Assembly: GCA_047495785.1 (NCBI GenBank)
Contig: JBLDXI010000024.1
Coordinates: 4,526,001-4,590,000 of the forward strand
From: Lepidodermella squamata
Taxonomy: Eukaryota > Animalia > Gastrotricha
Reading direction: 5' to 3'
Length of the DNA: 64,000 nt
The notes under the pieces were generated by a model that did not search any database, was not told where the DNA came from, and saw only the letters and a program-made list of their open reading frames with translations. Positions within the stretch are counted from its first letter, which is position 1. Every line of letters begins with the position of its first letter. Positions 1-64,000 of the stretch are shown here, piece by piece. A program made the position numbers and the translations under genes.

Positions 1-142
1 TCATGGAAATCGAATTTTATTAATTTCAAAAATTAAAAAAATAGAGATTGCGTTGCCGTTTTATCGAATCCATGATATTTTTCCGACGATAAGACATGAT
101 AAGAGATATTAGAAGTAATTTGTGCTTGATTAAAAATGTAAC

Positions 143-215
143 CGAGGCTGCCAGAAGTCGAACCTGGAATCTTCTGATCCGTAGTCAGACGCGTTATCCA
201 TTGCGCCACAACCCC
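143..215 (-). tRNA. tRNA-Arg-ACG: tRNA-Arg (anticodon ACG)
   Basis: Reverse complement GGGGTTGTGGCGCAATGGATAACGCGTCTGACTACGGATCAGAAGATTCCAGGTTCGACTTCTGGCAGCCTCG folds as a cloverleaf; anticodon arm TCTGA-CT-ACG-GA-TCAGA; T-run terminator follows. Position 61 is T rather than the usual C. Confidence 0.93.
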
Positions 216-1599
216 TATGAGCGATAATACTTTGGGAAACATGTTTTCAAGGACTGCTACACTCTGTCTTCCGAACAAATTGCTTATGGATTATAAACTA
301 CCGAATGGAATTTCTCGCACGAAAAGCGTAAAGCATAATAAATAATGAAGCATAATACATGTACATTTGAATATTGTCGTAATATTTTCATTTTACATTT
401 TGTTGACCGAGAATACCATATTCAATCGCTTCTAAATGTATCGACTATCGACTTAAATTTCATTTGGATAAAAACCAATGCGTACTTCATGAACAATTGT
501 GTTAATCCTCAAAACCTGTTCTGTAATTCCGAAGAGAACCAAATATGCCCTGTTCAAACCAATATAATGTGAGTGATTGGATTTAGGCAATTTTTTGAGG
601 ATTTGATTTACTGATGATTTGATTTTTTTGATGTAGCCCCCTTGATTTGCTATCGATTCATAGTATTCAAAAATCTCGGAATTTCCCCTGTTACCCTCAT
701 TTGCCTCGAAAACACCTGTTTTCCGAAGTCTGGAGCAACCACATTAACCTTAAAATGTGAAAGATTCCTTGAAAAATGAAAAATGTCCCTAATGCTGAAG
801 TTTCTCTATGCAGAAGATTCGATTCGATTCGATTTAAATCAATCTGCCACGGATTATTGGGCGATTTGATTTGAACTGATCGATTTATAAATATCTGTGA
901 TTTACTAAAGAAATCAAAAAGTCAAATCAACGTCACTGACCGGCACGAAGATTTGGGAACAAAGATGTACAATCTCGATGAGGCGAACAACTGGGTCAAA
1001 TCGATTCGTTCATCAAAATCACTTGAAAATGTGAAGAGAACAACGGCGGACAAATCGATTTCACGCCTTTGTTCGTCCCATCACGATTGTTCCTGGTTGC
1101 TCCCTAATTTTCCAGCTGGTTTGTGAAGCGGCTTGTACGCATTTAAAGGATAAAGGATAGATTACCTAACTAGCTAAGGAATAAGTTGGGCGTTTCCTTC
1201 ATATTCCACTAGAAAATTCCATCCTGACGCAAGTTTCTTTGTTCGATGTCCTCCATCTAGCTGGTGGTTTATTGATTCAACTGCGTTGTCTATTCGGTAT
1301 TCGGCTTTAGGCATTCAACATTCAAACTGCGAATGCATTTAGGAGCCAAAAATTTTATATAAAAAGTTGTCGTTACAAACCCAGGTCAAGATCGACGAGT
1401 TGAGCTGCTGATGAATTATGCAAGAGATGCGTTTCATGCTCCAACAGAAACGGTTTTACTTTGCTGCAACTTGGTCTCCATGCCCGCCCATTGCTCAGGT
1501 GTTAATAATGAATGGGGCTCACATGGCTTTCAGTTAACTATTAAAAATTCTATTTTTATCTGCACATCTACACTTCGATGGCAGGTGGCCGTGTTAAGT

Positions 1600-2400
1600 C
1601 AACAAAAATGTACTTTTTTTAACCATTTGATCGATCAAAGATCTGCGAATAGGTAGAAAGAAACGAAGCTGAATTGGCTGAATCGAGCCGCAGTACAACT
1701 TGTTGGCTTCGTCGGCACAAATTCGAGTAAATCGCTCTATCAAGATCATCTGATAGTGGTATAACAATTGGCGACTGGCGACTGGCGACTGAAGATCAGA
1801 ATCCAGATATGTACCAAAGCGCCCTAAATAAGAAGGAAATCCAAGCAGCACTATCGGTGGAATATTTCCAGCCTGAACTGGCAACGCCATTTTTCTGACG
1901 AAAAGCTTCTTCTCAATCATCAAGTGTTGATACAAAACGTGGCTCAAAATCGAGGCTCCGATATCCCTTGGGTGTAGGGCGGGCGGCTTGTAAAAACTTG
2001 TCGTAGAAGCAGGAAGTAGGTCAAAAACGCGCTGTAAGCTGGATCAAGCATCTCGGCAGCCAACTTGGTCGAATTTTATCGCTCAAATGCGGCGAATGAC
2101 AGTTATTCCCAGCCCTCCCTGGAAGCTGCCGTAGCAGTATGCTATGCCTATATCAGAAGCGTGCTGATTTTCGGCAGCCCGGCTTGGGTCGGCGTTGATC
2201 CAAAAGCGCAACAAACTCGATGTGATCCAAAATCGGAATTGCCCTGCGCCTTCCGCCTTGGCACAACAGCGAGGACCTGCGCAAAAGGGCCGCAATCGCA
2301 ACAATCAGAGAAAATGGCACCAGGCTGGCAACCAACTGGCTGACTCGATCACTGCGATACTATAACCTTGTCGGAAAGGAAAGTGTCATCCTTCTGCGAA
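1600..2400. mobile_element. Degenerate non-LTR retrotransposon (CR1/L2-like) RT C-terminal fragments, in both orientations
   Basis: Minus ORF has 'IPPIV..SYLG..GTYLDSDLQ...KLYCGSIQP' and plus ORF has 'CYAYIRSVLIFGSPAW'. Both resemble the post-RT motifs YLGV.LD..L and LY...IRP.LEY...VW of CR1/L2 elements; frames are broken. Confidence 0.45.
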
Positions 2401-3423
2401 AGCCAACTGACGAAAGGTTAACCGAAACTCGAAGCGGCCGCCTCTGTTAGCAATGCGGTTTTAGTCTTAGATGGTCGACATCCGTAATAACACTATTATT
2501 TTTAAATCAACACATACCTGTTTACCCAGCGGATACCTGCGCACTGCGCATGATCGGCGCTCGACTCGTGCTTCTCACAGGCCCGGCTGGTCCTATGCTT
2601 GGTGGTTTTACTAAGCCACTAATTTCCTATTCTTTTAGTCAGAATTCTCTCAAGCCCGAACCGTAGCACACCGTTTCGTAATGCCAGGGCGAGGGCCTTA
2701 GGCAAGCCCACTCGGCGTGGATCTGACCTTTTCTTAATCGGACCGGATCTATCCAACCCGTACCTTAGTACTCATGATGCTGGGGCGGGGCCTTGAACAA
2801 GTCCATTCGGCGTAGCTCTGGATTCTGTTCTGAAATCGGTGACCAGTCTAGGTTAAAATCCTAGAATGATCTGCTGGATGATCTGATATCAAAGCATTCA
2901 GCGACGACCCTAAAAATTCGATATGCGCCCAGTTGGGTGTGCTAAGGGTACGATCAGTTTTTATCAATTTGAATAATGTTTCAAAGCCTATTTGCAAATT
3001 TTTATTGAAAACGCTGGATTCGGAATTCGGAACCATGTAAGCATGACTCAGATTTTTTCTTTGCTTGCGTTACTTGCGAGACACGCTGTAGACGCTGTAG
3101 GGACCGACTGTATGGCCCGATCGGCGTGGCTTCTGAGCCAAATGCCCCACTAGGTTAGGGGAGGAGAGAGGGGGAGGGGGGCCTTCGCTTGTACACCTTC
3201 CATATGGCTTGCGCCTGCTGCCGTTTCAGGAAACCTTGTACCTAACATAGAAGAGAAGAATAGTACCTAAAGAGGGAGAACTGGATGCTAATCTGCTAAT
3301 CTGCTGGGAAAACGACCACCATTTGTTGCGGTGGAGCGACATAAGGCGCAACAATGTGCGTGGATTCAAAGAGCTCTCTTTCTTCTTCTTTCTAGTTTTT
3401 TTACTATATGAATACTTCTTAAA

Positions 3424-6400
3424 ATGGATTTATGGCCTTCTTTGATATTGCTTTTGGCAATAAGCTGCGGCAGTATGACGCAATCTTTTGTTATTCGACT
3501 TAAATAACCTGTCTTTTAACAGTTGTTGAGTGTCAATGCGACATGTCTTGCAGCAATGGTGGCTATTGCAAAAACAACCAGTGTTATTGCCCTGCTCCGT
3601 GGGGTGGAGAAAAGTGTGACGATTCAGGTAAAATGCCTCGCAGGCAGTAACGTTAAAGCTGACATCAATCATTTTATAGGGGTGGCCTACTGTTCATCTG
3701 CAGCTAGCGGGTCGCTTCCGCTATGCCAGAACGGAGGCACTTGTAATGGCAGTTGTATTTGCCCACCAGGATTCAGTGGGCGATTCTGTGAAATAGGTTT
3801 GATTTGATTTCAATCTGAACTCATCTTGCATTCCGTCATTTCACTAGTCCCATGCTCTCCAACCTGCCAAGAAATTTGCACTTCGCCGTGTAAGAATGGA
3901 GGGAGTTGCATTGCCCAAGGTAAATGTTCCTGTCCCGCTGGATGGACCGGGCCCACTTGCGAGACCTTCACATGCCCAGCAGGCTGTTCGAATGGAGGCA
4001 CGTGCGTTGGACCTGACACTTGCGCATGCACTGCTGACTGGAAAGGCAATGACTGTAGGACAGGTAACATAACGTCGTTCAGATAGCAACACACTGAACT
4101 CTACTGGATGTTTCAGCTGTCTGCTTGCTGACTTGCGTAAACGGAGGATCATGTACCGCTCCAAACGTATGCACTTGCGCTCCGAAATGGATGGGTTCAA
4201 CTTGCAACACGCCTACAAACGACAGTATGATTTTGACTTTGTCCATTCGAGATGCACATTTCTGGGCCCGCTCATGTTTCGTCCAGGCGCGCTCTCCCAT
4301 TGCTTGACAGGTCACGCATATCCCTTCAGAAGTGGCTTTTCGAAAAAAAATCGGTTTTTAGACCAAAATAAAATTTGATCGATTCTTTGTCGATTGAATA
4401 TATGGTTCTCGTTCGAAAAATGAAAGGGATTTTTTACCTGCACTCAAAATTTGCGATCGAAATAAGCGCGCTCACAATTTGTGTTTTTGTACGCGACATT
4501 TTGGGCGCACATAAAAAAATTTCCTCTAATTTTTTCGAACAAGAATCCATAACCAAGCGACGGAGAATCGCTCAAATTGTATTTTGGTCTAAAAACCGAC
4601 AACATCTTTGAAAAATCACCTTTGAGGTTTTATCCTTGGTTTTATCGCGCAGCAAAACAAGAAGAAGGCAAAACTGCGCGCACGCTCAAGTCAAAGCCAC
4701 GCATTTTAATTCGCGATGAAACTGTTGCTTGCAATAATTTGAAGGTGCTTTTCAAAATAATTCAAAACCTTTTGCTAAAATGACTAATAAATTGATCAAA
4801 AATATGATACACTTGTTTTAGCTTTAGACTACTGTGGCTCATAATTATGCGCGCGCGCGCAATGATTGCGCAACAGGCCTTCACACATGCCAGCCAAAAT
4901 GCGCGCGCGGACGAAACACTGGCGAGCCCGGAAATCCGCATTCGGGATAGGTAATACTTTAATTCTTTATTCAAGTGTGCAGCGCTAGTATCCCATGCGC
5001 AAATCGCGGCACGTGTAACAACGGTCTCTGCTACTGTGCCGAATCCTATACAAACACTGATTGTTCAACGACCGGTAAAATGTCCAGCGTATTGACAGTT
5101 CAGATTTGCAGTTATTTAATCCGAAGGAACTGATGTCTGCTCATCAAATGGCGTCGACTACCCTTGGTGTTTAAATGGTGGCACATGCGACTTTACCGGC
5201 TCGGCCACTAAATGTAACTGCCCTCACGGAGTGAGTGGCAAGTATTGCGAGACCGGTAGGAACCCGCCATTTTGTATATCAAATTTAAATATAATAATAT
5301 TTCAGTTCTTAACCGTAAGTTTTGTTCACTGCTCCCAAGTAATTAATGAAGGAATATGCGATGCAGAATGTGACAGTGACGACGTCACTCTCAAGTACAG
5401 GGGTTGGGGAGGTAGCATTTCCGCTTCTTCTGGCAACGCAGCCGATGCTCTAACAACAGGCGGCTGGGTGCCTGCGGCCACTGACCGAAGGGTGTTTTGG
5501 CAGCTAACCTTGCCATTTGATTTCACGATTTCGACCATCGAAGTCGGATCAGGCTCAAATGCTGTGGGCTATGTGACAAACTATGCGATTTCCTTCAGCG
5601 TGAAACAGAAATATTTTGGGAGTTATTATTACCCTTTTCTCACAAGTTTCGCTGCTTGGAATAATCCCGTTCAGGTGCGCCTGCTTACTGATACGAGAAG
5701 ACGAAATAATATGAATCCTTCTAGATTTTTCCTGGGTTCAATGGAACTGCAGCGGGAGTTTCGGAACTTTGCCCAAATATAAGAACTTCTGGCTTGCGTC
5801 TTTGGCCTAAAAACTTCTCCGCTTCGCCTTATGCAATGACAATCAAGATTTATGGCTGCCAGGCGCATTCCGGCTGTGTTCTTTCTGGGTCCGGGACGTG
5901 CAAAACAACTTGCACGTGTCCAGCTGGCTATACTAGCGGCACTGGTTCAAACTGCGGTAAGGGTTGATTTCCATTGAAACCCTCAATTCCGAACCCATAT
6001 TCAGGTCCTAACGCGCCGGTTCCTAATTCCTAATTTTCCTAATTTTTTCACTTTTTTGGTAATATTTTATTACATAATTCAACGGGTACATTTATTCACG
6101 TAACGGACAACTAGGAAGGGAAAATTCAACCGCTCGATTTATTCACTGGGTTAACGATGAAGGCCTCATATCTCACGGGGTGCTATTACCACTCCTATTC
6201 TACTCCGCTCATAGTTGGATTTTGGAAGCAGAATCAGCAAAAGCTGTTTTGTTCGTCGTGTAATCATGATATCTTGCATTATTCTGTCCGTTACGGTAAA
6301 CCTTGAATTCAATTTCTTTGACTTCGCACAACATCTGGGAAACGCTATAGCCGGATAATCAATTCAGTATAAAGCATACCTCACACATGGCACCACGTTT

Positions 6401-9400
6401 TGCCAGATGCAATGTTTTTTCAAGGTTTCACACCTATGAACGGACAGACATGCGGTGACGTAACGGACAGACTGTGAGCGTAACGGACAGAGACACAACT
6501 CAAGACAGACTGACTACTCGAGAGAAAAGAGCGGAACACCATTGGTCAGAGCGCGAAGTACGAGGGAGGGGGGAGGGCTATCGTACCCTCCAGTTCGGCA
6601 GGCTAAAGTGGAAAATCCCCGAAAAATCCACAGGGGGACCCTTTTTTAATCACGGTATGGCGTGAGCTTTCTTCGGAAGCCAAGCTTTCAACAATTGTTT
6701 ACTGAATTTTGTGAGTCTCTATAGTCAATAGAGGTTTCTATTCGACTATATAGTCTCGGTGGAAAACGCCATTACTTTTTGCCTGTGGTCTGTGGGCATT
6801 AGCAAAAAAGACACAAACCAACTCGTGATTCACAAGACACAACTATGCGCATGAATCTGAACCAGAACACAGCATGAACCTTGCGCATGAATCACATAGG
6901 TGGCTATAAGATGTCCAAACCAAAAGTAATGGTGTTTCCCACCGAGAAACCCACTGAGAAACCTCAACAAATTGCCAATATTCGGGAAGAAAATCGTTCA
7001 AGGTCACGCCATACCCCGATTAGATCCATCGTCGCGTCCGATCACTACGCGCTTACGGTTACTACGCGCACAGCCACGTGACGTGGAGCCTCAAATTTGA
7101 CTTTCCAGTGATTTTTTCGCATTGGAAATGCAACCCGTTTGATTACCAATTAGAAAACTTGAATAGAAATTGTGAAAAGCATTGCGAAACAGAGAGATAA
7201 ATGTGCGAAAATTTCCGACTTGACCAATGACACATTTTTAAATCTAGAAATTGCGCGGCACGATGAAAAGTGGGTTTGAAGAGAATATTTAAGCACAAAT
7301 TTTTATAGCGAATCTGGTCAACTGCGCGTTGAAATTTAACTTCTTTTATCCTCATCCGTATTGTCGCGTCTCATTATGCAAGCAATTTGGAGAATTAAGG
7401 TGAAATGGGAAAAATTCATTGGCCCCAAGTAGAAGCCTTACCCGCGCGTGATTTGCGAGCGCACACCCAACTTCGCTCGCGTAGAAAATGCCACCAATAA
7501 GGCCGCCGAAGTTTCGTTATTTTCTCCGCTTGTAGCAGTTTGTACTTCGCTCTCCGAAGAGTTCAGTCTCCGAAGTAGTTTGTCACCGCTCTACATATTA
7601 CAAAACCCTAATAATTTAGAAAAACTGAATAGATATTCTCCTCTTCAGATGCATGGACCATGTCACCAATTGATTGCGAAGACATTTTGGCGCGTGATAA
7701 CACGAAACAGGACGGTTCTTACACAATATACCCGCCGTCATTCTCAGCAGTGTCAGTTTACTGCGCGATGAGCATCCTCGGTGGAGGTTGGACTGTATTT
7801 CAACGCCGCCTAAACGGCTTGGTTGATTTTTACCAGACTTGGGCGAATTATAAGGCTGGCTTTAGCACGGGGGTGACCGAATTTTGGCTTGGGAACGATA
7901 ATATCAACCGTCTCACGTTTCAAAATTACAATTCATTGCCGCTACTTGGTCTCTACATGGTTGCGGCTGACGGTGATCGCGGATTTGCTATTCACAAAGA
8001 ATTTTATCTAGACGACGAAGCTAGCAATTATACACTTCATATTGGGTCGTTTGAAACCGGCAATGCAGGTGAGTATTGATACTCGCCCTAATTATTCTGA
8101 TGGATAATTTGGAACCAGGCGACTCGTTAATCTACCATAACAACCTCCCGTTCAGTACTTATGACCGAGACAACTCGATGTATTCAAACTGCACGAGCGC
8201 ATACAGAGGCGGGTGGTGGTAAGCTTTACTGCGATTGATTCTTTTCAGACGATCTCCCCGATCTTTTCCAGGTATGGAAACTGTCTTCATTCCAATTTGA
8301 ACGGGTTAGGCAAGAAGGTTATTCAAGTTTTCTTCGGACGTTTGCATCGTTCTGTCTTCCAGATTATATGGCTCAAGCAATTGGGGCCAAATGATATGTC
8401 ATAATTCTTTCAAAGGCTTCACGGTTGGGATGACGACCGCTATGATGATGTATAGACGAAACAATCCCATGGAAGTTTTTCCATGTGAGTAGTTTATCTG
8501 TGTTGAAGGTCTATCAATTCAACGCTTTGATTCAGATCCACGTTCCCTCACGCCAGTCGACTGCGATGAAGTGTTGAAAGGCAATCCGTTTTCGAAGAGT
8601 GGCACTTTCAACGTCTATCCCGTGGGGTATACCAGCCCAGTACTCGTATACTGCGAAATGGCTGCCCAGGGTGGGGGTTTTACAGTTATCCAGCGCAATG
8701 CAAACTACAATTTCAACCAATCGTGGTCTGTCTACGTGGCGGGTTTCGGCACCTTGACTTCCTCTTTCTACCTTGGCAATGACAAAATGTACAAACTCGT
8801 AAACCCGCAAACTGGATTGCAGTTTCAACTGATCATTACTTTGGAAGACAACACTGGCATGAAGCGAACGGCAGCTTACAACTCGTTCAACTTACTGGAA
8901 AACGTCAACTACACTTTATCGATTTCAGGCTATCAGTCTATTGCCAGTGATAATGCCGGGGATTCGCTTACAACATCGAACAATCAGCCGTTTCAGACGT
9001 ACGACCAAGCTCAAGGTCGAGTTTGCGGACCTAAGCGACCAGGTGGCTGGTGGTTCAAAGTTCCAACCAACGGGGACTCGGTCAATCCTGATTGTTCCGA
9101 TGCGAATCTCAACGGACTCTTTGGAGGAAATACATGGGAAATGGGGCAGTTCTGGAACTCGTTGACAGGCAAAAATAAGTCGCTAACCTCAAGCACAATG
9201 ATGATCAAGCCCTGTAATTTATAGAAGACCTATGAAATTCGGCAGAATTCGGGAGTTTCTTTTTCAGATACTGCTAAGCCCATGGATTGTATGGACGTGT
9301 ATAAAACGAATTCGTTGGTCTCCGGGGTTTTTTGGATTTATCACCCGGTTGCTGGCCCATTGCAAGTTCTCTGCGATCCCTCGATCTACTTTACAGGGAC

Positions 9401-12400
9401 GCCCGGCTGGACTGTGAGTCTAGCAAGTTCTTGGTATATTTTCGTTAATTACTAGCCTATAGGTGATTCAAATACAAGTTTACAATACCACATCTTTCGC
9501 GAGAACATGGTCGGACTACAAAACTGGCTTCAGATTTAGCCCGTTCTCTCAGACAACTGACTATTGGATTGGTAAAACTTCTAACATCGCATTCATCCAT
9601 TTGTTATTTTTTCCGTATAGGTAACGAGAACTTGTACAAACTGACGAAAGATGCAGCCTATCAGCTGGTGGTGAGAGTGGGGCTGACTAACGGCACGATG
9701 TTGAAGGCGTTCTACAGTGACTTCCAAGTTAGCAGCGAGACTTATGGCTATGGACTTTTCGTGGGCAGCTATCAAGGAGATGCTGGAGATATGCTGACCG
9801 CTAAGCACAATAACATGCAATTTTCAACGTACGATCAAGGCCCGGCTTATCTCTGCTTTTCGAACTATAAAATCAGCGGCGGATGGTGGCTGCCTGCAGA
9901 CTGCTCATTCGACTCGAATGCAAACAACAAAATGTCTTCAAGCGACGTCAACGCCACGCTAAAATGGGGTACGTTGTCTGTCAAAACGTTTTTGATGGCG
10001 ATTCAACGGAAACAATGGCGTAAGTTGCGATTACTGAACGCAATGAGACGTGTAATATCTCAAATTTTTCAGCCAACGTTAAGAACATTCCCAACGCGAA
10101 ATCACGGCTTATGTCTCCGACTTACGGAATTGTCATGTACGACTGTAATAAAAACTTTCAGGGATTCGACAATGGGGACAGAGTTTATTCTGCGACTTAT
10201 GGAATATATTCCAGCAACAGTTTTGTTTGCAGTGGTAAGTTTTCTTATTCTCACATCGCGATGACAATCAAACCTGTTTTGTAAACAGCTAAGGCCCCAG
10301 CCCAGGACTGCAACACCGCTTCGAGTGGCGCGGGAGTGAATTCATTCTTCGACTCCATCTCAGGCACTTCCTACTCCGTTTATTGTGACCAGGAAACGTT
10401 GGGCGGGGGCTGGACTGTTATTCAGCGTCGGATGAATAGCTTGAATCCCTTTTCTACTTCCTTGAGTAATTACGAATTTGGGTTCGGCGTAATAACGGGC
10501 GATTACTGGGTGGGAAATTCAATAATTCGATCGATGACTCAGGCCGCTGATTACGAGCTGCTGATAGAAATCGGCCAGGATAACAGCTGGGGCTTTGCTT
10601 TGTACGGAAATTTCTACATCACGTCGACTTATAACAATCTGAACGTGTCTGGATACAACAATGTCTCAACTGTGGGAGATTCCTTGACGCCTCTGTCATC
10701 TCTACCTTTCATCATCGATCCTTGCGGAGCAGGTGGTGGTTGGTGGTTGGCCCAACCTAGCTGCTCGCTAGCTAACATTCAAAGCAACCTGAACAATTAT
10801 CTGGTAAACCAAACTCAAGGCTACATGAACAGTTACTGGAGAACATTCAGCTCAGTGGCAAGTGCACCTCTAACACATACCGAAATGAAAATTAGGCGCT
10901 CCACGAGGGGAAGTACTATGTTTTCATACATTATGGCGCCGAATTATCAATGCAGTCCTACTACTGGCTCTTCGTACACCTTTGAAAACCTTACCTCAGT
11001 GTCGATGTGCACGGCTGCTTGCACCTCTTACAAAGCTTGGAACTGCCAGCTTGTGATCTTCAATAGACTTAATTTTTACTGCACTATGAAAAGCGACTAT
11101 TGCGAGCCCGGCATTGGATCTGTTTTCACGGATGTTGATTCATACTATCGAAACGAGCTGCCGAACCATGTCTCGAAAAGTTGCGGTTTCCCGCCAGCAA
11201 TTAGAAATACGAATCGCCAGATCGTGGGAATGCCAACTGTCATGTCGGTGAATTACACCTGTACCGTTGATATTACAAAAACCACAGTGCTAACATGCAA
11301 CGCTACGACCAAGTTATGGACTGGCAATTTCCTGGTTTGCCCGGATTGTTCGGGCATTGGGAAGTGTATGAATGGAGGCGTGTGTTACGCCACTAACACC
11401 TGCCGCTGCGCTCCAGGATGGACAGGTACAACATGTACCGTACAGACGAGTGATTGTTCGGCCATCGGATCATGCTTCAATGGCGGTTCCTGTATTGGTG
11501 TTAATGTTTGCCAGTGTTTACCTGGCTGGAACGGAACGAACTGCACGATACGTAAGTTCGAACTCTTTCGCGAACATTATCTTAAAGAGATTCAATTTAT
11601 TTTCAGCATCGTGTTCTGCGATTGGGGGATGCCAGAACGGAGGATCCTGTGTTGCCCCCAATTCGTGTACATGTTTTGGAAACTCGACCGGCATTGATTG
11701 CTCTGTGCTAACGAACGTAACAGATTCGTGTTCTTCGATTGGCGGATGCCAGAACGGAGGGTCTTGTGTTAAGACCGATACTTGCGCCTGTATTGGAAAC
11801 TGGACCGGCATTGACTGCACTGTGGCAAAGAACGGAACGAATTCGTCATCATCATCATTGTGTTCTTCGATTGGCGAATGCAAGAACGGAGGGTTCTGTA
11901 TAAAGCTAGATACTTGTGCATGTTTTGGAGGTTGGACTGGCAAGGACTGCTCTGCAAAAATGAACAAATCAGATTCTGCTGTTTCGATCGCCTCTCTCGT
12001 TGACCTGCCGCCTCAGGTCCTAATCGCTGCGGCTGCTTCAATCAGTACTATGGCGCTGGAAGCTTCTGAATCCATCACTTCTACAGAGAACGCAACAGCC
12101 ATGGCCGCAGCGTCTACCGCTTTCATGGCTGGAATGGCCCCCGTTATGGGTAAATACGCTGAAGTAGCAGCTGATATGTCCCCTGCAGCTGTGACGAACG
12201 TCACAATGGGTTTTGCTTCTGCAACGAGCTCTGTTATGTTTGCCGTGTCTGATGCTGTCGAAACAACAAGCGGATCTACGACACCAGCTCCGTCAGATAA
12301 AACGAATAAATGTAAATCGGTAACAGTGGCATCTGATGACGATGAAGAATCACCTGCTCCTACTGCTGTCCTTTCAACTGACGACGTAAGTTGTTGTCGA

Positions 12401-15400
12401 GATAAACCATGCTTGTATGAATAAATTTATTGTGTTAAAGACGTCTAAGCTGTATGGGAACTTCAATGAAATGGTTGAACAAATGCTGAAAATGGTCGAA
12501 ATCAACGTGAAATCCGGCAAAAACTTCACGTTCAACGGGAAATTTTTCTCAATCGCACTCAGCGTCGTTGATATGAGAACGTTGGCAAAGTTGAAGATCG
12601 AAACCATTCATGCCTCAGTGGAGTTTCCAAACACGACATCAGCAGTTGAATTCATCGATTCAAAAGCTTCGCAGGTTAGCCTTAAAGATTCTGACACTGT
12701 CACGGTTGCTCTTACGGCCTACATCGTCAATGTCCTCGATCCGGATCAACCATTCAACCTGCCGACAATTTCAGTCAAGGTTCTCTATCAGAAGAAAGAG
12801 CTAGTTCTAAAGAAAGGCTACGCCACTAAGATAACAGGCAAACCTTCTGCAACCCGAACAGCAAAGCTGAGTGGCCAAAAATCGGAGTCTCAGTGCGTCG
12901 TAAGTGAGATGAAATGCGATGTCACTGCGAATGCTGATGCCATAGGATCGCTGGCGCTTTTCCCAGTCTCTACGGGTTCAGGCGATTTCATTTTGACTTT
13001 TCCGACCATCAGATACAACTATACGGCTTATCTTTCCCTTAACAGTACCCCCACTGTCAGAAACTACACCTGGTCAATTTATGTAACTCAGAAAACTGTC
13101 AATTGCAGCGTTAATGCCACGCTTGGTGAACTCAAGTCAACCTACAATCCAGAAGTTGAATTGAGAGTGGTCATCCCTCAGACTGCTCTATTCGATTTCG
13201 CTGAATTGCAAGGACTGTCTTCAAGCGAAAATGTCACTTTCAAGCTACATGTTTACACTAAAAAAGACTTTTCAAGTTTCTCGACTATGGACGACCTGCC
13301 AGCAGATGCTTGCGAACTACAGCGATGCTACGGTTACCACCTCAAGATAGGATTCGCTAGGGCAAAATCAACAAGTTCAAGGAGAAGACGCGATGCATCG
13401 GGTTCAAGCTCTGATGACGATTTTGAGGTCGACCCCAGTTCGAATGAATCAGCCGTTGTCTTCAAATCTTCCTACTTTGGCGATTTTGGGGCCGACCTTG
13501 TGGTGTCACCAAATTCAATCGAATTTTCGGATATTTTCGCCAATTTCGCTACTCTCGTATCAGATAATGCTTACGTCCTCGCTTTTCAAGTTGCCGCTGT
13601 GGTCTTTTGCATCATTGGCATTATTGTTGTCAGCCAATTTGATAAGCTCGACATCAAGGAGTGGGCTTTCATGTCTCTGAAGAGCAACAAGCCGTACGAA
13701 GTGCATAAATATCTCGTTTCCGTCGATCATTTCGGCGTTAAAAGCTACCACCTGAAGCCTGTGGTCCTACTCCGAGCTTACGGTGATATCAGCGACACGA
13801 ACTGGCGCGTCCTTGAAGATTGCGAGCGAGATTCAAATTTCAACGGCAAGCGTCCAGCTAATTTCATGTTGACCACCACCATGCCGCTCGGCCACATCGA
13901 GGCAATCGAAATTAGACTACACAGCCGATACAGGGCAGCGCCAGGCAATAAGCCACTCGAGATGCAAATTGCCAAAGTGGTTATAGTGGATGTTGCGAAA
14001 AGCCAAAAATTCGTGTTCTTAACCAAGTCGCCTATGAAAAGTGGTGACATGGTGTCTAAGCAGCTAGCATCTGAGGATGACATTAAAGGCTTCCGATATC
14101 TGGTCAGCGCTCATTCTCGAGTTGGCGTTTTCAGCTCTCACCCTTGGCTATCGATCGCGAGGCGTCCTCTTCCCAGCAACTGGACCCGATGCGAACGGCT
14201 GGCTTGTGTAACCAGCGCTCTATTCATGGCAATGCTAGTCAATGCGATGTTCTACGGGAAGGAAAGTCAATCGCCCCGGGTTGGCATAAAAATCGGGGGA
14301 TACTTCCGCCTGTCCTGGTTCACAGTCTACACAAGCTTCATCGGATGCGTCATTGTCATCCCTCCAACTGCAATTATGGCCTTCATTTTCAAACGAATCA
14401 GACGTCGATCAGCTGAGAATAGCCAGTACACCACGATATTCAATGTTGCCCTAGGATTCCGACAAAGAAATCCTGACGACAAAGAAAAGAAGCCCTTCCA
14501 GCTTCCTTATTATTTCGCAATTGTCGCATGGTTTTGTAAGTCAATAAGTTTAACATAAAACAGCACTCCATTTTCTTCTTTTAAGTGGTTGCTGGGTGCA
14601 TCGGGGCATCATCTTTCTTCATCGTCATGTACAGTTTGATGTGGGGCAAGGAGAAGTCTCTGCAATGGCTTAGCGGGATGATCATGAGCGTTGTTCAAGA
14701 CATAATCATAATCCAAACAGTCAAGGTCGCGCTGTTGTCTCTATGCAGTTCAACTTTACTATCCCTTCCGGATGATGGTCTGGATATTGGCAAGATGGCA
14801 TTCTCCAAGAATAACTCTAGCAAGAAAACGGAGCTCTTCAAGCGCATGCGGAACATCATCGCAGGGATTTTCCACCACATCATTTACGTCGTGGCTTTTG
14901 CAATCGTAATCTCAGCAACGCAAAACACTCTAGCCTATCAGCAAGTTGGCGATTTGAAGCCACTCGTTGAGATGCCTACTGTACCTCAGATGGGCGTGAT
15001 TAATGACTACAGCCAGATTTATTCATGGTTGAACAACAATCTGTTGCCACAGTTTTTCACTGCGAACCAGCTGAAAAAGGGCCTGAACTTCAACCTGAAA
15101 AATATCTACCAAGTTCTAAATCACGACGTCGTGGTTCTTGGTCCAGTTCGCTTGCGACAGCAACGAGTTCAACCTTGTAAGCACGACCATGAAGAATGTT
15201 GTTGAGAAATTTTCATTTTCTTGCAGATTATTGTCCCTTGGAGACGTCGCCAATACCACTGATCAATCAGAAATTCACCAAACTGCTCATTTTGAACACG
15301 ACGAAGTGCCAAAATCCATATGTTGACCAACTTGGTATCGGCGAAACCACTGAACGGCGGCAATTTTCGAATTTATATTGGACCTTCAACGAAAGTATTA

Positions 15401-17090
15401 CAGCTTGGTTGGCTGAGAACGTCACGACTGAGCAGGCTCCGTGGATTTATCGAGAAGACAGCGGCATTCCTTACTCGGGATTTCAAGCTAGTTACTCGAG
15501 CGGTGGCTATTACGTAGACCTCCCAGTCACACTTAAAAAAGCGAGGGCGTTCGTCACTCAGCTCCAGTCGAGAAGATGGCTGGATAACGCAACTTCAGTC
15601 TTGTTTGTTGACATGGTCCTGTTCAATGCTCAGGTCAATTTGTTCATCGCTGTCAAAGTGGTGTTCGAAGCCTTAAGTGCTGGAGGTATGACCTATCACG
15701 CAAGAATGTACCCTCTGCAGCTCTATCAATACATCGGGGCTAGCTCGATCTTCGTTTTCGCGATTCAAGGCATCTGGATCTTGCTGGTCATCTCGCATCT
15801 GATTAAGATTTTCATTCAGATGAAAAAGCAAGGAATCACAAAGTTCCGAAAAGATGGATGGAATTTGCTGGAGCTGTGCCAGATATTGATATCCTTGGCC
15901 ATCGTTGGATTGTTTATAGCTCGAATTCTGGTAGTGATGAAGGCTGTAACCCGGCTTCAGACCGACCGAACTTCATTCGTGAACTTTGATCTTCTGGTCA
16001 ACTGGGAAGCTTTGATGGCTAACCTGTATGGAATCACATTTTTCATGACGATGCTGCTGTTTTTCCGCCATCTCACCTTCAACAAGTACTGGTGCATCTT
16101 CTTGGGAACGCTCTCCAAGGGCAAGGCGGATATATATTCATTCCTGTTCACTTTCGTCATCATCACACTGTTGTTCGCCACACTGGGTTATCTGAGCCTA
16201 AATACGACGTGTGACGAGTTTCAATCATTCACTGCTTCGATTATGACCCTTGTTCAGAATATCATCGGAGTGACTGGGTCCTTGATGTCGCTGAGCTTTA
16301 CATCTCGTTATATCATGTTGTTCTGCATGGCTTACTCAACTATTGTCATGTTTTTGGCTGTTCAGGTCTTCATGACCATCATTTCGGTCACTTACAGCCA
16401 GGTGGCTGAAAACGCTGAAGAAAACACCAACTGGGACTATGAACTATCCGGTTACATGGCTGAAGAGATAACGCGTACTTTCGGCAAAGCTGAGGAAAAG
16501 AAGAAAAGAGCTGCGCCCATTTTCAGGCCTATCGGAGAGAGAAATCTGGCGAGATGTAAGCTGTTTCCTAAATTTTTGGCTTTTTATATCATTTCGCTCT
16601 AGTGGAAATGTCGATTCACCGTTTGTCGCGCTATGTCGAGTCGCGCGTTGCAGATGATACTATCGAGCGAGTTGCGAAACGCGATCGATGCCTCGTGCAC
16701 TGGATGGACATGAAATTGCGTGGATTACGGCTTCGCAAATTTATGAACACCGTTATGCGTCAAAAGCCAAAAGCCACCAACGCACCTGCGAAGATTGAAG
16801 ATCCGAAGATGTTCAGGCATAGTGGCAACATTGCCAGTCAACGAGGTCATTTCACTGAAAAGGCCCATCCACGTCGAATGTCTGAGCCCTTCCCTCAAAA
16901 TTGGGTGTATCACATGCAGTCTGGTCCGGATGCTAAGCCATTCGTCAATCCTGGGAGAAAGTCGCTGTTTGGCATAGTTCTCCCGAGTAACAAGCAACGT
17001 GGCAGCTTGCCAGTTGGTTCTCTGCTTGGAACTTACGATCTCAAGAAGCAGGGTGGCGGAAATCGACTAAATCCCCACCCCGCGCACTAG
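3424..17090 (+). CDS. Polycystin-1-like receptor/channel subunit A (multi-exon): SP-EGFx~7-F5/8C-EGF-like-FReDx3-degenerate CCP-FReD-PAN-CCP-EGFx5-GAIN-like-TM1-PLAT-TM2-5-polycystin channel (6 TM)
   Basis: Leader exon [16 protein letters not shown] (3424-3472) and phase-compatible GT-AG exons. FReD motifs YC.M...[10 protein letters not shown]...FWLGN...GGWW; '[15 protein letters not shown]' before TM1; PLAT; '[15 protein letters not shown]'; TOP-domain motifs '[11 protein letters not shown]', '[10 protein letters not shown]', '[15 protein letters not shown]'; stop TAG at 17088-17090. Confidence 0.9.
4251..4942. mobile_element. Nested MITE-like inverted-repeat elements in a gene A intron
   Basis: Inner IR tcggtttttagaccaaaataaaatttga (4351) / tcaaattgtattttggtctaaaaaccga (~4599); outer degenerate IR atttctgggcccgctcatgtttcgtcc (~4258) / ggacgaaacactggcgagcccggaaat (~4909). 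Confidence 0.6.
7649..10900 (+). CDS. Gene A: four tandem fibrinogen C-terminal (FReD) domains (approx. 7649-8484, 8536-9212, 9269-10019, 10289-10900)
   Basis: Each repeat begins P.DC and contains GWTV(F/I)Q, (F/Y)(W/Y)(L/I/V)GN, AGD/VGD and GGWW motifs. Confidence 0.92.
12441..16600 (+). CDS. Gene A: GAIN-like stalk, TM1, PLAT, TM2-5 and polycystin cation-channel domain
   Basis: ORFs 12417-14558, 14585-15205 and 15196-16602, joined by ~50-nt introns; hydrophobic segment pattern and motifs typical of the PKD1 family. Confidence 0.92.
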
Positions 17091-17197
17091 AAGAACTGTT
17101 GTTGAGATTTCAATATCAATACGATCATGAAGCATGTCAATATCAATAGTGAGATATTCAAACATTTTCAGCCCCTATTATTCCATATTATAAAAAT

Positions 17198-17221
17198 CAT
17201 AGAGTCCTTCTGTTCTCTATG
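17198..17221. mobile_element. 24-bp remnant/footprint of the CATAGAG-terminal DNA transposon family
   Basis: catagag-tccttctgtt-ctctatg flanked by a perfect 8-bp direct repeat ataaaaat (17190-17197 and 17222-17229). Confidence 0.7.
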
Positions 17222-17355
17222 ATAAAAATACATTAGTTCCAATTTTCTTTCATTTTCATAAATCATTCGGAAACCAACTAATGCCTATATCTATCTATAT
17301 TGTCATGCCACTAAAAACAGAGCATTGAAAATGATTAGTTTGGAATTTTCTCGAT

Positions 17356-17455
17356 TACCGTAGTTACCGAAATACAAGCCTAGGCGGCACCTCTTTGTCG
17401 GCACTTTGATGTTCTTTGTAGTGCCGCCCAGGCTTGTATTTCGGTAACTACGGTA
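17356..17455. mobile_element. Short Tc1/mariner(pogo)-type MITE
   Basis: 35-bp IR taccgtagttaccgaaatacaagcctaggcggcac / gtgccgcccaggcttgtatttcggtaactacggta; TA-CCGTA termini. Confidence 0.75.
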
Positions 17456-17688
17456 CTTTGTATCTTTGTATCTTCGCATTGTATCTTATCATGCCGCGGG
17501 CATGACACTGAAGTGTTGAACTGCGGTACCTATGCCATATTACAATTTTATCATCATACATATTACGACGCGACGTCATGAGAATTACGTGTGAATTGTA
17601 ATTTTCTTTCATTTTTTTGATAATAAAATTGTGTGTTGCATTAAATGCAACTGTACTTCCGTAGTTTTCTTTCAATTCTGAGAAATTA

Positions 17689-17827
17689 AGGAATCCTTAA
17701 CGGTGTTGAGGGCAGAAACGAGATTTCGGCCCGCTGAAAATGCCCGAGGGCGTAGCGGAGCGAAGCCCGAGGGTATTTTCAAGGGCTGAAATCTAGTTTT
17801 TGCCCGAAAAACAAGTTTAGGATTCCT
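17689..17827. repeat. Imperfect palindromic (hairpin) repeat
   Basis: aggaatcct...gggcagaaacgagatttcggccc...gggctgaaatctagtttttgccc...aggattcct arranged as an imperfect inverted repeat. Confidence 0.55.
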
Positions 17828-19658
17828 GTTCCCACATTGTTGGTTATTTTCCCAAAAAAGCCCATTTTCCGCTCGAAATCTGGATAAAATGCACAACCAC
17901 TCACACACATGGCGTCTGTTTAAATTGAATTAAAAAATCAACCTTAAAAAATCGGTTAACAAATTCTTTTTGTTTCATTCCTCTTTCGAATCGAATTATT
18001 TTCGCACTAAATTTGTTTTGGTGAAAATCACGCTCGGCAACCGCGACTAATCCTCGGAAACGCAGTCGATTCTAACCAAATGCAGTCTACCAATGCAACA
18101 ATCAGCTCGTGAAAATCAGCTCGTGAAAACCGCAATTCTTAAGTAGCAGAAAATGGCCGAATTTCCTCTACGCAAATTCGACTAGGGCGATCAATCCGCC
18201 GGCGATGACGGCGATAACGGCTTTTTATTTGAAGACGTTGCTGATCACTGCAACGAAACACCGCGGAAATTGCGCTTCATACATTTGAAACGGTGGAACG
18301 GAATTCAAGGAAACGATTCGCCGACTATGCTGATCAACGGCTTTCGGAGGAATATCTCCGTGCGAAACGACTTCGCATTGGCTTTGTTTGGCCATGACCA
18401 GCTCGAGGAACCGGTTTGAATGACGTCAGTTCACGGTCGACGCCAGTTTTCAAGGAAATACTGCACTGTGCATGCCAAAACTCCAGAACTGACTTTTCGA
18501 TTTGTATAAGCTAATCTCTCACAATTTACGTGTTAAATAAAATTGGCTATTGTTAAAATGCTTTATTTGGTTCAAATTGTAGTTTTCTTGGTCTAATTTC
18601 TTGAAGGAGTCTGGTTTGTCCAGTAATTTACTGATTTGGAAATAAACTAAAATTAAAAATAAAAGATCCACCTTAAACGCGTGAGCGGGCGGAATCACCG
18701 GGCGGAAACACCGGGCGGAATCACATTTTCCATTGAAGCAAAAAATAACCAACCATGTGGGAACGATTCTGCTATCGTCCCGCGGTAAAAAAGTATCGAT
18801 ACGAATTCGATACAAATAACATGCGTGATTTCAAGGTGGACTTTTAATTTTATTCTTCGAATTGCCCAAACAACTAGTTTTGTTTTTTGTAAGGGGGAAA
18901 CGCTCCAAGAAATCATTATGCAGCCAGTTATTCCTCTTTGTTGCAGTTACTATTTAAAAATCCTGAACAATAGCACTCGCACCAGACTGCCAGCACGGTC
19001 AACTACGGCGCTGATAGTTTCAGACTACAAAATGCGATTTCACAGGTTCCTGAAACTAAATTCCTCATCGCTGGTTAAAACGGGTTCCCTGGAATCTCTG
19101 AACTATCAGATGCATACGCTGGAACCTGCCTGCCATAAACCACCTTGTCAACCTGGGCTCCATAAAGTTCCCCATAACATAGTATTTTAAGCTGATATTA
19201 GAGTTTGGTTTACAGCCCGATTTCATGGGTTCTAGAGAACTCCCAAGCCTTTCGCGGGTGGTCAACATCTTTATAGAAGACATCTTCGTAGGCAGATCGC
19301 TGCAATCAGTGTTGAGCGCGCATCTATCACTCGGCACTCGGGAATCAACCGATATACATTCAGCCTATGCCATTCAGCTGGCTATACATGCTGATTTTCA
19401 AAAAGTTGTATCCTAACTGTGCTTTTCAGTTTTTGACTTGTTTTCAGGTAGCCTACCTCTTATCGTTGGAGAATTCGAGAATTTGGGAAAATTACGGTTC
19501 TGATCTTTTGGAAAATGTTTTCAGCTGACCGTAGTACTGTGCTAGCGCTGAAATAGAAGTCGCCGTAGCCCTACTGTAGCGGCCCCGTAGTTGTGCTATT
19601 TGAGTGCTATTATTTTCGTATCCTGGGTAAACGCTCCAAGAAATCATTATGCTGCCAG

Positions 19659-20078
19659 CATAGAGAAAATAATGACCAGAGTAAGCAGTCAAGCTTAAAT
19701 TTTGATCTGCATTATTATGGAAGTGCGTTCTCAAAACGGATATCTCCGTCTTTTACCAAATTTTGCATGCCTATAGAACGCGAGCTGCTCTTTCTTGTGG
19801 TATAAGATTTGAGGTGGGCAATTGCTGCTCAGTCTTGATCTCATCAAAACAAGTAAAACCATAGTGAAAACGAGGTTTTTGTATTTTTTTGTAACAACGG
19901 TTCGGTTGTCCACCTCAAATCTTATACCACTGCTGAAAGAGCAGCTCGCGTTCTGTAGGCATGCATAATTTTGGTAAAAAAACGGAGATATCCGTTTTGA
20001 GAAAGTCAACTTTGAATAAAAATGAAGATTTAGAAATTTTAGCTTGAGTGCTTACTGTGGTCATTTTTTTTCTCTATG
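19659..20078. mobile_element. MITE, CATAGAG...CTCTATG termini, 8-bp TSD (P-element or hAT superfamily), copy 1
   Basis: Terminal IR catagagaaaataatgaccagagtaagca / tgcttactgtggtcatttttttctctatg, internal palindrome, TSD gctgccag on both sides; highly similar copy at 37988-38395. Confidence 0.9.
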
Positions 20079-20539
20079 GCTGCCAGTTATTCGAAATACT
20101 TTATTGTTTATTGCAGTTACTGGAATTGATAATTAAAAAGCGTAATTGCTCCCTTGCAAACGTCTATAGGAGGGCAGAACTAAAGAGGTGATTGCTAGCT
20201 TACATTGTTGATCGCTCACGTAAGGATCATCCGAATGCTGCTCCATCTCCGAACTGGGAGTAGCATGCGGGAGAGGCTGCTCCTCAGCTTTTTCGAGAAG
20301 ATCACTCGTTGACGCATTGTCTGTAGTATTACTTTCTTGGGCTTCAATTCATCCGCCAATTAGATTTCCGCACGTACAATAACTGCGCTATTTATTTACG
20401 AATCTTTTATATATCATTTAATAATAATGAAAGCAGGTGTACTTTATTACAGCAGCATTCGGCATCACTGTACTCTCATCATCAAAACCAAAAAAACGTT
20501 TAGACGGGTGCCGAATATACCCACCTCGACGATCCTAGT

Positions 20540-23500
20540 TCATAGTTGCATGGCTGTTTAGCGGTTTGTTAGTATCACCTTTTTTAGGTGACTCCAGGGA
20601 GCACCACGAGGAGGTCAACCGCTCAGCTCCCCGAAACAAAAATGAAGCGCAAAAATAAATCGTAAAGCTACCGCACAGTGGTGCATTTAACTCAGATGGC
20701 GTTGCGTTTGGCCTTTGGCCTGACTAACTTACCATTGAAAAAATTACCCTTCAAACTTACAAATGCATTTAGATGGTAACCATGGCTGGGTCCAACCGGT
20801 GTAATTCAGCACTCCCCAGGTTTTGTTAGCTTCAATGAGGCAAATTTTAATCCCGATATTCTGTATGAGAATCGGATGAGAACCTACCAACACATGCGAT
20901 AACAACCGAGCTGTCCCAAGATAACGGATCGAGAGTATCGATGTCGTAACATTCGTACGTGAAATTTGTAGCGAACTCATATATCGCATTAGCTGCTGCT
21001 GGGACTACGCCAGATAGTTTGACGTTCGGGAACATTGGAGGGCTGTCGCAATTCAAAGGAATGCAAGTACCAGGTGTTTTCGGCTCCCACTGCTGGCTAT
21101 CACCACAGTAGATAGTTTTCGATTTAACGTAACTATCCTCAGATTTGAACGTATAACCACGGACGCAAGTGTATTCCCAGGTTGTGTGAGCTCTGTTTTG
21201 AACATCGTAAGGCAGCGGATCGGGAATGGTGAAGTTATTCCATGAATAATCCACCACAGGCGGCATGGGACATCGCGTGGATTTGCAGATAATTTCTTCA
21301 CCAGTCCACTCACCGTAAGGCTTAGCGCAGATTCGAACAGGCAAGCCGGTTGATACCATCATAAAGTCATCGGCGCATTGATAGAATAGGGTCATAGTTC
21401 CGCCCGAAACTTCGACATTCGGCAGACGGACAGCGCTACTGTTCGATAAATCGGGGTATAACCCACACAACGTCCGACAATCCAGCCAATCGCCGACCCA
21501 TCTTTGAGTGTTGCTATCGCATGACAAAACTGTGGTATCACCCTGCCACTTCGAGTTAGTGAAACCAGGCAAGCACGTGTAATTCACTGAGATTTTCGAA
21601 CTGAAGTCTGATGTGATGATTTCCTGCGAAGTTCCTGTCATTGTTGGCGGAGGACCACATTGACCGGGGAAGTAGCCGCAATCATCCATCCTGAAGTATG
21701 TGTCAGTTCCTGCTTCAGCTGCGCCCTTGCCAGGGACACAAGTGTCATTTCGTATCGTGCAGTCCCCATTGCCAGAGCCCTTCAGAGTGAAAACGGCCGT
21801 TTTGCAAGTCCAGCTACCATATCCTGCGCAGTAGCTCGTGCAATCAGTAGCTGTAACTTGTTTGGTCAACGTGTAGAAAATGCCTTCTTCACATTTGAAA
21901 TTCGATATTTTCAAGAATCTGCCAGGCTTTGTTGGCCGGCGAATTTTCATGGAGGTCCAGGATAAATTCGGATTATAGCCATTTTTGAATGTATACCAAT
22001 ACATTTGGGCGCTGTCAGGTGTTTGCTTGCCATAAATTGCGTTCAGATTTGAAGTCTCGTCAGTCGAGCTTGATGAGGCGCACGGGGTGGGTTGATCGAA
22101 CCACCAGCCCCCGCATAAATCAAAGCTAAAGAAATTCCCATTCAACGCTTTTAAAGAGTCCCCGGCAGTCGAGCAATCCTGATACTTCGCAATGTTCAAG
22201 GTGTAAGCATCACTTTCGGTGTAAAACAGTTTGTAATAGGCGAAGGCGTACTCCTTATCTGACCGCATTTCAACGAGAAGTTCGAAATCAGCTGCCGCCG
22301 TCAGACCTTTGATAAGCTTGTTACCCATCCAGTAATTGTTGGATGCAGAACCGATCTGATAATCGAAACCAGCCAGGTCGAGCATGAAAGTCGTAGTTTC
22401 ATCAACTCGGCGCTGAATCTGGGTCCAGCCTCCACCGAATGTCTCCATATCGCAATAGGCTTTGAAGGTAACGGGCGATCCGGCTCCGTTGTCTGCAACC
22501 AGGTCGCTGAAGGTTTGCGATAGGTAACGACTGGTTATTGGGAGATTGGCCTGCTTCCATGTACAGTCGTTTGGTTCAGCGTAAGCTTTTAGAGTAACAC
22601 AAAATAGTTAAGATTCAATCATTAAAGAACAACAGAACTCTTACGTTTGCAAACAAGGTCACTTCCAGAATAGACCCCACTGCGATCGTTCAGCATTAGC
22701 CTTGTGCTATCCCCGGAAATTTGTCGATACGCATGATCACACTTGTGGCTGTATGTGGCTTTCTTCCAGTTACAAACTTGGGTCGTCGAAGCTTTGGGAC
22801 GATATAGGGCATCGGTGTATCTTGGTTTTATTGCGATCTGAGTAGCTTGGCATGACTTATCCAAACTGGTCAAGGTTGCCCAGTTGAGGCCATAACCCCA
22901 GGTGGTACTTCCCCAATTTGCGGCGTTGAGGTTCCCCAGAGTCCGACAACCTGGTTTGTTATCGGGCCACGTCCAGCTACCATCAATAGGCGGGTACCAC
23001 CAAGCGCCAAACCATTTAGTGTCTTGCCAGTTCATGCAAGCCTTCATCGACCCTCTATCAGGCGTCTGAAATGGCTGGTTGTTGTGTTCCCATTGGCCGA
23101 ATGAATCTCCAGCGGCTAGGTCACTCGATAACGACGAGTCGAAATTCTTCAGCCTAATCCGATAATCTTGCTTCTCGGGGTAGATTTTTACGTCATTATA
23201 ATAGGCGTATTTCCATTTTGAATCTATGGGACTTTTGCAAGCTACTAGCAGAGAGTAGGGCGAAGACATTGTAAGGCGACTGACGATGTCCAGCCCAAGC
23301 CAATGGTCCCCTTTCAGACCCTTCGTAGGGCTTGAGAATCCGTTTTTATAATCGTCCCAGCCCCGCCAGAAATCTGTCTCGCCGTCGAAGCGTCTCTGAA
23401 TTACAGTCCAACCTGTTCCTCGGTTAGGATAAGTTGTCGAAGAATAGTCGGTGTCATAATCGCAGTACGCTGTGAATTCAGTGCCATCAGACAGCGCTAA

Positions 23501-26500
23501 AGTAGCGATACCAGTGCTGCTAGCAGCTGTAACACAGTCTTTGTTACGCATTCGACGTTTTATCGCGATTTGGGTAGCTGCCATAGATACTTTGTCCTGT
23601 CCCAGCGTATACCAGTTTACGCCAACAAAGCTACGCGGATCTCCGAAAAAACCATTAAGGTCAGCGCTAGTCTTGCTGCAATCGGAAGACAGCCACCACG
23701 GGCCTCGATTATTCGTTACGATACAACTTTGACTTTGACCCTTATCGTAAGTCGAAAACGGCTGGTAATTAGATGCCCACATCGATTCTCCCGCCAATTC
23801 TTTTGGATCAGTTTTCGAGTCAAACCCCTCAACTGCGATTGCATAGCCGTCTTGCTCACTCGAAAGGTAAAAATCGCTGTAGTAAGCATAGTAGGTCTGA
23901 TTATCGGCAGGATTTACAAGTGATATCAACATTGAATACGCCTGTGATTTGGCCAGCTGGTAGACAGTCTCCAGGCCAAGCCAGAAGTCACCTTTCATCC
24001 CATCTGGGCCTGAAAATCCGTTTCTGTATTCATTGTAGCTTCTGTTGAACAGAACGTCGAAGTTCGATCTCCGCTGAATCACAATCCAACCCATGGCTGT
24101 CGATTTACCCGGCGAAGTGTAGTACGTCGTCATATCGCAGTAGACCCGGGTCGGCTTCATACCGTATGGGTAGATGTAGTAGATTCCATCATCAGCCACG
24201 CCCTGGCCTATCATATCCACGCAATCAATTGGCTTGGGCCCTCGCCTACGGATCATCATTGTGGCTGATTTTAGGCTTTCATACCGACCTTTCCACGGGG
24301 CCCAGTAGACACCGCCTTCCCAGGTGTTAACGTCATAGATACCATTCAGGTTGCTCTCGCAACATTTTGCATTGTCCCAAGCTCCATTATGCCACCACCA
24401 GCCCGTTGTTTTAGAGGCTGAACAGCTCGAAGCTGCTTGATCCTTCGTTCTAAATGGCTGCCAATTGTGAGGACTCAACCCATCGCCAGCCACTTCGATT
24501 GAAGTGTTCTCCGAATTGTAGCCATACACAATGAGTTCGTAACTGGTATTGCTGTGCAGCCAAAACGCGTCATATCTCGCAGTTCGCTTCTCGCCATTAT
24601 AGTCTTCTAAGACAACTGCCAATTCGTAAGGAATATGGGTGTATTCAATGTTGGTCATTGCCCAAATCCATTTGTTCCCCAAATAGTAAGCCCCGTTAGG
24701 CGAGCCAAATCCGCGAACGTATGTTGTGAAGTTCTGCTCGAAACTCACACTCGGGTCGTTGTAGCGACGTTGTATGACAGTCCAACCGCCTTCAAGCGCA
24801 TTCATCTCGCAGTAAGCTGTGAAACTATCCCCTGTAACTGTGTAGAGAGTGTACGCTGAACTTGCAGCAGTTGGGTTGGCTTCTCTTATATCCAAACAGT
24901 CGCTGGGATACGGAAACTGTGGTCGAAGTTCTGAAATGATAATTCTGAAATATTTGCTATGACTAAAGTAAGAATCTTACGTTGCATCAAGTAAGGTATG
25001 GGGGATCGTCTAATCATCATCTTTGTCGATTTCATGCTCTCCCAGAAACCGCGCCAAGTTGCCCACGTGATCATTGAACCCTCAGTTTTCGCGGAGGCCC
25101 TTCCGTTCAGGTTAGCCGAGGCGCAGTCTTTCGCTTCACTAGCCGGCTTGTACCACCAGCCTCCAAAAGCTCCTTTTGCACAGCCGAAGGAGGTCGAGGT
25201 TCCTGTATCATTGTCGTAAGTGTAGAATCGCTGATTGTTAGCTTTGGGCAAGAAAGAATCGGAAGGGTTTCCAGTGCAGTCGAAATTGGAAACTCGAAGC
25301 GTGAAGCCTCCAGATTCGGGTTCAATGTAAAAATCTTTGTAATAAGCGATTTGCTCCACGTTATCAACCGAGGTTAGAACGATGATCATATCGTAGCGGT
25401 TCATCGAAGTAGTAATGGTATTGATGTAGTTGTTTCCCAACCAATGACTGCTCCCTAGTTCACCGAATCCGGCTCGATAATCGGCCCAGTTTTGATAGAA
25501 TTCTTTTTGCCCGTCTATGCGCTGCTGGAAAACCGTCCAGCCCCCGCCGTAGCTATTCATATCACAGAATACAGAAATTGGAGCTTTGGCGCCTGGAGGG
25601 TAGATGTTGTAGGTTCCATCAGTTAGTGAGGGTTGGCGAAGAGCATGGTCCTCGCAATCCACTTGAAGCATCGACCATTGATCTGAGGTTCAGAACAAAT
25701 TTCATACCTGGACTGGTCAGAGTTACCGAACTTACCGCAATGTGGCCATGGGTTTTCTTGATAACCAACTCCGAAAGACGTCGTATAACCGACAGGGCAC
25801 AAGCATTGGCAGCCTTTCTCGTAGGTACAGCAAGTCGAGCATGGGGCATGTGGTGGGCAGCCAAAAACCTTGAAAAAAGATTCTGCCTGCTGGCCAATGA
25901 AAGAAACCGGCACGATTCTCAACGACTTTGTCCTTATGTTTGGGCAAAAGTTCGTTGTAGCGTAAAAGCTCAAACTGCGAGCTCCGGGAAAGATCTTCAC
26001 ACCGGACAACGGATTGGCTTGTTGGTTCAAGATCGGGTAGTAAAGCCGGTCGTTTGTCTTTTCAACCAGGAACCAAAGTGAATAAGACGTGATGAAGCGA
26101 TTGTTGTTCGATTGCGACCTTCCCTTGACCGATAGAGCTGAAATCGACGTCGACCTACCGAAATTGATCTGGAAAAATTGCCGCCCGTCGTTTAGAGTAT
26201 TCGGCGTATAAAAGATCGCAGCTTTCTCGCTGTTATCATAGTCGGCTTTATCAGTAGCCGTATTCGAAACTCCGATTGATCCGCCCCATTTTGTCAAAGC
26301 TTCAACGATCAGCTCATTGTTGCAAACTTTTTCAGCACACAAAATAGAAAGATTCTTGAATGCTTCTCGTGAATTTACCTGGCGGTTGAGCGTCAATATA
26401 GTAGTTCTTCCCAGGCGCAAGCGTAGCGCACGATGTACCTGTCCATCTTTGGAAAAATAGGTTAATTTCGAATTATTGGAGTAATTCCATGGATCCAAAG

Positions 26501-29500
26501 TTACCCCACTGGGCAGTTGCATGAGCAAATGCCAATCGAATCACAGCAATCGAAACCTTCACAAAAATTGAATTTCAGCCTTGCCTTAGTCTTAACTCAG
26601 TCTTACATCTTTTTCCTTTGGCTGAACAGCCGAAAATGTCGACGACCATCGTTATTTTGGTATTGTAGTCCACTGGTATGATTTTCATCGCTTTTAGCTT
26701 CATAGGAGGACAGAACGTCTGAAGCGAAGGCGCAGTAGCATTCATCGGGCCGATGAAAAGCCTCGGAGACTGGTCGATTGCGGTATAGTAGTTGAAGGTA
26801 TACTCGTAGCCTGTATGCGACCACTGGACGTAGTAGGTTTTAATCCACTCGTCCTTGTTCGTGGGATCATTGCTGCCCGCCATTACAAGACCCGTGACAA
26901 CCTTCAGAATTGCAAATTCGATTTTCCAGAAGGATCGACCATCTTCGCTGAATCTTGGTGACCAGCCAATAGTTATGGTGTCTTTATTGTCCTGTTTTAA
27001 GCCATTGGCATCCGCTGGTGATCCACTATCGGCAGAAGTCACGTGGGCAATATATGGGAAATAGCTAGCTCCATCGAACAACTCATGCCAACAGTCACAC
27101 AGAGAAGTAACTAGAATACTGAGCCTGAAATCAAGTAAACAGGAAGCAATTCTAGGTTACATTTAGCCGTGCTAGCGCATCCCTTAACATCCGCGCGAAG
27201 AAAAGGCTTCACAGCATAGGATAGAATCCATATTGTCAACTCAGCAGCTTGAAGCCTTGGGCATATCTCTTGAGAATTTCGCGCTGTTTCAGCCCCGTTT
27301 CCTGCGAAAATGATCGGGGCAAGTTTCGTCCAAAAAGCCGTTGATTTGTGGACATGGATCTGCAGCTCTTTCGAACTAGGAAGGGCGCGATAGCTGACGA
27401 TGTAGTTCAGTATGCGCCCAGAACCCTGAAGTCCCTCAGTTCCGATAGATCGGACGAAGATTGGGCCGTTTGAGAACTTGAACCTAACCCAGGCAGGATC
27501 AGCAGGGGTATTGGCGATCGATGGATCAGGGCACCATGCCAGGTTTGTCTGGGCCAGGTTGGACGGAGGGTATGAAACGGTGCCATCGGTGTATACAGAA
27601 CTGGCCTCATACCCACTGGCTGCAACATAAGAGCTTGAAATTACGCTTTCAGCACAAGCGGATGAATAAGTGCCAGCTGGAAAAATTCAAAATGTTGAGC
27701 GATGCGTCTTTTAATGCATTTTTAACAAACTTTTGCTGCATTTGATGGTGGGCGGCAGGGCTGCTTTCTCGCATAGGGCTATATCGCTATTCTGCATATC
27801 GATATCATTCATACCAATGCCGCAGTTCCACCAGAAATTGCCAACGATTTCATAGCTCCCGGCATAATCAGGTTGACCTTGTAGCCAATTGATATAGCCT
27901 GTATCGTTCATTCGAGTACCGTCGTCCATTTCCCAAAATTCGGGCTTCTGCGGAAAATCGTATATCTTCAAAAGTGACATTCCAACGTAGACTGGATCGC
28001 GCCAGTGCGTCAAGTATCTAGCGAATTTCGCCTCCATGGGATAGTTTGTCGCTACCAGGTACGAGTTAATGAATTCACATTGCTGCCGAGCACTGCGAAA
28101 CTTATGCCCACTGACAGTCCCAATTTTTTTGTAACACCTTCCGTTGAAAAAGTTCTGAATTATAGAAACATTTTACTGAAGTTCTTATTGAAAACATGCG
28201 TAAATACCCATCCAATGTCACACTCCAAGCAGGGCAAGGGCCGCTCGCAGATGAAAAACCCATTGATTGTGTTAGTGTCGACAGTAGTCCTGACTCTAAC
28301 TGAAGTACTGTTCCAGTAAAGATAGGCCCACTTATGGGTATTTTGAGGAAATCCGTCCGCCCAAAATGTAGAATCATTCGCTGCGCCAAACACTCCATTT
28401 GGGAAGGGCGCGTTGTTATCAAGATCCCAGTCTGATTCGCGAAAATAACATTTTCATTATAGATAACAAGAAGAATATTCCTACTTTCATCCGGATCGCC
28501 GACTTGAGAGATATCAGAAGAATCAGGCGTGCGACTCAATCGAAGACTGTTGTCTAAGCCAATCCAGATTGCAGAACCCGTCATAACACTGCTGCTCGAG
28601 CTGATAAATGCAACGAGCTGAGCGAACACTTTGGCATCGGTTATCGATACCAAGTTGAAAGTGTTGAAGGCGTCGTAACAATAACCTCGAGCGTCAAAGG
28701 GGTTAGATTTTGTGACGGAACTAATCAAAAAGATCTGTAGGATGCATATCAAAAACGCGAAAAAGATTTTACGTGACAAGTTTGTAGCAGCTTGAACCGA
28801 CAGATGTGAAGCCTTCTGGGCAAAGATCGGAGCAAGTTGCGGCTGAAGGCACCGTGCAGACAGGAATAGACTCGTCTTGACAATTACGGGTGTAGATGTA
28901 CATATTATTGTTGATTCGCGTGCAAGGCTGGTACCAATTGTTACCCCACGGCAGAGATGCGAGCCTGTTGTTGGGATAGCTTTCCCATGTAGATGGCTCA
29001 CCTTCCCATTTGTATGCCGCTGAGCCATAGAACAACAGTAATATAATTTACTCAATCCTCAATCGCTTACTTTTGTTTCTGAGGACTAAATCAATCCAGA
29101 AGCCCTCCTTTTGCAACTCGTTAATTGCTCGAGTCATTAGCTCGCTTTCGTAGCGTTGCATCAGCGTCAAAGGGCGAAGTCCGGCGGCCTGGCATTTGCT
29201 TACCATCTTAGGCCTATCACCTGTGTCGCTGAATAGCCAGACGCATTTGTTGGGCGCGACTCGATAGCCGGCGTTGAGTTTTGTAAGGCCAGAATCATCA
29301 GCTGGCGATTGGCACTCTGAAGAGTAGGAATGTGTTAACAAGTATTATACAGTGTGTCATTCGCTGCATACGCTTATTTTAGCGTAGCGAATTTTTCATG
29401 GTTACATATGATTTTGGGAGAGGCTTTAGTCGCTAAGTTTATGTGGTTTAGAGGATTTTGACGTAGCTATCAAAATGAGATAAGAGATAAAATTGATATT

Positions 29501-32500
29501 TCATGAAAGAACCTAGTGCGCGTTTATACATCGTAATAATATCTTTTCCCTCCCTCCAAAGTCGCAATTACGGAACATATATGAGATTGAGCAATGGAAA
29601 ATTGGTGAATATGAGCTTGAAAACATCATTTTCGCCTCTCGCATATGTTCGAAAATGCCACAAATGTGAAATGCACGTAGATCAGCGGTTCCCAAACTTT
29701 TTGACTCGTAGTAGTGTCCTATGAGAATGGCTCGTAGAACACCTTGCTAAATTGAATGAAATTTGGTTGGGAATGGATACAATTTTTTGAGCTACACATT
29801 GATTAGTCTTAACATTGATTTTGGATGGCAACTTATAGCTCGAAAGAGAAGAAATCTCAGGTGAAACTAAGCGCGCGAGCGAAGCTAGGAAATTTTGATA
29901 CTGAAAAACCACGTATAACTTCTTAAAAATGAGAAAATGGCTCGGGGTTTTTCCATTCATATTCCATTCCTTTTTTTTGAGCCACGTCAAAATCCTTTTA
30001 ATCACATAAACACAGCGACATCCAAAACCATGTTCAACAGTGGAAAAATGTATTATTGCATTGTATGTACATTGTATGTATATTGCAAACAATTTAGGAA
30101 ACACTGTACAAGTTATAAGCTTCTTACCCAGGCAAGACGTAGGCGTATTTGCATACTCGCAGATGAAACGAAATTTCGTAGAGGTGTCGAATGACGTGAT
30201 ATTTCCAGCAGGTCCACTTGTTACTGTTCTTGAGCTGTTGCAAAACGGAACTAGCAATTGATCGGCTTTGGAGAGAAGAGCGGCGTAACAGTCTGGCGTA
30301 GTAGGCCAAGTTGCGTCTCCGATAATCGATTCTGCGGAAAACATTAAAGAAGTTCGTTGTTCATTGTAGTTCGGCAATTAACTCACTGCTGAGCGCTTGG
30401 GTAGCATTGCTGAGCGAGTTTGGCCAAGACCAAATGCCGTAGGAATCTGAAATGCGGTCCATCAAATCGGCTGATTTTTTTGCTTACTTAAGGTCTTACT
30501 TAAAGATAATGAAGTCCAGTAATAAGGATCGACAGCTTTTTCATGGTTGACCAAGGCTTGCAGCTTATTTGACGTATCTGGGACAGCCAGATAGGCCCCT
30601 CTGCTGTAGCATTTCCAACTTGCATCAGCCCATGTTGCCCTAAAAAAGGATTATAAAATAAAGCGACTGCATAATGCCTTGACTTACGTTTGAGTGGAAA
30701 AGAAAACACAAGTGTCAGTTTTAGTCGAAGGGTCTGAATACCGCACAAAAGGACATTTACAGCATCCATCCTAAGAATTTTCCTTTTATCAGAGTACTGA
30801 TTCGTACGGAAAACTCACATCGACACATTCAGGAGGCGCTTGAGTTGTTACGGTAAGTGTCGCGCCGTTACCGTACCAACCATATTTCTGGCACAGAACC
30901 CTAGCAGTGAAGCCGGAGGACTTAGAAATCCACATACTCGATGTTTGATCCAGTGCGCCCGAATATAGCTCGTCGGCAGCGGGTCTGAAGGTGTAAGCAT
31001 ACATTGTTGAATCCAAGCTATCATATGGGTTTATATCCAAGGCGTCACTTGCGATGAAGTTGCTGGAACTCATCCACTTCCACACCGAATTGTCTGCGTA
31101 CAACCCAACGAAATACGGGTTGCCAGTGGACAATATATTGTTGTGATTGGCAGCAACGCGTAGCCACATCAGAGCACTCTCAGTGTTAGCTACAAACAGA
31201 TCTTTCCACCAATCATGGTGGCACCAATCTCGGCCGTTGCCTAGACTCGTTTCGCCCCAGCCTGGATTCTGGTAGCACATTTGACCCCACTTGTACCACC
31301 CGGCATCAGTTGGGCAGAACCAGCAGGCTGAAGAGACCTCGCAGATGTATCGAGCTGATTTGTTGAACATGTTATCACCGACTGGCAGGTACCATTGAGA
31401 GCGAGACTTGCTGTAAGATAAGTGGGCAATGTAGTTATTTGAACCATCGCTATACACTGTCGGGCGGGTTTGCCAGATGAGGTAACTCCATGGCGAGGGA
31501 GAGGGTGAAAATTGATTCGTGGAGATGTCGGTATTCACTATAGGACCAGTGCCATCCGACCAGTACCATCTACCATCGGGATCGCCACTATAACCATTGT
31601 ATCCGAAATTGGAATTTGGTTTCCTTCGAGATCGGCGGGCCCAGTCTTGCAAGCCAATGAAGTAGAATCTGTCAGTGTTCAATTTCTCGACACCTCCATT
31701 CATAATGAACTTGAATTCATCCAATGAGTTGAAATTCACAAAGGAAGCCCCGTTAGCAAGCTTGAATATAACAAACTTGGGATACACTAACGTAAAATGA
31801 GTTTACAACTTACGCAAGTTTTCAAGGCAATCATATAGGTTGTTGAATGGCTGTAACAGACAAGTTTTCTTAATTTAGATTTCAACATTAAAAGAAGTCT
31901 TACGGGGCCACCCAGTAACAAGCATCATAGCACTCGGAATATACATAGCCAGGCGGGCAAGTAGCTATATAAATAGAAGTCAAAGCGTGGGATCAAGCAG
32001 TTTTACGGACTTACGGGTGGTTGGGCACTTTGAGAATGAGCAGGTCTGTTGGTAACCATAAATTCCCGACATCTGACAAACCGCCTTGGCTGTATCCGTA
32101 CTTGAAGCCGCTGTCCATTGCGAGGCTGGTTGGTCACTAATTCCTGAGAAGCTATTCGATTTGCTTATAGAAGTGATCATATAGGCGTATGGAGCTGGTC
32201 CCGAAGATGAAGCCAAGTCGAAGGAATCTGAACCTGATACACCAGTCCCATCCGACCATTCGTAACCCCCTCCGCTAGCTGTTTCGAGCCCTATCCAGAT
32301 CTTAGTTCCGCTGGACATCAAACCAGCTTGAGCGGTTACCATTCGAACGTAGAGCGTGGTCATTTCAGTTTTTGGGTACCACAAATCAGCGTTAGCCTCT
32401 AGGTTGGTGCAAATAGCTTTCTTAGAGTCATAAGTGTCTTCGTCATCATCTGTCAGCCCCATGAAGCAATAAGTGCCGAATTTGAACCAACCAGTCGGAC

Positions 32501-35500
32501 AAATGGTACAAGCCGAATTGTACTCGCAAACGTACGAAGCTTGGTAGTTAAAATTGTTATCGCTCCCAACAGGAAGGTACCACAATGAATTTCTCGTATC
32601 CCATCGCAGGAATGTGATGTAAGGAGCACTGTTTTTGTCACCTGAAATCGTTGGCTGCTTCTCCCAAACCAAAAAGTCGTAGGGCTCGGAGCCGGAGACG
32701 AAAGATCCAGCGATTGAATCATAGGGAATCGGCGCCTCGGGAATGGTATCATCCTGCCATTTCCAAATTCCATCGGCATCGCCCTTGTAGCCGTTGATTC
32801 CGATTGCCAGATCGCCAGTGGACCTGCGGACCCAGTCCCCAAGGCCGATGAACCAATCTTTCTTCTTATCCAACAACGTCGTGACAAATCTGAACTCACT
32901 GCTCGTATTCAGGTTCACTAGAGTCGAGCCAGCTTTCACCTGGTCCAAAGAAATCGATACAACTGGATTAATATAAAATGTCTTTCAACTAACACAATCG
33001 GCAAGTGCATCCAGATAGCTTGCTGCATTGCTGCTCAAACGATAACTTGACGATCTTAGTTGGCTAGACAATTAGAATCTTACCTAACAACTTTGTAGCA
33101 CGAGTCAAAGCACGCCGAGTAGGTATAACCATCAGGACAAGTTGCTGTTGAGCAATTCAATAGATTCAATAGAAGAGATGTTAACTTCATGAAACTTACG
33201 AGTGATCGGGCACTTTTTGTAACATGCGTACTGAGTAGCGGCGGCGGACGCCACGACATCTCCCTCGCAAGCGATTTTCTGTGGTATTCAATTTGTTCAG
33301 AAATCCCGATGACTCATCAAAACTCACATTCCCACTATTGGAACACGGAGAGTCGTGCCAGCCGTCGAACATCATAGCAGCGCACTGGCTACCGGACTGA
33401 TCGTTAGGCTCTAGCCCACCTGCAAGCCTCCAGTTCACATGTAGTGGACTAGCCAGGACCTTACCAGCCGTATCCCAATAATAGTCGGCTAAAATAAAAG
33501 CTTAACAAGTAGTGAATAATGAGGCAAAGAAAAGCTTACAGTCCAAGTGGTTGTACCCAATCCAAGCTTGGTAACTCCAAATTCGCCACAAACTGTCGAA
33601 GCCGCTATAGTCAGAATTATACTTAGCATCGAGCCCCCACGCCCAATAGAAAGGTTCAAACTGCTGCCGTATGGTTGCCAGAAAGCCATCCTTGGCCTGG
33701 CAAATCTGCTCGGCCTTAAGTCGGTTTACATAATCATTCCCCCAGTTCCCGCCGGTCGAAACACCCGTCGAGTAGCATCTGTCAAAAATTCTCATGTTTT
33801 CGATCTTATTCCGGCTTGTGCCAGGTTTGCAAACAGGCATGTTCGAACACGGGTTCCGAATCATACAAACCATGGGCTGGAAACCCCACCAGTAGTCGAA
33901 GGTCCGCAGCAAAGGACGCTTTTTATGCTGAGAAAGAAAATTTTAGACAGGCTATTATCAGTGATCTTACTCACCGGAAGCATGCAGATGAACTCAATGT
34001 CGTAACGAGGCTCGCCACTGAACCATAGGGAGCTATCGATTTCAACTGGGGGATATGTGTGCCAGTACCATTTATTCTGCGAATGGTCCCGATATCCGCC
34101 AACCAATAGACAAATGTCATTCCATGTGTCTAGGTTCTTGTCTACAGGCTTCAAGTCCAACTGAATATTCAGCTCCGTCGCTAGCCACTTGATGAGGTTA
34201 GCCATTTTAGCCTGAGGGTCCCCTGACTCGAACGTGGCCAACGTAGCGCCGGCGTGAGTACAGGAAGCATAGGCGTTAAACGGCCGGGTTGTGTAATCAC
34301 CGAAATTCCACGACGAAGGCGTGTTGACTACGAAGTAGCAGTTGTTATCCTGCAGAAAGGTTCCACAAGGGCAACAGTTTTCTACAGTTTGGGCTGCGAA
34401 AGATAGAAATTCAGTAAAATAATCCTATCTCTATCTACAATTTCAAAATACGGGCTGAAGTGAATCCGGACGGATAAGCACTTGGGTCAAGGCTGAATTT
34501 TTTGTATACACTGTCGGCCGTCCAAGTTTTCGAATTCTGACTTGTGAAAGTTTGATGACCCGCGTAAGAGGTTGTATCGGCTGAAAAAAAGAATGGAATT
34601 ACTATCACTAGCAGGATCTTGATACTTACGAATAGTGCAGTCGTTGCCAGTCCAGCCAGTTGGGCAGTGGCATCTACAGAATTTTTATATTAAGAACGGA
34701 ATTCAAGCCTTCGATTTGAAGCTTACTGATTTCCTCCGCCCCATAAACACCAACCACCTTGAGAAATATTGTTAGCGATGTATCTAAGGAAATTCTTCAG
34801 GATTGATTACCATTAGAGCATGCTGGATGGCAAACAGCTGAAAGTAAGATAATAGTTGAGGGTTGCAAAAATGTTGGCAGATATCCACTAGCCTATTTCG
34901 CAACGAACGCCTCGCCAGTTGTACGAATTGCAGGTGCATTGGCTGCAAATTTGAAGCTCAGTTTCGCAGCTAGTAAATTTAGAGGAAAATCTTACTTGGG
35001 ACCGCTACAGTTGCCGCCATTTTGGCACCAATCATCTTGGCAGTACCCTGTTACAAAAATGCTGAAATTGTTACTTCGAACTCGTTCAGGTTCACTGACA
35101 TTGATCACAGGCGACGCCTTTCCAGAGAGTGTCGCACGTGCAGTTGTTGAGAGCTATGCAGGTTCCGTGGCTATTGCACTCGTTCGAAGATGGACACGAG
35201 GGCTGCGTACAGCTGGCACCCTTCCAACCGTATGCACACTGGCAAACCTCGGGTGTGACGCAAGTCCCCCCATTCGCGCAGCCAGCCGAGCATATTGCTG
35301 TAATATTCAAGATTTTACGAGATAATTTCGCAAAATTATCGAAAATTACGCGTTTGGCACTGAGCACCCTTCCATCCAGTCGGGCATTTGCATTTGTTCG
35401 GCGAGGTACAGTTGCCACCATTTTGGCACGATGGATTGCAAACAGCTGTTACGTTTCCAAAATAAGTCATGCTTGAGGATAGGAGGAAATATATCTAACG

Positions 35501-37135
35501 AATTGTGCAGAGTGTGCCGTTCCACTTTGCCGTATCGCATGTACACACGTTCGGTAAACTACAGACGCCGCCATTCTGGCAGCTCGGGTCGCAAACAGCT
35601 GGAAATTAGGATTATTCAATTCCCGATTAAATTCTGCAATGATATTACTTACCTGAGTCGCACAAAGTCCCGTTGTATCCCGATTGGCACGTACATCTAT
35701 CCGGCGCAGTACAGTTCCCTTTAACGCAAGCAGGGCTACAGATCGCTGTAAATGGAGTTTTTTCTGAGAAGATACTTCAGTTTTGATAGGGAAAGCTTAC
35801 GAGTATCACATGTTGGGCCGGTATAGCTGCTCGAGCACTTGCAAGTATTTGCCGAAATGCACGTCCCGCCATTGTTGCATGTCGAGGCACAAAGAGCTAA
35901 TAGCCAGTCGCCAATACAATTAACAGCGAGCAATAATTGTTCCACTGAACTTACGAGCTGGTGTTGTGGGTATTACTGTAAATAAAACAGAGCTAGGCTT
36001 AGATGAAACTACGTCATTTCAATCCCATCTTACGCGACTCGCAGTAACGGCCAGTGTATCCAGATGTGCATCTGCAAATCGTTTTACCCTGACACGTTCC
36101 GCCATTTCGACACGGGGCGTAACCATCCCCTTGCGGTGTGTTATCATCGCAAATATAACCAGCGGTTGCAGAAAGTTCTGTTCAGTCGGACAAAAAACGG
36201 TGTGCGAGAATTTAATACGTAATTCATGCAACTCTTAGCACGCTTAAAACCCCAGCCAGTGCAACAGAAATCAACCAATTAGCAGCAGGATAAAATTACA
36301 CCACATGACTTATTTCTGTCACTTGCGAGTTCACTATATCAGGAAGACATAGGTTAGGGGTAGTTTTTTACGCATTTACGGAACTTAATCCGAAAATGAA
36401 AGCCAGCAGGGACGGGTTTCATTTTTTACCCGCTTTTTCCCGGTTGCACCCGGTTTACTCGGTACCGACGCCCCTGAATTTCAAATATAAACCCTGGTCA
36501 GATTCCGGGCCCCCGATACCTTCTATTGAGGTGCCTTTTTCGCTAATGCCTAAAACAAGGTCGTGTATGGAAATATGTGTGCTGAAAATATTAAATTTCG
36601 TGTTACACTTTGATTTAAAGTTGATAGTGCGATGGAACGGCATCGCATAAAAATGCTTTTCAAGATAACTCCTAACGATCATTTTCTCCGCTTGGATCCG
36701 ATCATTATAAAGGTTTTCTCACAATTTAGGTAAATCGCCCGCAGTATAATTATTCTACACTTCGGAACACTAAGAAATCCTCGTAAAAAAAATAAGTTGA
36801 GCATTGAATCAAGCCCACGAGCCCCTATGAATTTATGCTCACGCTCGCAGTGCTTGCCACTAGTCGTGATTGGACATAGGCAGTATTGGTAGTGGACACA
36901 AGTGCCGCCATTTTCGCAGTTGTTATTTGAATCGCTTTGATCGCACACCGGAGGTGGTGGAGCACCCATGCCCATGCCCATGCCCATGCCCATTCCCATG
37001 CCCATTCCCATACCCATACCTTGACCTGATTCCGGACGATAATGCAATAAGCAGATATGTTAAAAGACAATGCCAACCGGTGACATGAGTGATTTCGGCA
37101 AACAAGAGTATTGACAGCAATACGCCAATCTTCAT
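20540..37135 (-). CDS. Giant, apparently secreted multidomain lectin (multi-exon): SP-(GM)9-EGFx~11-CTLx~10-F5/8Cx3-FReDx4-degenerate CCP-FReD-PAN-CCPx4; no TM detected
   Basis: Leader [20 protein letters not shown] (37135-37078), then phase-1 EGF exons; CTL exons 34390-27760 (WIGL/FIGL, EPN, QPD, FICE motifs); discoidin exons ~27620-25860; FReD ORFs 25671-24886, 24895-22622, 22448-; CCP repeats to ~20760. Tentative terminal exon SMQL* at 20553-20540 with AATAAA ~100 nt downstream. Both the 5' start and the 3' end are uncertain. Confidence 0.82.
21940..25671 (-). CDS. Gene C: five FReD domains
   Basis: ORFs 24886-25671, 22622-24895 and 20847-22448 contain repeated DC...YC.M..GGW(T/I)VIQRR...WLG...WW motifs. 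Confidence 0.92.
27760..34390 (-). CDS. Gene C: array of ~10 C-type lectin domains
   Basis: Repeated C-P-x-G-(W/F)...CY, (W/F)IGL, W.W.DG and (F/Y)(I/V)CE motifs; EPN near 33410 and QPD near 27870. Confidence 0.85.
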
Positions 37136-37238
37136 GAAGCTTCTATTATACTTGGATTTAACGCTATCAAACGGCCACTAGAAGTACTTTTGTGAATTAG
37201 AGCAAAAGGACGGCAGAATTAATATGTCAAATGCAGAT

Positions 37239-37410
37239 GAATTCCAATCGGTCAACTGGACACGTTTTATACTCATAGGTTGACAAAAGAGCTATTGTTT
37301 GGCAATATTTACTTTATTCACTAAGGTACGGGTATTATGGCCGACCATCGGCGTTTCCAAGTCGAGTAGAAGTCGACCTGGAGCGCGCCAAAAAACTTGC
37401 ATAATTAATT
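37239..37410 (-). promoter_or_regulatory. Putative promoter of 5' cassette C (TATA, forkhead-like and homeobox-like motifs)
   Basis: On the - strand: AATTAATTATGC, GTAAATATTGCCAAACAA, GAGTATAAAA and TTGACCGATTGGAATTC, in the same order as at 44629-44800. Confidence 0.6.
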
Positions 37411-37987
37411 CATAGCAAGTTACACTTTCTGATGTTCGGTTTCTTCGGACATTTTAACTGCAGGCTTGGCAAGTTCACTTATTCGCTGATATCCTTGAAA
37501 CATGAAACCCAATGCCATAAATTGACCCGGCCTTTAGATGATTTCAAGCAATAATTTTAAATAATCGGTGACTATTTCTATGCGAGAATTTATGAGATTC
37601 AATATGTGGTATTCCTTTTTCTTTTGTTCATTTGGTACATGTGAGAACCCCTTCCCATTGCTAATTAAGAAATTGCCAATCAAAATTACGTTACTCATCA
37701 CGAAGCGATAGGCGATAATTTGTTCCTCTTGTCGCCCTGAAATTGTCCTGTGGAAATTTGTCAACAATTGTGGCGCTCTATCATATGTTTGCCTACACAG
37801 ACAGACGTCAGGCTAACGCATAAATTATCGCTTTATCGCTCGGTATCGAACTTGCGTAGGATGAGAAAAGTTAAGACGAAGTATTTCCCATAAATCATTC
37901 AACGTCGAATTTTGCACGACGTGGGTGTTGTTCGGCGATTTTTCATTATCAATGTTTAGTATGTCGGGACGAAACGTATACGTCAGC

Positions 37988-38395
37988 CATAGAGAAAAAA
38001 TGACCAGAGTAAGCACTCAAGCTGAAATATTGATCTCCATTATTATAGAAGTGCGTTCTCAAAACGGATATCTCCGTTTTTTACCAAATTTTGCATGCCT
38101 ATAGAACGCGAGCTGCTCTTTCACGTGGTTTAAGATTTGAGGTGGGCAATTGCTGCTCAGTCTTGATCTCATCAAAATAATTAAAACCATAGTGAAAACG
38201 AGGGTTTTGTATCGTAGCAGCGGTTGGGTTGCCCACCTCAAATGTTATACCACGTGAAAGAGCAGCTCGCGCTCTATAGGCATGCACAATTTGGTAGAAA
38301 ACCGAGATATCCGTTTTTAGAAAGTCAACTTTGAATTAAAATAAGGATTTAGAAATTTTAGTTTGAGTGCTTTCTCTGGTCATTTTTTCTCTATG
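37988..38395. mobile_element. MITE, CATAGAG family, copy 2
   Basis: Highly similar to 19659-20078; 8-bp TSD acgtcagc at 37980-37987 and 38396-38403. Confidence 0.9.
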
Positions 38396-38513
38396 ACGTC
38401 AGCCTGGCCATGTTGCTTAATACCGAGGCGTTGTTTATTTCGTTGCTTCGTTATTTCGTAGTTTTTTCACTCATCGTTATCTCATACAAAAAAACTGACG
38501 AAAGAAATAAAAT

Positions 38514-38590
38514 GGGGTGTAAGAAGGATTCGAACCCGGGACCACTGGTTTTTGGCGCACAAGGCGAAACCACTGAGCGATAGCGCTGAG
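38514..38590 (-). pseudogene. Degenerate tRNA-like / tRNA-SINE head
   Basis: Reverse complement has A-box-like TATCGCTCAGTGG and B-box GGTCCCGGGTTCGAATCC, but the stems do not pair properly. Confidence 0.55.
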
Positions 38591-38675
38591 TCATGGTAGT
38601 CGTCCTCGTTCGGCATTTTTACATACTTAACGACGTTAGCGTTTTTTTCCGGTTGCAGATAGAAAGCCTCTTATT

Positions 38676-38745
38676 TTCTAGTGGCTCAAATCCATGGTCC
38701 TGATCATGAAGGTCCCGGGGTTCGAATCCTCTTCGATCCTGCCAT
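38676..38745 (+). pseudogene. Degenerate tRNA-like / tRNA-SINE head (divergent from the preceding one)
   Basis: A-box-like CTAGTGGCTCAAA and B-box GGTCCCGGGGTTCGAATCC. Confidence 0.5.
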
Positions 38746-38759
38746 ACGGAAGCATACGG

Positions 38760-38801
38760 AAAGCCCACTAGTTCTGCTTGTAAGCAGAACTAGTGGGCTT
38801 T
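38760..38801. repeat. Perfect 20-bp-arm hairpin
   Basis: aaagcccactagttctgctt-gt-aagcagaactagtgggcttt. Confidence 0.85.
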
Positions 38802-40604
38802 TTCCGGCCACAATATTATGACCCTGGGATTTTGTCTAGGCTTTTTGGGCTTTTAGGGCTTTTTTTGGTCTTGCGAACTGGGCTGTACGATACCCCCTGT
38901 TCTCCCGTTTCTCGTAGCACCTAGTCAGTCAATAGAATTCCCGCTGCTGTTAGCATTATAGCTCAATAGTTCGGAGCTTGGAAATGTATAGGTTCACTAA
39001 TCCATAGACTTAGTGATAATCCTAGGCCTTGTTTCACCCATTTTTTCTGCTTGAGACGCCAAAGAGAACAAGCCATCCTCTAAGCGTAATAACACACCAA
39101 TTATTTATATTCGATGTTATTTAAGGTGTTTAAAAATTGATGAGAATAACTTCTACACGCCTACAGCTATGATAACTAACACACAGCCCATTTGTCATGC
39201 ACAGACTAATCGAGCGGGAAAACGACAATAATGCATACATGCGGCATGCGGATGCCTGACGTTTTGGTTGAAAGATTTTATGTCGCAGCGTGTTATTGAA
39301 TTTAGCAGTGTGCGACTTTCAGGAGGGGGGGATGCAAGGCCAGACGACGAAATGAGAATTTATTCCCCTATTCTGTCAATTTTGGAAGGTTCGGGAGCGT
39401 GTTTTAGTTGGAAAATCTCTAAAATTGTCTCGCTTCGCGCGGTTATTAGCCGAAATAACTAGTAATTTTGGCAAATACAGCAAAAAACATTTTTGCATTC
39501 CTGGCAGCTCGAGGATCCAAGATCGCACCCTGGAATTTAGCATAACACGGAATCTAACTGGACGATACCGCATCCCTTCGATTACTAGGAAGTTTCGCCG
39601 TGCTACCTTTCATGAAGCCAAACGCAACACCTGTCAGCTCAATGGCTACACGTTATCGCATGACTTTGTCATGTTGCGTGTTTAGCGTATTTTGAGTATA
39701 AGGGCCGCGCGTCTCATTACCTCTCAATCACATCGTACTACCCGCTGCGATACCCTTGTTAACTTCTGAACACAATCTGAAACTAACTTCAGTTCACATT
39801 GGCCAAGTCAAGAAGTGACAGAATGGCCCGTGCGCCCGGCTCGCTGGGCAAACCGGTTCGGGAGAAGCGGGAGAAGGGGTAATACCACGGTGCTCTAACA
39901 GTTGGATCAAATCCCGCGTAGAATAACGGCCAAACACGATTGAAGGCCGCGCCTGGATGAATAATGGCCGCATTATGTTACCCATTTTACCCAAAACATA
40001 GGACGCCAAAACAGCAATATCGACAGAACAGCGAAAGACCCTCCCTAAACTGTTTACTTGATATTCGAAACGCTTCGCGAAGCACAGAAATGTTTTTTCC
40101 AAGGTGTATCAAAATCCAAGGTCAAACGGCAATAAATAAACTACGTGTGAAACTGGAAAAGGTCAAATTGCCGCTCTACTATCATCAATCTTGATTGATT
40201 ATTTTTCTACCATTTAATCTTCACCCACGTATTTCCAATTGATTGTGTCCGCCTGAGCAATTAATCAGAATAATTTCAGCTGAATTTACAGTAAAATATT
40301 GTACATTTTTAAAGAAACCGCAATCAAACTTGAGCTTATTAAATTTTGGCAGGAGCCCGTATTAATTTCTGGCGAAAAATAAGACGTAAATTTATCAGCA
40401 CTGCCACTTCTTCACATTTCTTAACAATTTCGAAATATATTGAAAATGTTGAATATAAATCCCCAACCTGATTTATGTGAGAGGTCGAGTAGGAGGTGAG
40501 AGAAATCAATATTATTATCGCTAACTGTCTGTAACGTCAGTAACGTCAGTCAACATTTCGCGACTGAATAACAGTGAACAAATTATAACAAATAATAAAT
40601 GATA

Positions 40605-41026
40605 TAAAGTTTCACTCAAGGGATCTTGGGCCAATTCAAGTTATAGCAAATTTGAGACTTCGAGCTGGTTGCTTCAAAACAAATAACTTTCAAAAATTTA
40701 AACTCAAGCTTTTGTACGTATCAAAGGCAATCTCTTGACGCCCCGAGACCCTAAGAAATGACACATGAGTAATGAGTATTCCGACATGCTGGCAATGGTT
40801 TGAGACAATAATATAAGTCCCATCGCGACACGATAATGTGGTCTAGAGGTATGCCATATAGGCACATACCCCCCAATATTAGCGAAATATGCGAGGCCGA
40901 GGCCCCCGTGAGGCTCAGTGAGGCTAAACACTGGCATAGTTGGCATAGGTGTTTTGAAGCAACCAGCTCGACGTCCCAAATTTGCTATAACTTGGATTGG
41001 CCCCAGATCCCTTGAGCGAAACTTTA
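40605..41026. mobile_element. MITE with ~75-bp terminal inverted repeats
   Basis: taaagtttcactcaagggatcttgggccaattcaagttatagcaaatttg...gctggttgcttcaaaac / gttttgaagcaaccagc...caaatttgctataacttggattggccccagatcccttgagcgaaacttta. Confidence 0.8.
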
Positions 41027-41599
41027 GGGGAAGAAACTGTTTCTCATGGGCTTTCGAACAGTGTAAGATATTTAGAAATCTGAGCCAAAATGACTGAGCA
41101 GCGTAGAAATAAAGTATGCTCAAAATTTATGCCCATACTGTATTTGAGATAGTCTTATGCAACCCAGACCTGACTTCATTTCCCGTCTTTCAATCTAAAA
41201 ACTCATCAAGTTTTTGAATATTTGAATATTTTGAATATAAAAAAAATAATCGTAAATCGCAGATTTTTAAATATCTTCAGGCATTTGTTGTTATTAAATA
41301 CCGTTCAGCGCGTATTTCGCACGTGCCGTAGTAGCCTAGGCTACTATTCGAGATAGGACTATGCCTCGACGAATTTCAATTTACCCAGGCTTCTAATCAA
41401 GAGTGAGTATATATTTCAGATTTCAGTAACCACCGTATCTAACAAATTTCAATGCAGCGCGCAACACATTTGCACGGGGCAGCAATTAAAACGGAAGTTA
41501 TATTCACGATGCACTTGGTAGTCTTTTCACATGCCAGATGATTAATGACCTTAGTGGAAATCATTCGCAGACGCGAGCCCCTGAAGAGTCAAAACTCAC

Positions 41600-41829
41600 G
41601 TTCGCAGTGCATGCCGCTAGTTGTGGTTGGGCATAAGCAATATTGATTGTTGACACATGTGCCGCCGTTTTCGCAATTGATGGAAACATTGCTTTGATCG
41701 CAGACCAGAGCAGCTGTAGCGAGTCAGTGAATTAGATCAGTGAGAAATTAAGATTCAAATCTCAACCCTTTCACGGCCAATTTGTTTATTTCTGCGAGAA
41801 AAAATATTAGACAGCATCTCTGGCAGCAT
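41600..41829 (-). pseudogene. 5' cassette B: intact EGF exon (41713-41600) with a degenerate leader exon
   Basis: The 114-nt phase-1/phase-1 exon encodes [37 protein letters not shown], a paralog of 37025-36843. The upstream leader-like LIFFLAEI is out of frame with the ATG at 41829. Confidence 0.65.
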
Positions 41830-41883
41830 TTTTCAATGGTCCTGGTCACGAGGTTGGAACCCGTTTGTCTCTAACTATCACCA

Positions 41884-42282
41884 TTAAGACATGAGACGTA
41901 CTATAGGACGCCGCGGCTTGCAGAAAATCAGAAAAAGCGTGATATTTTTAATGAGGTCCAAAGTCCAACTCGACCAATGAATCATCTCATTACACTTTTT
42001 GCAATCATCTCAAGCCTTTTTTTTGCTTAAGATCAACGAGATCAACACATCTTTACACAGCGTCACGCCGATCTTTTGCTGTAAAAGAATTCTGATCAGT
42101 TTTTAATTATTGACATTTAAAAAATTAAAATTTTATAAATTAAAATTTCTTTAATTTCGAAATTACTGGACTAAAATTTAATTCGTATGCACATTCCGAT
42201 ATGCACAGTCCGCGGCCTTCAAGAGGCCCTTGTAACGGGAGCTTCGAAGCCGCGGCGTCCTATAGTAGGTCTCATGCATTAA
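41884..42282. mobile_element. MITE flanked by TTAA
   Basis: IR catgagacgtactataggacgccgcggctt / aagccgcggcgtcctatagtaggtctcatg with ttaa 2 nt outside each end. Confidence 0.7.
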
Positions 42283-42538
42283 GAAAGTACAAAAAAGGCG
42301 CCGAAATCGCCCTTTCGGTCAAGCTGATTTCAGACGATTTTTGGAGCACCCTGATTTCAGATGCTTTCAGCACAGGACTTTCAGATCATAAATTACTCCC
42401 ATGAAGATCCTTAACATTCCCCATCACTTATATCCCCGAAAAGTTGTTTCTTAAATGAGTTTTCAAAGGTCAGCATTCAGATCAGATTTCATCTTTCCAC
42501 GCAATAGTTTGAAGCCCAAGAATCACGCACTCCGCCTG

Positions 42539-42713
42539 TACCGTATTTGCTCGTACTTAAGACTAGTCTTATGTTCAGGTTTTGGGTACATTTCGAAAAA
42601 ATGACCCTCCTGAACTAAAATCCGAATATAAGGTTGCACATAAAGTACTGCATGAATATTAGTACGCACACGAATAGAGGGAGTCAGCCTTATGTACGAG
42701 CAAAAATACGGTA
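42539..42713. mobile_element. Tc1/mariner(pogo)-type MITE
   Basis: taccgtatttgctcgtac / gtacgagcaaaaatacggta; TA-CCGTA termini as at 17356. Confidence 0.7.
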
Positions 42714-42788
42714 TAAATCTGGACCGATAGGGCGATTTCAACCACTTAACTGAAATATCAAGGCGCCGCCGTTAGTCTTTTGTCGAAA

Positions 42789-43566
42789 GAATTACCCTCA
42801 CTTGCGCATTTATCACTTGCGCATTTGAAAATTATCATTTGCGCATCAAATATTGATTTTACAGCCTGTTGTTCACCAGTTGATGAATTATTATGAATTT
42901 TTTTACAAATTTTTATTTGCGATGCTTGACGCAGTTATTACTCAATCAACGTGTTATTACCAAGTAATGACAAAAGTACAGAGCAAGTAAAAGAGTAAGG
43001 CCGAGCGAAAATCAAGCATTATTCTTCATTAGTCGTCGGCTGCAAGAGCCCTCGTCTTGGGCCCGTGTGCTGGGCGTATTTTGCCGTTCTGCCCGATGAA
43101 GCCTGCCAACTTGTCCAGGTGTTCATGGGCATTTGAGCATTGGCATTGGAATTTGAGATCTGTTCGAATTCATAGTGGAAGCAACAGACGTGGAGGACTT
43201 CGATGAAGCCCTGGATTCAGTTCTTGATGAAACCCTGGATTCAGTTCTTGATGAAGCTCGATTTTCCCTTGATTGGGCCGATTCCACCTCTAGAATTCTC
43301 GATTGCAGTTCACGAATCTGTTTCGTCTTCGGCGAAGTAATGTCTTCATCATCACGGTTGAAAACATCCAGAACTTCCTGATCTTCTTCATTCAAGGCAT
43401 TCTGTGCTGTCTAAACACACGCGTCTAACAGATGTGACACCTGCCAATCTTATTTTATAAAAATTTCATAATAATTCATCAACTGGTGAACAACAGGCTG
43501 TAAAATCAATATTTAATGCGCAAGTGATAAATGCGCAAGTGATAAATGCGCAAGTGAGGGTAACCC
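42789..43566. mobile_element. Non-autonomous DNA transposon (MULE/Merlin-like) with ~115-bp TIRs, 8-bp TSD and an internal coding remnant
   Basis: TIRs contain tandem cacttgcgcattta units; TSD tgtcgaaa at 42781-42788 and 43567-43574; internal - strand ORF 43395-43123 continues in a shifted frame as ...HEHLDKLAGFIGQNGKIRPAHGPKTRALAADD*. Confidence 0.8.
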
Positions 43567-43849
43567 TGTCGAAACCTGATAAAAACTGGCATGTTATTTT
43601 TTTGTCTGACCAGATAATAAAATGGGGTTACCTGAATATCAATTTGAAAAAAATTTCACACCTTGATTTTGAATTTTGAAACTGCCATATTTTAAAAACG
43701 GTGTAAGATAGCGGTCTGTTTGTTTCCCGTAGCCAACATCAAAAAGTGATATTGCCGTTAAGGGCGGTTAAAATTCAACAAACTGAATTAATTACAGTGT
43801 AGTCAAAATTCCGAAATCGTCCTTTTGCCGTGAAAGGGTTATTACTCAC

Positions 43850-44534
43850 CAGTTTCACAGTAGCGGCCACTATATCCCGATGTGCACGAGCATGCCGTTT
43901 TAGAACACGTGCCGCCATTTTGACAATCCGCGTAACACCACATGCCGGAAGTACCATCGTTGCATATGTAATTTGCAGTTCCCTCTTAAAAATAAAACCG
44001 AGATTGTTACAGCGGTGCTATCAATTGAGCTACTGATTTGAATCTAAAGCTTGCGGTTTGCTTCTATCAACTTGGGCCCTCCACAGTTCAAAAGACAGGC
44101 AATTCTATGCACCGAGTTCTTTGTTTTTGTTATATCGCTATTTCCTTGCAAAGCCGATTATCCTGCCCCAAATCACCCTGTTTTACGAGATTCACGCCAA
44201 TCTGTTACGTACCGTTATTGCAGTACACGCCATAGTGCGGACTTGTGCAAAAGCAATAATCGCCATTTATGCAGCTTCCTCCATTCTCACATTTTTTGTT
44301 GTTGTCGCTTTGATCGCAGACTGAATTGCTACCTCCACCACCTCCACCTCCACCACCACCACCACCACCGCAATAAGAGCCACCACCACCGCCACCACTT
44401 CCTCCGCCTCCACCAGGACCTTATTAACGCCGTTATGTAAAGAGAAGTTACATATTTTCAAATCAGTACTGACCGATGACATTAGTAACATGGGCACAAA
44501 TTAGTATCGAAAGCAATATACCAGAATTCATCAT
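43850..44534 (-). CDS. 5' cassette A: signal peptide + poly-Gly + two EGF exons (alternative 5' end of gene C, or a small secreted EGF protein)
   Basis: Exons 44534-44474 (MMNSGILLSILICAHVTNVI), 44419-44213 (GPGGGGGSGGGGGGSYC(G)nSNSVCDQSDNNKKCENGGSCINGDYCFCTSPHYGVYCNN) and 43984-43850 (EGTANYICNDGTSGMWCYADCQNGGTCSKTACSCTSGYSGRYCET); all junctions phase 1 with canonical GT/AG. Confidence 0.8.
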
Positions 44535-44628
44535 TATAGATATCAGCTCGACGCTTTCTAACGGCAAAACACGATCAACTGAAAGCGATGATAAGCAACT
44601 TCCGGCCAAAATGAAAGTGTCGACTGTA

Positions 44629-44800
44629 GAATTCTAATCGGTCAATCCGCCATTTTATACTCGTATTGAATTCAACCAATAAATATAAGTGCATTTGTTT
44701 GGCAATATTTACCTAATCAACAAGGATACGGCGAATGACCTGGCGGGCGCTAGGTATACTTAAGTCAAACTCGCTGGATAAAAAGGGAGCATAATTAATT
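44629..44800 (-). promoter_or_regulatory. Putative promoter of 5' cassette A
   Basis: Same four motifs, in the same order, as at 37239-37410, including GAGTATAAAA ~120-130 nt upstream of the ATG. Confidence 0.6.
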
Positions 44801-45595
44801 AATTAACTTTCTTGCGGACATTCTTGTTCCGGACTGTTTTCAGGCATTACGATGTTAGCTTTACTCAATTCAGCAACGCAACCGACATTGGATTCTTGCA
44901 GAGAAAAAGAAAAAGCCGACTGAATCTGTGATAAAATGGCAATTCTAGGTGTAACGCTTTTCTTGAAAAGCATCTTACTAGAGAGAAATCACTAAGTATA
45001 GGAACTGAATTTAAAATTCCCTTCTTCATTACAACAAAGACTCGTTTGCTGCATTAAAACGTTAGAGAAAAGTTATTTGCAATGCCTCCATGCCCAGACT
45101 TCATATTCCAGGCGAACGAATTCATGTCGATATGCCTTATCGTCGTTTTCGCAAGGTATCAACTGTGTCGTTGCTGTGTAAGCAGGCGTAAGGTAACGTC
45201 TGTGCTGTGTTAGTAAAAGCTTTATTCTTCCCAGTTTTAAAACATTTCTCCCAATGAAGAGCCGCCGGCCAACAACAAAAAACAGCAATATGTACTTAGA
45301 AACCCTTGTAATGCGACATGACGTTTAAAAATTGATGGGAATAAATAACATTATCGGGGCATTATTCACGTATGCTCTGCCCAGACGTTGATATCTAGAG
45401 GAAAATGGCGATTATGCATGCATGTATTTCTTAGCCTGACGTCTGGGTTGAGTAGCGTTTTTATCGAATTCCGCGATATAAAGAATCCCTCGAGTAATGA
45501 GAGGTGACACATGCGCAATGGCAACGAAATCAATTTCAATTATTTTTTAAAAAGAGCGCCTTCAAAAATGCATAGCCTGTTTTATTTTAGGACTA

Positions 45596-46307
45596 GGCTA
45601 TTCGGACAAAGCGAAATGTGTTTCACGCAACGGCTATTTGAGTGCGCGCTTTTGGCTAACTTGAACACAGCGGTGTGTGCGCGGAAGTGGCTCTTCGAAC
45701 ACACCCCTCCAAGTCGAAGTATACCGCTAATAGACTAGTGATAAGGCGATAATTGACCGGATTTAAGACGAATTTAGCGGTTCTAGCATATTTACAAAGG
45801 CTATCTCTGATATTGCCATGTATTCTTGATTTTAAACCCATCCTCACCGCCCCTGTTTTCAATGGTATCAAGGGGTCTCACCTCGCCGCACGCTGTTTAG
45901 ACCGCCGACAAAGACGGGTTAATGCGGCCGGGACGCCGCGCATTGAAATAAACCTGAAAGCTGACGTCCGGCGGCGTCAAGTTCGAGCTATCAAATCGCT
46001 AATTCTCAGTTGCAATCACGCCACGCAGTAGCCTCTTCCCGGAATATTGTTTAAATTCGTTGGCGTGCCTCAAAATCAGTGTTGGCAGCCCTATAGTGCC
46101 TTTATTGCTGATGATGATGATGCGCACTGTAATTTTGGGCTAGGTATCAACCTGTTATGCAGGTATTTCTAATTTTCGCAGTTTCAACATTTTCAAACTA
46201 ACAAAAAGTTGTTAAAATTTAAATCTCGAATTTCGGTGATTAACAGGTGACTCAAGACGCTGTGTTCGAATAGCCATTGCGTGACACAATTTTGCATCCG
46301 AATAGCC
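45596..46307. mobile_element. Degenerate MITE with GGCTATTCGGA termini
   Basis: ggctattcgga...cacgcaacggctattt / gaatagccattgcgtg...tccgaatagcc; no clean TSD. Confidence 0.55.
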
Positions 46308-46764
46308 AAATCCTGTATTTTTGAGACAGAGACAATTCGCATTGTCATGATTGGCGTTTTAGACAAGGTTTTTGTGAAATTTTTATTCAGCATGTAATTA
46401 ATTTGTTAACCCTCTTTGATTTCGATGCCGAGTGGCAGAGAGGTGACCGGTTTCTTCATCTGGTTAGCAAATTACCCGATTCTTCGTTGATCGATTTTTT
46501 TCTGCCGGAAATTTCAAACTACTTGACCGTTAAACGTTAAACAGTGAAAAGTGGGATTTGGCAATATTTTAACGCCACGATTTTAATGCGATTTCTCATT
46601 TTCGATATTTCCAGCCAGCATTACGGAACCCACTACGACAATGGTATCAGCAGCGCAGTCATGTAATTAATGTGCAGCCCTTTTGAATTATACGCTCTAT
46701 AAAATATTGGTTATTGAGGAATTGAGGAAACGTGGTGACTGCTGGGGAATGAAATATGGCTGCT

Positions 46765-47259
46765 TCAAAAATGAAAATTATTATTGAACGCGCCAAAAAA
46801 ATAATTTTTATTTGCATCGATGTTTATTCGACTATTGGGTAATGCCGACTGGCGAACACGAGACAAAATGGGATTTTTGAGGAGGAAAATTGAAAAATAT
46901 AAGGAATATCTCCACCATGATTTTGATCGGTTTTCTGATAGATCGAAAGAAAAAGCAAAAAGCACCTTACCTGAGCTAACTCGAAATAATGCGCATAATA
47001 TAAACAGTTTGCGCGCACAGAAATATTGACTTGGTGTTAATAAATATCGAACTTGAATGAAAATTAGAAGAAATAAAAATTCACCAACAATTGTCGTAAG
47101 CTTGCCAGAATTTGTAGCGAAGGTGCGGAATGCTTGCCAATTGGCTTTGTTATAGTTTTGCAAGCAAAGCAATCCGAAATGCCCTAATGTGCATTCATCT
47201 TGGGCTGAAATGACTTGTAAAGCCGCGAGACAACAAATCAAGCAATACAAATCAGCCAT
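46765..47259 (-). CDS. Small secreted protein or truncated, degenerate C-type-lectin-like gene
   Basis: Signal peptide MADLYCLICCLAALQVISA, then QDECTLGHFGLLCLQ...W..FRTFATNSGKLTTIV (CTL-like N-terminus); plausible short exons follow; TATATA just upstream. Confidence 0.4.
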   Translation of the reverse strand: MADLYCLICCLAALQVISAQDECTLGHFGLLCLQNYNKANWQAFRTFATNSGKLTTIVGEFLFLLIFIQVRYLLTPSQYFCARKLFILCALFRVSSGKVLFAFSFDLSENRSKSWWRYSLYFSIFLLKNPILSRVRQSALPNSRINIDANKNYFFGAFNNNFHF

Positions 47260-48219
47260 ATCAGTAACTAGTATCTTCCATTATATATATATATGGAGTT
47301 TATAAACTGTCGACGATAAAGCTATTCCTTGTAAACAACTATTAGTATAGCGCCCGCCTTAAGAAGATTAACTTGTGATGATGCGCTTATAGCCACTATT
47401 GTTTTCTGGCCTCAGTGACTCAAAAGTGACTCAACTTTTAGTAATTAACGGGAAGTGAAAGAATAACGCGCAAGAGACGAAATTGCTGAAAAGCAGGTTT
47501 CCAAGTATGAAAACTAAGTAAAAATGGGAATAAATTGGGAATTTTGTCACGAAATACCAACAAATATTTATCAATATCGTAGAAGCTCGGTGTCACTAAC
47601 CAATGGTGTCTTGATGATCTGCGGCAAATCACTATTTTATTTACCAAAAATGTACATTCAAATATTTTTTTTCTCAGATAATTAAAGCACAATATTTGTT
47701 AAAGGTTACATGTGAACTTGGAACAATACATCAGGAATAAGGTCGTATAAGGTCGAATATGGAATCAGGAAAACAAGTTGAGTGATTTCATGAAAACGGC
47801 TGCAAATTTATATGATAATATAGAGGACTTTTTTGTATGAGGTCGGCCTCATGGTGAGGTGGCTAGAACTGATTTTGAAAATCTGATTTTGAAAAAATGT
47901 CAAAAATATAATTGAAAATGCTGACAATAATTGAAAATTAATCCTCATTTCTCTGAAGTCTAAACGATTTCACTGGTTGAAATTTTAAGAATATTTAATT
48001 CCTATTTGTGTCGAAAAGCGGGAACTGCGCGTTATTCAGCCGGAAGACTACTCTATACAGATCGGAAACAAGCGATCCTCCTATAGTAAATAAATTCACA
48101 CCAAAACGTGAAAAAGTGGGCACGCGATCTTCATTTTTATTCACTCATCGCGCGCCCTATCCGCCCATTTCAAATTTTTAATTATTTTCTAAAATTCCCA
48201 GAGAAAATGTTTCATTTCC

Positions 48220-48739
48220 CACAAATTTCAAACAAATTTTTCGGAATACTAGAAGCGCTCCTCTGTCGAATGAGTCCCGCCTCATGAGACGGTTTTTATT
48301 CTAACGTTTTTAAAATGTTCTTGAAGTTGGTCACTTTTACGAAAAATCGCCATTATAAGAGTCTTTCAGGACGGTAAAAATGTTTATTTTACGGCGAAAA
48401 ATTCCGAGAAAAATACTATGATCTTATTTGATTTTTGCTCTATCCAACGATATAAAGTTTGAGCTAATCAGAATTTTTTTGAAATTCGCGAAAATGTCAT
48501 GTCGGTTGATGATACTCCGAGCGAGCTAAAAATAGCTACAAAAAACTTAATAGCTATTTTTAGAAAAGTATTATCATGCAAAAACACAATATTACGTTCA
48601 TGACAATTTCGCGAAATTCAAAAAATTCTGATTAGCTCAAGAAAATTTTAAAAAGTTAGAAAAAAACCGTCTCATGAGACGGGACTCATTCGATAAAGGA
48701 GCGCTTCTAGTATTCCGGAAAATTTGTTTGAAATTTGTG
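48220..48739. mobile_element. Foldback/MITE-like element with nested inverted repeats
   Basis: Outer ~100-bp IR cacaaatttcaaacaaattt..ggaatactagaagcgctcct / aggagcgcttctagtattcc..aaatttgtttgaaatttgtg; inner IR gagctaatcagaattttt (48461) / aaaaattctgattagctc (~48638). Confidence 0.75.
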
Positions 48740-48961
48740 AAGGAGGATCGCTTGTCTCCGATTTGTCTATGCAGCCGGACTAATAACGGCCAGGTTGGGG
48801 AGGGTGACTGAATTTTTCGCATTGCCCCCACCTATCTCTCTAAACCGGAAAAGGTTCAGATATTCAATCGCGTGGAAGTAATACAAATAGGTAGACCAAT
48901 TTCAATACGGAGGTCAGTTAAAATAAAAAATAAAATAAAAAAAATAGTGAATAAAAATGTA

Positions 48962-49033
48962 GGGCCCGTTCGGGAATTGAACCCGAGACCTCTCGCACCC
49001 GAAGCGAGAATCATACCCCTAGACCAACGGGCC
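48962..49033 (-). tRNA. tRNA-Pro-CGG: tRNA-Pro (anticodon CGG)
   Basis: Reverse complement GGCCCGTTGGTCTAGGGGTATGATTCTCGCTTCGGGTGCGAGAGGTCTCGGGTTCAATTCCCGAACGGGCCC, followed by a T-rich terminator. Confidence 0.96.
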
Positions 49034-49557
49034 GTGCTGTTAAAGGAGGGCCGTACATCATTTCTGATTGCATTGCCAAAAAGTATGGCCCATGCCAATA
49101 AAACCTGATGCCTGCTAATTTTGGGTTACTCTCAATGACGATGAAAATGTCTATTAGCATTTTAACCTCAATTGCGTTGGCTATCAAGTCAACATTTGTT
49201 CCATGCCCGTAAAAGTGCGCGCTCATTACGGTTGATAAGACAGCCGTTTAACATATTTTCGACTTAGTCACAAATTTCATTTTTGTTCAATTTTGCGATG
49301 AGATATCCGATCTCAAAATTTGCCTCATTTTTAGCTGGCAATGAGAGGTATTTCTTTCAATAGTGAAGGAGGCGCCATCGCATGGGAAAGGCCGAGTTCC
49401 TTTATTTTTGAATTTTAGAAAATGCGTTTAAAAATTTCACTCGTATTCAATAACACTGAGTATTTTAGTCGTAATTTTTTTATAATTTTTTATTCAATGA
49501 TTTTTCTTACCTTGAATAACGTACATGTGACGAACTCTATTCGTAATAAATACACAA

Positions 49558-49639
49558 GTCGCTATGCCCGAGTGGTTAAGGGGTCTGACTAGAAATCAGA
49601 TGCGGTCTCCGCGCGTAGGTTCAAATCCTACTGGCGACG
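49558..49639 (+). tRNA. tRNA-Ser-AGA: tRNA-Ser (anticodon AGA)
   Basis: GTCGCTATGCCCGAGTGGTTAAGGGGTCTGACTAGAAATCAGATGCGGTCTCCGCGCGTAGGTTCAAATCCTACTGGCGACG; long variable arm; TTTTT terminator. Confidence 0.96.
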
Positions 49640-51199
49640 AAACTTTTTACTCTTTCTTTATTTTTTTCTATTTTATTTTTATTTTTTTATTTTTTTACTT
49701 AGTAGATTCTATCTAATAGAATAGTTTTAATTGGATGCGACGAGCGGCTTGTGGCGGCTGGGCATATACGGCGTGCCCAGCATGTAGTGCGTGCCCGGCT
49801 TACTAACGCGGTGTGCGCGCGCCCTGTTGCGTAACTTTTGAGACTCACAAAAGCGGACTAACACGCGACACGAACTCAAGACCATCAAGTGATATCGTAA
49901 TTGCGAATATGCAAATATACACACTGAGCGGCTTACCTTTTCATGCAAAAAGGGGTGATGATATTGCCGTTGAATGAGTACTCTGGTTTCCGCGCAAAAC
50001 GTACAAATCTTTCGCCTTTTACTAAAGATTTCCGTGCGTGGGAACATTCAATGAGCCTTCGGGCGATTTCTTGGGCTTCTCCGATGAAGAGAAGCGAAAT
50101 GACACAAACAAACATCCGTAAATTGCATTCGAATCACTCAAACACTCTCTAGAATGCGTGACCTGCTTTTTCACTTGTCAAGATCTGTAGTAAGAGTGAG
50201 GCAGAACCAACGCAGCTGACAAATGAAAACTGGCAACTATTTTAATTCAATTTATCTCAAATGGCGATGTCTGCCCTTTTCTTTAAATATTGTTACCATT
50301 GTAGTTTCGATCATAGGGTATACACAGGCAAGCTATATTCGCCCAGCCTTAATTTTCTATATTAAAAATAAAGCAGAAAATAATGCAAGAAACTTTCAAG
50401 CTAGGCACCGGGCTACATTTATTATTTTATTGAAAACTACACAAAACTTGATGTTAAAATATTTTCAAAATGTTTTTGTTTTTTTCTAAGGGATGACCAG
50501 ACTTTTTTTTATGAAATTTCCGCAGTATCGCAATTCAATTAATTTGCCAATAATTATTCCTGTAATTTTTCTATTTTTTTTCACGAATTTTTTCACGAAT
50601 TTTAAATAAAATTAAATAAAATTTTGATGAAAACCTGCGATTTTCAAAAATCGGTTTTTTTAATTCTTTTTATCGAGAAGTGATGCAAATGCCATAATGT
50701 GATCGAATATCGGCCGCGCCTATTAATCTGAGAAATTGCGATTATACAGCATTCTAGCGTTTTCAGCTACTTTTTTGGAAACTTTTACCTTTTACCTGTT
50801 GGAGCAGCTCTGACGCAACTATCGGCGAAGCATAGAAAGATATCGTATCCATGGCTATCAATATTCAATATCAATAGCATCAATTTTACTCATGAATCGG
50901 CCCTCGTTTTTACTCGAAAACAGTCCAAATTAAATTTATAGTGAAAAATCAGGGTGAAATCGTAAAATTTCAAAGAATTTCAAGAAATTTCAAGATAATC
51001 AATTTAAGAAGAATCAAGTTGTTTCGAGTATGTATTATGAATTTCTGAACAGGGTTTTGATCGAAAAAAGATTAGACCTGCGGTTTTCCAGAAGTTGCAC
51101 ACATATTTTCGATTTGGCAACTTTTTGTGGGAGATTAAGTCACATTTTTTTATATTGAACCCACTGAGGATACCATCTTTTTTCCGCGATTAAAAAAAA

Positions 51200-52025
51200 A
51201 TGGAAAAATTTCCGGAGAAAACTCGGAAACTCCCAATTAAAGCGTCCGTAAAAATGACCACGTCGATCATATGGGCGACCGTCTGCCTCCACAACTACCT
51301 CATGTCGAGCAAAAGTGAAATTAACGAAGAATTCCTAACGTATTGTTGCCCGTCGTTCGCTGATCGAGTAGCCAGAGACATCGAAATCAACGGCTCTTGG
51401 CGCGAAGTGATTGCTGGAGACGATCCCGAAAACCCTGGCCTCGTACCGCTTCAGCACGTCGGGAATCGAGGCTCGCGTGATGCCGTCGCGAATCGAGAAA
51501 CATTAAAAAAGTTTTTCATTTCGGAACATGGCGAGGTCTACTGGCAATACAAATCTATCAGCATTGGGTTGACAAATCGGCTCACCGTTTCAGACGAATA
51601 TCGCCAATTGGCGAACGATTCAATGAATTGATCAAAACAATTGGATAATTTGAAACTTTAATTTTGGGAAATTAATTTCACGAATAGAACATTTGCTCAA
51701 AACTTAATTTATGTGAGCCATCTATGATAAAAATGTGTTTAACTGCGCTTAAATAAATAGTTTTTGGTACCACAACGTAGCTCTCCAGCTCATTAATAAG
51801 ATTTTAATGCCATATCAAACTAATCGCGCATCATTAACAAGATAAGAAGGGGTTAAATAGCATCAACGCGCACATTACTCATTTTCTTAGGTATTCATTT
51901 ATGAATGTTTTTTTTACGCGCTGCTTAAGCAATAGGTATTGCTGAAACCGCCATTGCTCAATGCCCAATGCCTATTGCTCATTGCTCATTGCCTATTGCT
52001 CAAGGTAGTCATTTGTGCGACAGCC
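51200..52025 (+). mobile_element. PIF/Harbinger transposase C-terminal fragment (5'-truncated), with a possible right terminus at ~52025
   Basis: IIWATVCLHNYL...YCCPSFAD...GSWR...N...A...RETLKKFFISEHGEVYWQ matches the HARBI1-type DDE C-terminus; ...tgtgcgacagcc|tta resembles a Harbinger end. Confidence 0.8.
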
Positions 52026-52878
52026 TTAACTGTTTCGTTTAGAAATTTTCGGCATTTCGTGGTTGGACCAAACACCAAATGTCTCTGATGGACTTTAGAG
52101 TTCAGCAAAAAATAATGTTGGGTCCAGAATGCGATAAACAGTTTGAAATACAAGTCGTAAGATAGTCAATGCAAAAAGGTTGTAGCGAGAACGCATACCT
52201 ATTGCCATTTTCGACGATGAAAATTTCGATTTTTTGAAATTTCTCTGTCAACCGGTTTTTACAGCTCGCATCGCGATAGGTGTGGACGAGGTGTGTTGCC
52301 GTTTTTTCTATTATAGGTTGTCATGGCGCAATCATCTATTATACATCGGCATCGGAAAGCCTGGACACTTCTGATCGGCCGTTACCCTTCCAGCATAAAT
52401 CATAAATCAAGCATTCGCAATGACGTCAAACACGACATTGGCATGATCGGTCGATGGTCAATGTTAACAAATGAAGTTTATAAGCAGCGAGTTTTTTTAT
52501 GCATTTTGCAGCAAATTCATCGCGTATTACAGATTTATGAGCCCCGGATCTTAAACTACGTCATAGTGTCAAGACTGACGTAAGGCTTTGCGTCTATTGA
52601 TTCGAAAAAAATCACGAGGAAAAAACAGACATATCATATCATAGCCGTATGAATTATGCAAAAGATAGAACCCCCTAGCGAAATTATTACTAAACAAAGA
52701 AATCCATTGTTTTCGCTTCCTATTGTTTTTTCAGGCATGTTGACAATACATGTTTGTTTATTCAATGTGATGAATAAAATTGGGCGTGAAACTGGACGTT
52801 ACATACGTATCAGGCCGGAAGTACGGAACGCGCGTTTTTGCATGTATGACTGATTCAAAATTCAAATAACTCTAAATC

Positions 52879-55800
52879 ATGGGAATCGAGATTCTGGGTT
52901 TTTCCCTAATCTTTCTGTTCACCTCAAGAGCTGTCGAAGGCCGTTAGTGTTTTGGAGGCGGGTAACATGCCTTCGATTTCTTTTCTTTTACAGAAACGTG
53001 TACCCCAACTTGCCAGAATGGCGGGAGTTGCGTGGCTCTGAATACCTGCAGCTGCGTGGATGATTGGACTGGACCTACTTGCACAACACGTTAGGCTTCA
53101 TTCATGCTTTGATGAGTTGAAATTCAGATGCTATTCAATATAGTTACACCTTGCCAGAATGCTGAACTACTTTCAAAGCTTGCCTCTTGGGGAGGTTCCA
53201 TATCAGGATCAACAGGGGTTCCCGCGAATGGTAACGGGAATCTACCAACTGGCAACTTTTGGCAGCCAACCGGTACAGAATCGAACATTTACATCGAATT
53301 CAATTTTGGCCGCGAGGTTTCGGTCAAAACTATCGGCATCGCAGCAGGCTCACCATTTATCGGCTATATCACGGCGTATACTCTATCCTTCCTAGCTAAA
53401 GCCGGACTTGGCGAGTTGATGGTTCCTGTGCTTACAAATATGTCAGATCCTAACAGCGCCCCTGTGATTTACAGCACTTCCCCAAACGCATCAAACAACA
53501 CGTATTTCTATCCAACTACTCTCTGTCCTGTTGTTCGTACGCAAAAGCTAAGAATTCATGTTAAAATCGGATCGGGAGCTCTGACCAACATTCGTTCTCG
53601 GTTTTTGATCTACGGCTGCCCAACTTATGCTGGATGCACAGTTTGCTCAGCAGGCAGTCAATGCCTTTGCCCCATAGGTTACATCAGCAATGACACAACT
53701 CTGAATCCATGGCCTCATTGCGGTAATTTATTGTTTCGCAATATCACTGTTCCTATCGCATCCATTTTTCAGACCAACTGACTTTGCCTGTTTTGGACTG
53801 CGAGGATATCGCGATGCGCCAGCCTAGTGCTCAAAGTGGTGTCTATACAATTTATCCGATCGGATCTCCGCCAATTCAGGTGTACTGCGATATGACATCG
53901 CTCGGTGGGGGCTGGACAGTTTTCCAACGCCGTGCATCACCAACAGTGGATTTCAATCGAAACTGGGTCGATTATCAGTCATTTTTCGGATCATTCAGTG
54001 ACAGCTTTTGGCTTGGCCTAGAGAGCATCTCTGCTATTACTAACACGCCTTATAATACCTATAAACTGACTATCAAAGCATCAGATTTGGACTTCAATTA
54101 CAACGGCCTTCACACATGGAGGGGCTTCAGAATTAGTCCTGCTGCTAGCAATTACGCTCTCACTTATACATCGGTTGGGATCGGCAATATGGGAAACAAT
54201 TTAGCGAACGCTCAGAACAGACCATTCAGCACTAAAGATCAGGACAATGACAACGTAGGCGGGTATAATTGTGCTCTTACCAACATGGGAGGCTGGTGGT
54301 ATGGCACTACATGCAGTGTCCCAACCTTGAATGGGTATATAATTCGAGAAATAAGTATAATGAAATTAACTCTGGGCATTCCAGGATTTACAACTCAACC
54401 GTGGCTTATCAAGGCGTTATGTGGAGTCCATGGGTTACATCGGGTTTCTCTCTGAGAAAGGCGCAGATGATGGTGAGAAGGCAACAAAATGACTTATTCG
54501 GAACCCCAGGTAAGTTCTAATAGAACCACTATCAAGGTTAAAGTTTCCCTTTCAAGCTGTTGCATTAACCTATACCAACCCGGCTGATTGTTCCGACATT
54601 GCGGTTAACATGCCTAATGCACCGAGTGGAGTCTACACAATCTACCCACCTGGCGGTAACCCTGTCCAAACATATTGTGAAATGGTGGCTTTTGGCGGGA
54701 ATTGGACTGTTATCCAACGAAATATCTATGGATCTCCTCAAAGCTTCAACCAAAACTACACAACTTACGAAACAGGCTTCGGAAATCCTAATGAGGCTTT
54801 CTATCTCGGAAATACTGCAATAAACCTACTAACTTCAGCTGGGCCTCTATACCAAATGGCTGTTGTACTTGAATTTGGTAGTGGCACTTTCGGAACTGCG
54901 AGGTACATGACTTTTTCGATAGACGGAGCCGCGTCCAATTACAAGTTAAATGTTACTGGTTACAATTGGCTGGATGATGTTGAAACCGCAGGCGATTCGT
55001 TACTCTCGCACTCTGGGCAAAGTTTCCAAGTTTATTCTAATAGATCGGGAGGCTGGTGGTTCAAAGACTGGGTTTCTGGGTCGTGCCTCGATTCAAATCT
55101 GAATGGAGTAGCCCTGAATGACACATTCGAGCAAGGAATAGTTTGGTCTTCCTGGAAAAGCCGGGTGAATTCGATCAAAAACAGTGTCATGATGATTCGG
55201 CCACTGGCTCTGAAACCTTACGATTGCTTGGATATATTCACGAACGACAACAGTAGTCAGGATGGTTTGTATTGGATATACCCCATTGGAATGAAGGCCC
55301 TTCGAGTCTACTGCTATTTCGGGGCACTTCCTTACATATCGAACACAACAGATTATCGTGGCATAACGGTATGAATAAAGTATTGACAATTTTGCCAGAT
55401 TCATAGGAATACATTTTTCACAGCTATTTCAAAAGCGAACGGCTGGAAATGTGAATTTTTCAAGAAATTGGCAAGATTATAAATGGGGATTTGCTGCACA
55501 GCCGTTCACAGCTTCCGGTGATTATTGGCTTGGTACTTATTAATACTCTCATCAATCATAAACACATCGTAGTTTGATAGGTAACGAGAACCTTTATCAG
55601 CTGACTCGGAGGCAGTGCAATGAACTTTTCATCATGACAACTGATCCCCGAAGTGGCGAGACTATTGCGCACTGGAAGGATTTTCAAATTGCATCCGAAG
55701 ATAACGGATATAGATTGTACGCCGATCCAGGAACATTTGATACTGCTTCAAATACAGGTAAATACTGAGTATTCATCGATCTTCAGGTTGAATATAGCCT

Positions 55801-58800
55801 TGAGGATTCTGCAGTCAATTCATTGGACATTCACAGCTACCAGTCCTTTTCCACGTTCGACAATGGTTCTGCTTCCAACTGCTTTGGTCCCGGCTCAACC
55901 AAAATGGAAGGTGGCTGGTGGGTTCAGGCTTCGTGCGCTTACAAAGCTAACCTAAACAACGTATGGGCCTCAAATATATCGCCGAAAGCTGTGGGCTATC
56001 TCAACTGGTCTATGACGTCGACCATGATGGGTATTCGTCGTAGATGTAAGCTTCGGCCACGCTTTTTCCAACTAAAGTGAATACAATACTCCCAGGGAAC
56101 TCTCCGTGTAAGATTTCGACAGGATCCGCTACGATCGGGGTGCAGGCGGCGATTGCTCCGGCAGACGTTGTGGCTTACACTCGAGATGTTGCCAATCGTT
56201 GGATATCTGGCGATAACATGCGAATTCGATTAGCTAACTACGGCAATTGGTATTCAAACGAAGATCCAGTGGCCAGGCGTGAGCATAACAGTGCAGCTGT
56301 ACAGTATACTTTTATATGACCTTTTCAAACAGCATGGAATCCACCATCAGATTGCGCCTATTATCAAAACCAACAGCCGTCAAATCTCAAATTCGTATCT
56401 GGAATATATGCAAACTATTCCGCGGGAGATTTCTCCGGGGTGGTTTTTTGCGACCAAGAAACATGGGGTATGGATCTTAATATTTACTGCGCAAAATTGA
56501 TCCAATGATCTTCTTACAGGTGGTGGTTGGGTTGTAATCCAGCGCCGCGTTGATAATACTGTTTCGTTCAATCGAACGATGGACGAATACATCAATGGTT
56601 TCGGCTCCTTGACAGGGAACTACTGGATGGGCCTTGAAGCCATGCGGAAGATAACGGCTTCAGCTTTACATGAAGTTCTTTTCGAGATGACTGGCCCTGA
56701 AGGTTATGCGTATGTTTCAGCCACAAACTTTTATCAGTGGTATCCAGGATATGGCTACGTTATGGGTGGATATCAATCGTGCTCAACTGGGGGCAGCCTA
56801 GTCATTGGTACAAATAGCAGGCCATTTCAAGTTGACCCGTGTGGTACGGGTGGTTGGTGGTTTCAACAGGCGTGCAATGCTTCTGCTGTCTACTCGAACC
56901 TTAATGCCGCATATAACGGGGTAGGAACTGGTGGAATCTACTCATCGACGTACAGCGCGTCTCTAATGAATCTGCAATGGACCGAGATCAAAATTCGAAG
57001 GGCGGCGCCAGTCCATGGGCGCTATGTTCGCGCGAAATCTTTCAGATGTGCCTTAGGTACGAGTACAATTTCGACCGTAGCGTCCGCAAATGATTGCCTC
57101 AACTTGTGTACGGCTTCAACGACTTGCGTTGTTGCTGTTCTAAATGGTCTAAGTTGCGATCAACGCACCTCCTTTTGTAACCCGGGCACGGGATCGGCAG
57201 ACCCCCTGTTCGACACTTACTTTAGAATGGAGAAATGCACCCACTTCAGCTCATGTGGCCCGCCCCTAGCCATGGGTTGGACGAATCTTGAAATTGTTGG
57301 AATGCCGACTGTCATGTCAGTCAATTACACCTGCTTACCGGGCTACACAAATGCTCTGGCTACTGGAGATTGGACTATTTTAACCTGTAATACCACAACG
57401 AGAAAATGGATCGGAGATTGGCTGCAATGCCGAACGTTGTGCGGGATTTACCCGGATTACAGCGATACAAACGCAACTAGGCTTCCGACTGTCGGTTTGA
57501 ATGCAGGGGTGTACAGCATTTACTACCAATGCTCGGCAGGTTTTTCGCTTATTTCGGGTAATTTGACGCAGACCTGCGCGCCGCCTTATGGAGCTTGGCA
57601 AGGAGTTGTTCCAGTTTGCCAAAATGCAAGTTGCCCACAGCCACCAACATTTGCCGGCACTACCAACAATTTCACGACCCCTGTTTCAATTCCGCTGAAC
57701 GAACGAATCATCGGAGATGCTGTCTGGCGTTACGACTGCGCGGCTGGTTACGAATTCAACGATACTAAATTGCCAAGTGCCACCCTGAGGTGCAACATCA
57801 CGACTAGGGACTGGTCTGGGACAGTTGGAACCTGCATCCCAGGCTGTTCATCGGTTGCCAACTGTTCTGGACATGGATCGTGTGTAAATGCCAGCACGTG
57901 CTCATGTGTAGCAGGCTGGACAGGTCCTAATTGCTCCATTCGTAAGTTTTCATGAACGGAAGACGACGCTACGATTTAACTTGTTTTTTCGAGTTGATTG
58001 TCCCTCCTGAGAAAATTGAACTCCTAATTATATTTTCAGCGTATGTAACAACAACCCCTCCTACTGTGGTAACAACGACCACGACTTCATGTCCATCATC
58101 TACAACTGCAGTTCAGTCCATCACTACTGTGCAATTGACTACAACTGCACTTCAGTCCATCACTACGGTGCAATCGACTACAACAGGACAATCGTCTTCT
58201 TCGATTGCTCCAACTATTGTCCAATCTACAGCTAAGCCGTCAACTACTACCCAGCTGGTTACAACGGTGAAGCCTAGTGAATCCATTGCTGAACTGGCAG
58301 TGGTTTCTAAGCTCCCCGACCAAGCTCTCGTCAGCAATGTATCAGCTATAAATTCTCAGGTGTTACAAGGCGCGAGTGCGATAACGGAGAGTTCAAGCCC
58401 GATAAACGTTGTGGCTGATTCTGTAAGTGACTAAATTTAATCGATCCCCTAGTTCCAATCGTTTATTGATCTTTAGCAAACCTTTCTTTCACTGTCGTCT
58501 GAGCTGATAACCAGATATGAAAAAATGGCTGCGAACCTATCAGTTGATACTATTCTTACAGTCTCTCAGGGTGAGTGTTAATTTTAGATGGGTTCAACAA
58601 CTGAACGATTCTATTTTAGCTTATACTGAATCTGTGAGCTCAGTCTTAACGACGGTTGTGGAGAATAATCTCATTCCTGAGCCTGAGTCTCCAGTAATCA
58701 TCCTACCGATAACGGCAGTGAGGTGCAAGGCCGATTCTTTCGATACCGAAGAGCACGTTACGACGCCTCCTAAAGTTGAATTGTCTGCGTCTCAAACTGA

Positions 58801-61800
58801 GAAACTGCTTAGTGACTTCAGAAATATGTTAGAAGGCATGGCATCTATGGTGAAAGGAGCCTTATCTGCTGGGAAAGACTACAGCTTCAACGGGACCTTC
58901 TTCTCAGTCATTATCAGCAACACATTGGCTGGGGATCTGCCTGGAATGAAGTTGTACACGAATCTTGCATCTGCCGAGATTCCCTTCGTCAGCAGTTTGT
59001 CGATTCTGCTAGACAATCCACCTAAAGGCCTCACAGAGACGAGCAAAATCTCGGTAGTTCTGACGGCCTATATTTCAAACGTCTTCGATCTGACGAAGCC
59101 ATTCAACATGCCCACGATTTCAATGAAAGTCTACTTCGGCTCAACAAGCCTTGTTTTGAACAAAAAGTACCCAGTCACGCTCACTGGCTATCCACTGGTG
59201 AGCAAAGCTCGGCAGCTTTCGACTGAGAAGGTCGAGTCGCAATGTGACGTGAGTAAAGTGAAATGCGACGTCTCTAGTAACGCGGACAAGTTGGGTTCTT
59301 TGGCTACGTTTCCTGTTTCAACAGACGCGGGGGATTTTATTCTAATATTTCCGGCTATTCAATTGGACTATTCTGTTTTTATTTCTCTCAATGCGACTCC
59401 GTCAGCTGGATCCTATACTTGGTCTATCAATGTGACCGGAAATAACGTAGCTGCAAGCGTCCACTCAACTCATGGCGCTTTAAAAATGAATTTTAATCCG
59501 AAAATTGAGCTAAGAGTTGTGATTCCAAATGCGGCGTTGAATTCTTTCATCAAGCTGAGGTCCTCGGATGGCGCAGTCGTTCAAAATAACTCATTCACTG
59601 TACGTGCTTTTGCCAAGAAAAACTTGACCCGATATTCGCCCTTGGACGATCTACCATCATCTGTTTGTGAAATGCAGAAGTGCTATGGTTACCATTTGCG
59701 TATTGGTTTTGCCTCGGAAGATCAAGTCATCGGATCCAGAAGACGGCGCGATGTGAGCTCGAACTCTTCGTCAAATGATTTCGAACTGGACTCAGGCTCC
59801 ACCGAATCAAGGGTTTCCTTCAAGTCGTCTTACTTTGGGGATTTCGGAGCTGATTTGTTGATCTCCCCTAATACGATTCAGTTCTCGGAAATCTTCTCCA
59901 ACTTTTCGACTCTTGTGGCTGATAATGCTTTTGTCCTCGCTTTTATGATCGTTTGCGTCATTGGATTCCTAGCCGCTGTTGGCCTTGCTGCCAAGTCTGA
60001 TCGGGAGGATCTCAAAGATTGGGCCTTCATGCCGCTGCTGAGTAACAAGCCGCATCATGAATGCACATACTTGATTTCAGTCGACTATTACAAGGTAAAG
60101 AGGTACGAGTTGCAACCCCACGTCTTCATTCGACTGATTGGAGAAGGCTGTGAGACATCATTCCGGGAATCGCATGATGGCATGCGCAAAAATTTCGCTG
60201 GCAAGTTTCCGGGCAATTTTGCACTCACAACAGCCTTCCCGATTGAGTACATCGAGGCTATTGAACTCGAGATAGTAAGCAATCCGTGGCCTGTTGGGAG
60301 CCGTCCATTTCAAATCTACATGGATAAAGTTGTCATCGTAGACGTTGAGACTGGAATGAAATACATATTCCCTGTTCGTTCGACTATGGAATCTGGTGAT
60401 CGTAGAAAGACTGATCTCGCGACCGAGGATGATATCAAAGGGTTTAGGTATCTAGTCAGCGGCCATTCACGAACAGGAATTACTGACAATCATCCTTGGC
60501 TATCGATCATCAAGCGACCTTTACCTAGTAACTGGACTCGGGCTGAACGACTCTCATGCGTGGTTTCAGCTTTATTCATGGCTATGTTGGTGAATTGCAT
60601 GTTCTACGGCCAGGAGGGCTCATCTCCTAGGATTGGGATTAATATTGGCGGGATATTCCGTATTTCGTGGTTCACCTTCTACACAAGTCTAGCTAGTTGT
60701 ATCATCATCATCCCGCCAACAACTATCATCGCTTTGATCTTCAAAAGAGTCAAGCGTCGCTCAGCTGAGAAGAGTAACTGGCTAACTATATTCAATGCAG
60801 TCGTCAACGATGACAATGAAGATGAAGATTCGGACGATATCGCAGAAGATTCGAAAAATAAAAACAAACAGAAAAAACCTTTCCAACTACCATTCTGGGC
60901 GGTGGGAATCGCTTGGTTTCGTGAGTTTTTCGAAGATTAATTTAGGCTTGTTTAGGTCTTCCATCTATTTTAGTTGTGGCCGCGTCAGTTGTAACCTCTG
61001 CATTCTTGGTTATTATGTACAGCCTCCAATGGGGCCGAGAAAAATCACTGCAATGGCTTTCAAGCATGGGAATGCACATTATTCAAGACGTTATTGTAGT
61101 TCAGTCGGTCAAAGTCTTACTGGTTTCAGTCTTCACGTCTTCACTTCTAAAACTGCCCGACGATGGAATGGCAATGGGCAAGCTTGTCTATTCTCGATGT
61201 AAAAAAAAATACATATCCGAGTTTTACCTATTACCTGGTTTTTTGTTTCAGATAACAAATCTGAAAAAACGATAGTTTTCAAGCGGATGAGAAATACCTT
61301 AGCAGGAATTGCCCACCACATTGCTTACGTCATAGCTTTCGCCTTGGTGATCGCGACCACTCAAAACACGTACCGATTTCAAATCGTGAAAGACATTCGC
61401 CCTTTGATTTCTTTTGATGGCGTTGATCAAGTGCTAGAACCAATAACAGACCACGGAAAGATTCTCGACTGGCTTGGCAACAAAGTCGTACCAAACTTCC
61501 TGAACGGAAATCAACTGAATTATGGCGGAGTCTTCAATCTGAAAAACATTTACGTCGTGCCTAACCATGATGTTGTAATAGTTGGCCCGATAAGGATCAG
61601 GCAGCAAAGAGTTTCAGACAGCCCTTGCGCGATTTCAAAAGCGGCTTTTCCGTCCTCCATGGCCCCTTATCTCGAAAGCTTGACTGACACAGCTTGTCAG
61701 GGTCCGTATTCAAATGAAGCCGGCCAAGGATCTTCATCCGAGAATCGAGACTTCTCTTACGGCTGGGGCACTCTGAATGATAAATTTGCTGACAAATCAA

Positions 61801-63307
61801 ATGTGTCATCTGATGACGCGCCGTGGAGTTATCGCAAGGATTCCAACGGAGTTCTCTACTCGGGCTGGTCTGCTGACTATAAAACCGGTGGCTACTACGT
61901 CGACCTACCTTCAAAAATGTGGAGGGCCAAGCAACTGGTAGCCAATCTGAAAGCTGGGAGATGGCTTGACAACTCAACTTCAGTCCTATTCGTCGATTTT
62001 ATCTTGTACAACTCACAAATCAATTTGTTTTTGACTGTGAAAGTCGTATTTGAGGCCCTGTCAGCCGGTGGGATGAACTACCACACGAGAGTTTACCCGC
62101 TACAACTGTACCAATACTCTGGGGCTAGTAGCATTTTGATCTTCATAATTCAAGGCATTTGGATAATACTGCTGATATCTGTGACTATCAAAGCTGTTTA
62201 TTCAATGAAAAAACATGGGCCTAAACAGCATTTGAAGGATGGTTGGAATGTATTGGAACTTGTCTCGATCGCCATAGCTTACGGCATTGTCGGTCTCTTC
62301 GTTGCGAGGATTTCTAGCATTATCAAAATGATCAATAGAATGCAGACTGATCGATCATCCCACACTAATCTCGACCTACTGGTCAATTGGGACGAAATAA
62401 TGGCTAACCTCTACGGCTTGACCTTCTTCATGACCATGATGCTGTTCTTCCGAAATCTGAAATTCAACAAATATTGGTGCATGTTTTTGGCTACTTTATC
62501 GAGGGGTAGGAATGACCTGCTTTCATTTATCATTGTGTTCACCATCATCACAATGATGTTCTCTGGCTTGGGCTATTTGACTCTTGGGGCAACTCAAACC
62601 GAGTTCAGATCGGTAACAGCTTCAATAATGACCCTACTGCAAAATGTGATCGGTGTAACTGGGACTTTGATCTCCCTCGGCACAAAGTCTCGGTTGATCA
62701 TGATCTACTGCATCGCCTACTCTTCGATCGTAATGTTTTTAGCTGTCCAGATTTTCATGACCATCATAACTGTGACGTATGATCATGTTACTGACGACGT
62801 TGAGCATAACACTAACTGGGACAAAGAGGTGTCGGAATACATGGTCAAGGAATTTAAGAAGTTGATAACCAGAAAGCAGTCTAAGGAAGATATAGGAATC
62901 GACCTGTTAGTTAATGACAGCTCCTTTCCCGAACGTAAGTATAACATTGATGTCTCAAAATTTTTTAACTAACCCTTACATTTGCAGTTGATGAAGCATT
63001 GAATCGGCTTTTGCAACGTGTCGACGCCGTTGCGAAGAATGCTCCACTCATCGAGGAGGATAAACGAGTTGCGTGTAACATCCGCTGGGCCGAGCAGTAT
63101 CTCAGCCTATCGCGCGCAAAATCTGCGAAGCCCGATGTCCGACAACCCTCGGCAACATTCACTATAACGTCAGACGAAGTTGGAGCCCGGCGTCCTAAAA
63201 AGATTCCAAAACGAAGACCTTCAGTTGAACCCATCTTCACGGCAAGACTACCCGGTGGCTTCGCCTATTATGAGTTTCTCAGCCGGTTCAGTGAGCACAA
63301 CGTTTAA
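52879..63307 (+). CDS. Polycystin-1-like receptor/channel subunit B (multi-exon): SP-EGF-F5/8C-EGF-like-FReDx3-degenerate CCP-FReD-PAN-CCPx3-EGF-Thr-rich stalk-GAIN-like-TM1-PLAT-TM2-5-polycystin channel
   Basis: Leader MGIEILGFSLIFLFTSRAVEG (52879-52942); phase-compatible exons. Membrane half is collinear with and strongly similar to gene A ([45 protein letters not shown]). Stop 63305-63307; AATAAA at ~63535. Confidence 0.9.
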
Positions 63308-63891
63308 CGTTCGGAAGTGGCCGACTCTTTAACTATACTAACTTTTCTGCCCCATTTAAAAGTCTGCTAATCAGACGAAAGACAAATTTGATTTGGTTAA
63401 AGTGTGAAAGCCTATTCATAGGATGGCATTGGTTGCAAGTACTTTAAAGCGTCAGTCAGAAAACTCTGGTAGTCTTTTGCTGACCTAATATGTCGCAGTA
63501 AACAATTATGTTATCGACATTCGAAATAACTATGAATAAACGCATTCAAAATTTTAGATCATGAATATCAAGAGTTTGGGGCTGCCCTAGCCTTTAATCT
63601 GTTCTCCTGTTATATGTCTTTATTCGAAGTTCTTAGCGGCCATTTGCTAAGCAAAATCGGGTTTTGGAATTTGAGGATGAAGTTTTATAGCTTTTTTAAC
63701 GTTTCACGTTAGATAGTAGGTTCAAATATCTATCTTTGTCATTAAATGCTTCCTAGCCATAATAACGCCGCATGTTCGGCCGATCTCCATCGTTTTGCAG
63801 TTATAATTAACCCCAGTTTCGGAATGCTGATATTCGGTATTTGAACCTACTGAACGCGATTAAAGGAACGAGCTACGCCACTGGAAAAAAG

Positions 63892-63892
<1 letters not shown>

Positions 63893-63930
<38 letters not shown>
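63893..63930. repeat. (CA)19 microsatellite
   Basis: Perfect CA dinucleotide run. Confidence 0.98.
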
Positions 63931-63932
<2 letters not shown>

Positions 63933-64000
63933 GTAAAGTAAGAAAATGTTTATTGATTGAAGTACGCATTCATTTGATAATGAGTTTCAATTAATTCGGT

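Follow-up and report, generated by a model that had tools for sequence, protein, structure and literature searches.

A predicted polycystin-1-like protein with four fibrinogen domains in the gastrotrich Lepidodermella squamata

The REJ-module relatives of polycystin-1 (PKD1) act as receptor subunits, for glycans or ligands outside the cell, and are paired with PKD2-type channels; their authors defined the family by a REJ module some 600 residues long. In Ciona, a PKD1-like gene (s-Themis, of sperm) and a fibrinogen-like gene (v-Themis) form a pair on opposite strands of one tight locus; the fibrinogen-like protein, a separate ligand, is encoded within an intron of the receptor gene, and the B-type s-Themis receptor carries a PKD channel (PMC7018956). 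Gene A, which lies in a 64,000-nt stretch of Lepidodermella squamata DNA (the window), shares with the REJ-module proteins a lectin-type ectodomain, a GPS region, PLAT and up to 11 transmembrane (TM) segments. However, those proteins have C-type lectin modules, PKD repeats and a canonical GPS, whereas Gene A has FReD (fibrinogen), discoidin and PAN modules and was found to lack REJ. It is very probably one intact, lineage-specific receptor or channel-like subunit of the polycystin-1 (PKD1/REJ/PKD1L) family, in which a conventional core is joined to a shuffled ectodomain of adhesion and lectin-type modules.

The coding sequence (10,104 nt, 3,367 codons or amino acids) runs on the plus strand from an ATG at 3424 to a stop at 17088-17090 without an internal stop, and 3,367 stop-free codons cannot have arisen by chance. 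It is divided among 24 exons by 23 introns, all of them GT-AG and 20 of them 47-58 nt long; those among exons 2-7 measure 52, 51, 53, 751 (4225-4975) and 52 nt. Eighteen of the 23 are in phase 1, a pattern compatible with assembly by exon shuffling. Open stretches of the longest listed intron (Table 1) have no Pfam match. The encoded order is signal peptide, seven EGF, discoidin, four FReDs, PAN-like, CCP, five EGF and an Ala/Ser/Thr stalk, followed by a core made of GAIN fold, TM1, PLAT, TM2-5, polycystin domain and a 6-TM PKD channel. The first-pass annotation had proposed this chain of exons with phase-compatible junctions: every module is present in the order it gave, the PAN domain with weak support, and the junctions are borne out by the stop-free 24-exon reading frame and by GT-AG at every intron. 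Two introns that it placed at 11551-11608 and 12387-12440 do exist, but their true bounds are 11552-11606 and 12386-12440 (55 nt each).

Table 1. Features of Gene A along the window.
Feature	Position	Strand	Basis or remark
Exon 1: start codon and signal peptide	3424..3472	+	hydrophobic residues 2-24; 50-nt GT-AG intron to first EGF, in frame
Exons 2-7: seven EGF	3523..5255	+	Pfam EGF/EGF_2/hEGF; exon 2 EGF by eye
Exons 8-9: discoidin (F5/8 type C), then EGF-like Cys-rich tail	5340..5956	+	Pfam and paralogue profile
Intron, 1,692 nt, phase 1	5957..7648	+	without coding signal for Gene A
FReD1 (exons 10-13, residues 464-688)	7649..8484	+	Fibrinogen_C E 4.3e-32, N half
FReD2 (exon 14 alone, complete, residues 689-914)	8536..9213	+	Fibrinogen_C E 3.3e-36, HMM 3-220/221
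FReD3 (exons 15-17, residues 915-1132)	9268..10019	+	Fibrinogen_C E 4.8e-16; C-terminal (P) subdomain degenerate
Exon 18: 54-residue Cys-containing linker module	10073..10234	+	in frame between two phase-1 introns
FReD4 (first part of exon 19, residues ~1187-1391)	10289..10902	+	Fibrinogen_C E 1.4e-23, HMM 26-145 only; P subdomain shortened
PAN/apple-like	10936..11181	+	weakly supported
CCP/Sushi	11182..11340	+	profile A2 vs C4b-binding protein CCP E 1.4e-6; also DAF, factor H
Five membrane-proximal EGF, across intron 11552-11606	11341..11974	+	Pfam EGF_2/EGF_Teneurin/hEGF
Ala/Ser/Thr-rich mucin-like stalk, end of exon 20; then intron 12386-12440	11975..12385	+	A22 S16 T15 of 108 residues
GAIN fold (exon 21 residues 1-356)	12441..13508	+	AF2 model pLDDT 85 and fold matches
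RRRR polybasic (R-X-K/R-R) motif in GAIN loop	13380..13391	+	~30 residues before GPS-equivalent position
TM1	13575..13640	+	strongest hydrophobic segment, score 2.98; aligns with human polycystin-1 6a70_B TM1
PLAT/LH2, first cytoplasmic loop	13659..14075	+	fold match; aligns with PKD1 PLAT
TM2-TM5 and TM6 (=S1), across intron 14536-14585	14199..14995	+	hydropathy; TM2-3 align to PKD1
Polycystin (TOP) domain, across intron 15177-15226	14996..15723	+	Pfam Polycystin_dom E 2.2e-5, 6.4e-22 (two exons)
PKD channel S2-S6 and pore loop	15739..16404	+	Pfam PKD_channel E 5e-23
Cytoplasmic C-terminal tail, intron 16556-16602, stop 17088-17090	16405..17090	+	

The modules of the ectodomain differ in how readily they are recognized. 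As a single sequence the discoidin domain scores below the Pfam cut-off (F5_F8_type_C, E 0.002, 18.7 bits), and a paralogue profile (A5) compared with the PDB matches factor V/VIII C domains (E 1e-16) and neuropilin b1 (E 1e-13). The C half of FReD1 is split among three short exons and was recognized by reading the sequence (it includes ...MMMYRR), while the top PDB match of FReD2 is tachylectin-5A (E 9.5e-23). We take the ligand residues of tachylectin-5A to be the aspartates of its Ca2+ site and the Cys-His of its acetyl pocket; by alignment these are not kept in FReD2, and by eye they are lost in FReD3 and FReD4 and partial in FReD1. The earlier description of these domains as ficolin/FREP-like binding modules therefore holds at the level of the fold but not of the ligand residues, and because the ligand-binding residues of well-studied FReD lectins are mostly unconserved, glycan binding would be a guess. 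The linker encoded by exon 18 has no Pfam match at E<=1. For the PAN-like region, a profile (A2) matches the N-terminal region of PDB 6ryv (E 1.6e-3), a chain that presumably carries a PAN domain, and the ESM-Atlas neighbours are PAN/Sushi clusters (scores 0.81-0.87); Pfam PAN_3 (E 0.0066) is found in the Gene C copy only, and the AF2 model is poor (pLDDT 45). The CCP pattern of four Cys, a Trp and YxC is conserved in the paralogues and in a metagenomic relative (L001), and the EGF units on either side of intron 11552-11606 are about 48% identical to each other. Pfam detected no PKD repeat (PF00801), REJ (PF02010), LRR, WSC or C-type lectin domain in any exon of Gene A, with the scan of the juxtamembrane exon relaxed to E up to 1, and profile-profile comparison likewise gave no PKD repeat or REJ, in agreement with the first-pass annotation.

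The 356 residues ahead of TM1 are entirely GAIN fold. In VIA-align the model matches CD97 (Z 10.6), CELSR1 (Z 10.5), Gpr126 (Z 9.0), latrophilin-3 (Z 8.3) and BAI3 (Z 8.1), all of which span model residues 1 to about 355. In the alignment, the GPS-equivalent strand (13467-13496) has neither HL/T nor either of the two Cys, and since these are absent, a domain with this sequence cannot cleave itself at a canonical GPS. The RRRR motif is conserved in all seven clade members (Gene A, Gene C, P0001, P0002, P0003, P0005 and P0081) and its loop is disordered (pLDDT <50 at exon 21 residues 307-323). Such a conserved R-X-K/R-R, placed in a loop of the GAIN fold that is exposed, points to a furin-type convertase that may cut here in place of GPS autoproteolysis. 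The loss of HL/T and the conserved furin-type RRRR in the adjacent loop are new details for Gene A.

Beyond the GAIN fold the core is conventional. Exon 21 aligns with human PKD1 over the stalk, TM1, PLAT and TM2-3 (E 1.2e-11). The PLAT region as a single sequence has no Pfam match, and its fold matches the PLAT domains of 5-lipoxygenase (Z 14.5, rmsd 1.9) and pancreatic lipase (Z 14.4). Hydropathy peaks for TM2-TM6 lie at residues 2454, 2499, 2561, 2598 and 2656, and hydropathy and homology together give 11 TM segments. The channel matches PKD2L1 (E 2.3e-42), PKD2 (E 1.7e-40), PKD1L3 (E 2.6e-26) and PKD1 (E 1.6e-12) in the PDB; its filter position reads IIGVTG (16261-16278), with GV aligned opposite the GD of PKD2L1. 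The C-terminal tail has no Pfam match. On a tree of the core, Gene A falls in a divergent PKD1-like clade that is separated from its Lingula and mollusc relatives with full support, and by this tree it is not a PKD1 orthologue. The polycystin-1-like identity assigned at first is thus upheld as membership of the PKD1 family. The accompanying idea of a wholesale ectodomain replacement survives in part: alternative modules do sit on a PKD1-family 11-TM protein, but in a gene that is not a PKD1 orthologue they need not have replaced a canonical PKD1 ectodomain.

Two adjacent genes could be present instead, one for a secreted EGF/discoidin/FReD/PAN/CCP/EGF/mucin protein (3424 to about 12424), the other a PKD1-like core gene starting in exon 21, with frames compatible by accident. 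The same FReD/PAN/CCP cassette does occur with no PKD core in Gene B, which lies between Genes A and C and is read from the other strand, and retention of intron 12386-12440 would lead to a stop at 12422-12424 and a plausible secreted product. Against this, spliced exon 20 has no stop, the junction intron is a 55-nt GTAAGT...AG typical for Gene A, and exon 21, despite opening with the extracellular GAIN fold, lacks both a signal peptide and a hydrophobic N-terminus. The sole RNA run is very sparse: no read or contig bridges the FReD4/stalk/core junction, pieces upstream of 13.1 kb are few and resemble paralogue fragments, and confirmation is limited to intron 15177-15226, which one contig skips as a 50-nt GT..AG. 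Gene C (52.9-63.3 kb) is a tandem paralogue with discoidin, four FReDs, PAN/CCP, EGF, a Thr-rich stalk at the position of the Gene A stalk, and a core; it repeats the adjacency, strand, order and frame compatibility despite only 47-55% identity between the cores, and both of its stalk junctions offer GT-AG introns of compatible phase. In each of the closest relatives, which come from metagenome contigs (L001/L002, L003, L004), an ORF whose last part shows a CCP-type Cys/Trp pattern lies directly upstream of the core, in the same orientation (with profile support in L001 only), and in L001 a 59-nt phase-1 GT-AG intron joins this ORF to the core in frame. These database proteins do begin near the GAIN domain, as separate core genes would, but they are ORF-based calls by a prokaryote-style gene caller on intron-containing eukaryotic contigs; such core-only calls fit the splice explanation without proving it. 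Given the shared layout of Gene C and the CCP exon upstream of the core in the metagenomic relatives, we infer from reading frame and comparative anatomy that Gene A is a single gene with one transcript across FReD4, stalk and core, and consider two genes unlikely.

A decaying, non-functional duplicate within a large, recently expanded family would also account for some observations: the family is in tandem, many related contigs occur in the DNA run (depth over the core is about 10-fold higher, and 168 of the 348 contigs are no more than 90-95% alike), and the PLAT, GAIN and FReD3/4 sequences have strongly diverged. Yet these domains have kept confidently predicted folds despite their divergence (pLDDT 85), the 10.1-kb coding sequence has no stop or frameshift, all 46 splice dinucleotides are intact, and there is some RNA signal over the core, including the correctly spliced intron. 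We regard a pseudogene as the least probable of the alternatives, with very little chance of being correct.

For an intact receptor, a possible mechanism can be outlined. Phase-1 exons for adhesion and lectin-type modules would have been shuffled together into an ectodomain on a mucin-like stalk, whose FReD and discoidin domains may recognize a ligand outside the cell, probably a glycan or else a molecule of the matrix or cell surface. The signal would reach the membrane core by way of the GAIN/stalk region. Because the pore loop is without an acidic filter residue, the core would most likely act as a single PKD1-type subunit in a heteromer with PKD2-type subunits, as has been proposed for sea-urchin REJ proteins (C-lectin-bearing PKD1 relatives of sperm) and for vertebrate PKD1L3/PKD2L1.

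A more specific role would be that of a Themis-type receptor for self/non-self or gamete recognition, with FReDs mediating recognition between it and the tightly linked fibrinogen-like partner, Gene B. As in Ciona, PKD1-like and fibrinogen-like genes share a locus on opposite strands here, since two FReD-bearing PKD1-like genes (A and C) flank Gene B; lectin-bearing REJ relatives of PKD1 serve in sperm-egg recognition in sea urchins (PMC1934368), and the DNA contigs show clustered variant positions. These contigs may, however, be paralogues. Gene A carries its FReDs in cis, as part of the receptor, whereas Ciona has them on the partner only; Gene B lies between two receptor genes rather than in an intron, and the Gene A clade is not near any tunicate sequence among the matches examined. 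Such a role is very unlikely.

Human polycystin-1 (6a70_B) and Gene A both follow the 11-TM plan, and each has a TOP domain as well as a C-terminal half that is channel-like. Unlike human PKD1, Gene A has no LRR, WSC, CTL, LDL-A, PKD repeats, REJ or HL/T, and in its channel half it resembles PKD2L1/PKD2 (E 1e-42) much more closely than PKD1 (E 1e-12). The nearest named relatives by core (28-35% identity) are the 'PKD1L2-like' proteins of Lingula anatina and molluscs (P0006-P0013, P0016). Like Gene A, they have no REJ by Pfam (six of six scanned) and a non-canonical GPS strand, FKSNFFGSF, without Cys or HL/T (eight of eight aligned); unlike Gene A, they have no FReD in those examined, no conserved RRRR loop and a Pfam-detectable PLAT. 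Their ectodomains vary (MAM, fn3, CUB, kringle, CTL), and judging from these sequences variable ectodomains are the rule in the Lingula, mollusc and Gene A lineages and common in invertebrate PKD1-like proteins. The closest match in composition is 'PKD1L3' of Branchiostoma lanceolatum (CAH1271112.1, P0062, an automatic gene model) and a neighbour 91% identical to it (P0174), in which a PKD1-like core (GPS, PLAT, PKD channel) is likewise combined with F5/8-C, FReD and EGF; none of the matches is a FReD-bearing orthologue from another Branchiostoma species. It differs in having one FReD instead of four, a C-type lectin domain, a canonical GPS HL/T and a Pfam-detectable PLAT. Since it lies on a distant branch of the core tree, FReDs were probably gained independently in the two. 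The combination of discoidin, one FReD and a PKD1 core is therefore already known from B. lanceolatum, and a lectin-module ectodomain on a polycystin-1 core, while unusual, has precedent in a family of variable outer parts.

Gene A, a polycystin-1-like gene, lies in a eukaryotic window whose GC content is about 44% and whose introns are very short. Across the plus-strand open stretches between 3.4 and 17.1 kb, Pfam returned in order EGF, a weak F5/8 type C match, four Fibrinogen_C domains (E 4e-32, 3e-36, 5e-16 and 1e-23), further EGFs, a 722-codon stretch blank in Pfam, Polycystin_dom and PKD_channel. Exons were curated by hand against domain boundaries, with GT..AG pairs enumerated and the frame kept, giving a stop-free model of 24 exons for a protein of 3,367 residues, between an ATG at 3424 and a stop at 17088-17090. 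This model and its domain matches bear out the first-pass annotation, which had read a chain of exons with four fibrinogen-related domains (FReDs) into the channel region. Most introns are tiny (47-58 nt in 20 of 23; the remaining three measure 84, 751 and 1,692 nt), and 18 of the 23 are in phase 1, as expected of extracellular modules that have been shuffled. Pfam found no match in the open stretches inside the two long introns, which may have originated as insertions now reduced to mobile-element remnants. The 3.4 kb upstream of the start showed no recognisable additional coding exon.

Features of the window discussed in the text (positions in nt)
Feature	Position	Strand	Content
Gene A	3424-17090	+	polycystin-1-like gene with four FReDs
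Gene A, long intron	4225-4975		low-complexity or repeat-like, short open stretches
Gene A, long intron	5957-7648		low-complexity or repeat-like, short open stretches
Gene A, exon between FReD3 and FReD4	10073-10234	+	54 residues, two Cys, no family recognised
Gene A, RRRR	13380-13391	+	polybasic loop of GAIN
Gene B	~20800 or lower to at least ~29050, possibly ~37000	-	C-type-lectin-like, discoidin x3, FReD x5, PAN, at least 4 CCP; between Genes A and C
Open stretches that may belong to Gene B	29.7-37 kb	-	C-lectin-like and EGF
Open stretch just upstream of Gene C	51194-51628	+	145 codons, resembling (by eye) a C-terminal Harbinger/PIF-type DDE transposase
Gene C	52900-63304	+	EGF, discoidin, FReD x4, PAN/CCP x3, EGF, Thr-rich mucin stalk, PKD1-like core; stop near 63304

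Exon 21 encodes 698 residues, for which Pfam gave no match even at E 1. Searched against 1.84 billion representative proteins, the exon returned 978 relatives, essentially all PKD1-like, and it aligns with human polycystin-1 (6a70_B) over the stalk, TM1, PLAT and TM2-3 (E 1.2e-11). Its AlphaFold model, built with 56 homologues, has a mean pLDDT of 85. Residues 1-356, that is, all of the exon before TM1, model as a GAIN fold and match adhesion-GPCR GAIN domains at Z 8.0-10.6 (CD97 10.6, CELSR1 10.5, Gpr126 9.0, latrophilin-3 8.3, BAI3 8.1); the low-complexity stalk lies upstream of them. In the loop after TM1, residues 407-545 superpose on the PLAT domains of 5-lipoxygenase (Z 14.5) and lipase (Z 14.4) with an rmsd of about 2 Å, a fold that Foldseek also matched and that Pfam PF01477 did not detect in the single Gene A sequence; the region aligns with the PKD1 PLAT. 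The calls of "GAIN-like" and "PLAT" originally made by reading the sequence are therefore correct at the level of fold.

The REJ module (PF02010) has been named family-defining (Gunaratne et al., 2007). No Gene A exon matched it in Pfam, exon 21 included at E<=1, and the same search found no PKD (Ig-like) repeats (PF00801), LRR, WSC or C-type lectin in any exon. A more sensitive test compared, with hhalign, an alignment of the pre-TM1 region of the Gene A clade (Genes A and C with their closest metagenomic relatives) with REJ+GAIN sequence taken from four PKD1L2 proteins of the canonical type, in which Pfam recognises REJ at up to E 1e-82: 41 columns aligned, at a probability of 4.8%, all in the GPS/stalk part and none in REJ. 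The claim that Gene A lacks REJ and PKD repeats is thus upheld by Pfam for both and by hhalign for REJ.

Hydropathy and homology together give 11 transmembrane segments, namely TM1, TM2-5 and a six-TM channel-like unit, with peaks at residues 2246, 2454, 2499, 2561, 2598, 2656, 2937, 2982, 3024, 3069 and 3125; TM1-3 align to human PKD1. A further peak at 2887 was rejected as a transmembrane segment, as it aligns to the end of the PKD2L1 TOP domain. Both the Polycystin (TOP) domain (PF20519, E 6.4e-22) and the PKD channel (PF08016, E 5e-23) are present, and against the PDB the channel half matches PKD2L1 (E 2.3e-42) and PKD2 (about 1e-40) far better than PKD1L3 (2.6e-26) or PKD1 (1.6e-12). A PKD2/TRPP channel, with six TM segments, an acidic LGD filter and no GAIN, PLAT or TM1-5, can be rejected as the identity of Gene A, which has five extra TM segments, GAIN, PLAT and a GV filter. 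An adhesion GPCR was likewise rejected: GAIN is present, but the membrane part matches only PKD1/PKD2 and there is no 7tm_2 match. Canonical PKD1 orthology was rejected on the channel matches in the PDB and the core tree. An aspartate in the filter has an established role in PKD2 and PKD2L1 in the structural literature. Gene A lacks an acidic filter residue: the part of the pore loop that is ILGD in PKD2L1 is IIGVTG in Gene A, with GV in place of GD. As judged from sequence, the protein would fit a PKD1-type subunit that supplies one of four pore walls, not a homomeric channel.

Transcript evidence on whether ectodomain and core form one gene or two is sparse: the one RNA-type run (X1) shows the intron at 15177-15226 spliced out and leaves the critical FReD4/stalk/core junctions uncovered, and the small number of pieces that it has before 13.1 kb bear dissimilar flanks and look like paralogue fragments. 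Contigs of a second run (X2) pass through introns, so this run behaves as DNA. Its contigs sum to a depth about 10 times as great over 13700-16100 (PLAT to channel, up to ~1,400) as over 10100-12500 (FReD4/EGF/stalk, ~90-150), and about half of the contigs aligned to the window are only 90-95% alike; depth and divergence together suggest many close core paralogues or very high allelic diversity.

The case for a single gene comes from the gene model and from relatives. The junction introns are typical of the gene in size and sequence, and the frame is continuous. The two introns singled out in the first-pass annotation do exist, with corrected ends at 11552-11606 (given as 11551-11608) and 12386-12440 (given as 12387-12440), and the EGF array continues on either side of the first. 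Exon 21 opens with an extracellular GAIN fold and has no signal peptide. Gene C, a tandem paralogue, repeats the Gene A order (discoidin, FReD x4, PAN/CCP, EGF, Thr-rich stalk, core) and has phase-compatible introns available, although its core is only 47-55% identical to that of Gene A. In the closest metagenome relatives (31-46% identity), each core has directly upstream, on its own strand, an ORF whose end shows a Cys/Trp pattern of CCP type; the pattern was aligned for contig L001, and for L003 and L004 it was judged by eye. A 59-nt phase-1 GT-AG intron joins the CCP ORF of L001 to the core in frame. In both L001 and L002 the contig stops some 1.4 kb upstream of the core, inside a Thr/Ser-rich repeat. 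Two adjacent genes, one carrying the ectodomain modules and one the core, would have a precedent in Gene B, which has FReD, PAN and CCP modules and no PKD core in the stretch searched (down to 17.2 kb). On balance, it is quite likely that Gene A is one gene from ectodomain through core.

The core has lost the motif for autoproteolysis at the GPS, which consists of Cys pairs and HL/T-S. Pfam found no GPS in Gene A, where SSYF occupies its position: canonical members align as C-x-C-x-HLT/S-FG and Gene A as K-S-S-Y-F-G-D-F-G, with neither the Cys nor HL/T. The motif is absent from all six clade rows of the alignment, as it is from the Lingula and mollusc relatives. All seven clade members have R-X-K/R-R about 30 residues before the GPS position, in a GAIN loop modelled at pLDDT below 50 in Gene A. 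The motif reads RRRR in Genes A and C, and the same column is furin-type in Gene C and in the clade proteins P0001, P0002, P0003, P0005 and P0081; the Lingula and mollusc proteins, also without HL/T, lack it in the alignment. It is possible that convertase cleavage at this putative site replaces autoproteolysis. Genes A and C show that REJ and the GPS self-cleavage motif, often taken as hallmarks of the polycystin-1 family, are dispensable throughout a clade, and a lost GPS beside a conserved furin-type site offers a natural test of whether separation of N- and C-terminal fragments, by whatever protease, is essential to signalling.

In the ectodomain, the discoidin domain scores 18.7 bits as a single sequence, under the Pfam cut-off; a profile built from the window's paralogous copies reaches E 1e-16 with factor V/VIII C domains and E 1e-13 with neuropilin b1. 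The FReD fold (A, B and P subdomains) is present, with four PF00147 matches. FReD1 is spread across four exons; FReD2 is a single complete exon (Pfam HMM 3-220 of 221) with tachylectin-5A (TL5A) as its best PDB match (E 9.5e-23); FReD3 and FReD4 match partially (HMM 75-203 and 26-145), their C-terminal subdomains diverged or shortened. In TL5A numbering, the Ca2+ site reportedly involves Asp198/Asp200 and the acetyl pocket Tyr210 and Cys219-His220 (Kairies et al., 2001). Aligned with TL5A, FReD2 has A at D198, a gap at D200, R at Y210 and S at H220. Read by eye, FReD1 retains D198, Y210 and the pair of Cys but has Leu at His220, and the TL5A ligand-site motif is absent from FReD3 and FReD4. 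The Ca2+ site and acetyl pocket of fibrinogen-related lectins of the ficolin, tachylectin-5A and FIBCD1 type are thus not intact in Gene A, and the binding specificity of its FReDs therefore cannot be inferred.

Two small Cys-rich modules directly follow FReD4. The second is a CCP, whose paralogue profile matches C4b-binding protein (E 1.4e-6) as well as DAF and factor H. The first is perhaps PAN-like: its profile gives E 1.6e-3 against the N-terminal part of PDB 6ryv, taken to be a PAN domain, and its language-model neighbours are PAN/Sushi clusters. An AF2 model of the PAN/CCP piece from four sequences reached a pLDDT of 45 and was left out of the fold search, the profile-versus-PDB search being used instead. 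After the CCP come five EGFs and then an Ala-, Ser- and Thr-rich stalk about 140 residues long. In the metagenome contigs L001 (1-1398) and L004 (1-921) a CCP likewise comes before the core, preceded in L001 by a long Thr/Ser-rich tract and in L004 by a non-FReD domain of about 200 residues; ectodomains therefore vary even inside the small Gene A clade.

The protein collections searched lack the window's own protein: the best long match is 42% identical, identities of 51-67% occur only in short fragments, and no relative exceeds 50% across the greater part of the query. Among named proteins, those closest to the core come from brachiopods and molluscs. In a quick maximum-likelihood tree (GPS to TM5), four metagenomic proteins join Genes A and C in a clade with full support, which groups with brachiopod and mollusc non-HLT proteins in a set with 98% support. 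Other invertebrate PKD1-like proteins examined have ectodomains with CUB/LDLa/REJ, kringle, MAM/fn3/CUB or C-lectin, so ectodomain variety is normal in the family. The module content first proposed for Gene A stands; to call it a wholesale replacement of the PKD1 ectodomain was an overstatement, as the ectodomains of the family were already variable. Among the 150 best relatives, one has a FReD, the Branchiostoma lanceolatum "PKD1L3" CAH1271112.1 (discoidin x2, one FReD, EGF, C-lectin, GPS, PLAT, channel), and a further search for PF00147 together with PF08016 found only this protein and a 91%-identical neighbour. On the tree CAH1271112.1 lies far from Gene A, inside the canonical-GPS group, which suggests that the amphioxus protein gained its FReD independently.

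On the prevailing view, proteins of the polycystin-1 type link recognition outside the cell to a TRPP channel, and only a minority of them have a known ligand. The recognition part of Gene A, four FReDs and a discoidin domain, could be screened as recombinant modules on glycan or protein arrays, and Gene A is therefore a tractable handle on what PKD1-like receptors sense. What is new here is a domain variant with four FReDs, no REJ, no GPS motif and a conserved polybasic loop. Many alternative ectodomains were already known in invertebrate PKD1-like proteins, as was one FReD in the amphioxus model, and the general picture is unchanged. No paper on polycystins that carry FReDs turned up in a search of the literature. 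Lectin-bearing PKD1 relatives are known from the sea-urchin REJ family, in which the REJ module is defining (PMC1934368), and at the self-sterility loci of Ciona the PKD1-like s-Themis is paired with the fibrinogen-like v-Themis on opposite strands (PMC7018956). In the window, two FReD-bearing PKD1-like genes flank an opposite-strand FReD gene, an arrangement that in its linkage is reminiscent of the Ciona loci. It is a long shot, argued by analogy, that Genes A and C with Gene B would form a linked receptor-partner system for gamete, allo- or microbe recognition, with GAIN autoproteolysis swapped for convertase cleavage at the RRRR loop, comparable to s-Themis and v-Themis in Ciona or to REJ and egg jelly in sea urchins.

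Follow-up and report, generated by a model that had tools for sequence, protein, structure and literature searches.

Background

The polycystin-1, PKD1-like and sea-urchin REJ proteins carry a GPS with the cleavage triad HL↓T directly before the first transmembrane helix (TM1). Two other systems are close to the case described here in a different respect. At the S1 site of Notch, furin cuts a flexible loop of the folded juxtamembrane HD domain, giving a non-covalent heterodimer to which both chains contribute strands. The ectodomain of fibrocystin (PKHD1), a partner in the polycystin complex, is processed at a convertase site. For the polycystin-1 family itself, GPS cleavage of its members is assumed in the literature (PMC1934368), and from GAIN domains in general it is known that the GPS disulfides and Trp residues kink the scissile turn (PMC3321182). 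BAI2 (ADGRB2) and BAI3 (ADGRB3) keep the GAIN fold, with the Stachel buried, although they do not undergo autoproteolysis; they retain the disulfides, the Trp residues and, for the most part, an H-x-S/T-like site. In BAI2 the furin site is outside the GAIN domain, far off between the CUB and TSP domains (10.1101/2023.03.12.532270).

The gene analysed here, gene A, lies in a window of 64,000 nucleotides from a contig of the gastrotrich Lepidodermella squamata. It resembles the polycystin-1, PKD1-like and REJ proteins in its 11-TM order of GAIN, TM1, PLAT, polycystin domain and PKD channel, and has the stalk strand FGA.L.V.PN.I.F in common with them. It differs from them in having YFG in place of the triad, no GPS Cys or Trp, and a predicted disordered loop with RRRR where they have the Trp segment; its ectodomain contains fibrinogen-C and EGF rather than PKD repeats, with no REJ domain by Pfam. 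As in BAI2 and BAI3, the GAIN fold appears to be kept with the Stachel buried, but the disulfides, Trp residues and triad of those proteins are not found in gene A. The likeness to Notch S1 consists in a convertase motif in a loop of a juxtamembrane domain and a predicted heterodimer, although the fold is unrelated and the cleavage of gene A is a prediction. Fibrocystin, unlike gene A, spans the membrane once and lacks a GAIN domain, and the tethering of its fragments is reportedly different. We propose, with a probability of about 0.55, that a furin-type convertase cuts the RRRR loop of a GAIN domain that does not cleave itself, and that the resulting fragments stay non-covalently joined.

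The gene A locus

The features of the window that are referred to below are as follows.

8571..12386, + strand: ectodomain exons of gene A upstream of the large exon, with three Fibrinogen_C segments, EGF repeats and then a helical/Ser-Thr-rich stretch (Pfam matches, translation)
12441..14535, + strand: large exon of gene A (PKD1-like), with the GAIN-like domain, TM1, PLAT and subsequent TM helices (ORF, intron ends and phmmer)
12441..13526, + strand: GAIN-type juxtamembrane domain, 362 aa (AF2 model m63d06d642749, pLDDT 88.3, pTM 0.86)
13329..13355, + strand: beta-strand YGYHLKIGF, whose counterpart in canonical members lies before C.W..W..GC (297-305 in both models)
13356..13421, + strand: loop of 22 residues, rich in Ser, Asp and Arg, in place of that part of the GPS motif which bears the Trp residues (models, alignment)
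13380..13391, + strand: RRRR (agg aga aga cgc), candidate proprotein-convertase site, with the cut predicted after ORF R325 and a new N-terminus DASG...
13455..13469, + strand: strand VVFKS, counterpart of the strand with C.C that leads into the GPS turn (strand 339-343 in both models)
13473..13481, + strand: YFG at the position of the catalytic H-L-T/S triad (phmmer to the polycystin-1 C-terminal fragment; alignments A1 and A2)
13482..13526, + strand: stalk/Stachel-equivalent strand and linker, ending with SIEF at 13526 (strand 348-354)
13569..13637, + strand: TM1 (long helix 377-408 in the model, hydrophobic stretch, alignment to TM1 of polycystin-1)
13671..14063, + strand: PLAT domain, cytoplasmic (model beta-sandwich 411-541, Foldseek matches)
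14585..17090, + strand: C-terminal exons of gene A, with Polycystin_dom and PKD_channel (Pfam)
59681..59884, + strand: the same region in the paralog, gene C (RRRR at 59738-59749, YFG at 59831-59839)

The large exon of gene A is 2.1 kb long and has an open frame of 713 codons. The ORF at 12417-14558 on the forward strand holds, letter for letter, the peptide quoted in a preliminary description of this DNA (encoded at 13326-13526), and the coordinates given there for RRRR are exact. The introns of the gene are short (~50 nt), have GTAAG...AAG ends and are located at about 12387-12440 and 14536-14585. Residues 354-667 of the ORF align to the polycystin-1 chains 6a70_B and 8z6f_A in a phmmer search of the PDB, and Pfam identifies PF20519 and PF08016 in the gene A ORFs at 14585-16602. 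At E 0.01 or better, Pfam gave no GPS, REJ or PLAT match in the large exon and no REJ match in any gene A ORF. Human PKD1L3 is also without REJ (PMC1934368), and the missing REJ domain is therefore no bar to membership of the polycystin-1 family. Gene A has a GAIN-type domain directly before TM1, PLAT after TM1, and a C-terminal polycystin domain and PKD channel. We conclude that 11-TM proteins of the polycystin-1 family are encoded by gene A (a PKD1-like 11-TM gene with fibrinogen-C, EGF, PLAT and PKD channel), by its paralog, gene C, and by the relatives in a small clade. With fibrinogen-C and EGF upstream, and TM1 and PLAT downstream, the RRRR loop faces the lumen or the outside.

The predicted GAIN fold and the former GPS segment

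Because Pfam gave no GPS, REJ or PLAT match in the exon, fold comparison was needed for the GAIN and PLAT domains. Two AlphaFold models (pLDDT 88-89) were used, one of 552 aa and one of the ectodomain only, the latter made because the Foldseek output for the 552-aa model was dominated by PLAT matches; model numbers are those of the ORF residues minus 8. The beta-sandwich at 411-541 matches pancreatic-lipase and lipoxygenase PLAT domains (Foldseek, E about 1e-7). The 11 best PDB matches of the GAIN model in VIA-align are all GAIN domains, with Z from 7.9 to 11.9 (BAI2, 8oek, is the best at 11.9, followed by CD97 at 11.3, CELSR1 at 10.8, BAI3 at 10.3 and CL1 at 10.0), while unrelated folds reach at most 6.5. 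The best Foldseek match of the model is the GAIN domain of BAI3. In AFDB Swiss-Prot the matches are the juxtamembrane regions of PKD1L3, PKD1L2, PKDREJ and suREJ, aligned over residues 2-362, with a TM by query of 0.54-0.61 for the first three, which are mammalian families, and 0.45 for suREJ. The GAIN homology that the preliminary description had supposed for the flanking region is thus supported by phmmer, VIA-align and the AFDB matches.

The earlier by-eye alignment of the tail, in which HLT has become YFG, has the same register as the alignments obtained here. In the phmmer search of the PDB the gene A tail aligns with ATAFGASLFVPPSHVRF from the start of the C-terminal fragment of human polycystin-1 (6a70_B, E 1.2e-11), which places ORF G355 opposite the nucleophilic Thr and Y-F opposite H-L. 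The MAFFT alignments A1 and A2 agree with this register, and an alignment of 82 sequences sets YFG at HL↓T. The family consensus from MAFFT is Y...C..W......W...G......S......C..NHLTSFG.....PPN.IDF. Strand VVFKS aligns with ..C.C(N) of the members that have HLT and with VVFKSN of a spiralian class that has FFG. The last strand, 348-354, is hydrophobic, has pLDDT >90 in both models and aligns with TAFGASLFVPPSHVRF of polycystin-1; F349, P357, I360 and F362 are almost invariant among the 82 sequences.

The gene A ORF has neither Cys nor Trp between CYGYHL (C at 13326) and TM1, in agreement with the earlier reading. The H-L/M/I-S/T triad is absent, as are the four Cys of the two disulfides and the two Trp, while the hydrophobic Stachel/stalk strand is integrated in subdomain B. 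With the His base, the Ser/Thr nucleophile, the four Cys and the two Trp all gone, the loss of cis-autoproteolysis is solid. According to the models, the domain nevertheless keeps its fold and buries its stalk strand.

The strand YGYHLKIGF was considered as a true or relic GPS with an insertion after it. This was ruled out by the amphioxus PKD1L3 (P0062), in which the segment aligned with YGYHLKIGF is GYGYHLSVRGLS-CSFWNE... and the protein's own HLT is further downstream. Since P0062 has GYGYHLSVRGLS followed by a complete C.FW..W..GC...C.C.HLT, YGYHLKIGF is identified as the strand before the Trp segment. It may also be observed that the polycystin GAIN domain of gene A has lost all hallmarks of a GPS, and that Pfam fails to see such domains as GPS.

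The RRRR loop

In alignments A1 and A2, RRRR falls at the C.W..W..GC segment of the canonical members, which is where the preliminary description had placed it. The loop that contains it is the sole segment with pLDDT <50 (310-323 in one model and 315-324 in the other), and is thus predicted to be disordered in both. A single R-x-[KR]-R occurs in the gene A ectodomain ORFs (1601 aa), and likewise a single one in the gene C ectodomain ORFs (about 1770 aa); none is found in the upstream gene A ectodomain ORFs at 8571..12386. The background frequency of the motif elsewhere in these proteins is about 0.02-0.025 per 90 aa. RRRR has the R-x-K/R-R motif of a convertase substrate, its position is lumenal or extracellular in a segment that is flexible according to the models, and it is conserved in homologs. 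Convertase cleavage at RRRR is plausible. The residue after the motif is acidic; an acidic P1' residue is tolerated at Notch S1 (RQRR↓E), and the RR↓DA junction of proalbumin is a bona fide convertase site. Ser and Thr are dense around RRRR (STSS before and SGSSS after) and might carry O-glycans. O-glycosylation is known to block convertases, which counts against the proposed cut.

We envisage that a furin-type proprotein convertase would cut the lumenal RRRR loop in the late secretory pathway. The N-terminal product would comprise fibrinogen-C, EGF and most of the GAIN domain, and the C-terminal product would begin with DASG... An N-terminus at this point would add 29 residues to the canonical post-GPS stalk, which accords with the longer stalk suggested in the preliminary description. 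The C-terminal fragment would supply three GAIN strands, and the two chains would be held together non-covalently, as after GPS or Notch S1 cleavage. Because the fragment after RRRR gives three beta-strands (328-330, 339-343 and 348-354) to the GAIN sandwich in the model, a non-covalent heterodimer of the Notch S1 type appears likelier than free shedding. The release of the ectodomain, also suggested earlier, is on this account doubtful, and shedding should be regarded as speculative.

Conservation of the motif and its distribution in the family

Gene C is intact and 50% identical to gene A over 713 aa; RRRRD and a 13-residue segment are kept between the two while the loop flanks diverge. All eight rows of the gene A clade, which represent six distinct sequences (gene A, gene C and four others), have R-x-K/R-R at this position, and the clade has 100% SH-aLRT support. 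The four distinct relatives from outside the window are 28-38% identical, and R-x-K/R-R is kept in them while the flanking residues drift. The motif takes the forms RRRR, RRKRR, RKRR, RRKKR or KRRRR across gene C, P0001, P0002, P0003 and P0005. The relatives with a taxon assignment are from Spiralia throughout, and the closest ones are from ENA metagenome contigs. Homolog searches with region 122-560 of P0001 and region 150-430 of the exon returned no new relatives.

Across 82 family members, R-x-[KR]-R or R[RK][LIVM]L is found no more than 110 aa upstream in none of the 43 proteins with HL[S/T] and in 27 of the 39 without it. Neither motif is present in the other 12 HLT-less proteins, so cleavage is not obligatory after the loss of HLT. 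The tree needs just two changes of HLT state, with 1-2 independent pairs or contrasts, and the family-wide association therefore rests on few independent events; for the same reason, and because the rows are related, no weight is given to the Fisher p of about 1e-5 for HLT status against the furin motif. The preliminary description spoke of autoproteolysis being swapped for convertase cleavage. A swap implies functional replacement, but on the tree HLT can have been lost independently only about twice.

The spiralian PKD1-like proteins of the FKSN|FFGSF type (from Lingula, Haliotis, scallops, Mytilus and Argonauta) have likewise lost HLT and Cys; they have an FFG or FLG triad and the strand VVFKSN, and form one starred group of 35 rows on the tree together with the gene A clade. 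In many of these proteins a loop of the GAIN domain carries RRRR, RKRR, RKKR or RRLL. Unlike gene A, they keep the W..W segment, and their basic motif sits in the next loop upstream (-50 to -72), Argonauta P0028 being the exception to this pattern. The basic motif occupies different loops in different subfamilies, and a sister group carries RRLL in a neighbouring loop. We tentatively speculate that in a large spiralian branch of the polycystin-1 family the two-chain state may have passed from GPS autoproteolysis to Golgi proteases, of the furin type (R-x-K/R-R) or S1P/SKI-1 (RRLL) depending on the sublineage, which would cut different flexible loops of a GAIN domain that no longer has catalytic residues of its own.

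Alternative explanations

The conserved polybasic patch could instead have a non-proteolytic role in a single-chain protein with a non-cleavable GAIN domain, for example in binding a sulfated glycan or other acidic ligand, in pairing with the adjacent DDD or in regulating the domain. GAIN domains that are not cleaved are common and do function, as in BAI2 and BAI3 (PMC3321182; 10.1101/2023.03.12.532270), the 12 of 39 HLT-less relatives that have no basic motif are consistent with a single chain, and a lectin-like ectodomain with fibrinogen-C would suit a glycan-binding setting. What is conserved, however, is the R-x-K/R-R pattern (RRRR, RKRR, RRKKR, KRRRR) and not the net charge. One such motif per ectodomain, in a predicted disordered and exposed loop, is what a processing site typically looks like, and the RRLL in the nearby loop of the sister group is a different protease motif and not a basic patch. 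We consider a single-chain protein somewhat unlikely. If the loop is cut, the enzyme could also be one other than a Golgi convertase, such as an extracellular trypsin-like enzyme acting in regulated activation at the cell surface. A run of four Arg in a predicted disordered loop would suit nearly any trypsin-like enzyme, and several further cleavages are known for members of the polycystin-1 family (PMC9672506), but the conserved basic residues at P4 and P2 are a requirement of convertases, while trypsin-like enzymes require only P1, which makes another protease rather improbable.

That the motif is meaningless, either because an intron was not recognised or because gene A is a decaying pseudogene, seems very improbable, even though transcript support for gene A is not clear in the read runs X1 and X2 and Pfam sees no GPS, REJ or PLAT in the large exon. 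Run X1 ('RNA?') yields only low-depth contigs of 120-220 nt with odd strand-switch joints, and run X2 behaves as genomic, because it spans an intron. Against an artefact are the 713-codon open frame with its 50% identity to an intact paralog, the existence of relatives in other assemblies, the high confidence of the predicted fold and the lack of the GTAAG...AAG signals of the gene's real introns. The X1 contigs, of low depth, cover 13284-13334 and 13350-13401, and no joint skips the region. A hidden intron in 13320-13530 was ruled out, as the segment has no GTAAG...AAG signals, is in frame and is conserved in gene C.

Implications

A long-running question for both polycystin-1 and the adhesion GPCRs is whether signalling needs GPS cleavage, or whether the fold and the tethered stalk are all that matters. 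If the RRRR loop of gene A is cut by a convertase as proposed, self-cleavage would have been erased and yet a conserved protease site installed in the same domain, suggesting that the requirement is for the two-chain state. Should the handover to Golgi proteases in the spiralian branch also be true, selection would act on the cleaved architecture, with its parts joined non-covalently, rather than on autoproteolysis itself. Were the site uncut, gene A would still be a clear case of a polycystin GAIN domain without any GPS hallmark. If it is cut, gene A and its relatives would provide natural GAIN domains in which cleavage could be switched by an external enzyme, an inhibitor or a four-residue mutation, leaving the stalk undisturbed.

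Gene organization and domain architecture

The stretch is eukaryotic DNA in which exons are separated by introns of about 50 nt with the form GTAAG...AAG. It carries the polycystin-1-like gene A and its paralog, gene C, which is 50% identical to gene A over the large exon.

~8571-17090, + strand, gene A
12441-14535, + strand, large exon of gene A, within an ORF of 713 codons (12417-14558)
13326, + strand, start of CYGYHL in gene A
13380-13391, + strand, RRRR in gene A
13473-13481, + strand, YFG in gene A
13526, + strand, end of ...SPNSIEF in gene A
~13569-13637, + strand, TM1 of gene A, a hydrophobic helix
~53128-62972, + strand, gene C, the second copy

In Pfam searches the upstream ORFs of gene A contain three Fibrinogen_C segments and EGF repeats, and the downstream ORFs contain Polycystin_dom and PKD_channel. 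The beta-sandwich after TM1 matches lipase and lipoxygenase PLAT domains in Foldseek, and in a phmmer search of the PDB (matches 6a70_B, E 1.2e-11, and also 8z6f_A) the human polycystin-1 C-terminal fragment aligns with ORF residues 354-667. Together with TM1, these matches identify the product of gene A as an 11-TM protein of the PKD1-like type whose ectodomain, unusually, is lectin-like.

The ectodomains of genes A and C (8571-12424 and 53128-58434, + strand) have several fibrinogen-C domains and EGF repeats without PKD repeats, and no REJ domain was found in either by Pfam. A fibrinogen-C/EGF ectodomain is an unusual architecture for the polycystin family. Between the two paralogs the minus strand carries one long gene, or a cluster of genes (20847-32948), encoding five or more fibrinogen-C domains, a pair of F5/8 type C (discoidin) domains, one C-type lectin and one Sushi domain. 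The introns at 12387-12440 and 14536-14585 are about 50 nt long, with GTAAG...(A/T-rich)...AAG ends, and overlaps of a few bases between several neighbouring ORFs in different frames suggest more short introns of this kind. Over 13242-14443, contigs from X1, a read run labelled 'RNA?', show frequent 'opposite strands' joints at spacings of about 100-120 nt, apparently an artefact of the library or the assembly and not biology. The runs searched for gene A yielded no usable evidence of transcript or protein.

A GAIN domain without a self-cleavage site

The preliminary description held that the GPS, the self-cleavage motif of the GAIN domain, is apparently replaced in gene A by a furin-type RRRR site. 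The peptide on which this was based is found exactly in the gene A ORF, at 13326-13526. Two AlphaFold2 models were built from the family alignments (model numbering is ORF residue minus 8): a 552-aa model with pLDDT 89.5, and a 362-aa ectodomain-only model with pLDDT 88.3 and pTM 0.86. All 11 of the 11 best PDB matches in VIA-align are GAIN domains (Z: BAI2 11.9, CD97 11.3, CELSR1 10.8, BAI3 10.3, latrophilin-1 10.0; further GPR110, ADGRL3, a Chlamydomonas axonemal chain, GPR56 and GPR97), with unrelated folds at Z of 6.5 or less, and the BAI3 GAIN domain is the top PDB match in Foldseek (E 8.7e-5). Against AlphaFold Swiss-Prot all 362 residues align just before TM1 of PKD1L3, PKD1L2 and PKDREJ (TM by query 0.54-0.61), followed by sea-urchin REJ (0.45) and PKD1L1 (0.36), with adhesion-GPCR GAIN domains ranked below. 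The region flanking RRRR is therefore homologous to GAIN, and the juxtamembrane domain of gene A is a GAIN domain.

Of 150 family representatives collected, 82 were aligned (MAFFT alignments A1 and A2), and their consensus reproduces the textbook GPS, Y........C..W......W...G......S......C..NHLTSFG.....PPN.IDF. Gene A is in register with this consensus, in agreement with the earlier by-eye alignment. A 17-residue stretch of gene A aligns by phmmer to ATAFGASLFVPPSHVRF, with which the PC1 C-terminal fragment begins, and this places G355 on the nucleophile Thr and Y-F on H-L. Neither Cys nor Trp occurs between CYGYHL and TM1, and 22 residues including RRRR (13356-13421) occupy the place of the C.W..W..GC segment, the latter as originally described. 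An early suspicion that the CYGYHL-containing strand holds a relic HL-T site was ruled out by amphioxus PKD1L3 (P0062), which has GYGYHLSVRGLS and then a complete C.FW..W..GC...C.C.HLT; the strand with YGYHL is thus the one before the Trp segment. Two disulfides and a kinked turn position the scissile bond of GAIN (Arac et al., PMC3321182). Gene A keeps the last, stalk-forming strand and has lost these positioning features; at the triad position Gly is unfit as a nucleophile and the His base is absent. The loss of autoproteolysis is as well founded as a prediction from sequence allows.

A conserved basic motif in a GAIN loop

In both models pLDDT falls below 50 in one stretch only (310-323 or 315-324), and RRRR (314-317) lies in or overlaps it. 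This loop joins strand 297-305 (YGYHLKIGF) to a short strand, 328-330 (FEV). After these come strand 339-343 (VVFKS), an S-Y-F-G turn and strand 348-354 (DFGADLV), the last three with pLDDT above 90. SRRRRD is kept in gene C, while the loop flanks diverge (ARAKSTSS versus SEDQVIGS; ASGSSSDDD versus VSSNSSSND). Four ENA metagenome proteins (P0001, P0002, P0003 and P0005; 28-38% identical in the alignment of the ectodomains) form a clade with genes A and C (SH-aLRT 100%) and have SRRKRR, NRKRR, RRKKR and KRRRR, respectively, 28-31 residues before a Y/Q/S-F/M-G triad. The background of R-x-[KR]-R elsewhere in these proteins is about 0.02 per 90 residues, and the 1601 aa of gene A ectodomain ORFs and the roughly 1770 aa of gene C contain the motif once each. 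With extracellular modules first, then GAIN, TM1 and a cytoplasmic PLAT domain, the loop faces the lumen or the exterior, which is where convertases act. RRRR is a single, conserved, minimal-consensus motif in a disordered loop, as is usual for processing sites, and is a candidate for one. Proalbumin, cut between RR and DA, has a P1'-P2' pair (D-A) identical to that after RRRR, and an acidic P1' residue is also found in Notch S1.

A second R-x-[KR]-R, at ORF aa 660-663 (KRIRRRS; 14394-14402 region), immediately follows a TM helix, on what is predicted to be the cytoplasmic face; gene C has RVKR at aa 744. The likeliest explanation is a positive-inside juxtamembrane patch rather than a convertase site. 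P0001 (1632 aa), the closest relative, has been called as one uninterrupted ORF on metagenome contig k141_63249 (ENA ERZ27333047), where an ankyrin-repeat gene adjoins it.

Distribution within the family

Named relatives are exclusively spiralian (Lingula, Haliotis, scallops, Mytilus, Argonauta, Dimorphilus, Macrostomum). The pattern ...VVFKSN-FFG-SF..., without the GPS Cys, is common to a large group, which with the gene A clade forms a starred 35-row set on a tree built solely from columns after the triad. In the 110 residues that precede the triad, R-x-[KR]-R or R-[RK]-[LIVM]-L was found in none of the 43 proteins with H-[LMI]-[ST] and in 27 of the 39 without it (20 furin type, seven RRLL); the other 12 have neither motif. 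This association fits the idea of a replaced protease, with limited weight, since the HLT state needs no more than two changes on the tree (one or two independent contrasts), 12 HLT-less proteins lack a motif, and the location of the basic motif varies by subfamily, being in the former Trp segment only in the gene A clade and Argonauta P0028.

In three scallop and pearl-oyster proteins (P0106, P0084, P0030) the GPS Cys and Trp are retained, HLT is missing (e.g. C.C....IFATTF), and the upstream GAIN loop has RKRR, RKKR or RRKR (3/3). This bivalve group falls inside the HLT clade, a separate HLT loss. RRLL is conserved in Lingula and gastropod PKD1-like proteins (P0006, P0007, P0008, P0013, P0016, P0139, P0159), 53-54 aa before an FFG/MFG triad, in the GAIN loop that holds RKRR or RRRR in sister proteins. 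RRLL is the S1P/SKI-1 cleavage consensus, and this subfamily may use a second Golgi protease, with RRLL as candidate site.

Possible processing of gene A

In the open-access literature, of limited coverage, we found no furin/convertase site in GAIN domains or polycystins equivalent to that of gene A. BAI2 has its furin site between CUB and TSP domains (10.1101/2023.03.12.532270), whereas the candidate site of gene A is inside GAIN. Review articles mention a pair of flexible 'flaps' next to the GPS and no convertase site there, and a sea-urchin REJ survey assumed GPS cleavage of family members (PMC1934368). The observation in the preliminary description is confirmed, and its interpretation as a swap of proteases is partly supported.

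The best-supported reading, inferred at every step including the association of the chains, is as follows. The GAIN domain would fold in the ER without cutting itself, and a furin-type convertase, acting late in the secretory pathway, would cut after ORF residue R325. O-glycosylation of the Ser/Thr-rich loop flanks could modulate or block cutting. The C-terminal fragment would begin DASG..., 29 residues longer than the canonical post-GPS stalk. In the model it contributes three strands of the sandwich and has no Cys after the site, so the two chains would be held non-covalently, and probably more firmly than after GPS cleavage. Ectodomain shedding had been proposed; we think a heterodimer like that of Notch S1 more likely.

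Follow-up and report, generated by a model that had tools for sequence, protein, structure and literature searches.

The window, by which we mean the whole 64,000-nt stretch of Lepidodermella squamata DNA that was analysed, contains two PKD1-like receptor-channel genes, A and B, with a third gene, C, lying between them on the opposite strand (Table 1). The channel block of B is 50–58% identical to that of A, and A7 matches a Lingula PKD1L2-like protein bearing PLAT and PKD_channel domains. Some 1,780 codons of gene C are collinear with the ectodomains of A and B.

Table 1. Positions of genes, exons and RNA features in the window.
Feature	Position	Strand	Content or basis
Gene A (comparator)	5231..17090	+	discoidin, 4 FReD, PAN-like, 1 Sushi, EGFs, stalk with RRRR, TM/PLAT region, polycystin domain, PKD channel
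Spacer between convergent genes C and A	17091..20442		hairpin MITE-like repeats (17356-17455, 19728-20003, others)
Gene C candidate poly(A) signal AATAAA	20443..20448	-	sequence; 112 nt past predicted ribozyme
Predicted HDV-like self-cleaving ribozyme, 73 nt, gene C sense strand	20560..20632	-	helix search, shuffle control, Rfam, relatives
Gene C 5′ splice site GTAAGT, right behind last Cys of Sushi 4	20755..20760	-	sequence
Gene C exon, 69 nt, finishing Sushi 4; last recognisable coding exon, phase 1 end	20761..20829	-	sequence; domain end shared by L001 and L002
Gene C intron, 58 nt, GT-AG, within Sushi 4	20830..20887	-	sequence; frame restored on removal
Gene C exon: FReD 5, PAN/Apple-like, Sushi 1-3, most of Sushi 4	20888..22585	-	Pfam Fibrinogen_C, Sushi
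Gene C exon: FReD 2, FReD 3, FReD 4, short Cys-rich spacer	22645..24930	-	Pfam Fibrinogen_C, three stretches, E 1e-96; HMM matches
Gene C exon: FReD 1	24981..25682	-	Pfam Fibrinogen_C, E 8e-51
Gene C exon: third discoidin (F5/8 type C-like), EGF-like Cys-rich piece	25736..26326	-	Pfam, tblastn, splice sites, open frame
Gene C upstream part (approximate extent)	26575..37135	-	minus-strand open segments, Pfam Lectin_C and F5_F8_type_C
Gene C two further discoidin domains	27686-27114, 27081-26575	-	Pfam F5_F8_type_C
Gene C C-type-lectin-like exons, about eight	34.4-27.7 kb	-	Pfam Lectin_C
Gene C EGF repeats	36.2-34.5 kb	-	tblastn matches from A5/A6 at 35.1-36.2 kb
Gene C candidate leader exon	near 37135	-	open segment
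Gene B (comparator)	53128..63307	+	discoidin, 4 FReD, PAN-like, 3 Sushi, 1 EGF, Thr-rich stalk with RRRR, channel block

The 3′ part of gene C comprises 1,781 codons without a stop, distributed over five exons with four GT-AG introns of 50–59 nt, and encodes, in this order, a discoidin domain, an EGF-like piece, five fibrinogen-related domains (FReDs), a PAN-like domain and four Sushi domains. The peptides that the initial annotation quoted for C lie in the minus-strand open reading frames 25623-26528, 24886-25671 and 20847-22448, and the gene had been taken to end with the last of these. However, the stop at 20847 lies in frame inside the 58-nt intron and a further exon follows. Removal of this intron, which is lacking in the genes of the relatives, restores the match to the CVGNQTWG..WLP..C motif of the related sequences L001 and L002. 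The end of Sushi 4 reads ..WLPSKCI, and the position and phase of the donor behind it are kept in the relatives (GTAAGA in L001, GTGGGT in L002). The third discoidin domain scores below the Pfam cut-off of 28.2 bits (F5_F8_type_C, 23.3 bits, E 7.5e-05). The upstream region of about 10 kb was read as open segments and is an approximate model only.

The peptide similarities noted earlier between C and B are real. The peptides of B reside in the open reading frames 53128-53781, 53784-54455 and 56579-57955, and the tblastn matches to C are far above chance (B4, 38.7% over 437 aa, 285 bits; B3, 42.7% over 248 aa; B1, 32.5% over 206 aa). That C is closest to B is correct for the discoidin domain, the PAN-like domain and Sushi 1, where B is nearer than A, and for Sushi 2-3, which have counterparts in B whereas A has a single Sushi. 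It does not extend to the block common to all three genes (identities of 39% for A-B, 38% for A-C and 40% for B-C). Nor does it extend to the FReDs, in whose tree two positions join C to A and a single one joins it to B, and the domain trees are mixed. In that tree FReD 1 of C clusters with the first FReDs of A and B, and FReD 3 and FReD 4 are sisters (94/96 support), a tandem duplicate found in C only. Judged by these comparisons, C is about as distant from A and B as A is from B. The view of C as a channel-less copy of the receptor ectodomain needs qualification: it is a channel-less relative of that ectodomain, but with additions, namely a long EGF, C-lectin and discoidin region upstream and one extra FReD and Sushi. 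The EGF/mucin stalk found ahead of the RRRR site in both receptors is missing from C. With an upstream part of about 10 kb, a duplicated FReD, a fourth Sushi and no such stalk, it is not simply the fragment that furin would release from a receptor.

Downstream of gene C, the initial description of a MITE-rich spacer without stalk/PLAT/channel reading frames is borne out by tblastn, Pfam and repeat searches alike. No third copy of the stalk/PLAT/channel frames of A and B was detected by tblastn in the whole window, as those frames match each other only, and no Pfam domain was found in the roughly 3.3 kb between the AATAAA and the stop of A at 17090. This spacer contains inverted repeats with sub-threshold hairpin-type Rfam matches; in the reads of a genomic run, the only public one that contains this DNA, it reaches a depth of up to about 90 times baseline and shows indel polymorphism at joints. 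Within C itself, Pfam and tblastn revealed neither a TM segment nor PLAT, a polycystin domain or a channel. Between 17.0 and 20.8 kb we found no convincing hydrophobic exon, and the phase-compatible tails that could follow the Sushi 4 donor in the window are all short and not conserved. As no convincing exon for a TM helix or a GPI signal emerged, we infer that the gene C product would be soluble.

For comparison we used two metagenome scaffolds of a related organism that carry C-type gene ends (L001 and L002), and the further sequences L003, L004 and L006. For both ends C1 is the top match (372 and 436 bits, versus 253/257 for B4 and 193/216 for A5), Sushi 4 included, and both genes stop at the phase-1 donor after this domain. 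In a tree of the last FReD, L001-L003 group with FReD 5 of C and not with the fourth FReD of A or B (78/70 support). The proteins of gene C, L001 and L002 are only about 40-44% identical. L002 and L003 differ with a dN/dS of 0.08 over 303 codons; by this measure C-type genes are under strong purifying selection. Synteny in the relatives, a check proposed at the outset, showed that the channel-less end is kept with unrelated genes directly next to it, namely a convergent ankyrin gene in L001 and a separate 435-aa gene in L002. On the sequence, gene C is thus a giant multi-lectin gene that is intact, conserved in evolution and devoid of a channel.

Absent from the first reading of the locus was a conserved predicted HDV-like ribozyme, established by sequence and covariation, on the sense strand directly after the last coding exon of gene C. 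It would cut between 20633 and 20632 and is composed of P1 (GGGGAGC/GCTCCCT), P2 (AGCGGTT/AACCGCT), P3 (ACC/GGT) and P4 (TCACC/GGTGA), together with L3 (TCCTCGT), a GG for P1.1 and J4/2 (ACTAAC). The copies in the window, L001 and L002 have every helix of the HDV family, with a P1 of 7 bp with a basal G.U and a P2 of 6–8 bp. They share P3-L3-P3′ (ACC-TCCWCGT-GGT), the GG of P1.1 and the J4/2 (CUAA/CCAA) with the copy in L004, which has no P4. The relatives have an identical core with compensatory changes in P1, P2 and P4, including one compensatory pair in P1 and P2 letters that differ between copies with pairing retained, whereas the flanking intron or UTR does not align between species. Shuffled flanks reached the observed P1+P2 in 245, 14, 4 and 1033 of 20,000 trials for the four copies. 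For a 131-nt stretch, HDV_ribozyme and drz-agam-1 were the best two of 4,227 Rfam families, both under their gathering scores (23.8 versus 50 bits and 18.2 versus 37 bits); at the 4-kb scale Rfam did not list the ribozyme. The window has one copy only. The same type of ribozyme also occurs beyond lectin genes, in L004/L006. From the Sushi 4 donor to the ribozyme the gap is 128 nt in the window, 148 nt in L001 and 138 nt in L002. A candidate 3′ splice site lies 6 nt beyond the ribozyme, which would give a terminal intron of about 207 nt, and L002 has an AATAAA about 70 nt past its ribozyme. A ribozyme in this position, ahead of the poly(A) signal, ought to destroy the mRNA, barring slow cleavage, regulation or its removal by splicing.

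We consider it reasonably probable that gene C functions as a giant multi-lectin gene without a channel, with a secreted product and a transcript trimmed by the predicted ribozyme. Its protein would have a leader peptide but lack a membrane anchor, and would be secreted as a soluble carbohydrate- or pattern-binding protein drawn from the module pool that also supplies the antennae of the receptors. It could either compete with A and B for ligands or display ligands to the two receptors. Descent may have run from lectin to receptor antenna or in reverse. The ribozyme would cleave the nascent C transcript just past the coding region, and cleavage might compete with splicing of the terminal intron, as it does in CPEB3, or else cut off the 3′ end. 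In either case the ribozyme would determine or cap the level of mature lectin mRNA and keep transcription from running on into the neighbouring gene.

The ribozyme need not serve gene C, though we regard this as rather unlikely: it could head a small retroelement transcribed together with its host, as R2 and other non-LTR elements are, and free the 5′ end of that element from the host transcript. HDV-like ribozymes are mostly tied to non-LTR retrotransposons, which they free from host co-transcripts (PMC3774820, PMC2950038). Such an element would be lodged towards the 3′ end of lectin genes with high expression. A near-identical minimal ribozyme in the AT-rich, non-lectin context of L004/L006 is consistent with such an origin, as are a read depth of about four times baseline in the bin 20433-20631 and contigs that break within the ribozyme, which suggest that at least the core is multi-copy. 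Yet the window has no reverse transcriptase or other domain past the ribozyme, the post-ribozyme sequences of the window, L001 and L002 do not align, and in L001 the 42 nt between the ribozyme and the stop of the convergent gene leave no room for an element body. Moreover, the offset from the Sushi 4 donor is kept despite the low protein identity, which fits vertical inheritance under selection. It is very improbable that the conserved 25-nt block is instead a short terminal coding exon (..DL[LH]VVLPG.. or ..LTS[ST]WC[SF]LE..) and no RNA element. A pyrimidine tract and an AG do precede the block in all three genes, and phase-1-compatible acceptors yield a peptide in the window and A[SN]ATDL[HL]VVLPGT.. 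in L001 and L002. But a 1-nt indel puts the aligned AG in different frames in the window and the relatives, the DNA is conserved far above the neighbouring Sushi exon, the block recurs in a non-coding context, and a peptide cannot explain compensatory changes outside the block that preserve P1, P2 and P4.

The conserved consensus 5′ splice site right behind Sushi 4 implies another exon, and one may ask whether donor 20760 splices to a small TM or GPI exon that anchors the protein in the membrane, as in single-pass sea urchin REJ members. In L002 the AG just past the ribozyme indeed opens an exon reading VIFVSNFFFFTFILCVCIVMKMTNKVH and a stop, with 19 hydrophobic residues followed by KMTNKVH, which resembles a membrane anchor, so that an anchored form may exist within the family. 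The corresponding exon, however, reads SMQL and a stop in the window and DKKYISLFILFEI and a stop in L001, and the interval from 17.0 to 20.8 kb has no open frame that joins a phase-1 acceptor to a hydrophobic stretch of at least 19 residues. As T-rich sequence after the ribozyme yields runs of Phe, Ile and Leu by chance, we hold an anchor to be distinctly unlikely. Hardly credible is a dead or recently truncated receptor, be it a pseudogene or, as initially offered as an alternative, a receptor whose channel was cut off by an inversion. C does lie tail to tail with A across a repeat-rich spacer with indel polymorphism. Against this, its introns are correctly placed, no channel relic was seen, and A owns a complete ectodomain of its own. 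Since the C-type genes of the relatives have the same end next to unrelated genes and are under purifying selection, truncation by inversion is rejected. A pseudogene is ruled out by the 1,781 open codons, the conserved ending and the dN/dS of 0.08.

Separate genes that encode the ligand-binding modules of receptors without the signalling part are familiar from decoy-type soluble paralogs such as the secreted Frizzled-related proteins and osteoprotegerin. Gene C is similar in this respect, and neither receptor gene is more than 35 kb away from it. Unlike these decoys it is not trimmed, as it has EGF, C-lectin, discoidin, FReD and Sushi modules beyond the receptor ectodomains, and it is as distant from A and B as these are from each other; shared ligands are putative. 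Like the polycystin-1/PKD1-like/sea urchin REJ family, A and B have PLAT-type, polycystin-domain and PKD-channel parts behind a lectin-rich ectodomain, although their discoidin/FReD/PAN/Sushi antenna is unusual for this family. C shares the ectodomain module order with A and B but, as it lacks TM segments, PLAT, polycystin domain and channel, it is not a member. The nearest Atlas clusters to the exon 20888..22585 are FReD+Sushi+PAN proteins, commonest in molluscs, with scores of 0.89 at most that serve as leads only. In secreted FReD+PAN+Sushi lectins (invertebrate FREP/ficolin-like), as in C, a FReD is followed by PAN and Sushi, and the gene C product is probably secreted like them, with a likely role in carbohydrate or pattern recognition; it is, however, about ten times longer, with five FReDs and discoidin and C-lectin arrays.

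The predicted ribozyme has the nested double-pseudoknot layout of drz-Agam-1 (RF01787), the HDV ribozyme (RF00094) and R2 ribozymes, and its core (ACC-UCCUCGU-GGU, ACUAAC) matches the drz-agam-1 consensus. A P1 of 7 bp, a P2 of about 7 bp, a short J1/2 and a variable P4 are features of the HDV-like family (PMC4908430, PMC3774820). It does not head a recognisable retroelement, however, but stands on the sense strand, immediately past where the coding exons of a lectin gene end, and is kept there between species. The CPEB3 ribozyme is likewise HDV-like and conserved inside a protein-coding gene, where self-cleavage is in competition with splicing and reduces expression (PMC10919898), but it resides in a long internal intron, whereas the candidate intron of gene C is terminal and short. 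In rodents, the 3′ UTRs of Clec2 C-type lectin genes contain discontinuous hammerhead ribozymes that lower reporter expression by about 80% (PMC2950038). As predicted for gene C, a self-cleaving ribozyme is kept in the 3′ part of a lectin-family mRNA, but the ribozyme class, the lectin genes and the animal group all differ, so that this likeness would be convergence at most.

Both PKD1-like receptor-channel genes of the window, A and B, end in a membrane block with a polycystin domain and a PKD channel; the source eukaryote has large exons and very short introns. Their stalk/PLAT/channel ORFs are 50-58% identical. In a word-based search the stalk/TM ORF of A gave a single match, a Lingula PKD1L2-like protein (PLAT + PKD_channel), and the channel ORF of A gave none; the Atlas cluster nearest to the channel is commonest in Rotifera, which is a hint only. 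Gene C, the channel-less lectin-type gene, lies on the minus strand and is arranged tail to tail with A.

When every A and B ORF was used as a tblastn query against the window, the C ORFs matched the A/B ectodomain module by module (numbered ORFs B4 versus C, 38.7% over 437 aa, 285 bits; B3 versus C, 42.7%; A5 versus C, 35.6% over 348 aa; A3 versus C, 40.2%), and the peptides quoted for C and B in the initial annotation were found in ORFs of both genes. An HMM built from the fibrinogen-related domains (FReDs) of C counted four FReDs each in A and B and five in C. These five also score above the Pfam cut-off for Fibrinogen_C, with E values of 8e-51, 1e-96 (three stretches) and 1e-14, in agreement with the HMM matches. 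In a tree of all FReDs the positions are orthologous across the genes (support 95/95 for the second and 100/98 for the last FReD), and the third and fourth FReDs of C are each other's closest relatives (94/96), i.e. a tandem duplicate of a kind seen in neither A nor B. A short Cys-rich spacer follows the fourth FReD of C; the same spacer precedes the last FReD in L001 and L002, two metagenome scaffolds with C-type genes. C had been described as closest to B. This holds for the architecture and for some modules, as the discoidin, PAN-like domain and Sushi 1 of C are nearer to those of B than to those of A, and only B also has Sushi 2-3. It does not hold overall: in the block shared by all three genes (last FReD, PAN-like, Sushi 1) the identities are nearly equal (A-B 39%, A-C 38%, B-C 40%), and the per-domain FReD tree is mixed, C pairing with A at the first and last FReD (86/77, 88/75) and with B at the second (88/82).

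A Pfam search of the C ORFs revealed no PLAT, polycystin domain, PKD channel or TM segments, and tblastn with the A and B ORFs detected no third copy of the stalk/PLAT/channel ORFs in the 64 kb, which bears out the earlier observation that no such ORF lies between C and A. The membrane part that characterizes Polycystin-1-like (PKD1/PKD1L/REJ) receptors is thus missing from gene C. Collinearity with A/B and the missing channel agree with the initial view of C as a channel-less copy of the receptor ectodomain, but its end had been misplaced. The stop at 20847 is intronic (junction ..ATC GCA TGT GTT G/GTAGGT...TTGAAG/CT AAC AAA ACC TGG..), and once these 58 nt are removed, the large exon continues into one of 69 nt that completes a fourth Sushi domain. 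The resulting model comprises 1,781 codons without a stop; its three other introns measure 50, 53 and 59 nt. Sushi 4 is specific to C, because B passes to an EGF domain after Sushi 3 and A to EGFs after Sushi 1. The last C exon terminates in T/GTAAGT, a consensus 5' splice site in phase 1. The intron within Sushi 4 has no counterpart in L001 and L002, i.e. it was gained in this lineage or lost in theirs. Upstream of the collinear part, the approximate outline of C comprises a candidate leader exon, EGF repeats, some eight exons of C-type-lectin-like sequence and two further discoidins.

Coordinates of the features (positions in the window unless another sequence is named)
Feature	Position	Strand	Description
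Gene A	5231-17090	plus	discoidin, FReD, PAN-like, Sushi, EGF; then Ser/Thr-rich stalk with RRRR, membrane block
Gene B	53128-63307	plus	discoidin, FReD, PAN-like, Sushi, EGF; then Ser/Thr-rich stalk with RRRR, membrane block
Gene C, modelled exons	26326-25736, 25682-24981, 24930-22645, 22585-20888, 20829-20761	minus	collinear part, last exon 69 nt
Intron within Sushi 4 of C	20887-20830	minus	58 nt
FReD 3 + FReD 4 of C	22645-24208	minus	tandem duplicate
Candidate leader of C	near 37135	minus	20 residues
Leader-like hydrophobic start	36682-37177		upstream of C; then Gly-Met repeat, EGF-like exon
Leader-like hydrophobic start	44208-44633		upstream of C; MMNSGILLSILICAHVTNVIG, then poly-Gly repeat, EGF-like exon
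Predicted HDV-like ribozyme	20632-20560	minus	gene C sense strand
Palindromic MITE-like element	17356-17455		100 nt; 35-nt arms, 97% complementary
Near-perfect hairpin element	19728-20003		276 nt; three nested inverted-repeat pairs; related copy ~38062-38335, upstream of C
Minimal HDV-like ribozyme	L004:1821-1876 = L006:951-1006		56 nt; same core, no P4; 32-33% GC; two metagenome collections

Strong matches to the last large exon of C were restricted, among 1.8 billion representatives searched, to two metagenome ORFs, P0001 and P0002, and P0002 as a word-search query matched only P0001 and P0002. Their scaffolds, L001 and L002, stem from one ENA metagenome; L003 is a third fragment. On both, similarity is higher to C than to A or B and extends through Sushi 4, which terminates at a phase-1 donor (CKG/GTAAGA in L001, CRG/GTGGGT in L002). 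Neither carries a match to the A/B stalk or channel ORFs. The distance from the Sushi-4 donor to the end of a convergent ankyrin-repeat gene is about 260 nt in L001; the donor of L002 is followed after about 400 nt by the beginning of a separate 435-aa gene, which has a start of its own. A tree of the last FReDs places L001-L003 with that of C (C_F5), apart from those of A and B (A_F4, B_F4), and dN/dS between L002 and L003 is 0.08 over 303 codons. Since the relatives share this end, and considering their tree placement, their neighbours and the low dN/dS, we infer that the channel-less ending of C-type genes is old, inherited and under selection. The alternative offered initially, that C is a receptor truncated by an inversion, is excluded for any recent event by the same channel-less end beside unrelated neighbours in L001 and L002. 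Likewise, the open frame, the conserved end and the dN/dS in the relatives exclude that C is a pseudogene.

The three gene tails (window, L001 and L002) are unalignable except for one block of about 42 nt, which is unique within the window. From its sequence, this conserved block is predicted to be an HDV-like ribozyme, i.e. an element of a known kind in a new, conserved genic setting. Read in C sense, its layout is P1 GGGGAGC, J1/2 TG, P2 AGCGGTT, a G, P3 ACC, L3 TCCTCGT, P3' GGT, P1' GCTCCCT (with a G1.U wobble at the base), GG for P1.1, P4 TCACC-loop-GGTGA, J4/2 TACTAACA and P2' AACCGCT. The nested double pseudoknot layout recurs in L001 (P1 GGGAAGC/GCTTCCT, P2 GGCAACT/AGTTGCC), in L002 (P2 TGCAACTG/CAGTTGCA, P4 ACCGATTT/AAATCGGT) and in the metagenome contig L004 (P2 GAGCTG/CAGCTC). 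The P2 sequences of these four copies differ; ACC-TCC(T/A)CGT-GGT, with P1' and GG after it, is found unchanged in every copy. The core of the antigenomic HDV ribozyme, ACC-UCCUCGC-GGU and C-UAA, is the same. Directly before P2', J4/2 reads ACTAAC in the window, L002 and L004 and ACCAAC in L001. P4 comprises 5-8 bp in the window and L002, is weak in L001 and absent in L004. HDV-like ribozymes cleave at the first P1 nucleotide; their P1 has 6-7 bp and their P2 about 7 bp, J1/2 is short, P3/L3/P1.1 is conserved, P4 varies and J4/2 carries the catalytic C (PMC4908430; PMC3774820). In this family the 3' strand of P1 comes straight after P3/L3, P2 crosses P1, L3 is closed by a P3 of 3 bp and can form P1.1 with the two G behind P1', an A in J4/2 is constrained, P4 may be missing, and cleavage depends on Mg2+. 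In the window, the catalytic C would correspond to position 20572, and self-cleavage is predicted between 20633 and 20632, 5' of the first P1 nucleotide. It is well known that UACUAAC is the textbook branch-point consensus. This string is found in J4/2 (window 20566-20572; also in L002), 9-15 nt before a CAG, with an equivalent site in L004, and the ribozyme core and a 3' splice site might both depend on these letters.

In the alignment fold, one stem has a single varying pair, which is compensated (P1 pair 4, G-C in the window versus A-U in the relatives), and the P2 strands vary at several positions among the copies and stay fully complementary; this covariation comes from four sequences, two of them from one sample. 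Helix pairs were counted by script, as MAFFT misplaces the P1 5' strands of the four ribozymes owing to unequal J1/2 lengths. Shuffled flanks gave full P1 and P2 helices as long as observed in 245, 14, 4 and 1033 of 20,000 cases for the four copies. Folding without pseudoknots recovered P1 and P4 together for two copies; for the remaining two it recovered P2, accompanied by P3 and P4 in L002 only. For a 131-nt stretch, the best two of 4,227 Rfam families were HDV_ribozyme (23.8 bits) and drz-agam-1 (18.2 bits); both miss their gathering scores of 50 and 37, which are database thresholds rather than structural features, and neither model can score the P2 and P1.1 pseudoknots. The drz-agam-1 consensus GACCUCCuCGuGGU...ACuaAc matches the window ribozyme nearly letter for letter. 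At the 4-kb scale, the Rfam scan listed no HDV-family model; the MITEs of the spacer surfaced as sub-threshold 'miRNA' hairpins, and nothing else was listed.

A descriptor scan of the window found no further copy of the ribozyme, and hence A and B have none behind them. A scan of the JGI metagenomes showed that the 23-nt core recurs in the AT-rich, apparently non-coding contig L004 (= L006). Another sequence, L005, also matched the 23-nt pattern, and was excluded as probably a chance match or a decayed copy, having neither a P1 partner nor P2. X1 is the only public sequencing run with this DNA that a run search found, apart from a hit to an unrelated run belonging to the same study. Over 17050-23000 it covers the introns as well as the spacer and therefore represents DNA. 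X1 contigs break inside the ribozyme (20615-20634), and depth in the bin 20433-20631 is about 4x the baseline, which suggests several copies in the genome of at least the ribozyme core. The MITE richness noted initially for the spacer between C and A is confirmed by two palindromic elements. Genomic read depth in the spacer reaches about 90x baseline, and some contigs lack 98, 1111 or 1173 nt. As one X1 contig jumps exactly 98 nt (17355 to 17454, depth 67), the 100-nt MITE-like element appears to show presence/absence variation within the sequenced sample. Because contigs also join across 1,111 nt (17650-18762; 31 other letters between, depth 34) and across 1,173 nt (18933-20107; 5 letters between, depth 86), the spacer seems to be structurally polymorphic or to have close copies elsewhere. 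The 276-nt hairpin, a sub-threshold 'MIR2646' in Rfam with read depth up to about 6,700, has the translated string ..LMRSRLSSNCPPQIL..KEQLAFYRHAKFGK.RRYPF in common with its related copy.

With respect to gene C, the ribozyme starts 128 (window), 148 (L001) and 138 nt (L002) after the Sushi-4 donor. An AG is located 3-6 nt past its last helix, in L002 at its last base, and candidate terminal introns using this AG would span 207 (window), 226 (L001) and 215 nt (L002), compared with 50-59 nt for the others. AATAAA follows the ribozyme after 112 nt in the window and about 70 nt in L002. The block was also considered as a terminal coding exon in two possible frames. Three findings make this very unlikely: its frames conflict, copies occur in non-coding sequence, and the helices vary in a compensatory way; the aligned acceptor leads to different frames in the window and the relatives, and the tails are not conserved. 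The ribozyme could instead be the head of a retroelement rather than part of gene C. This reading is weakened because neither a retroelement body nor any Pfam domain follows in the spacer ORFs, L001 leaves only 42 nt between the ribozyme and the stop of the neighbour gene, and its position is preserved despite identities of just ~40-44% between the genes.

Regarding the product of C, a genomically encoded soluble form had been proposed. The missing channel and the lack of a convincing TM or GPI exon downstream speak for it, but the corrected gene end and the extra modules differ from the form pictured initially. Within the 3.7 kb downstream (17.0-20.8 kb), no usable acceptor is combined with a TM-length hydrophobic run in one open frame, and a hydropathy scan of all minus-strand frames gave just short AT-rich chance stretches. 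None of the phase-1 acceptors listed leads to a conserved tail; the candidate tails of C in the window are a 16-residue tail, a 30-aa hydrophilic tail or, if the donor is unused, CKFEG and a stop. Judging from these features, the product of gene C is probably secreted; that it is membrane-anchored is improbable. In L002 (2347-2430), an exon starting from the AG at the last base of the ribozyme would be phase-compatible and would read VIFVSNFFFFTFILCVCIVMKMTNKVH and a stop, followed by AATAAA. This candidate exon in T-rich sequence resembles a TM anchor to which a short basic tail is attached, and neither L001 nor the window has a match to it.

As part of gene C, the ribozyme would be transcribed within the C pre-mRNA and would cut the RNA just past the coding region. 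Within a terminal intron, its cleavage would compete with splicing, as is the case for the CPEB3 ribozyme, and within the 3' UTR it would cut off the poly(A) tail; in either position, transcription could also be ended before the closely packed neighbour. It is conceivable, albeit rather doubtful at this stage, that in this animal lineage an HDV-like ribozyme became a permanent component of the 3' end in a family of giant secreted lectin genes, with one or more of three effects. Self-cleavage of the nascent RNA could act as a transcription terminator in a compact genome, its race with splicing or polyadenylation could gate expression, and it could decide whether the protein is secreted or, through splicing to a small anchor exon, anchored. 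If true, an HDV-like ribozyme would here, for the first time, serve a whole gene family in forming the 3' ends of cellular mRNAs and be conserved in that role.

The 64-kb locus unites two polycystin-type channels bearing lectin antennae with an intact, conserved channel-less relative of the antenna. A, B and C represent a natural set of receptors and a probably soluble homolog, which lets antenna binding be tested and could also show whether secreted lectins and sensory channels draw on one shuffled module pool. In lacking the signalling parts, C resembles decoy-type soluble receptor paralogs. The most interesting feature of the locus is the conserved, predicted HDV-like ribozyme behind the last coding exon. 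To our knowledge, hardly any cellular role has been described for an HDV-like ribozyme outside retroelements, the CPEB3 intron excepted. Its long-conserved position after the coding exons of lectin genes, the perfectly conserved core and the compensating helices of the predicted element make the function of a genic ribozyme directly testable. CPEB3 expression goes up when its ribozyme is blocked (PMC10919898), and the hammerhead ribozymes in the 3' UTRs of rodent Clec2 lectin genes, which cut reporter expression by 80% (PMC2950038), offer a parallel to the HDV-like ribozyme predicted behind the last coding exon of gene C.

Follow-up and report, generated by a model that had tools for sequence, protein, structure and literature searches.

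Paralogous promoter-leader units as a candidate source of alternative N-termini in a giant secreted EGF-lectin-fibrinogen gene of Lepidodermella squamata

In the chelicerate sDscam genes, tandem 5′ cassettes of 2-4 exons each have their own promoter (PMC4835542). The unit comprises the first 2-4 exons, which code for a leader peptide together with one or two extracellular domains, and its frame symmetry keeps the reading frame upon skipping or multiple inclusion, promoter choice being combined with alternative splicing (PMC4835542). In Arabis alpina PEP1, a partial and a full gene copy arranged in tandem give rise to two overlapping full-length transcripts (PMC3527215), while the units of protocadherin and UGT1A clusters are single, large, acceptor-less first exons that are joined to one constant exon (PMC1885805). 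The locus described here occupies the minus strand of the window, a 64,000-nucleotide stretch of L. squamata contig JBLDXI010000024.1, at the 5′ end of a gene termed gene C. Two units, A and C, each display the sDscam-type anatomy of promoter, signal exon and two phase 1-1 EGF exons, and a single EGF exon, B, lies between them (Table 1). A preliminary description of this region had proposed four alternative-start cassettes; an own promoter and leader were recognised in A and C, whereas neither B nor a leader placed at position 36306 retained that status.

Table 1. Positions of the features discussed, numbered within the window
Feature	Position	Strand	Description
Unit A	44731-43850	-	Distal 5′ module: promoter blocks with TATA box, signal-peptide exon, spacer/EGF1 exon, EGF2 exon
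Promoter A	44603..44731	-	Conserved blocks in common with promoter C
Promoter A blocks	18-mer 44712-44695; GAGTATAAAA (TATA) 44662-44653; TTGACCGATT 44645-44636	-	
Exon A1	44474..44534	-	61 nt; ATG and signal-like peptide; phase-1 donor GTCAGT; paralog of C1
Exon A2	44213..44419	-	207 nt; phase 1-1; Gly-rich spacer and EGF1-type domain; donor GTACGT
Exon A3	43850..43984	-	135 nt; phase 1-1; EGF2-type domain; consensus donor GTGAGT
TIR-bounded insertions	42783..43572; 41884-42282; 40605-41026; 37988-38395		First in the A3-B interval
Exon B	41600..41713	-	114 nt; phase 1-1; EGF1-type; acceptor ctacag; consensus donor GTGAGT
Intronic 9-mer AGGGGCTCG	41574..41582	-	+18 from B donor
Unit C	37331-36034	-	Paralogous 5′ module leading directly into the EGF exon chain of gene C
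Promoter C	37211..37331	-	18-mer 37312-37295; TATA 37274-37265; TTGACCGATT 37255-37246
Exon C1	37078..37135	-	58 nt; ATG and signal-like peptide; phase-1 donor GTTGGC
Exon C2	36843..37025	-	183 nt; phase 1-1; own acceptor aatcag; donor GTGAGC
36306 leader	36276..36306	-	Formerly proposed fourth leader; donor GTTGAT; judged a chance ORF
Exon G1	36034..36177	-	144 nt; phase 1-1; EGF2-type; paralog of A3; donor GTAAGA
G2	35955..35975	-	21 nt; linker micro-exon (LIPTTPA)

Gene C encodes a very large secreted mosaic of EGF repeats, C-type lectin domains, two discoidin domains, ~5 fibrinogen-related domains and sushi repeats. Its earliest exon common to all models is G1, and 3′ of G2 a run of phase 1-1 EGF exons separated by introns of 37-58 nt extends to ~35100. 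The signal-like peptides of A1 and C1 have the hydrophobic cores ILLSILICA and VLLSILLFA, respectively, and in both units the TATA box is found ~120-130 nt 5′ of the ATG signal-like exon. Exon C2 joins a (Gly-Met)n/Pro spacer to an EGF1-type domain (Pfam EGF, 22 bits), while A2 (20.9 bits against the same model) has one Cys inside its Gly-rich spacer. All five EGF exons present the six-Cys pattern and reach 20.9-22.7 bits with the best-matching EGF-type profile (PF00008 or PF07974), which is about the gathering level of 21.5 (EGF) and 22.1 (EGF_2).

Paralogy between A and C extends from the promoter through the signal exon to the two EGF exons, at ~60% nucleotide identity. Local alignment of the two promoters gave a score of 54 (shuffled maximum of 29), and the exact 18-mer that they share has just these two copies within the window. 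The three VCDQS...CENGG.C-type EGF exons reported previously were recovered on the minus strand as A2, B and C2, the last two being 78% identical in nucleotide sequence. The 15-mer GTNTGCGATCAAAGC occurs in exactly three perfect copies, one in each of them, with a fourth match at 16009 carrying 2 mismatches; chance would give ~0.6 matches, and 0 of 100 shuffles reached four. The earlier proposal that the second EGF exon of A is a paralog of G1 likewise held, with the bounds of A3 corrected to 43984-43850. A and C are thus paralogous putative promoter-plus-leader units.

Synonymous divergence between the copies is high and replacement divergence is 2.4-5-fold lower: on samples of only 35-98 aligned codons, pS and pN were 0.685 and 0.287 for A-C (Fisher 4e-8), 0.647 and 0.119 for B-C2 (Fisher 3e-6), and 0.70 and 0.30 for A3-G1. 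Because synonymous sites approach saturation and replacement sites do not, the duplications are old, with A and B under purifying selection. At such divergence unconstrained DNA would no longer align, and the promoter still keeps the exact 18-mer, the TATA block and a 10-mer. These data bear on the view that A and B are dead remnants of old duplications, untranscribed or giving non-productive transcripts only. The intervals around both are heavily invaded by transposable elements, and A3 contains an odd number of Cys residues, with a seventh in addition to the six-Cys pattern, as decay would allow. Neutral decay over this time would, however, have erased reading frames, cysteines, splice sites and promoter blocks, whereas the 134 codons of unit A and the 38 codons of B are free of stops and frameshifts, every splice signal of A is intact, all six Cys of B are kept, and the depression of pN and the retained 18-mer are observed as stated. 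Loss of function is therefore very improbable, and A, B and C appear to be maintained by selection, including the splice donors of A.

Exon B had been described as a leader cassette. Searches of both flanking intervals with blastn and tblastn revealed no remnant of a promoter, signal exon or EGF2 exon above noise. The sole in-frame candidate start upstream, the ATG at 41829, joins B across a 61-nt intron whose donor is GTGAAA, encoding an 18-residue peptide with no hydrophobic core; ATG-to-phase-1-GT combinations occur near B at ~6 per 665 nt, and this leader was rejected as chance-level and not signal-like. Stops flank the exon, one directly 5′ of the acceptor and another three codons beyond the donor. 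Lacking a usable start, a signal peptide and cassette remnants, B could work only as an internal exon fed by the donors of A, and it is a predicted lone internal EGF1-type exon rather than a leader cassette. The 36306 leader was also discarded, as it is one of eight such candidates in its intron and hydrophobic ones are expected at 0.4 per intron of that length.

These results weigh upon a strict first-exon arrangement in which A, B, C and the 36306 leader would each start alone and splice exclusively to the acceptor at 36177. The phase-1 donors described earlier are present throughout, all fit G1, and A and C possess promoters of their own. Phase compatibility is nevertheless uninformative, because every EGF exon in the 5′ chain of gene C is phase 1-1, and the fit of the A, B and C donors to gene C is therefore not diagnostic. 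For B, no promoter, start or signal peptide is credible, the 36306 leader does not exceed chance expectation, and own promoters are confined to A and C. Protocadherin/UGT1A logic, invoked in the preliminary description, calls for single acceptor-less first exons, but the units are multi-exon, A2, A3, B and C2 all have phase-1 AG acceptors, and the acceptor of C2 would be met by upstream transcripts. Such an arrangement is very improbable.

The intervals that splicing would have to cross are long. The introns needed are 2136 nt for A3-B and 4575 nt (B-C2) or 5422 nt (B-G1) downstream of B, as compared with the 37-58 nt of EGF-chain introns. TIR-bounded insertions, with inverted repeats 92-94% complementary (100% in one short 28-nt pair, I7), fill at least ~1.2 kb of the A3-B intron and ~0.8 kb of the intron downstream of B, which also holds further high-copy repeats. 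Sequencing-run searches covering 35950-41900 and 35100-37140 returned a single run, which, aligned to 5,951 nt, proved to be genomic DNA, with an even depth of ~100 in non-repeat introns and intergenic sequence, no spliced joints, allelic SNPs and TE indels. Read depth is very high at 37940-38536, and the element at 37980-38395 is missing from the other allele. A comparison of 35900-45000 with Rfam gave no family match.

A less likely but real possibility is that A and B form a separate small gene, with gene C using promoter C only. Its product would be a secreted protein of ~170 residues with three EGF domains, in the order signal, Gly-rich spacer, EGF1, EGF2, EGF1, and its 3′ end would lie before promoter C, in an unrecognised short 3′ exon or through intron retention past B, where a stop follows three codons. 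Unit A is under purifying selection and possesses a conserved promoter and a signal peptide of its own, read-through of A3 or B meets a stop after 2-3 codons (two beyond the A3 donor), AATAAA hexamers are found at 41790, 39364, 38439 and 37318, including between B and promoter C, and a 4.6-5.4-kb splice over an active promoter would be unusual where introns are typically ~55 nt. Against this, a search downstream of A3 and of B for an overlooked terminal exon gave only TE-derived or featureless ORFs, in agreement with the earlier statement that neither has a recognisable one, and none with coding character was found. The consensus donor of A3 counts in favour of splicing, since termination by read-through would not need it. 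The donor of B and the 9-mer AGGGGCTCG, which B shares with the intron of C2 (36826-36818, +17 from the C2 donor; two exact copies only within the window), suggest that this donor too is used. A profile built from the three EGF1 exons, when run on 1.84 billion representative proteins, retrieved generic multi-EGF matches, none covering the VCDQS part well, with no self match and no small-protein relatives of the EGF1 type, and a metagenome scan with a degenerate CDQS-to-CENGG DNA pattern had zero matches.

Since A and C are paralogous units that both appear to be selected, alternative N-termini from two promoters constitute the most likely reading, to which we give an even chance: transcripts from the distal promoter A would join A1-A2-A3-B to the body of gene C. 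The presence of a selected internal exon between A and C argues that promoter A transcripts splice A1-A2-A3-B. An ancient duplication of the gene C 5′ end left two copies of the module, both still present. Unit C would provide the proximal promoter and the ordinary 5′ end (C1-C2-G1-G2-EGF...), and unit A a distal promoter ~7.4 kb upstream, whose transcripts would splice A1-A2-A3 and then internal exon B. From B they would most probably enter the gene body, either directly at G1 or through C2 to G1, and the product of promoter A would be the same giant protein, lengthened by three EGF modules and bearing another signal peptide. Firing of promoter A, A3-B joining and joining of B to gene C are all three steps that we infer. 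Every joined model is open in frame, and the junction codon formed between B and G1 is identical to that between C2 and G1.

The two-promoter reading is also favoured by the lack of a plausible terminal exon after A3 or B and by the matching donor offset of AGGGGCTCG in B and C2. Against it, the required introns far exceed those of the EGF chain, and the stretch from B to promoter C may contain a polyadenylation site or a short terminal exon.

A further, unlikely elaboration is that exon choice is tied to promoter choice, with promoter A leading to B and the skipping of C2, and promoter C leading to C2. Both forms would then meet G1 with an identical junction codon, and EGF1-EGF2-EGF1(B)-EGF2 and EGF1(C2)-EGF2 would be hard-wired N-termini of one giant secreted lectin/fibrinogen protein. 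The 9-mer common to the B and C2 introns might aid this choice; a search for docking/selector RNA pairing at B and C2 found no complementary copy of it.

If promoter A feeds gene C, the locus would be a small and ancient 5′ cassette duplication that provides a giant protein, a candidate for pattern recognition, with alternative secreted N-termini. The case would fall outside the gene groups from which such arrays are known, those of neuronal adhesion and detoxification, and would offer a simple two-state system for the coupling of promoter and exon choice in a genome whose introns are very short. If A and B are instead a separate gene, this would be an ordinary partial duplication that yielded a small EGF protein. 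Annotation is affected in either case: a model of B requires A, and automated gene models will probably skip these exons or connect them wrongly.

Compared with the systems described above, the duplicated unit resembles that of sDscam in consisting of a promoter, a leader exon and domain exons, located 5′ of constant exons and frame-symmetric (PMC4835542). It differs in that there are 2 promoter-bearing units rather than tens, EGF rather than Ig domains, a promoter-less exon B between the units, and units only ~60% identical in nucleotide sequence (PMC4835542). PEP1 offers a likeness in the partial 5′ duplicate upstream of a full copy, whose promoter and first exon(s) are able to draw on shared exons downstream (PMC3527215). 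That duplication is recent, concerns an intracellular MADS-box gene and has its transcripts demonstrated, while the one reported here is ancient and concerns a secreted protein (PMC3527215). As in tandem exon duplication, for example in Dscam1, exon B is a paralog of the EGF portion of C2 and shares with it the phase, the 3′ junction codon and an element in the downstream intron (PMC8373072). Unlike that class, a promoter and a first exon lie between B and C2, C2 has an extra 69-nt spacer, and the competing RNA pairing of Dscam1-type mutually exclusive exons was looked for at B/C2 and not found (PMC8373072). Protocadherin and UGT1A clusters share with this locus the tandem paralogous 5′ units with promoter and donor upstream of a common body, but the present units consist of three exons each, C2 has an internal acceptor and B lacks a promoter (PMC1885805). 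The proposed two-promoter layout would thus be closer to the 5′ cassettes of sDscam, or to the partial duplication of Arabis PEP1, than to the protocadherin and UGT1A clusters.

Two modules of the same layout are revealed by reading the minus strand at the 5′ side of gene C, the very large secreted EGF/C-lectin/discoidin/fibrinogen gene. The distal module, unit A, comprises promoter A and exons A1-A2-A3, while the proximal one, unit C, comprises promoter C and exons C1-C2-G1, G1 being the first EGF exon common to all gene C models. A lone EGF1-type exon, B, lies between them. All five EGF exons matched Pfam EGF models with scores close to the gathering score. The second EGF exon proposed for A in the preliminary description is present and of EGF2 type, with its start corrected from 43978 to 43984. 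G1 leads, through a linker micro-exon, into a series of phase 1-1 EGF exons with introns of 37-58 nt between them and, further downstream, into the C-type lectin, discoidin, fibrinogen-related and sushi domains identified by Pfam, which reach below 20847; unit C is thus the ordinary 5′ end of gene C. Searches yielded no annotated model or close relative: a profile built from the EGF1 exons A2, B and C2 retrieved only generic multi-EGF matches from 1.84 billion representative proteins, and a degenerate DNA pattern had no match in metagenome contigs.

Features of the 5′ region of gene C (window positions)
Feature	Copy or interval	Coordinates or length	Strand	Remarks
TATA block	Unit A	44662-44653	-	GAGTATAAAA
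TATA block	Unit C	37274-37265	-	GAGTATAAAA
Signal-like first exon	A1	44534-44474	-	donor GTCAGT
Signal-like first exon	C1	37135-37078	-	donor GTTGGC
Intron 1	Unit A	54 nt	-	
Intron 1	Unit C	52 nt	-	
Spacer + EGF1-type exon	A2	44419-44213	-	Gly-rich spacer
Spacer + EGF1-type exon	C2	37025-36843	-	Gly-Met/Pro spacer
Intron 2	Unit A	228 nt	-	
Intron 2	Unit C	665 nt	-	
EGF2-type exon	A3	43984-43850	-	donor GTGAGT
EGF2-type exon	G1	36177-36034	-	
EGF1-type exon	B	41713-41600, 114 nt	-	AG acceptor, consensus GTGAGT donor
Linker micro-exon	after G1	35975-35955, 21 nt	-	
TIR-bounded element	A-B	42783-43572		
TIR-bounded element	A-B	41884-42282		
TIR-bounded element	B-C	40605-41026		
TIR-bounded element	B-C	37988-38395		

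Unit A has two cysteines outside the EGF sets, one in the A2 spacer (SYC) and one in A3 (MWC); the two might be disulfide-bonded to each other or might link separate molecules. Unit C has no such extra cysteine. The coding microsatellites that follow the two signal peptides differ in kind, a (GGT)n-type Gly run in A2 (44330-44415) and an (ATGGGC)n Gly-Met repeat in C2 (36959-37029), and the latter, passed over as repetitive in the read comparison, may vary in length between alleles.

Divergence between the copies was assessed by Nei-Gojobori counts, which at 35-98 codons provide a moderate rather than a strong test. Values were pS 0.685 and pN 0.287 for A against C over all three exons (Fisher p 4e-8), pS 0.70 and pN 0.30 for A3 against G1 (p about 1e-4), and pS 0.65 and pN 0.12 for B against C2 (p 3e-6). 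At the nucleotide level B and C2 are 78% identical, and either is about 60% identical to A. Synonymous sites are near saturation between copies while replacement sites are not, which indicates that the duplications behind A, B and C are old and, within the reach of this moderate test, argues for purifying selection on both A and B for most of the time since. That A and B are dead relics is very improbable.

Neutral DNA would be unalignable at such divergence, so that alignment surviving outside the exons carries weight. Promoters A and C still align over ~125 nt (local score 54; highest score of shuffled sequences 29), a stretch that retains the TATA block, an exact 10-mer and an exact 18-mer with no further copies in the window. 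Likewise, the exact 9-mer AGGGGCTCG lies at +18 and +17 of the introns following B and C2, its sole exact copies in the window. For the same reason, the ends of detectable homology mark limits of constraint, not duplication breakpoints. An AATAAA hexamer (37313-37318, minus strand), one of five in the 8.8-kb region scanned (36000-44800), lies immediately 5′ of promoter C's 18-mer and could either act in polyadenylation of a transcript from A and B or be a chance occurrence.

B had been proposed as a leader cassette of its own. An ATG at 41829 does splice in frame to it (donor 41774, 61-nt intron), but the encoded peptide has no hydrophobic core, and open combinations of an ATG with a phase-1 GT occur ~6.4 times per 665 nt of the surrounding non-coding DNA. 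The C2-G1 intron contains eight such candidates, among them the suggested fourth leader at 36306-36276, and 0.42 hydrophobic ones are expected in an intron of its length. This leader has neither a unit A counterpart nor promoter homology and was set aside as chance. No remnants of a promoter, signal exon or EGF2 exon were detected near B by blastn and tblastn. Phase compatibility with gene C acceptors is real but uninformative, since all EGF exons of the gene C 5′ chain are phase 1-1.

B is flanked by stops, one directly 5′ of its acceptor and one three codons beyond its donor. Retaining both splice sites under selection, with no usable start or signal peptide, B would have to act inside a transcript begun upstream, where unit A is the sole leader with phase-1 donors. 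A3 keeps a perfect GTGAGT, and a read-through ending (two codons, then a stop) would give no reason to keep it. These exon features make a chain A1-A2-A3-B a reasonably strong inference. No ORFs with coding character were found past A3 or B; the only recognisable in-phase acceptors downstream of B are those of C2 and G1, all joined models are open in frame, and the B-G1 join recreates the C2-G1 junction codon exactly (CAA, Gln). The best reading, with about an even chance, is one gene with two promoters. Promoter A would drive A1-A2-A3-B with a candidate join of B to C2 or G1, and its product would have another signal peptide and three more EGF modules. The proposal of alternative gene C N-termini is thus retained for A and C and dropped for B and the 36306-36276 leader.

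The main rival, rather unlikely, makes A and B a gene of their own that encodes a small secreted EGF protein and ends before promoter C. In its favour, normal introns here are very short, and joining A-B to gene C needs introns of 2.1 kb and 4.6-5.4 kb. However, these are partly insertions: elements bounded by terminal inverted repeats (TIR) make up ~1.2 kb or more of the shorter intron and ~0.8 kb or more of the longer one, which also contains further high-copy repeats. X1, the sole sequencing run found for the locus, was aligned to 35950-41900 (5,951 letters) and behaves as genomic DNA, with depth ~100 over non-repeat introns and intergenic DNA and no splice joints. It differs from the window by allelic SNPs (~1%) and TE indels, and confirms that a second haplotype or individual carries B, C1, C2 and G1; the only exon difference listed is Glu/Gly at 37095, in the C1 signal region. 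Depth rises to thousands-fold at 37940-38536, against about 100, and so indicates a MITE-like family of very high abundance. The TIR-bounded element at 37980-38395 (416 nt) is absent on the other allele; at 39330-39443, a 22-nt sequence stands in place of 114 nt, and 40405-40676 (272 nt) is lacking. X1 contig depth is zero at 38736-39133. The adjoining stretch downstream on the minus strand (~38540-38740) carries tRNA-like T-arm motifs of the GGTTCGAATCC type in both orientations. The motifs suggest an insertion of SINE-like type; neither ARAGORN nor Rfam gave a hit there.

Gene C (20847-36177, minus strand) lies head-to-head with a polycystin-like gene (52999-62972, plus strand), whose EGF, discoidin-like, fibrinogen-related and sushi-like modules are of the kinds found in gene C and are followed by a PKD-channel exon. 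Three tRNA genes were identified, Arg-ACG (143-215), Pro-CGG (48962-49033) and Ser-AGA (49558-49639), two of which fall between genes, in the interval from unit A to the polycystin-like gene. At 47082-47310 (minus strand), ~2.5 kb upstream of promoter A, a TATA-rich stretch precedes an ATG at 47259 with a signal-like peptide (MADLYCLICCLAALQVISA...) and a phase-1 GTGAAT donor after ~58 codons. This ORF has no Pfam match, window paralog or continuation exon before unit A, and may represent either an orphan first exon or a chance ORF.

The locus had been likened to protocadherin and UGT1A clusters. Protocadherin and UGT1 clusters use single first exons without acceptors (for the class, PMC1885805), an anatomy that differs from the one described here, and a strict four-cassette array of the protocadherin type is a very improbable reading. 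In chelicerate sDscam genes, the duplicated unit consists of a promoter and two or four exons that encode the leader plus one or two domains. The exons are frame-symmetric, so that they can be skipped or included more than once, and alternative splicing acts together with the choice of promoter (PMC4835542). Judged by its DNA, the gene C locus has its closest known anatomy in these genes and, as an evolutionary event, its 5′ duplication resembles the Arabis PEP1 locus, where two overlapping full-length transcripts arise from an upstream partial copy and a complete one (PMC3527215). The gene C locus is distinguished by having just two promoter-bearing units and an orphan internal exon, and by encoding an EGF/lectin/fibrinogen protein.
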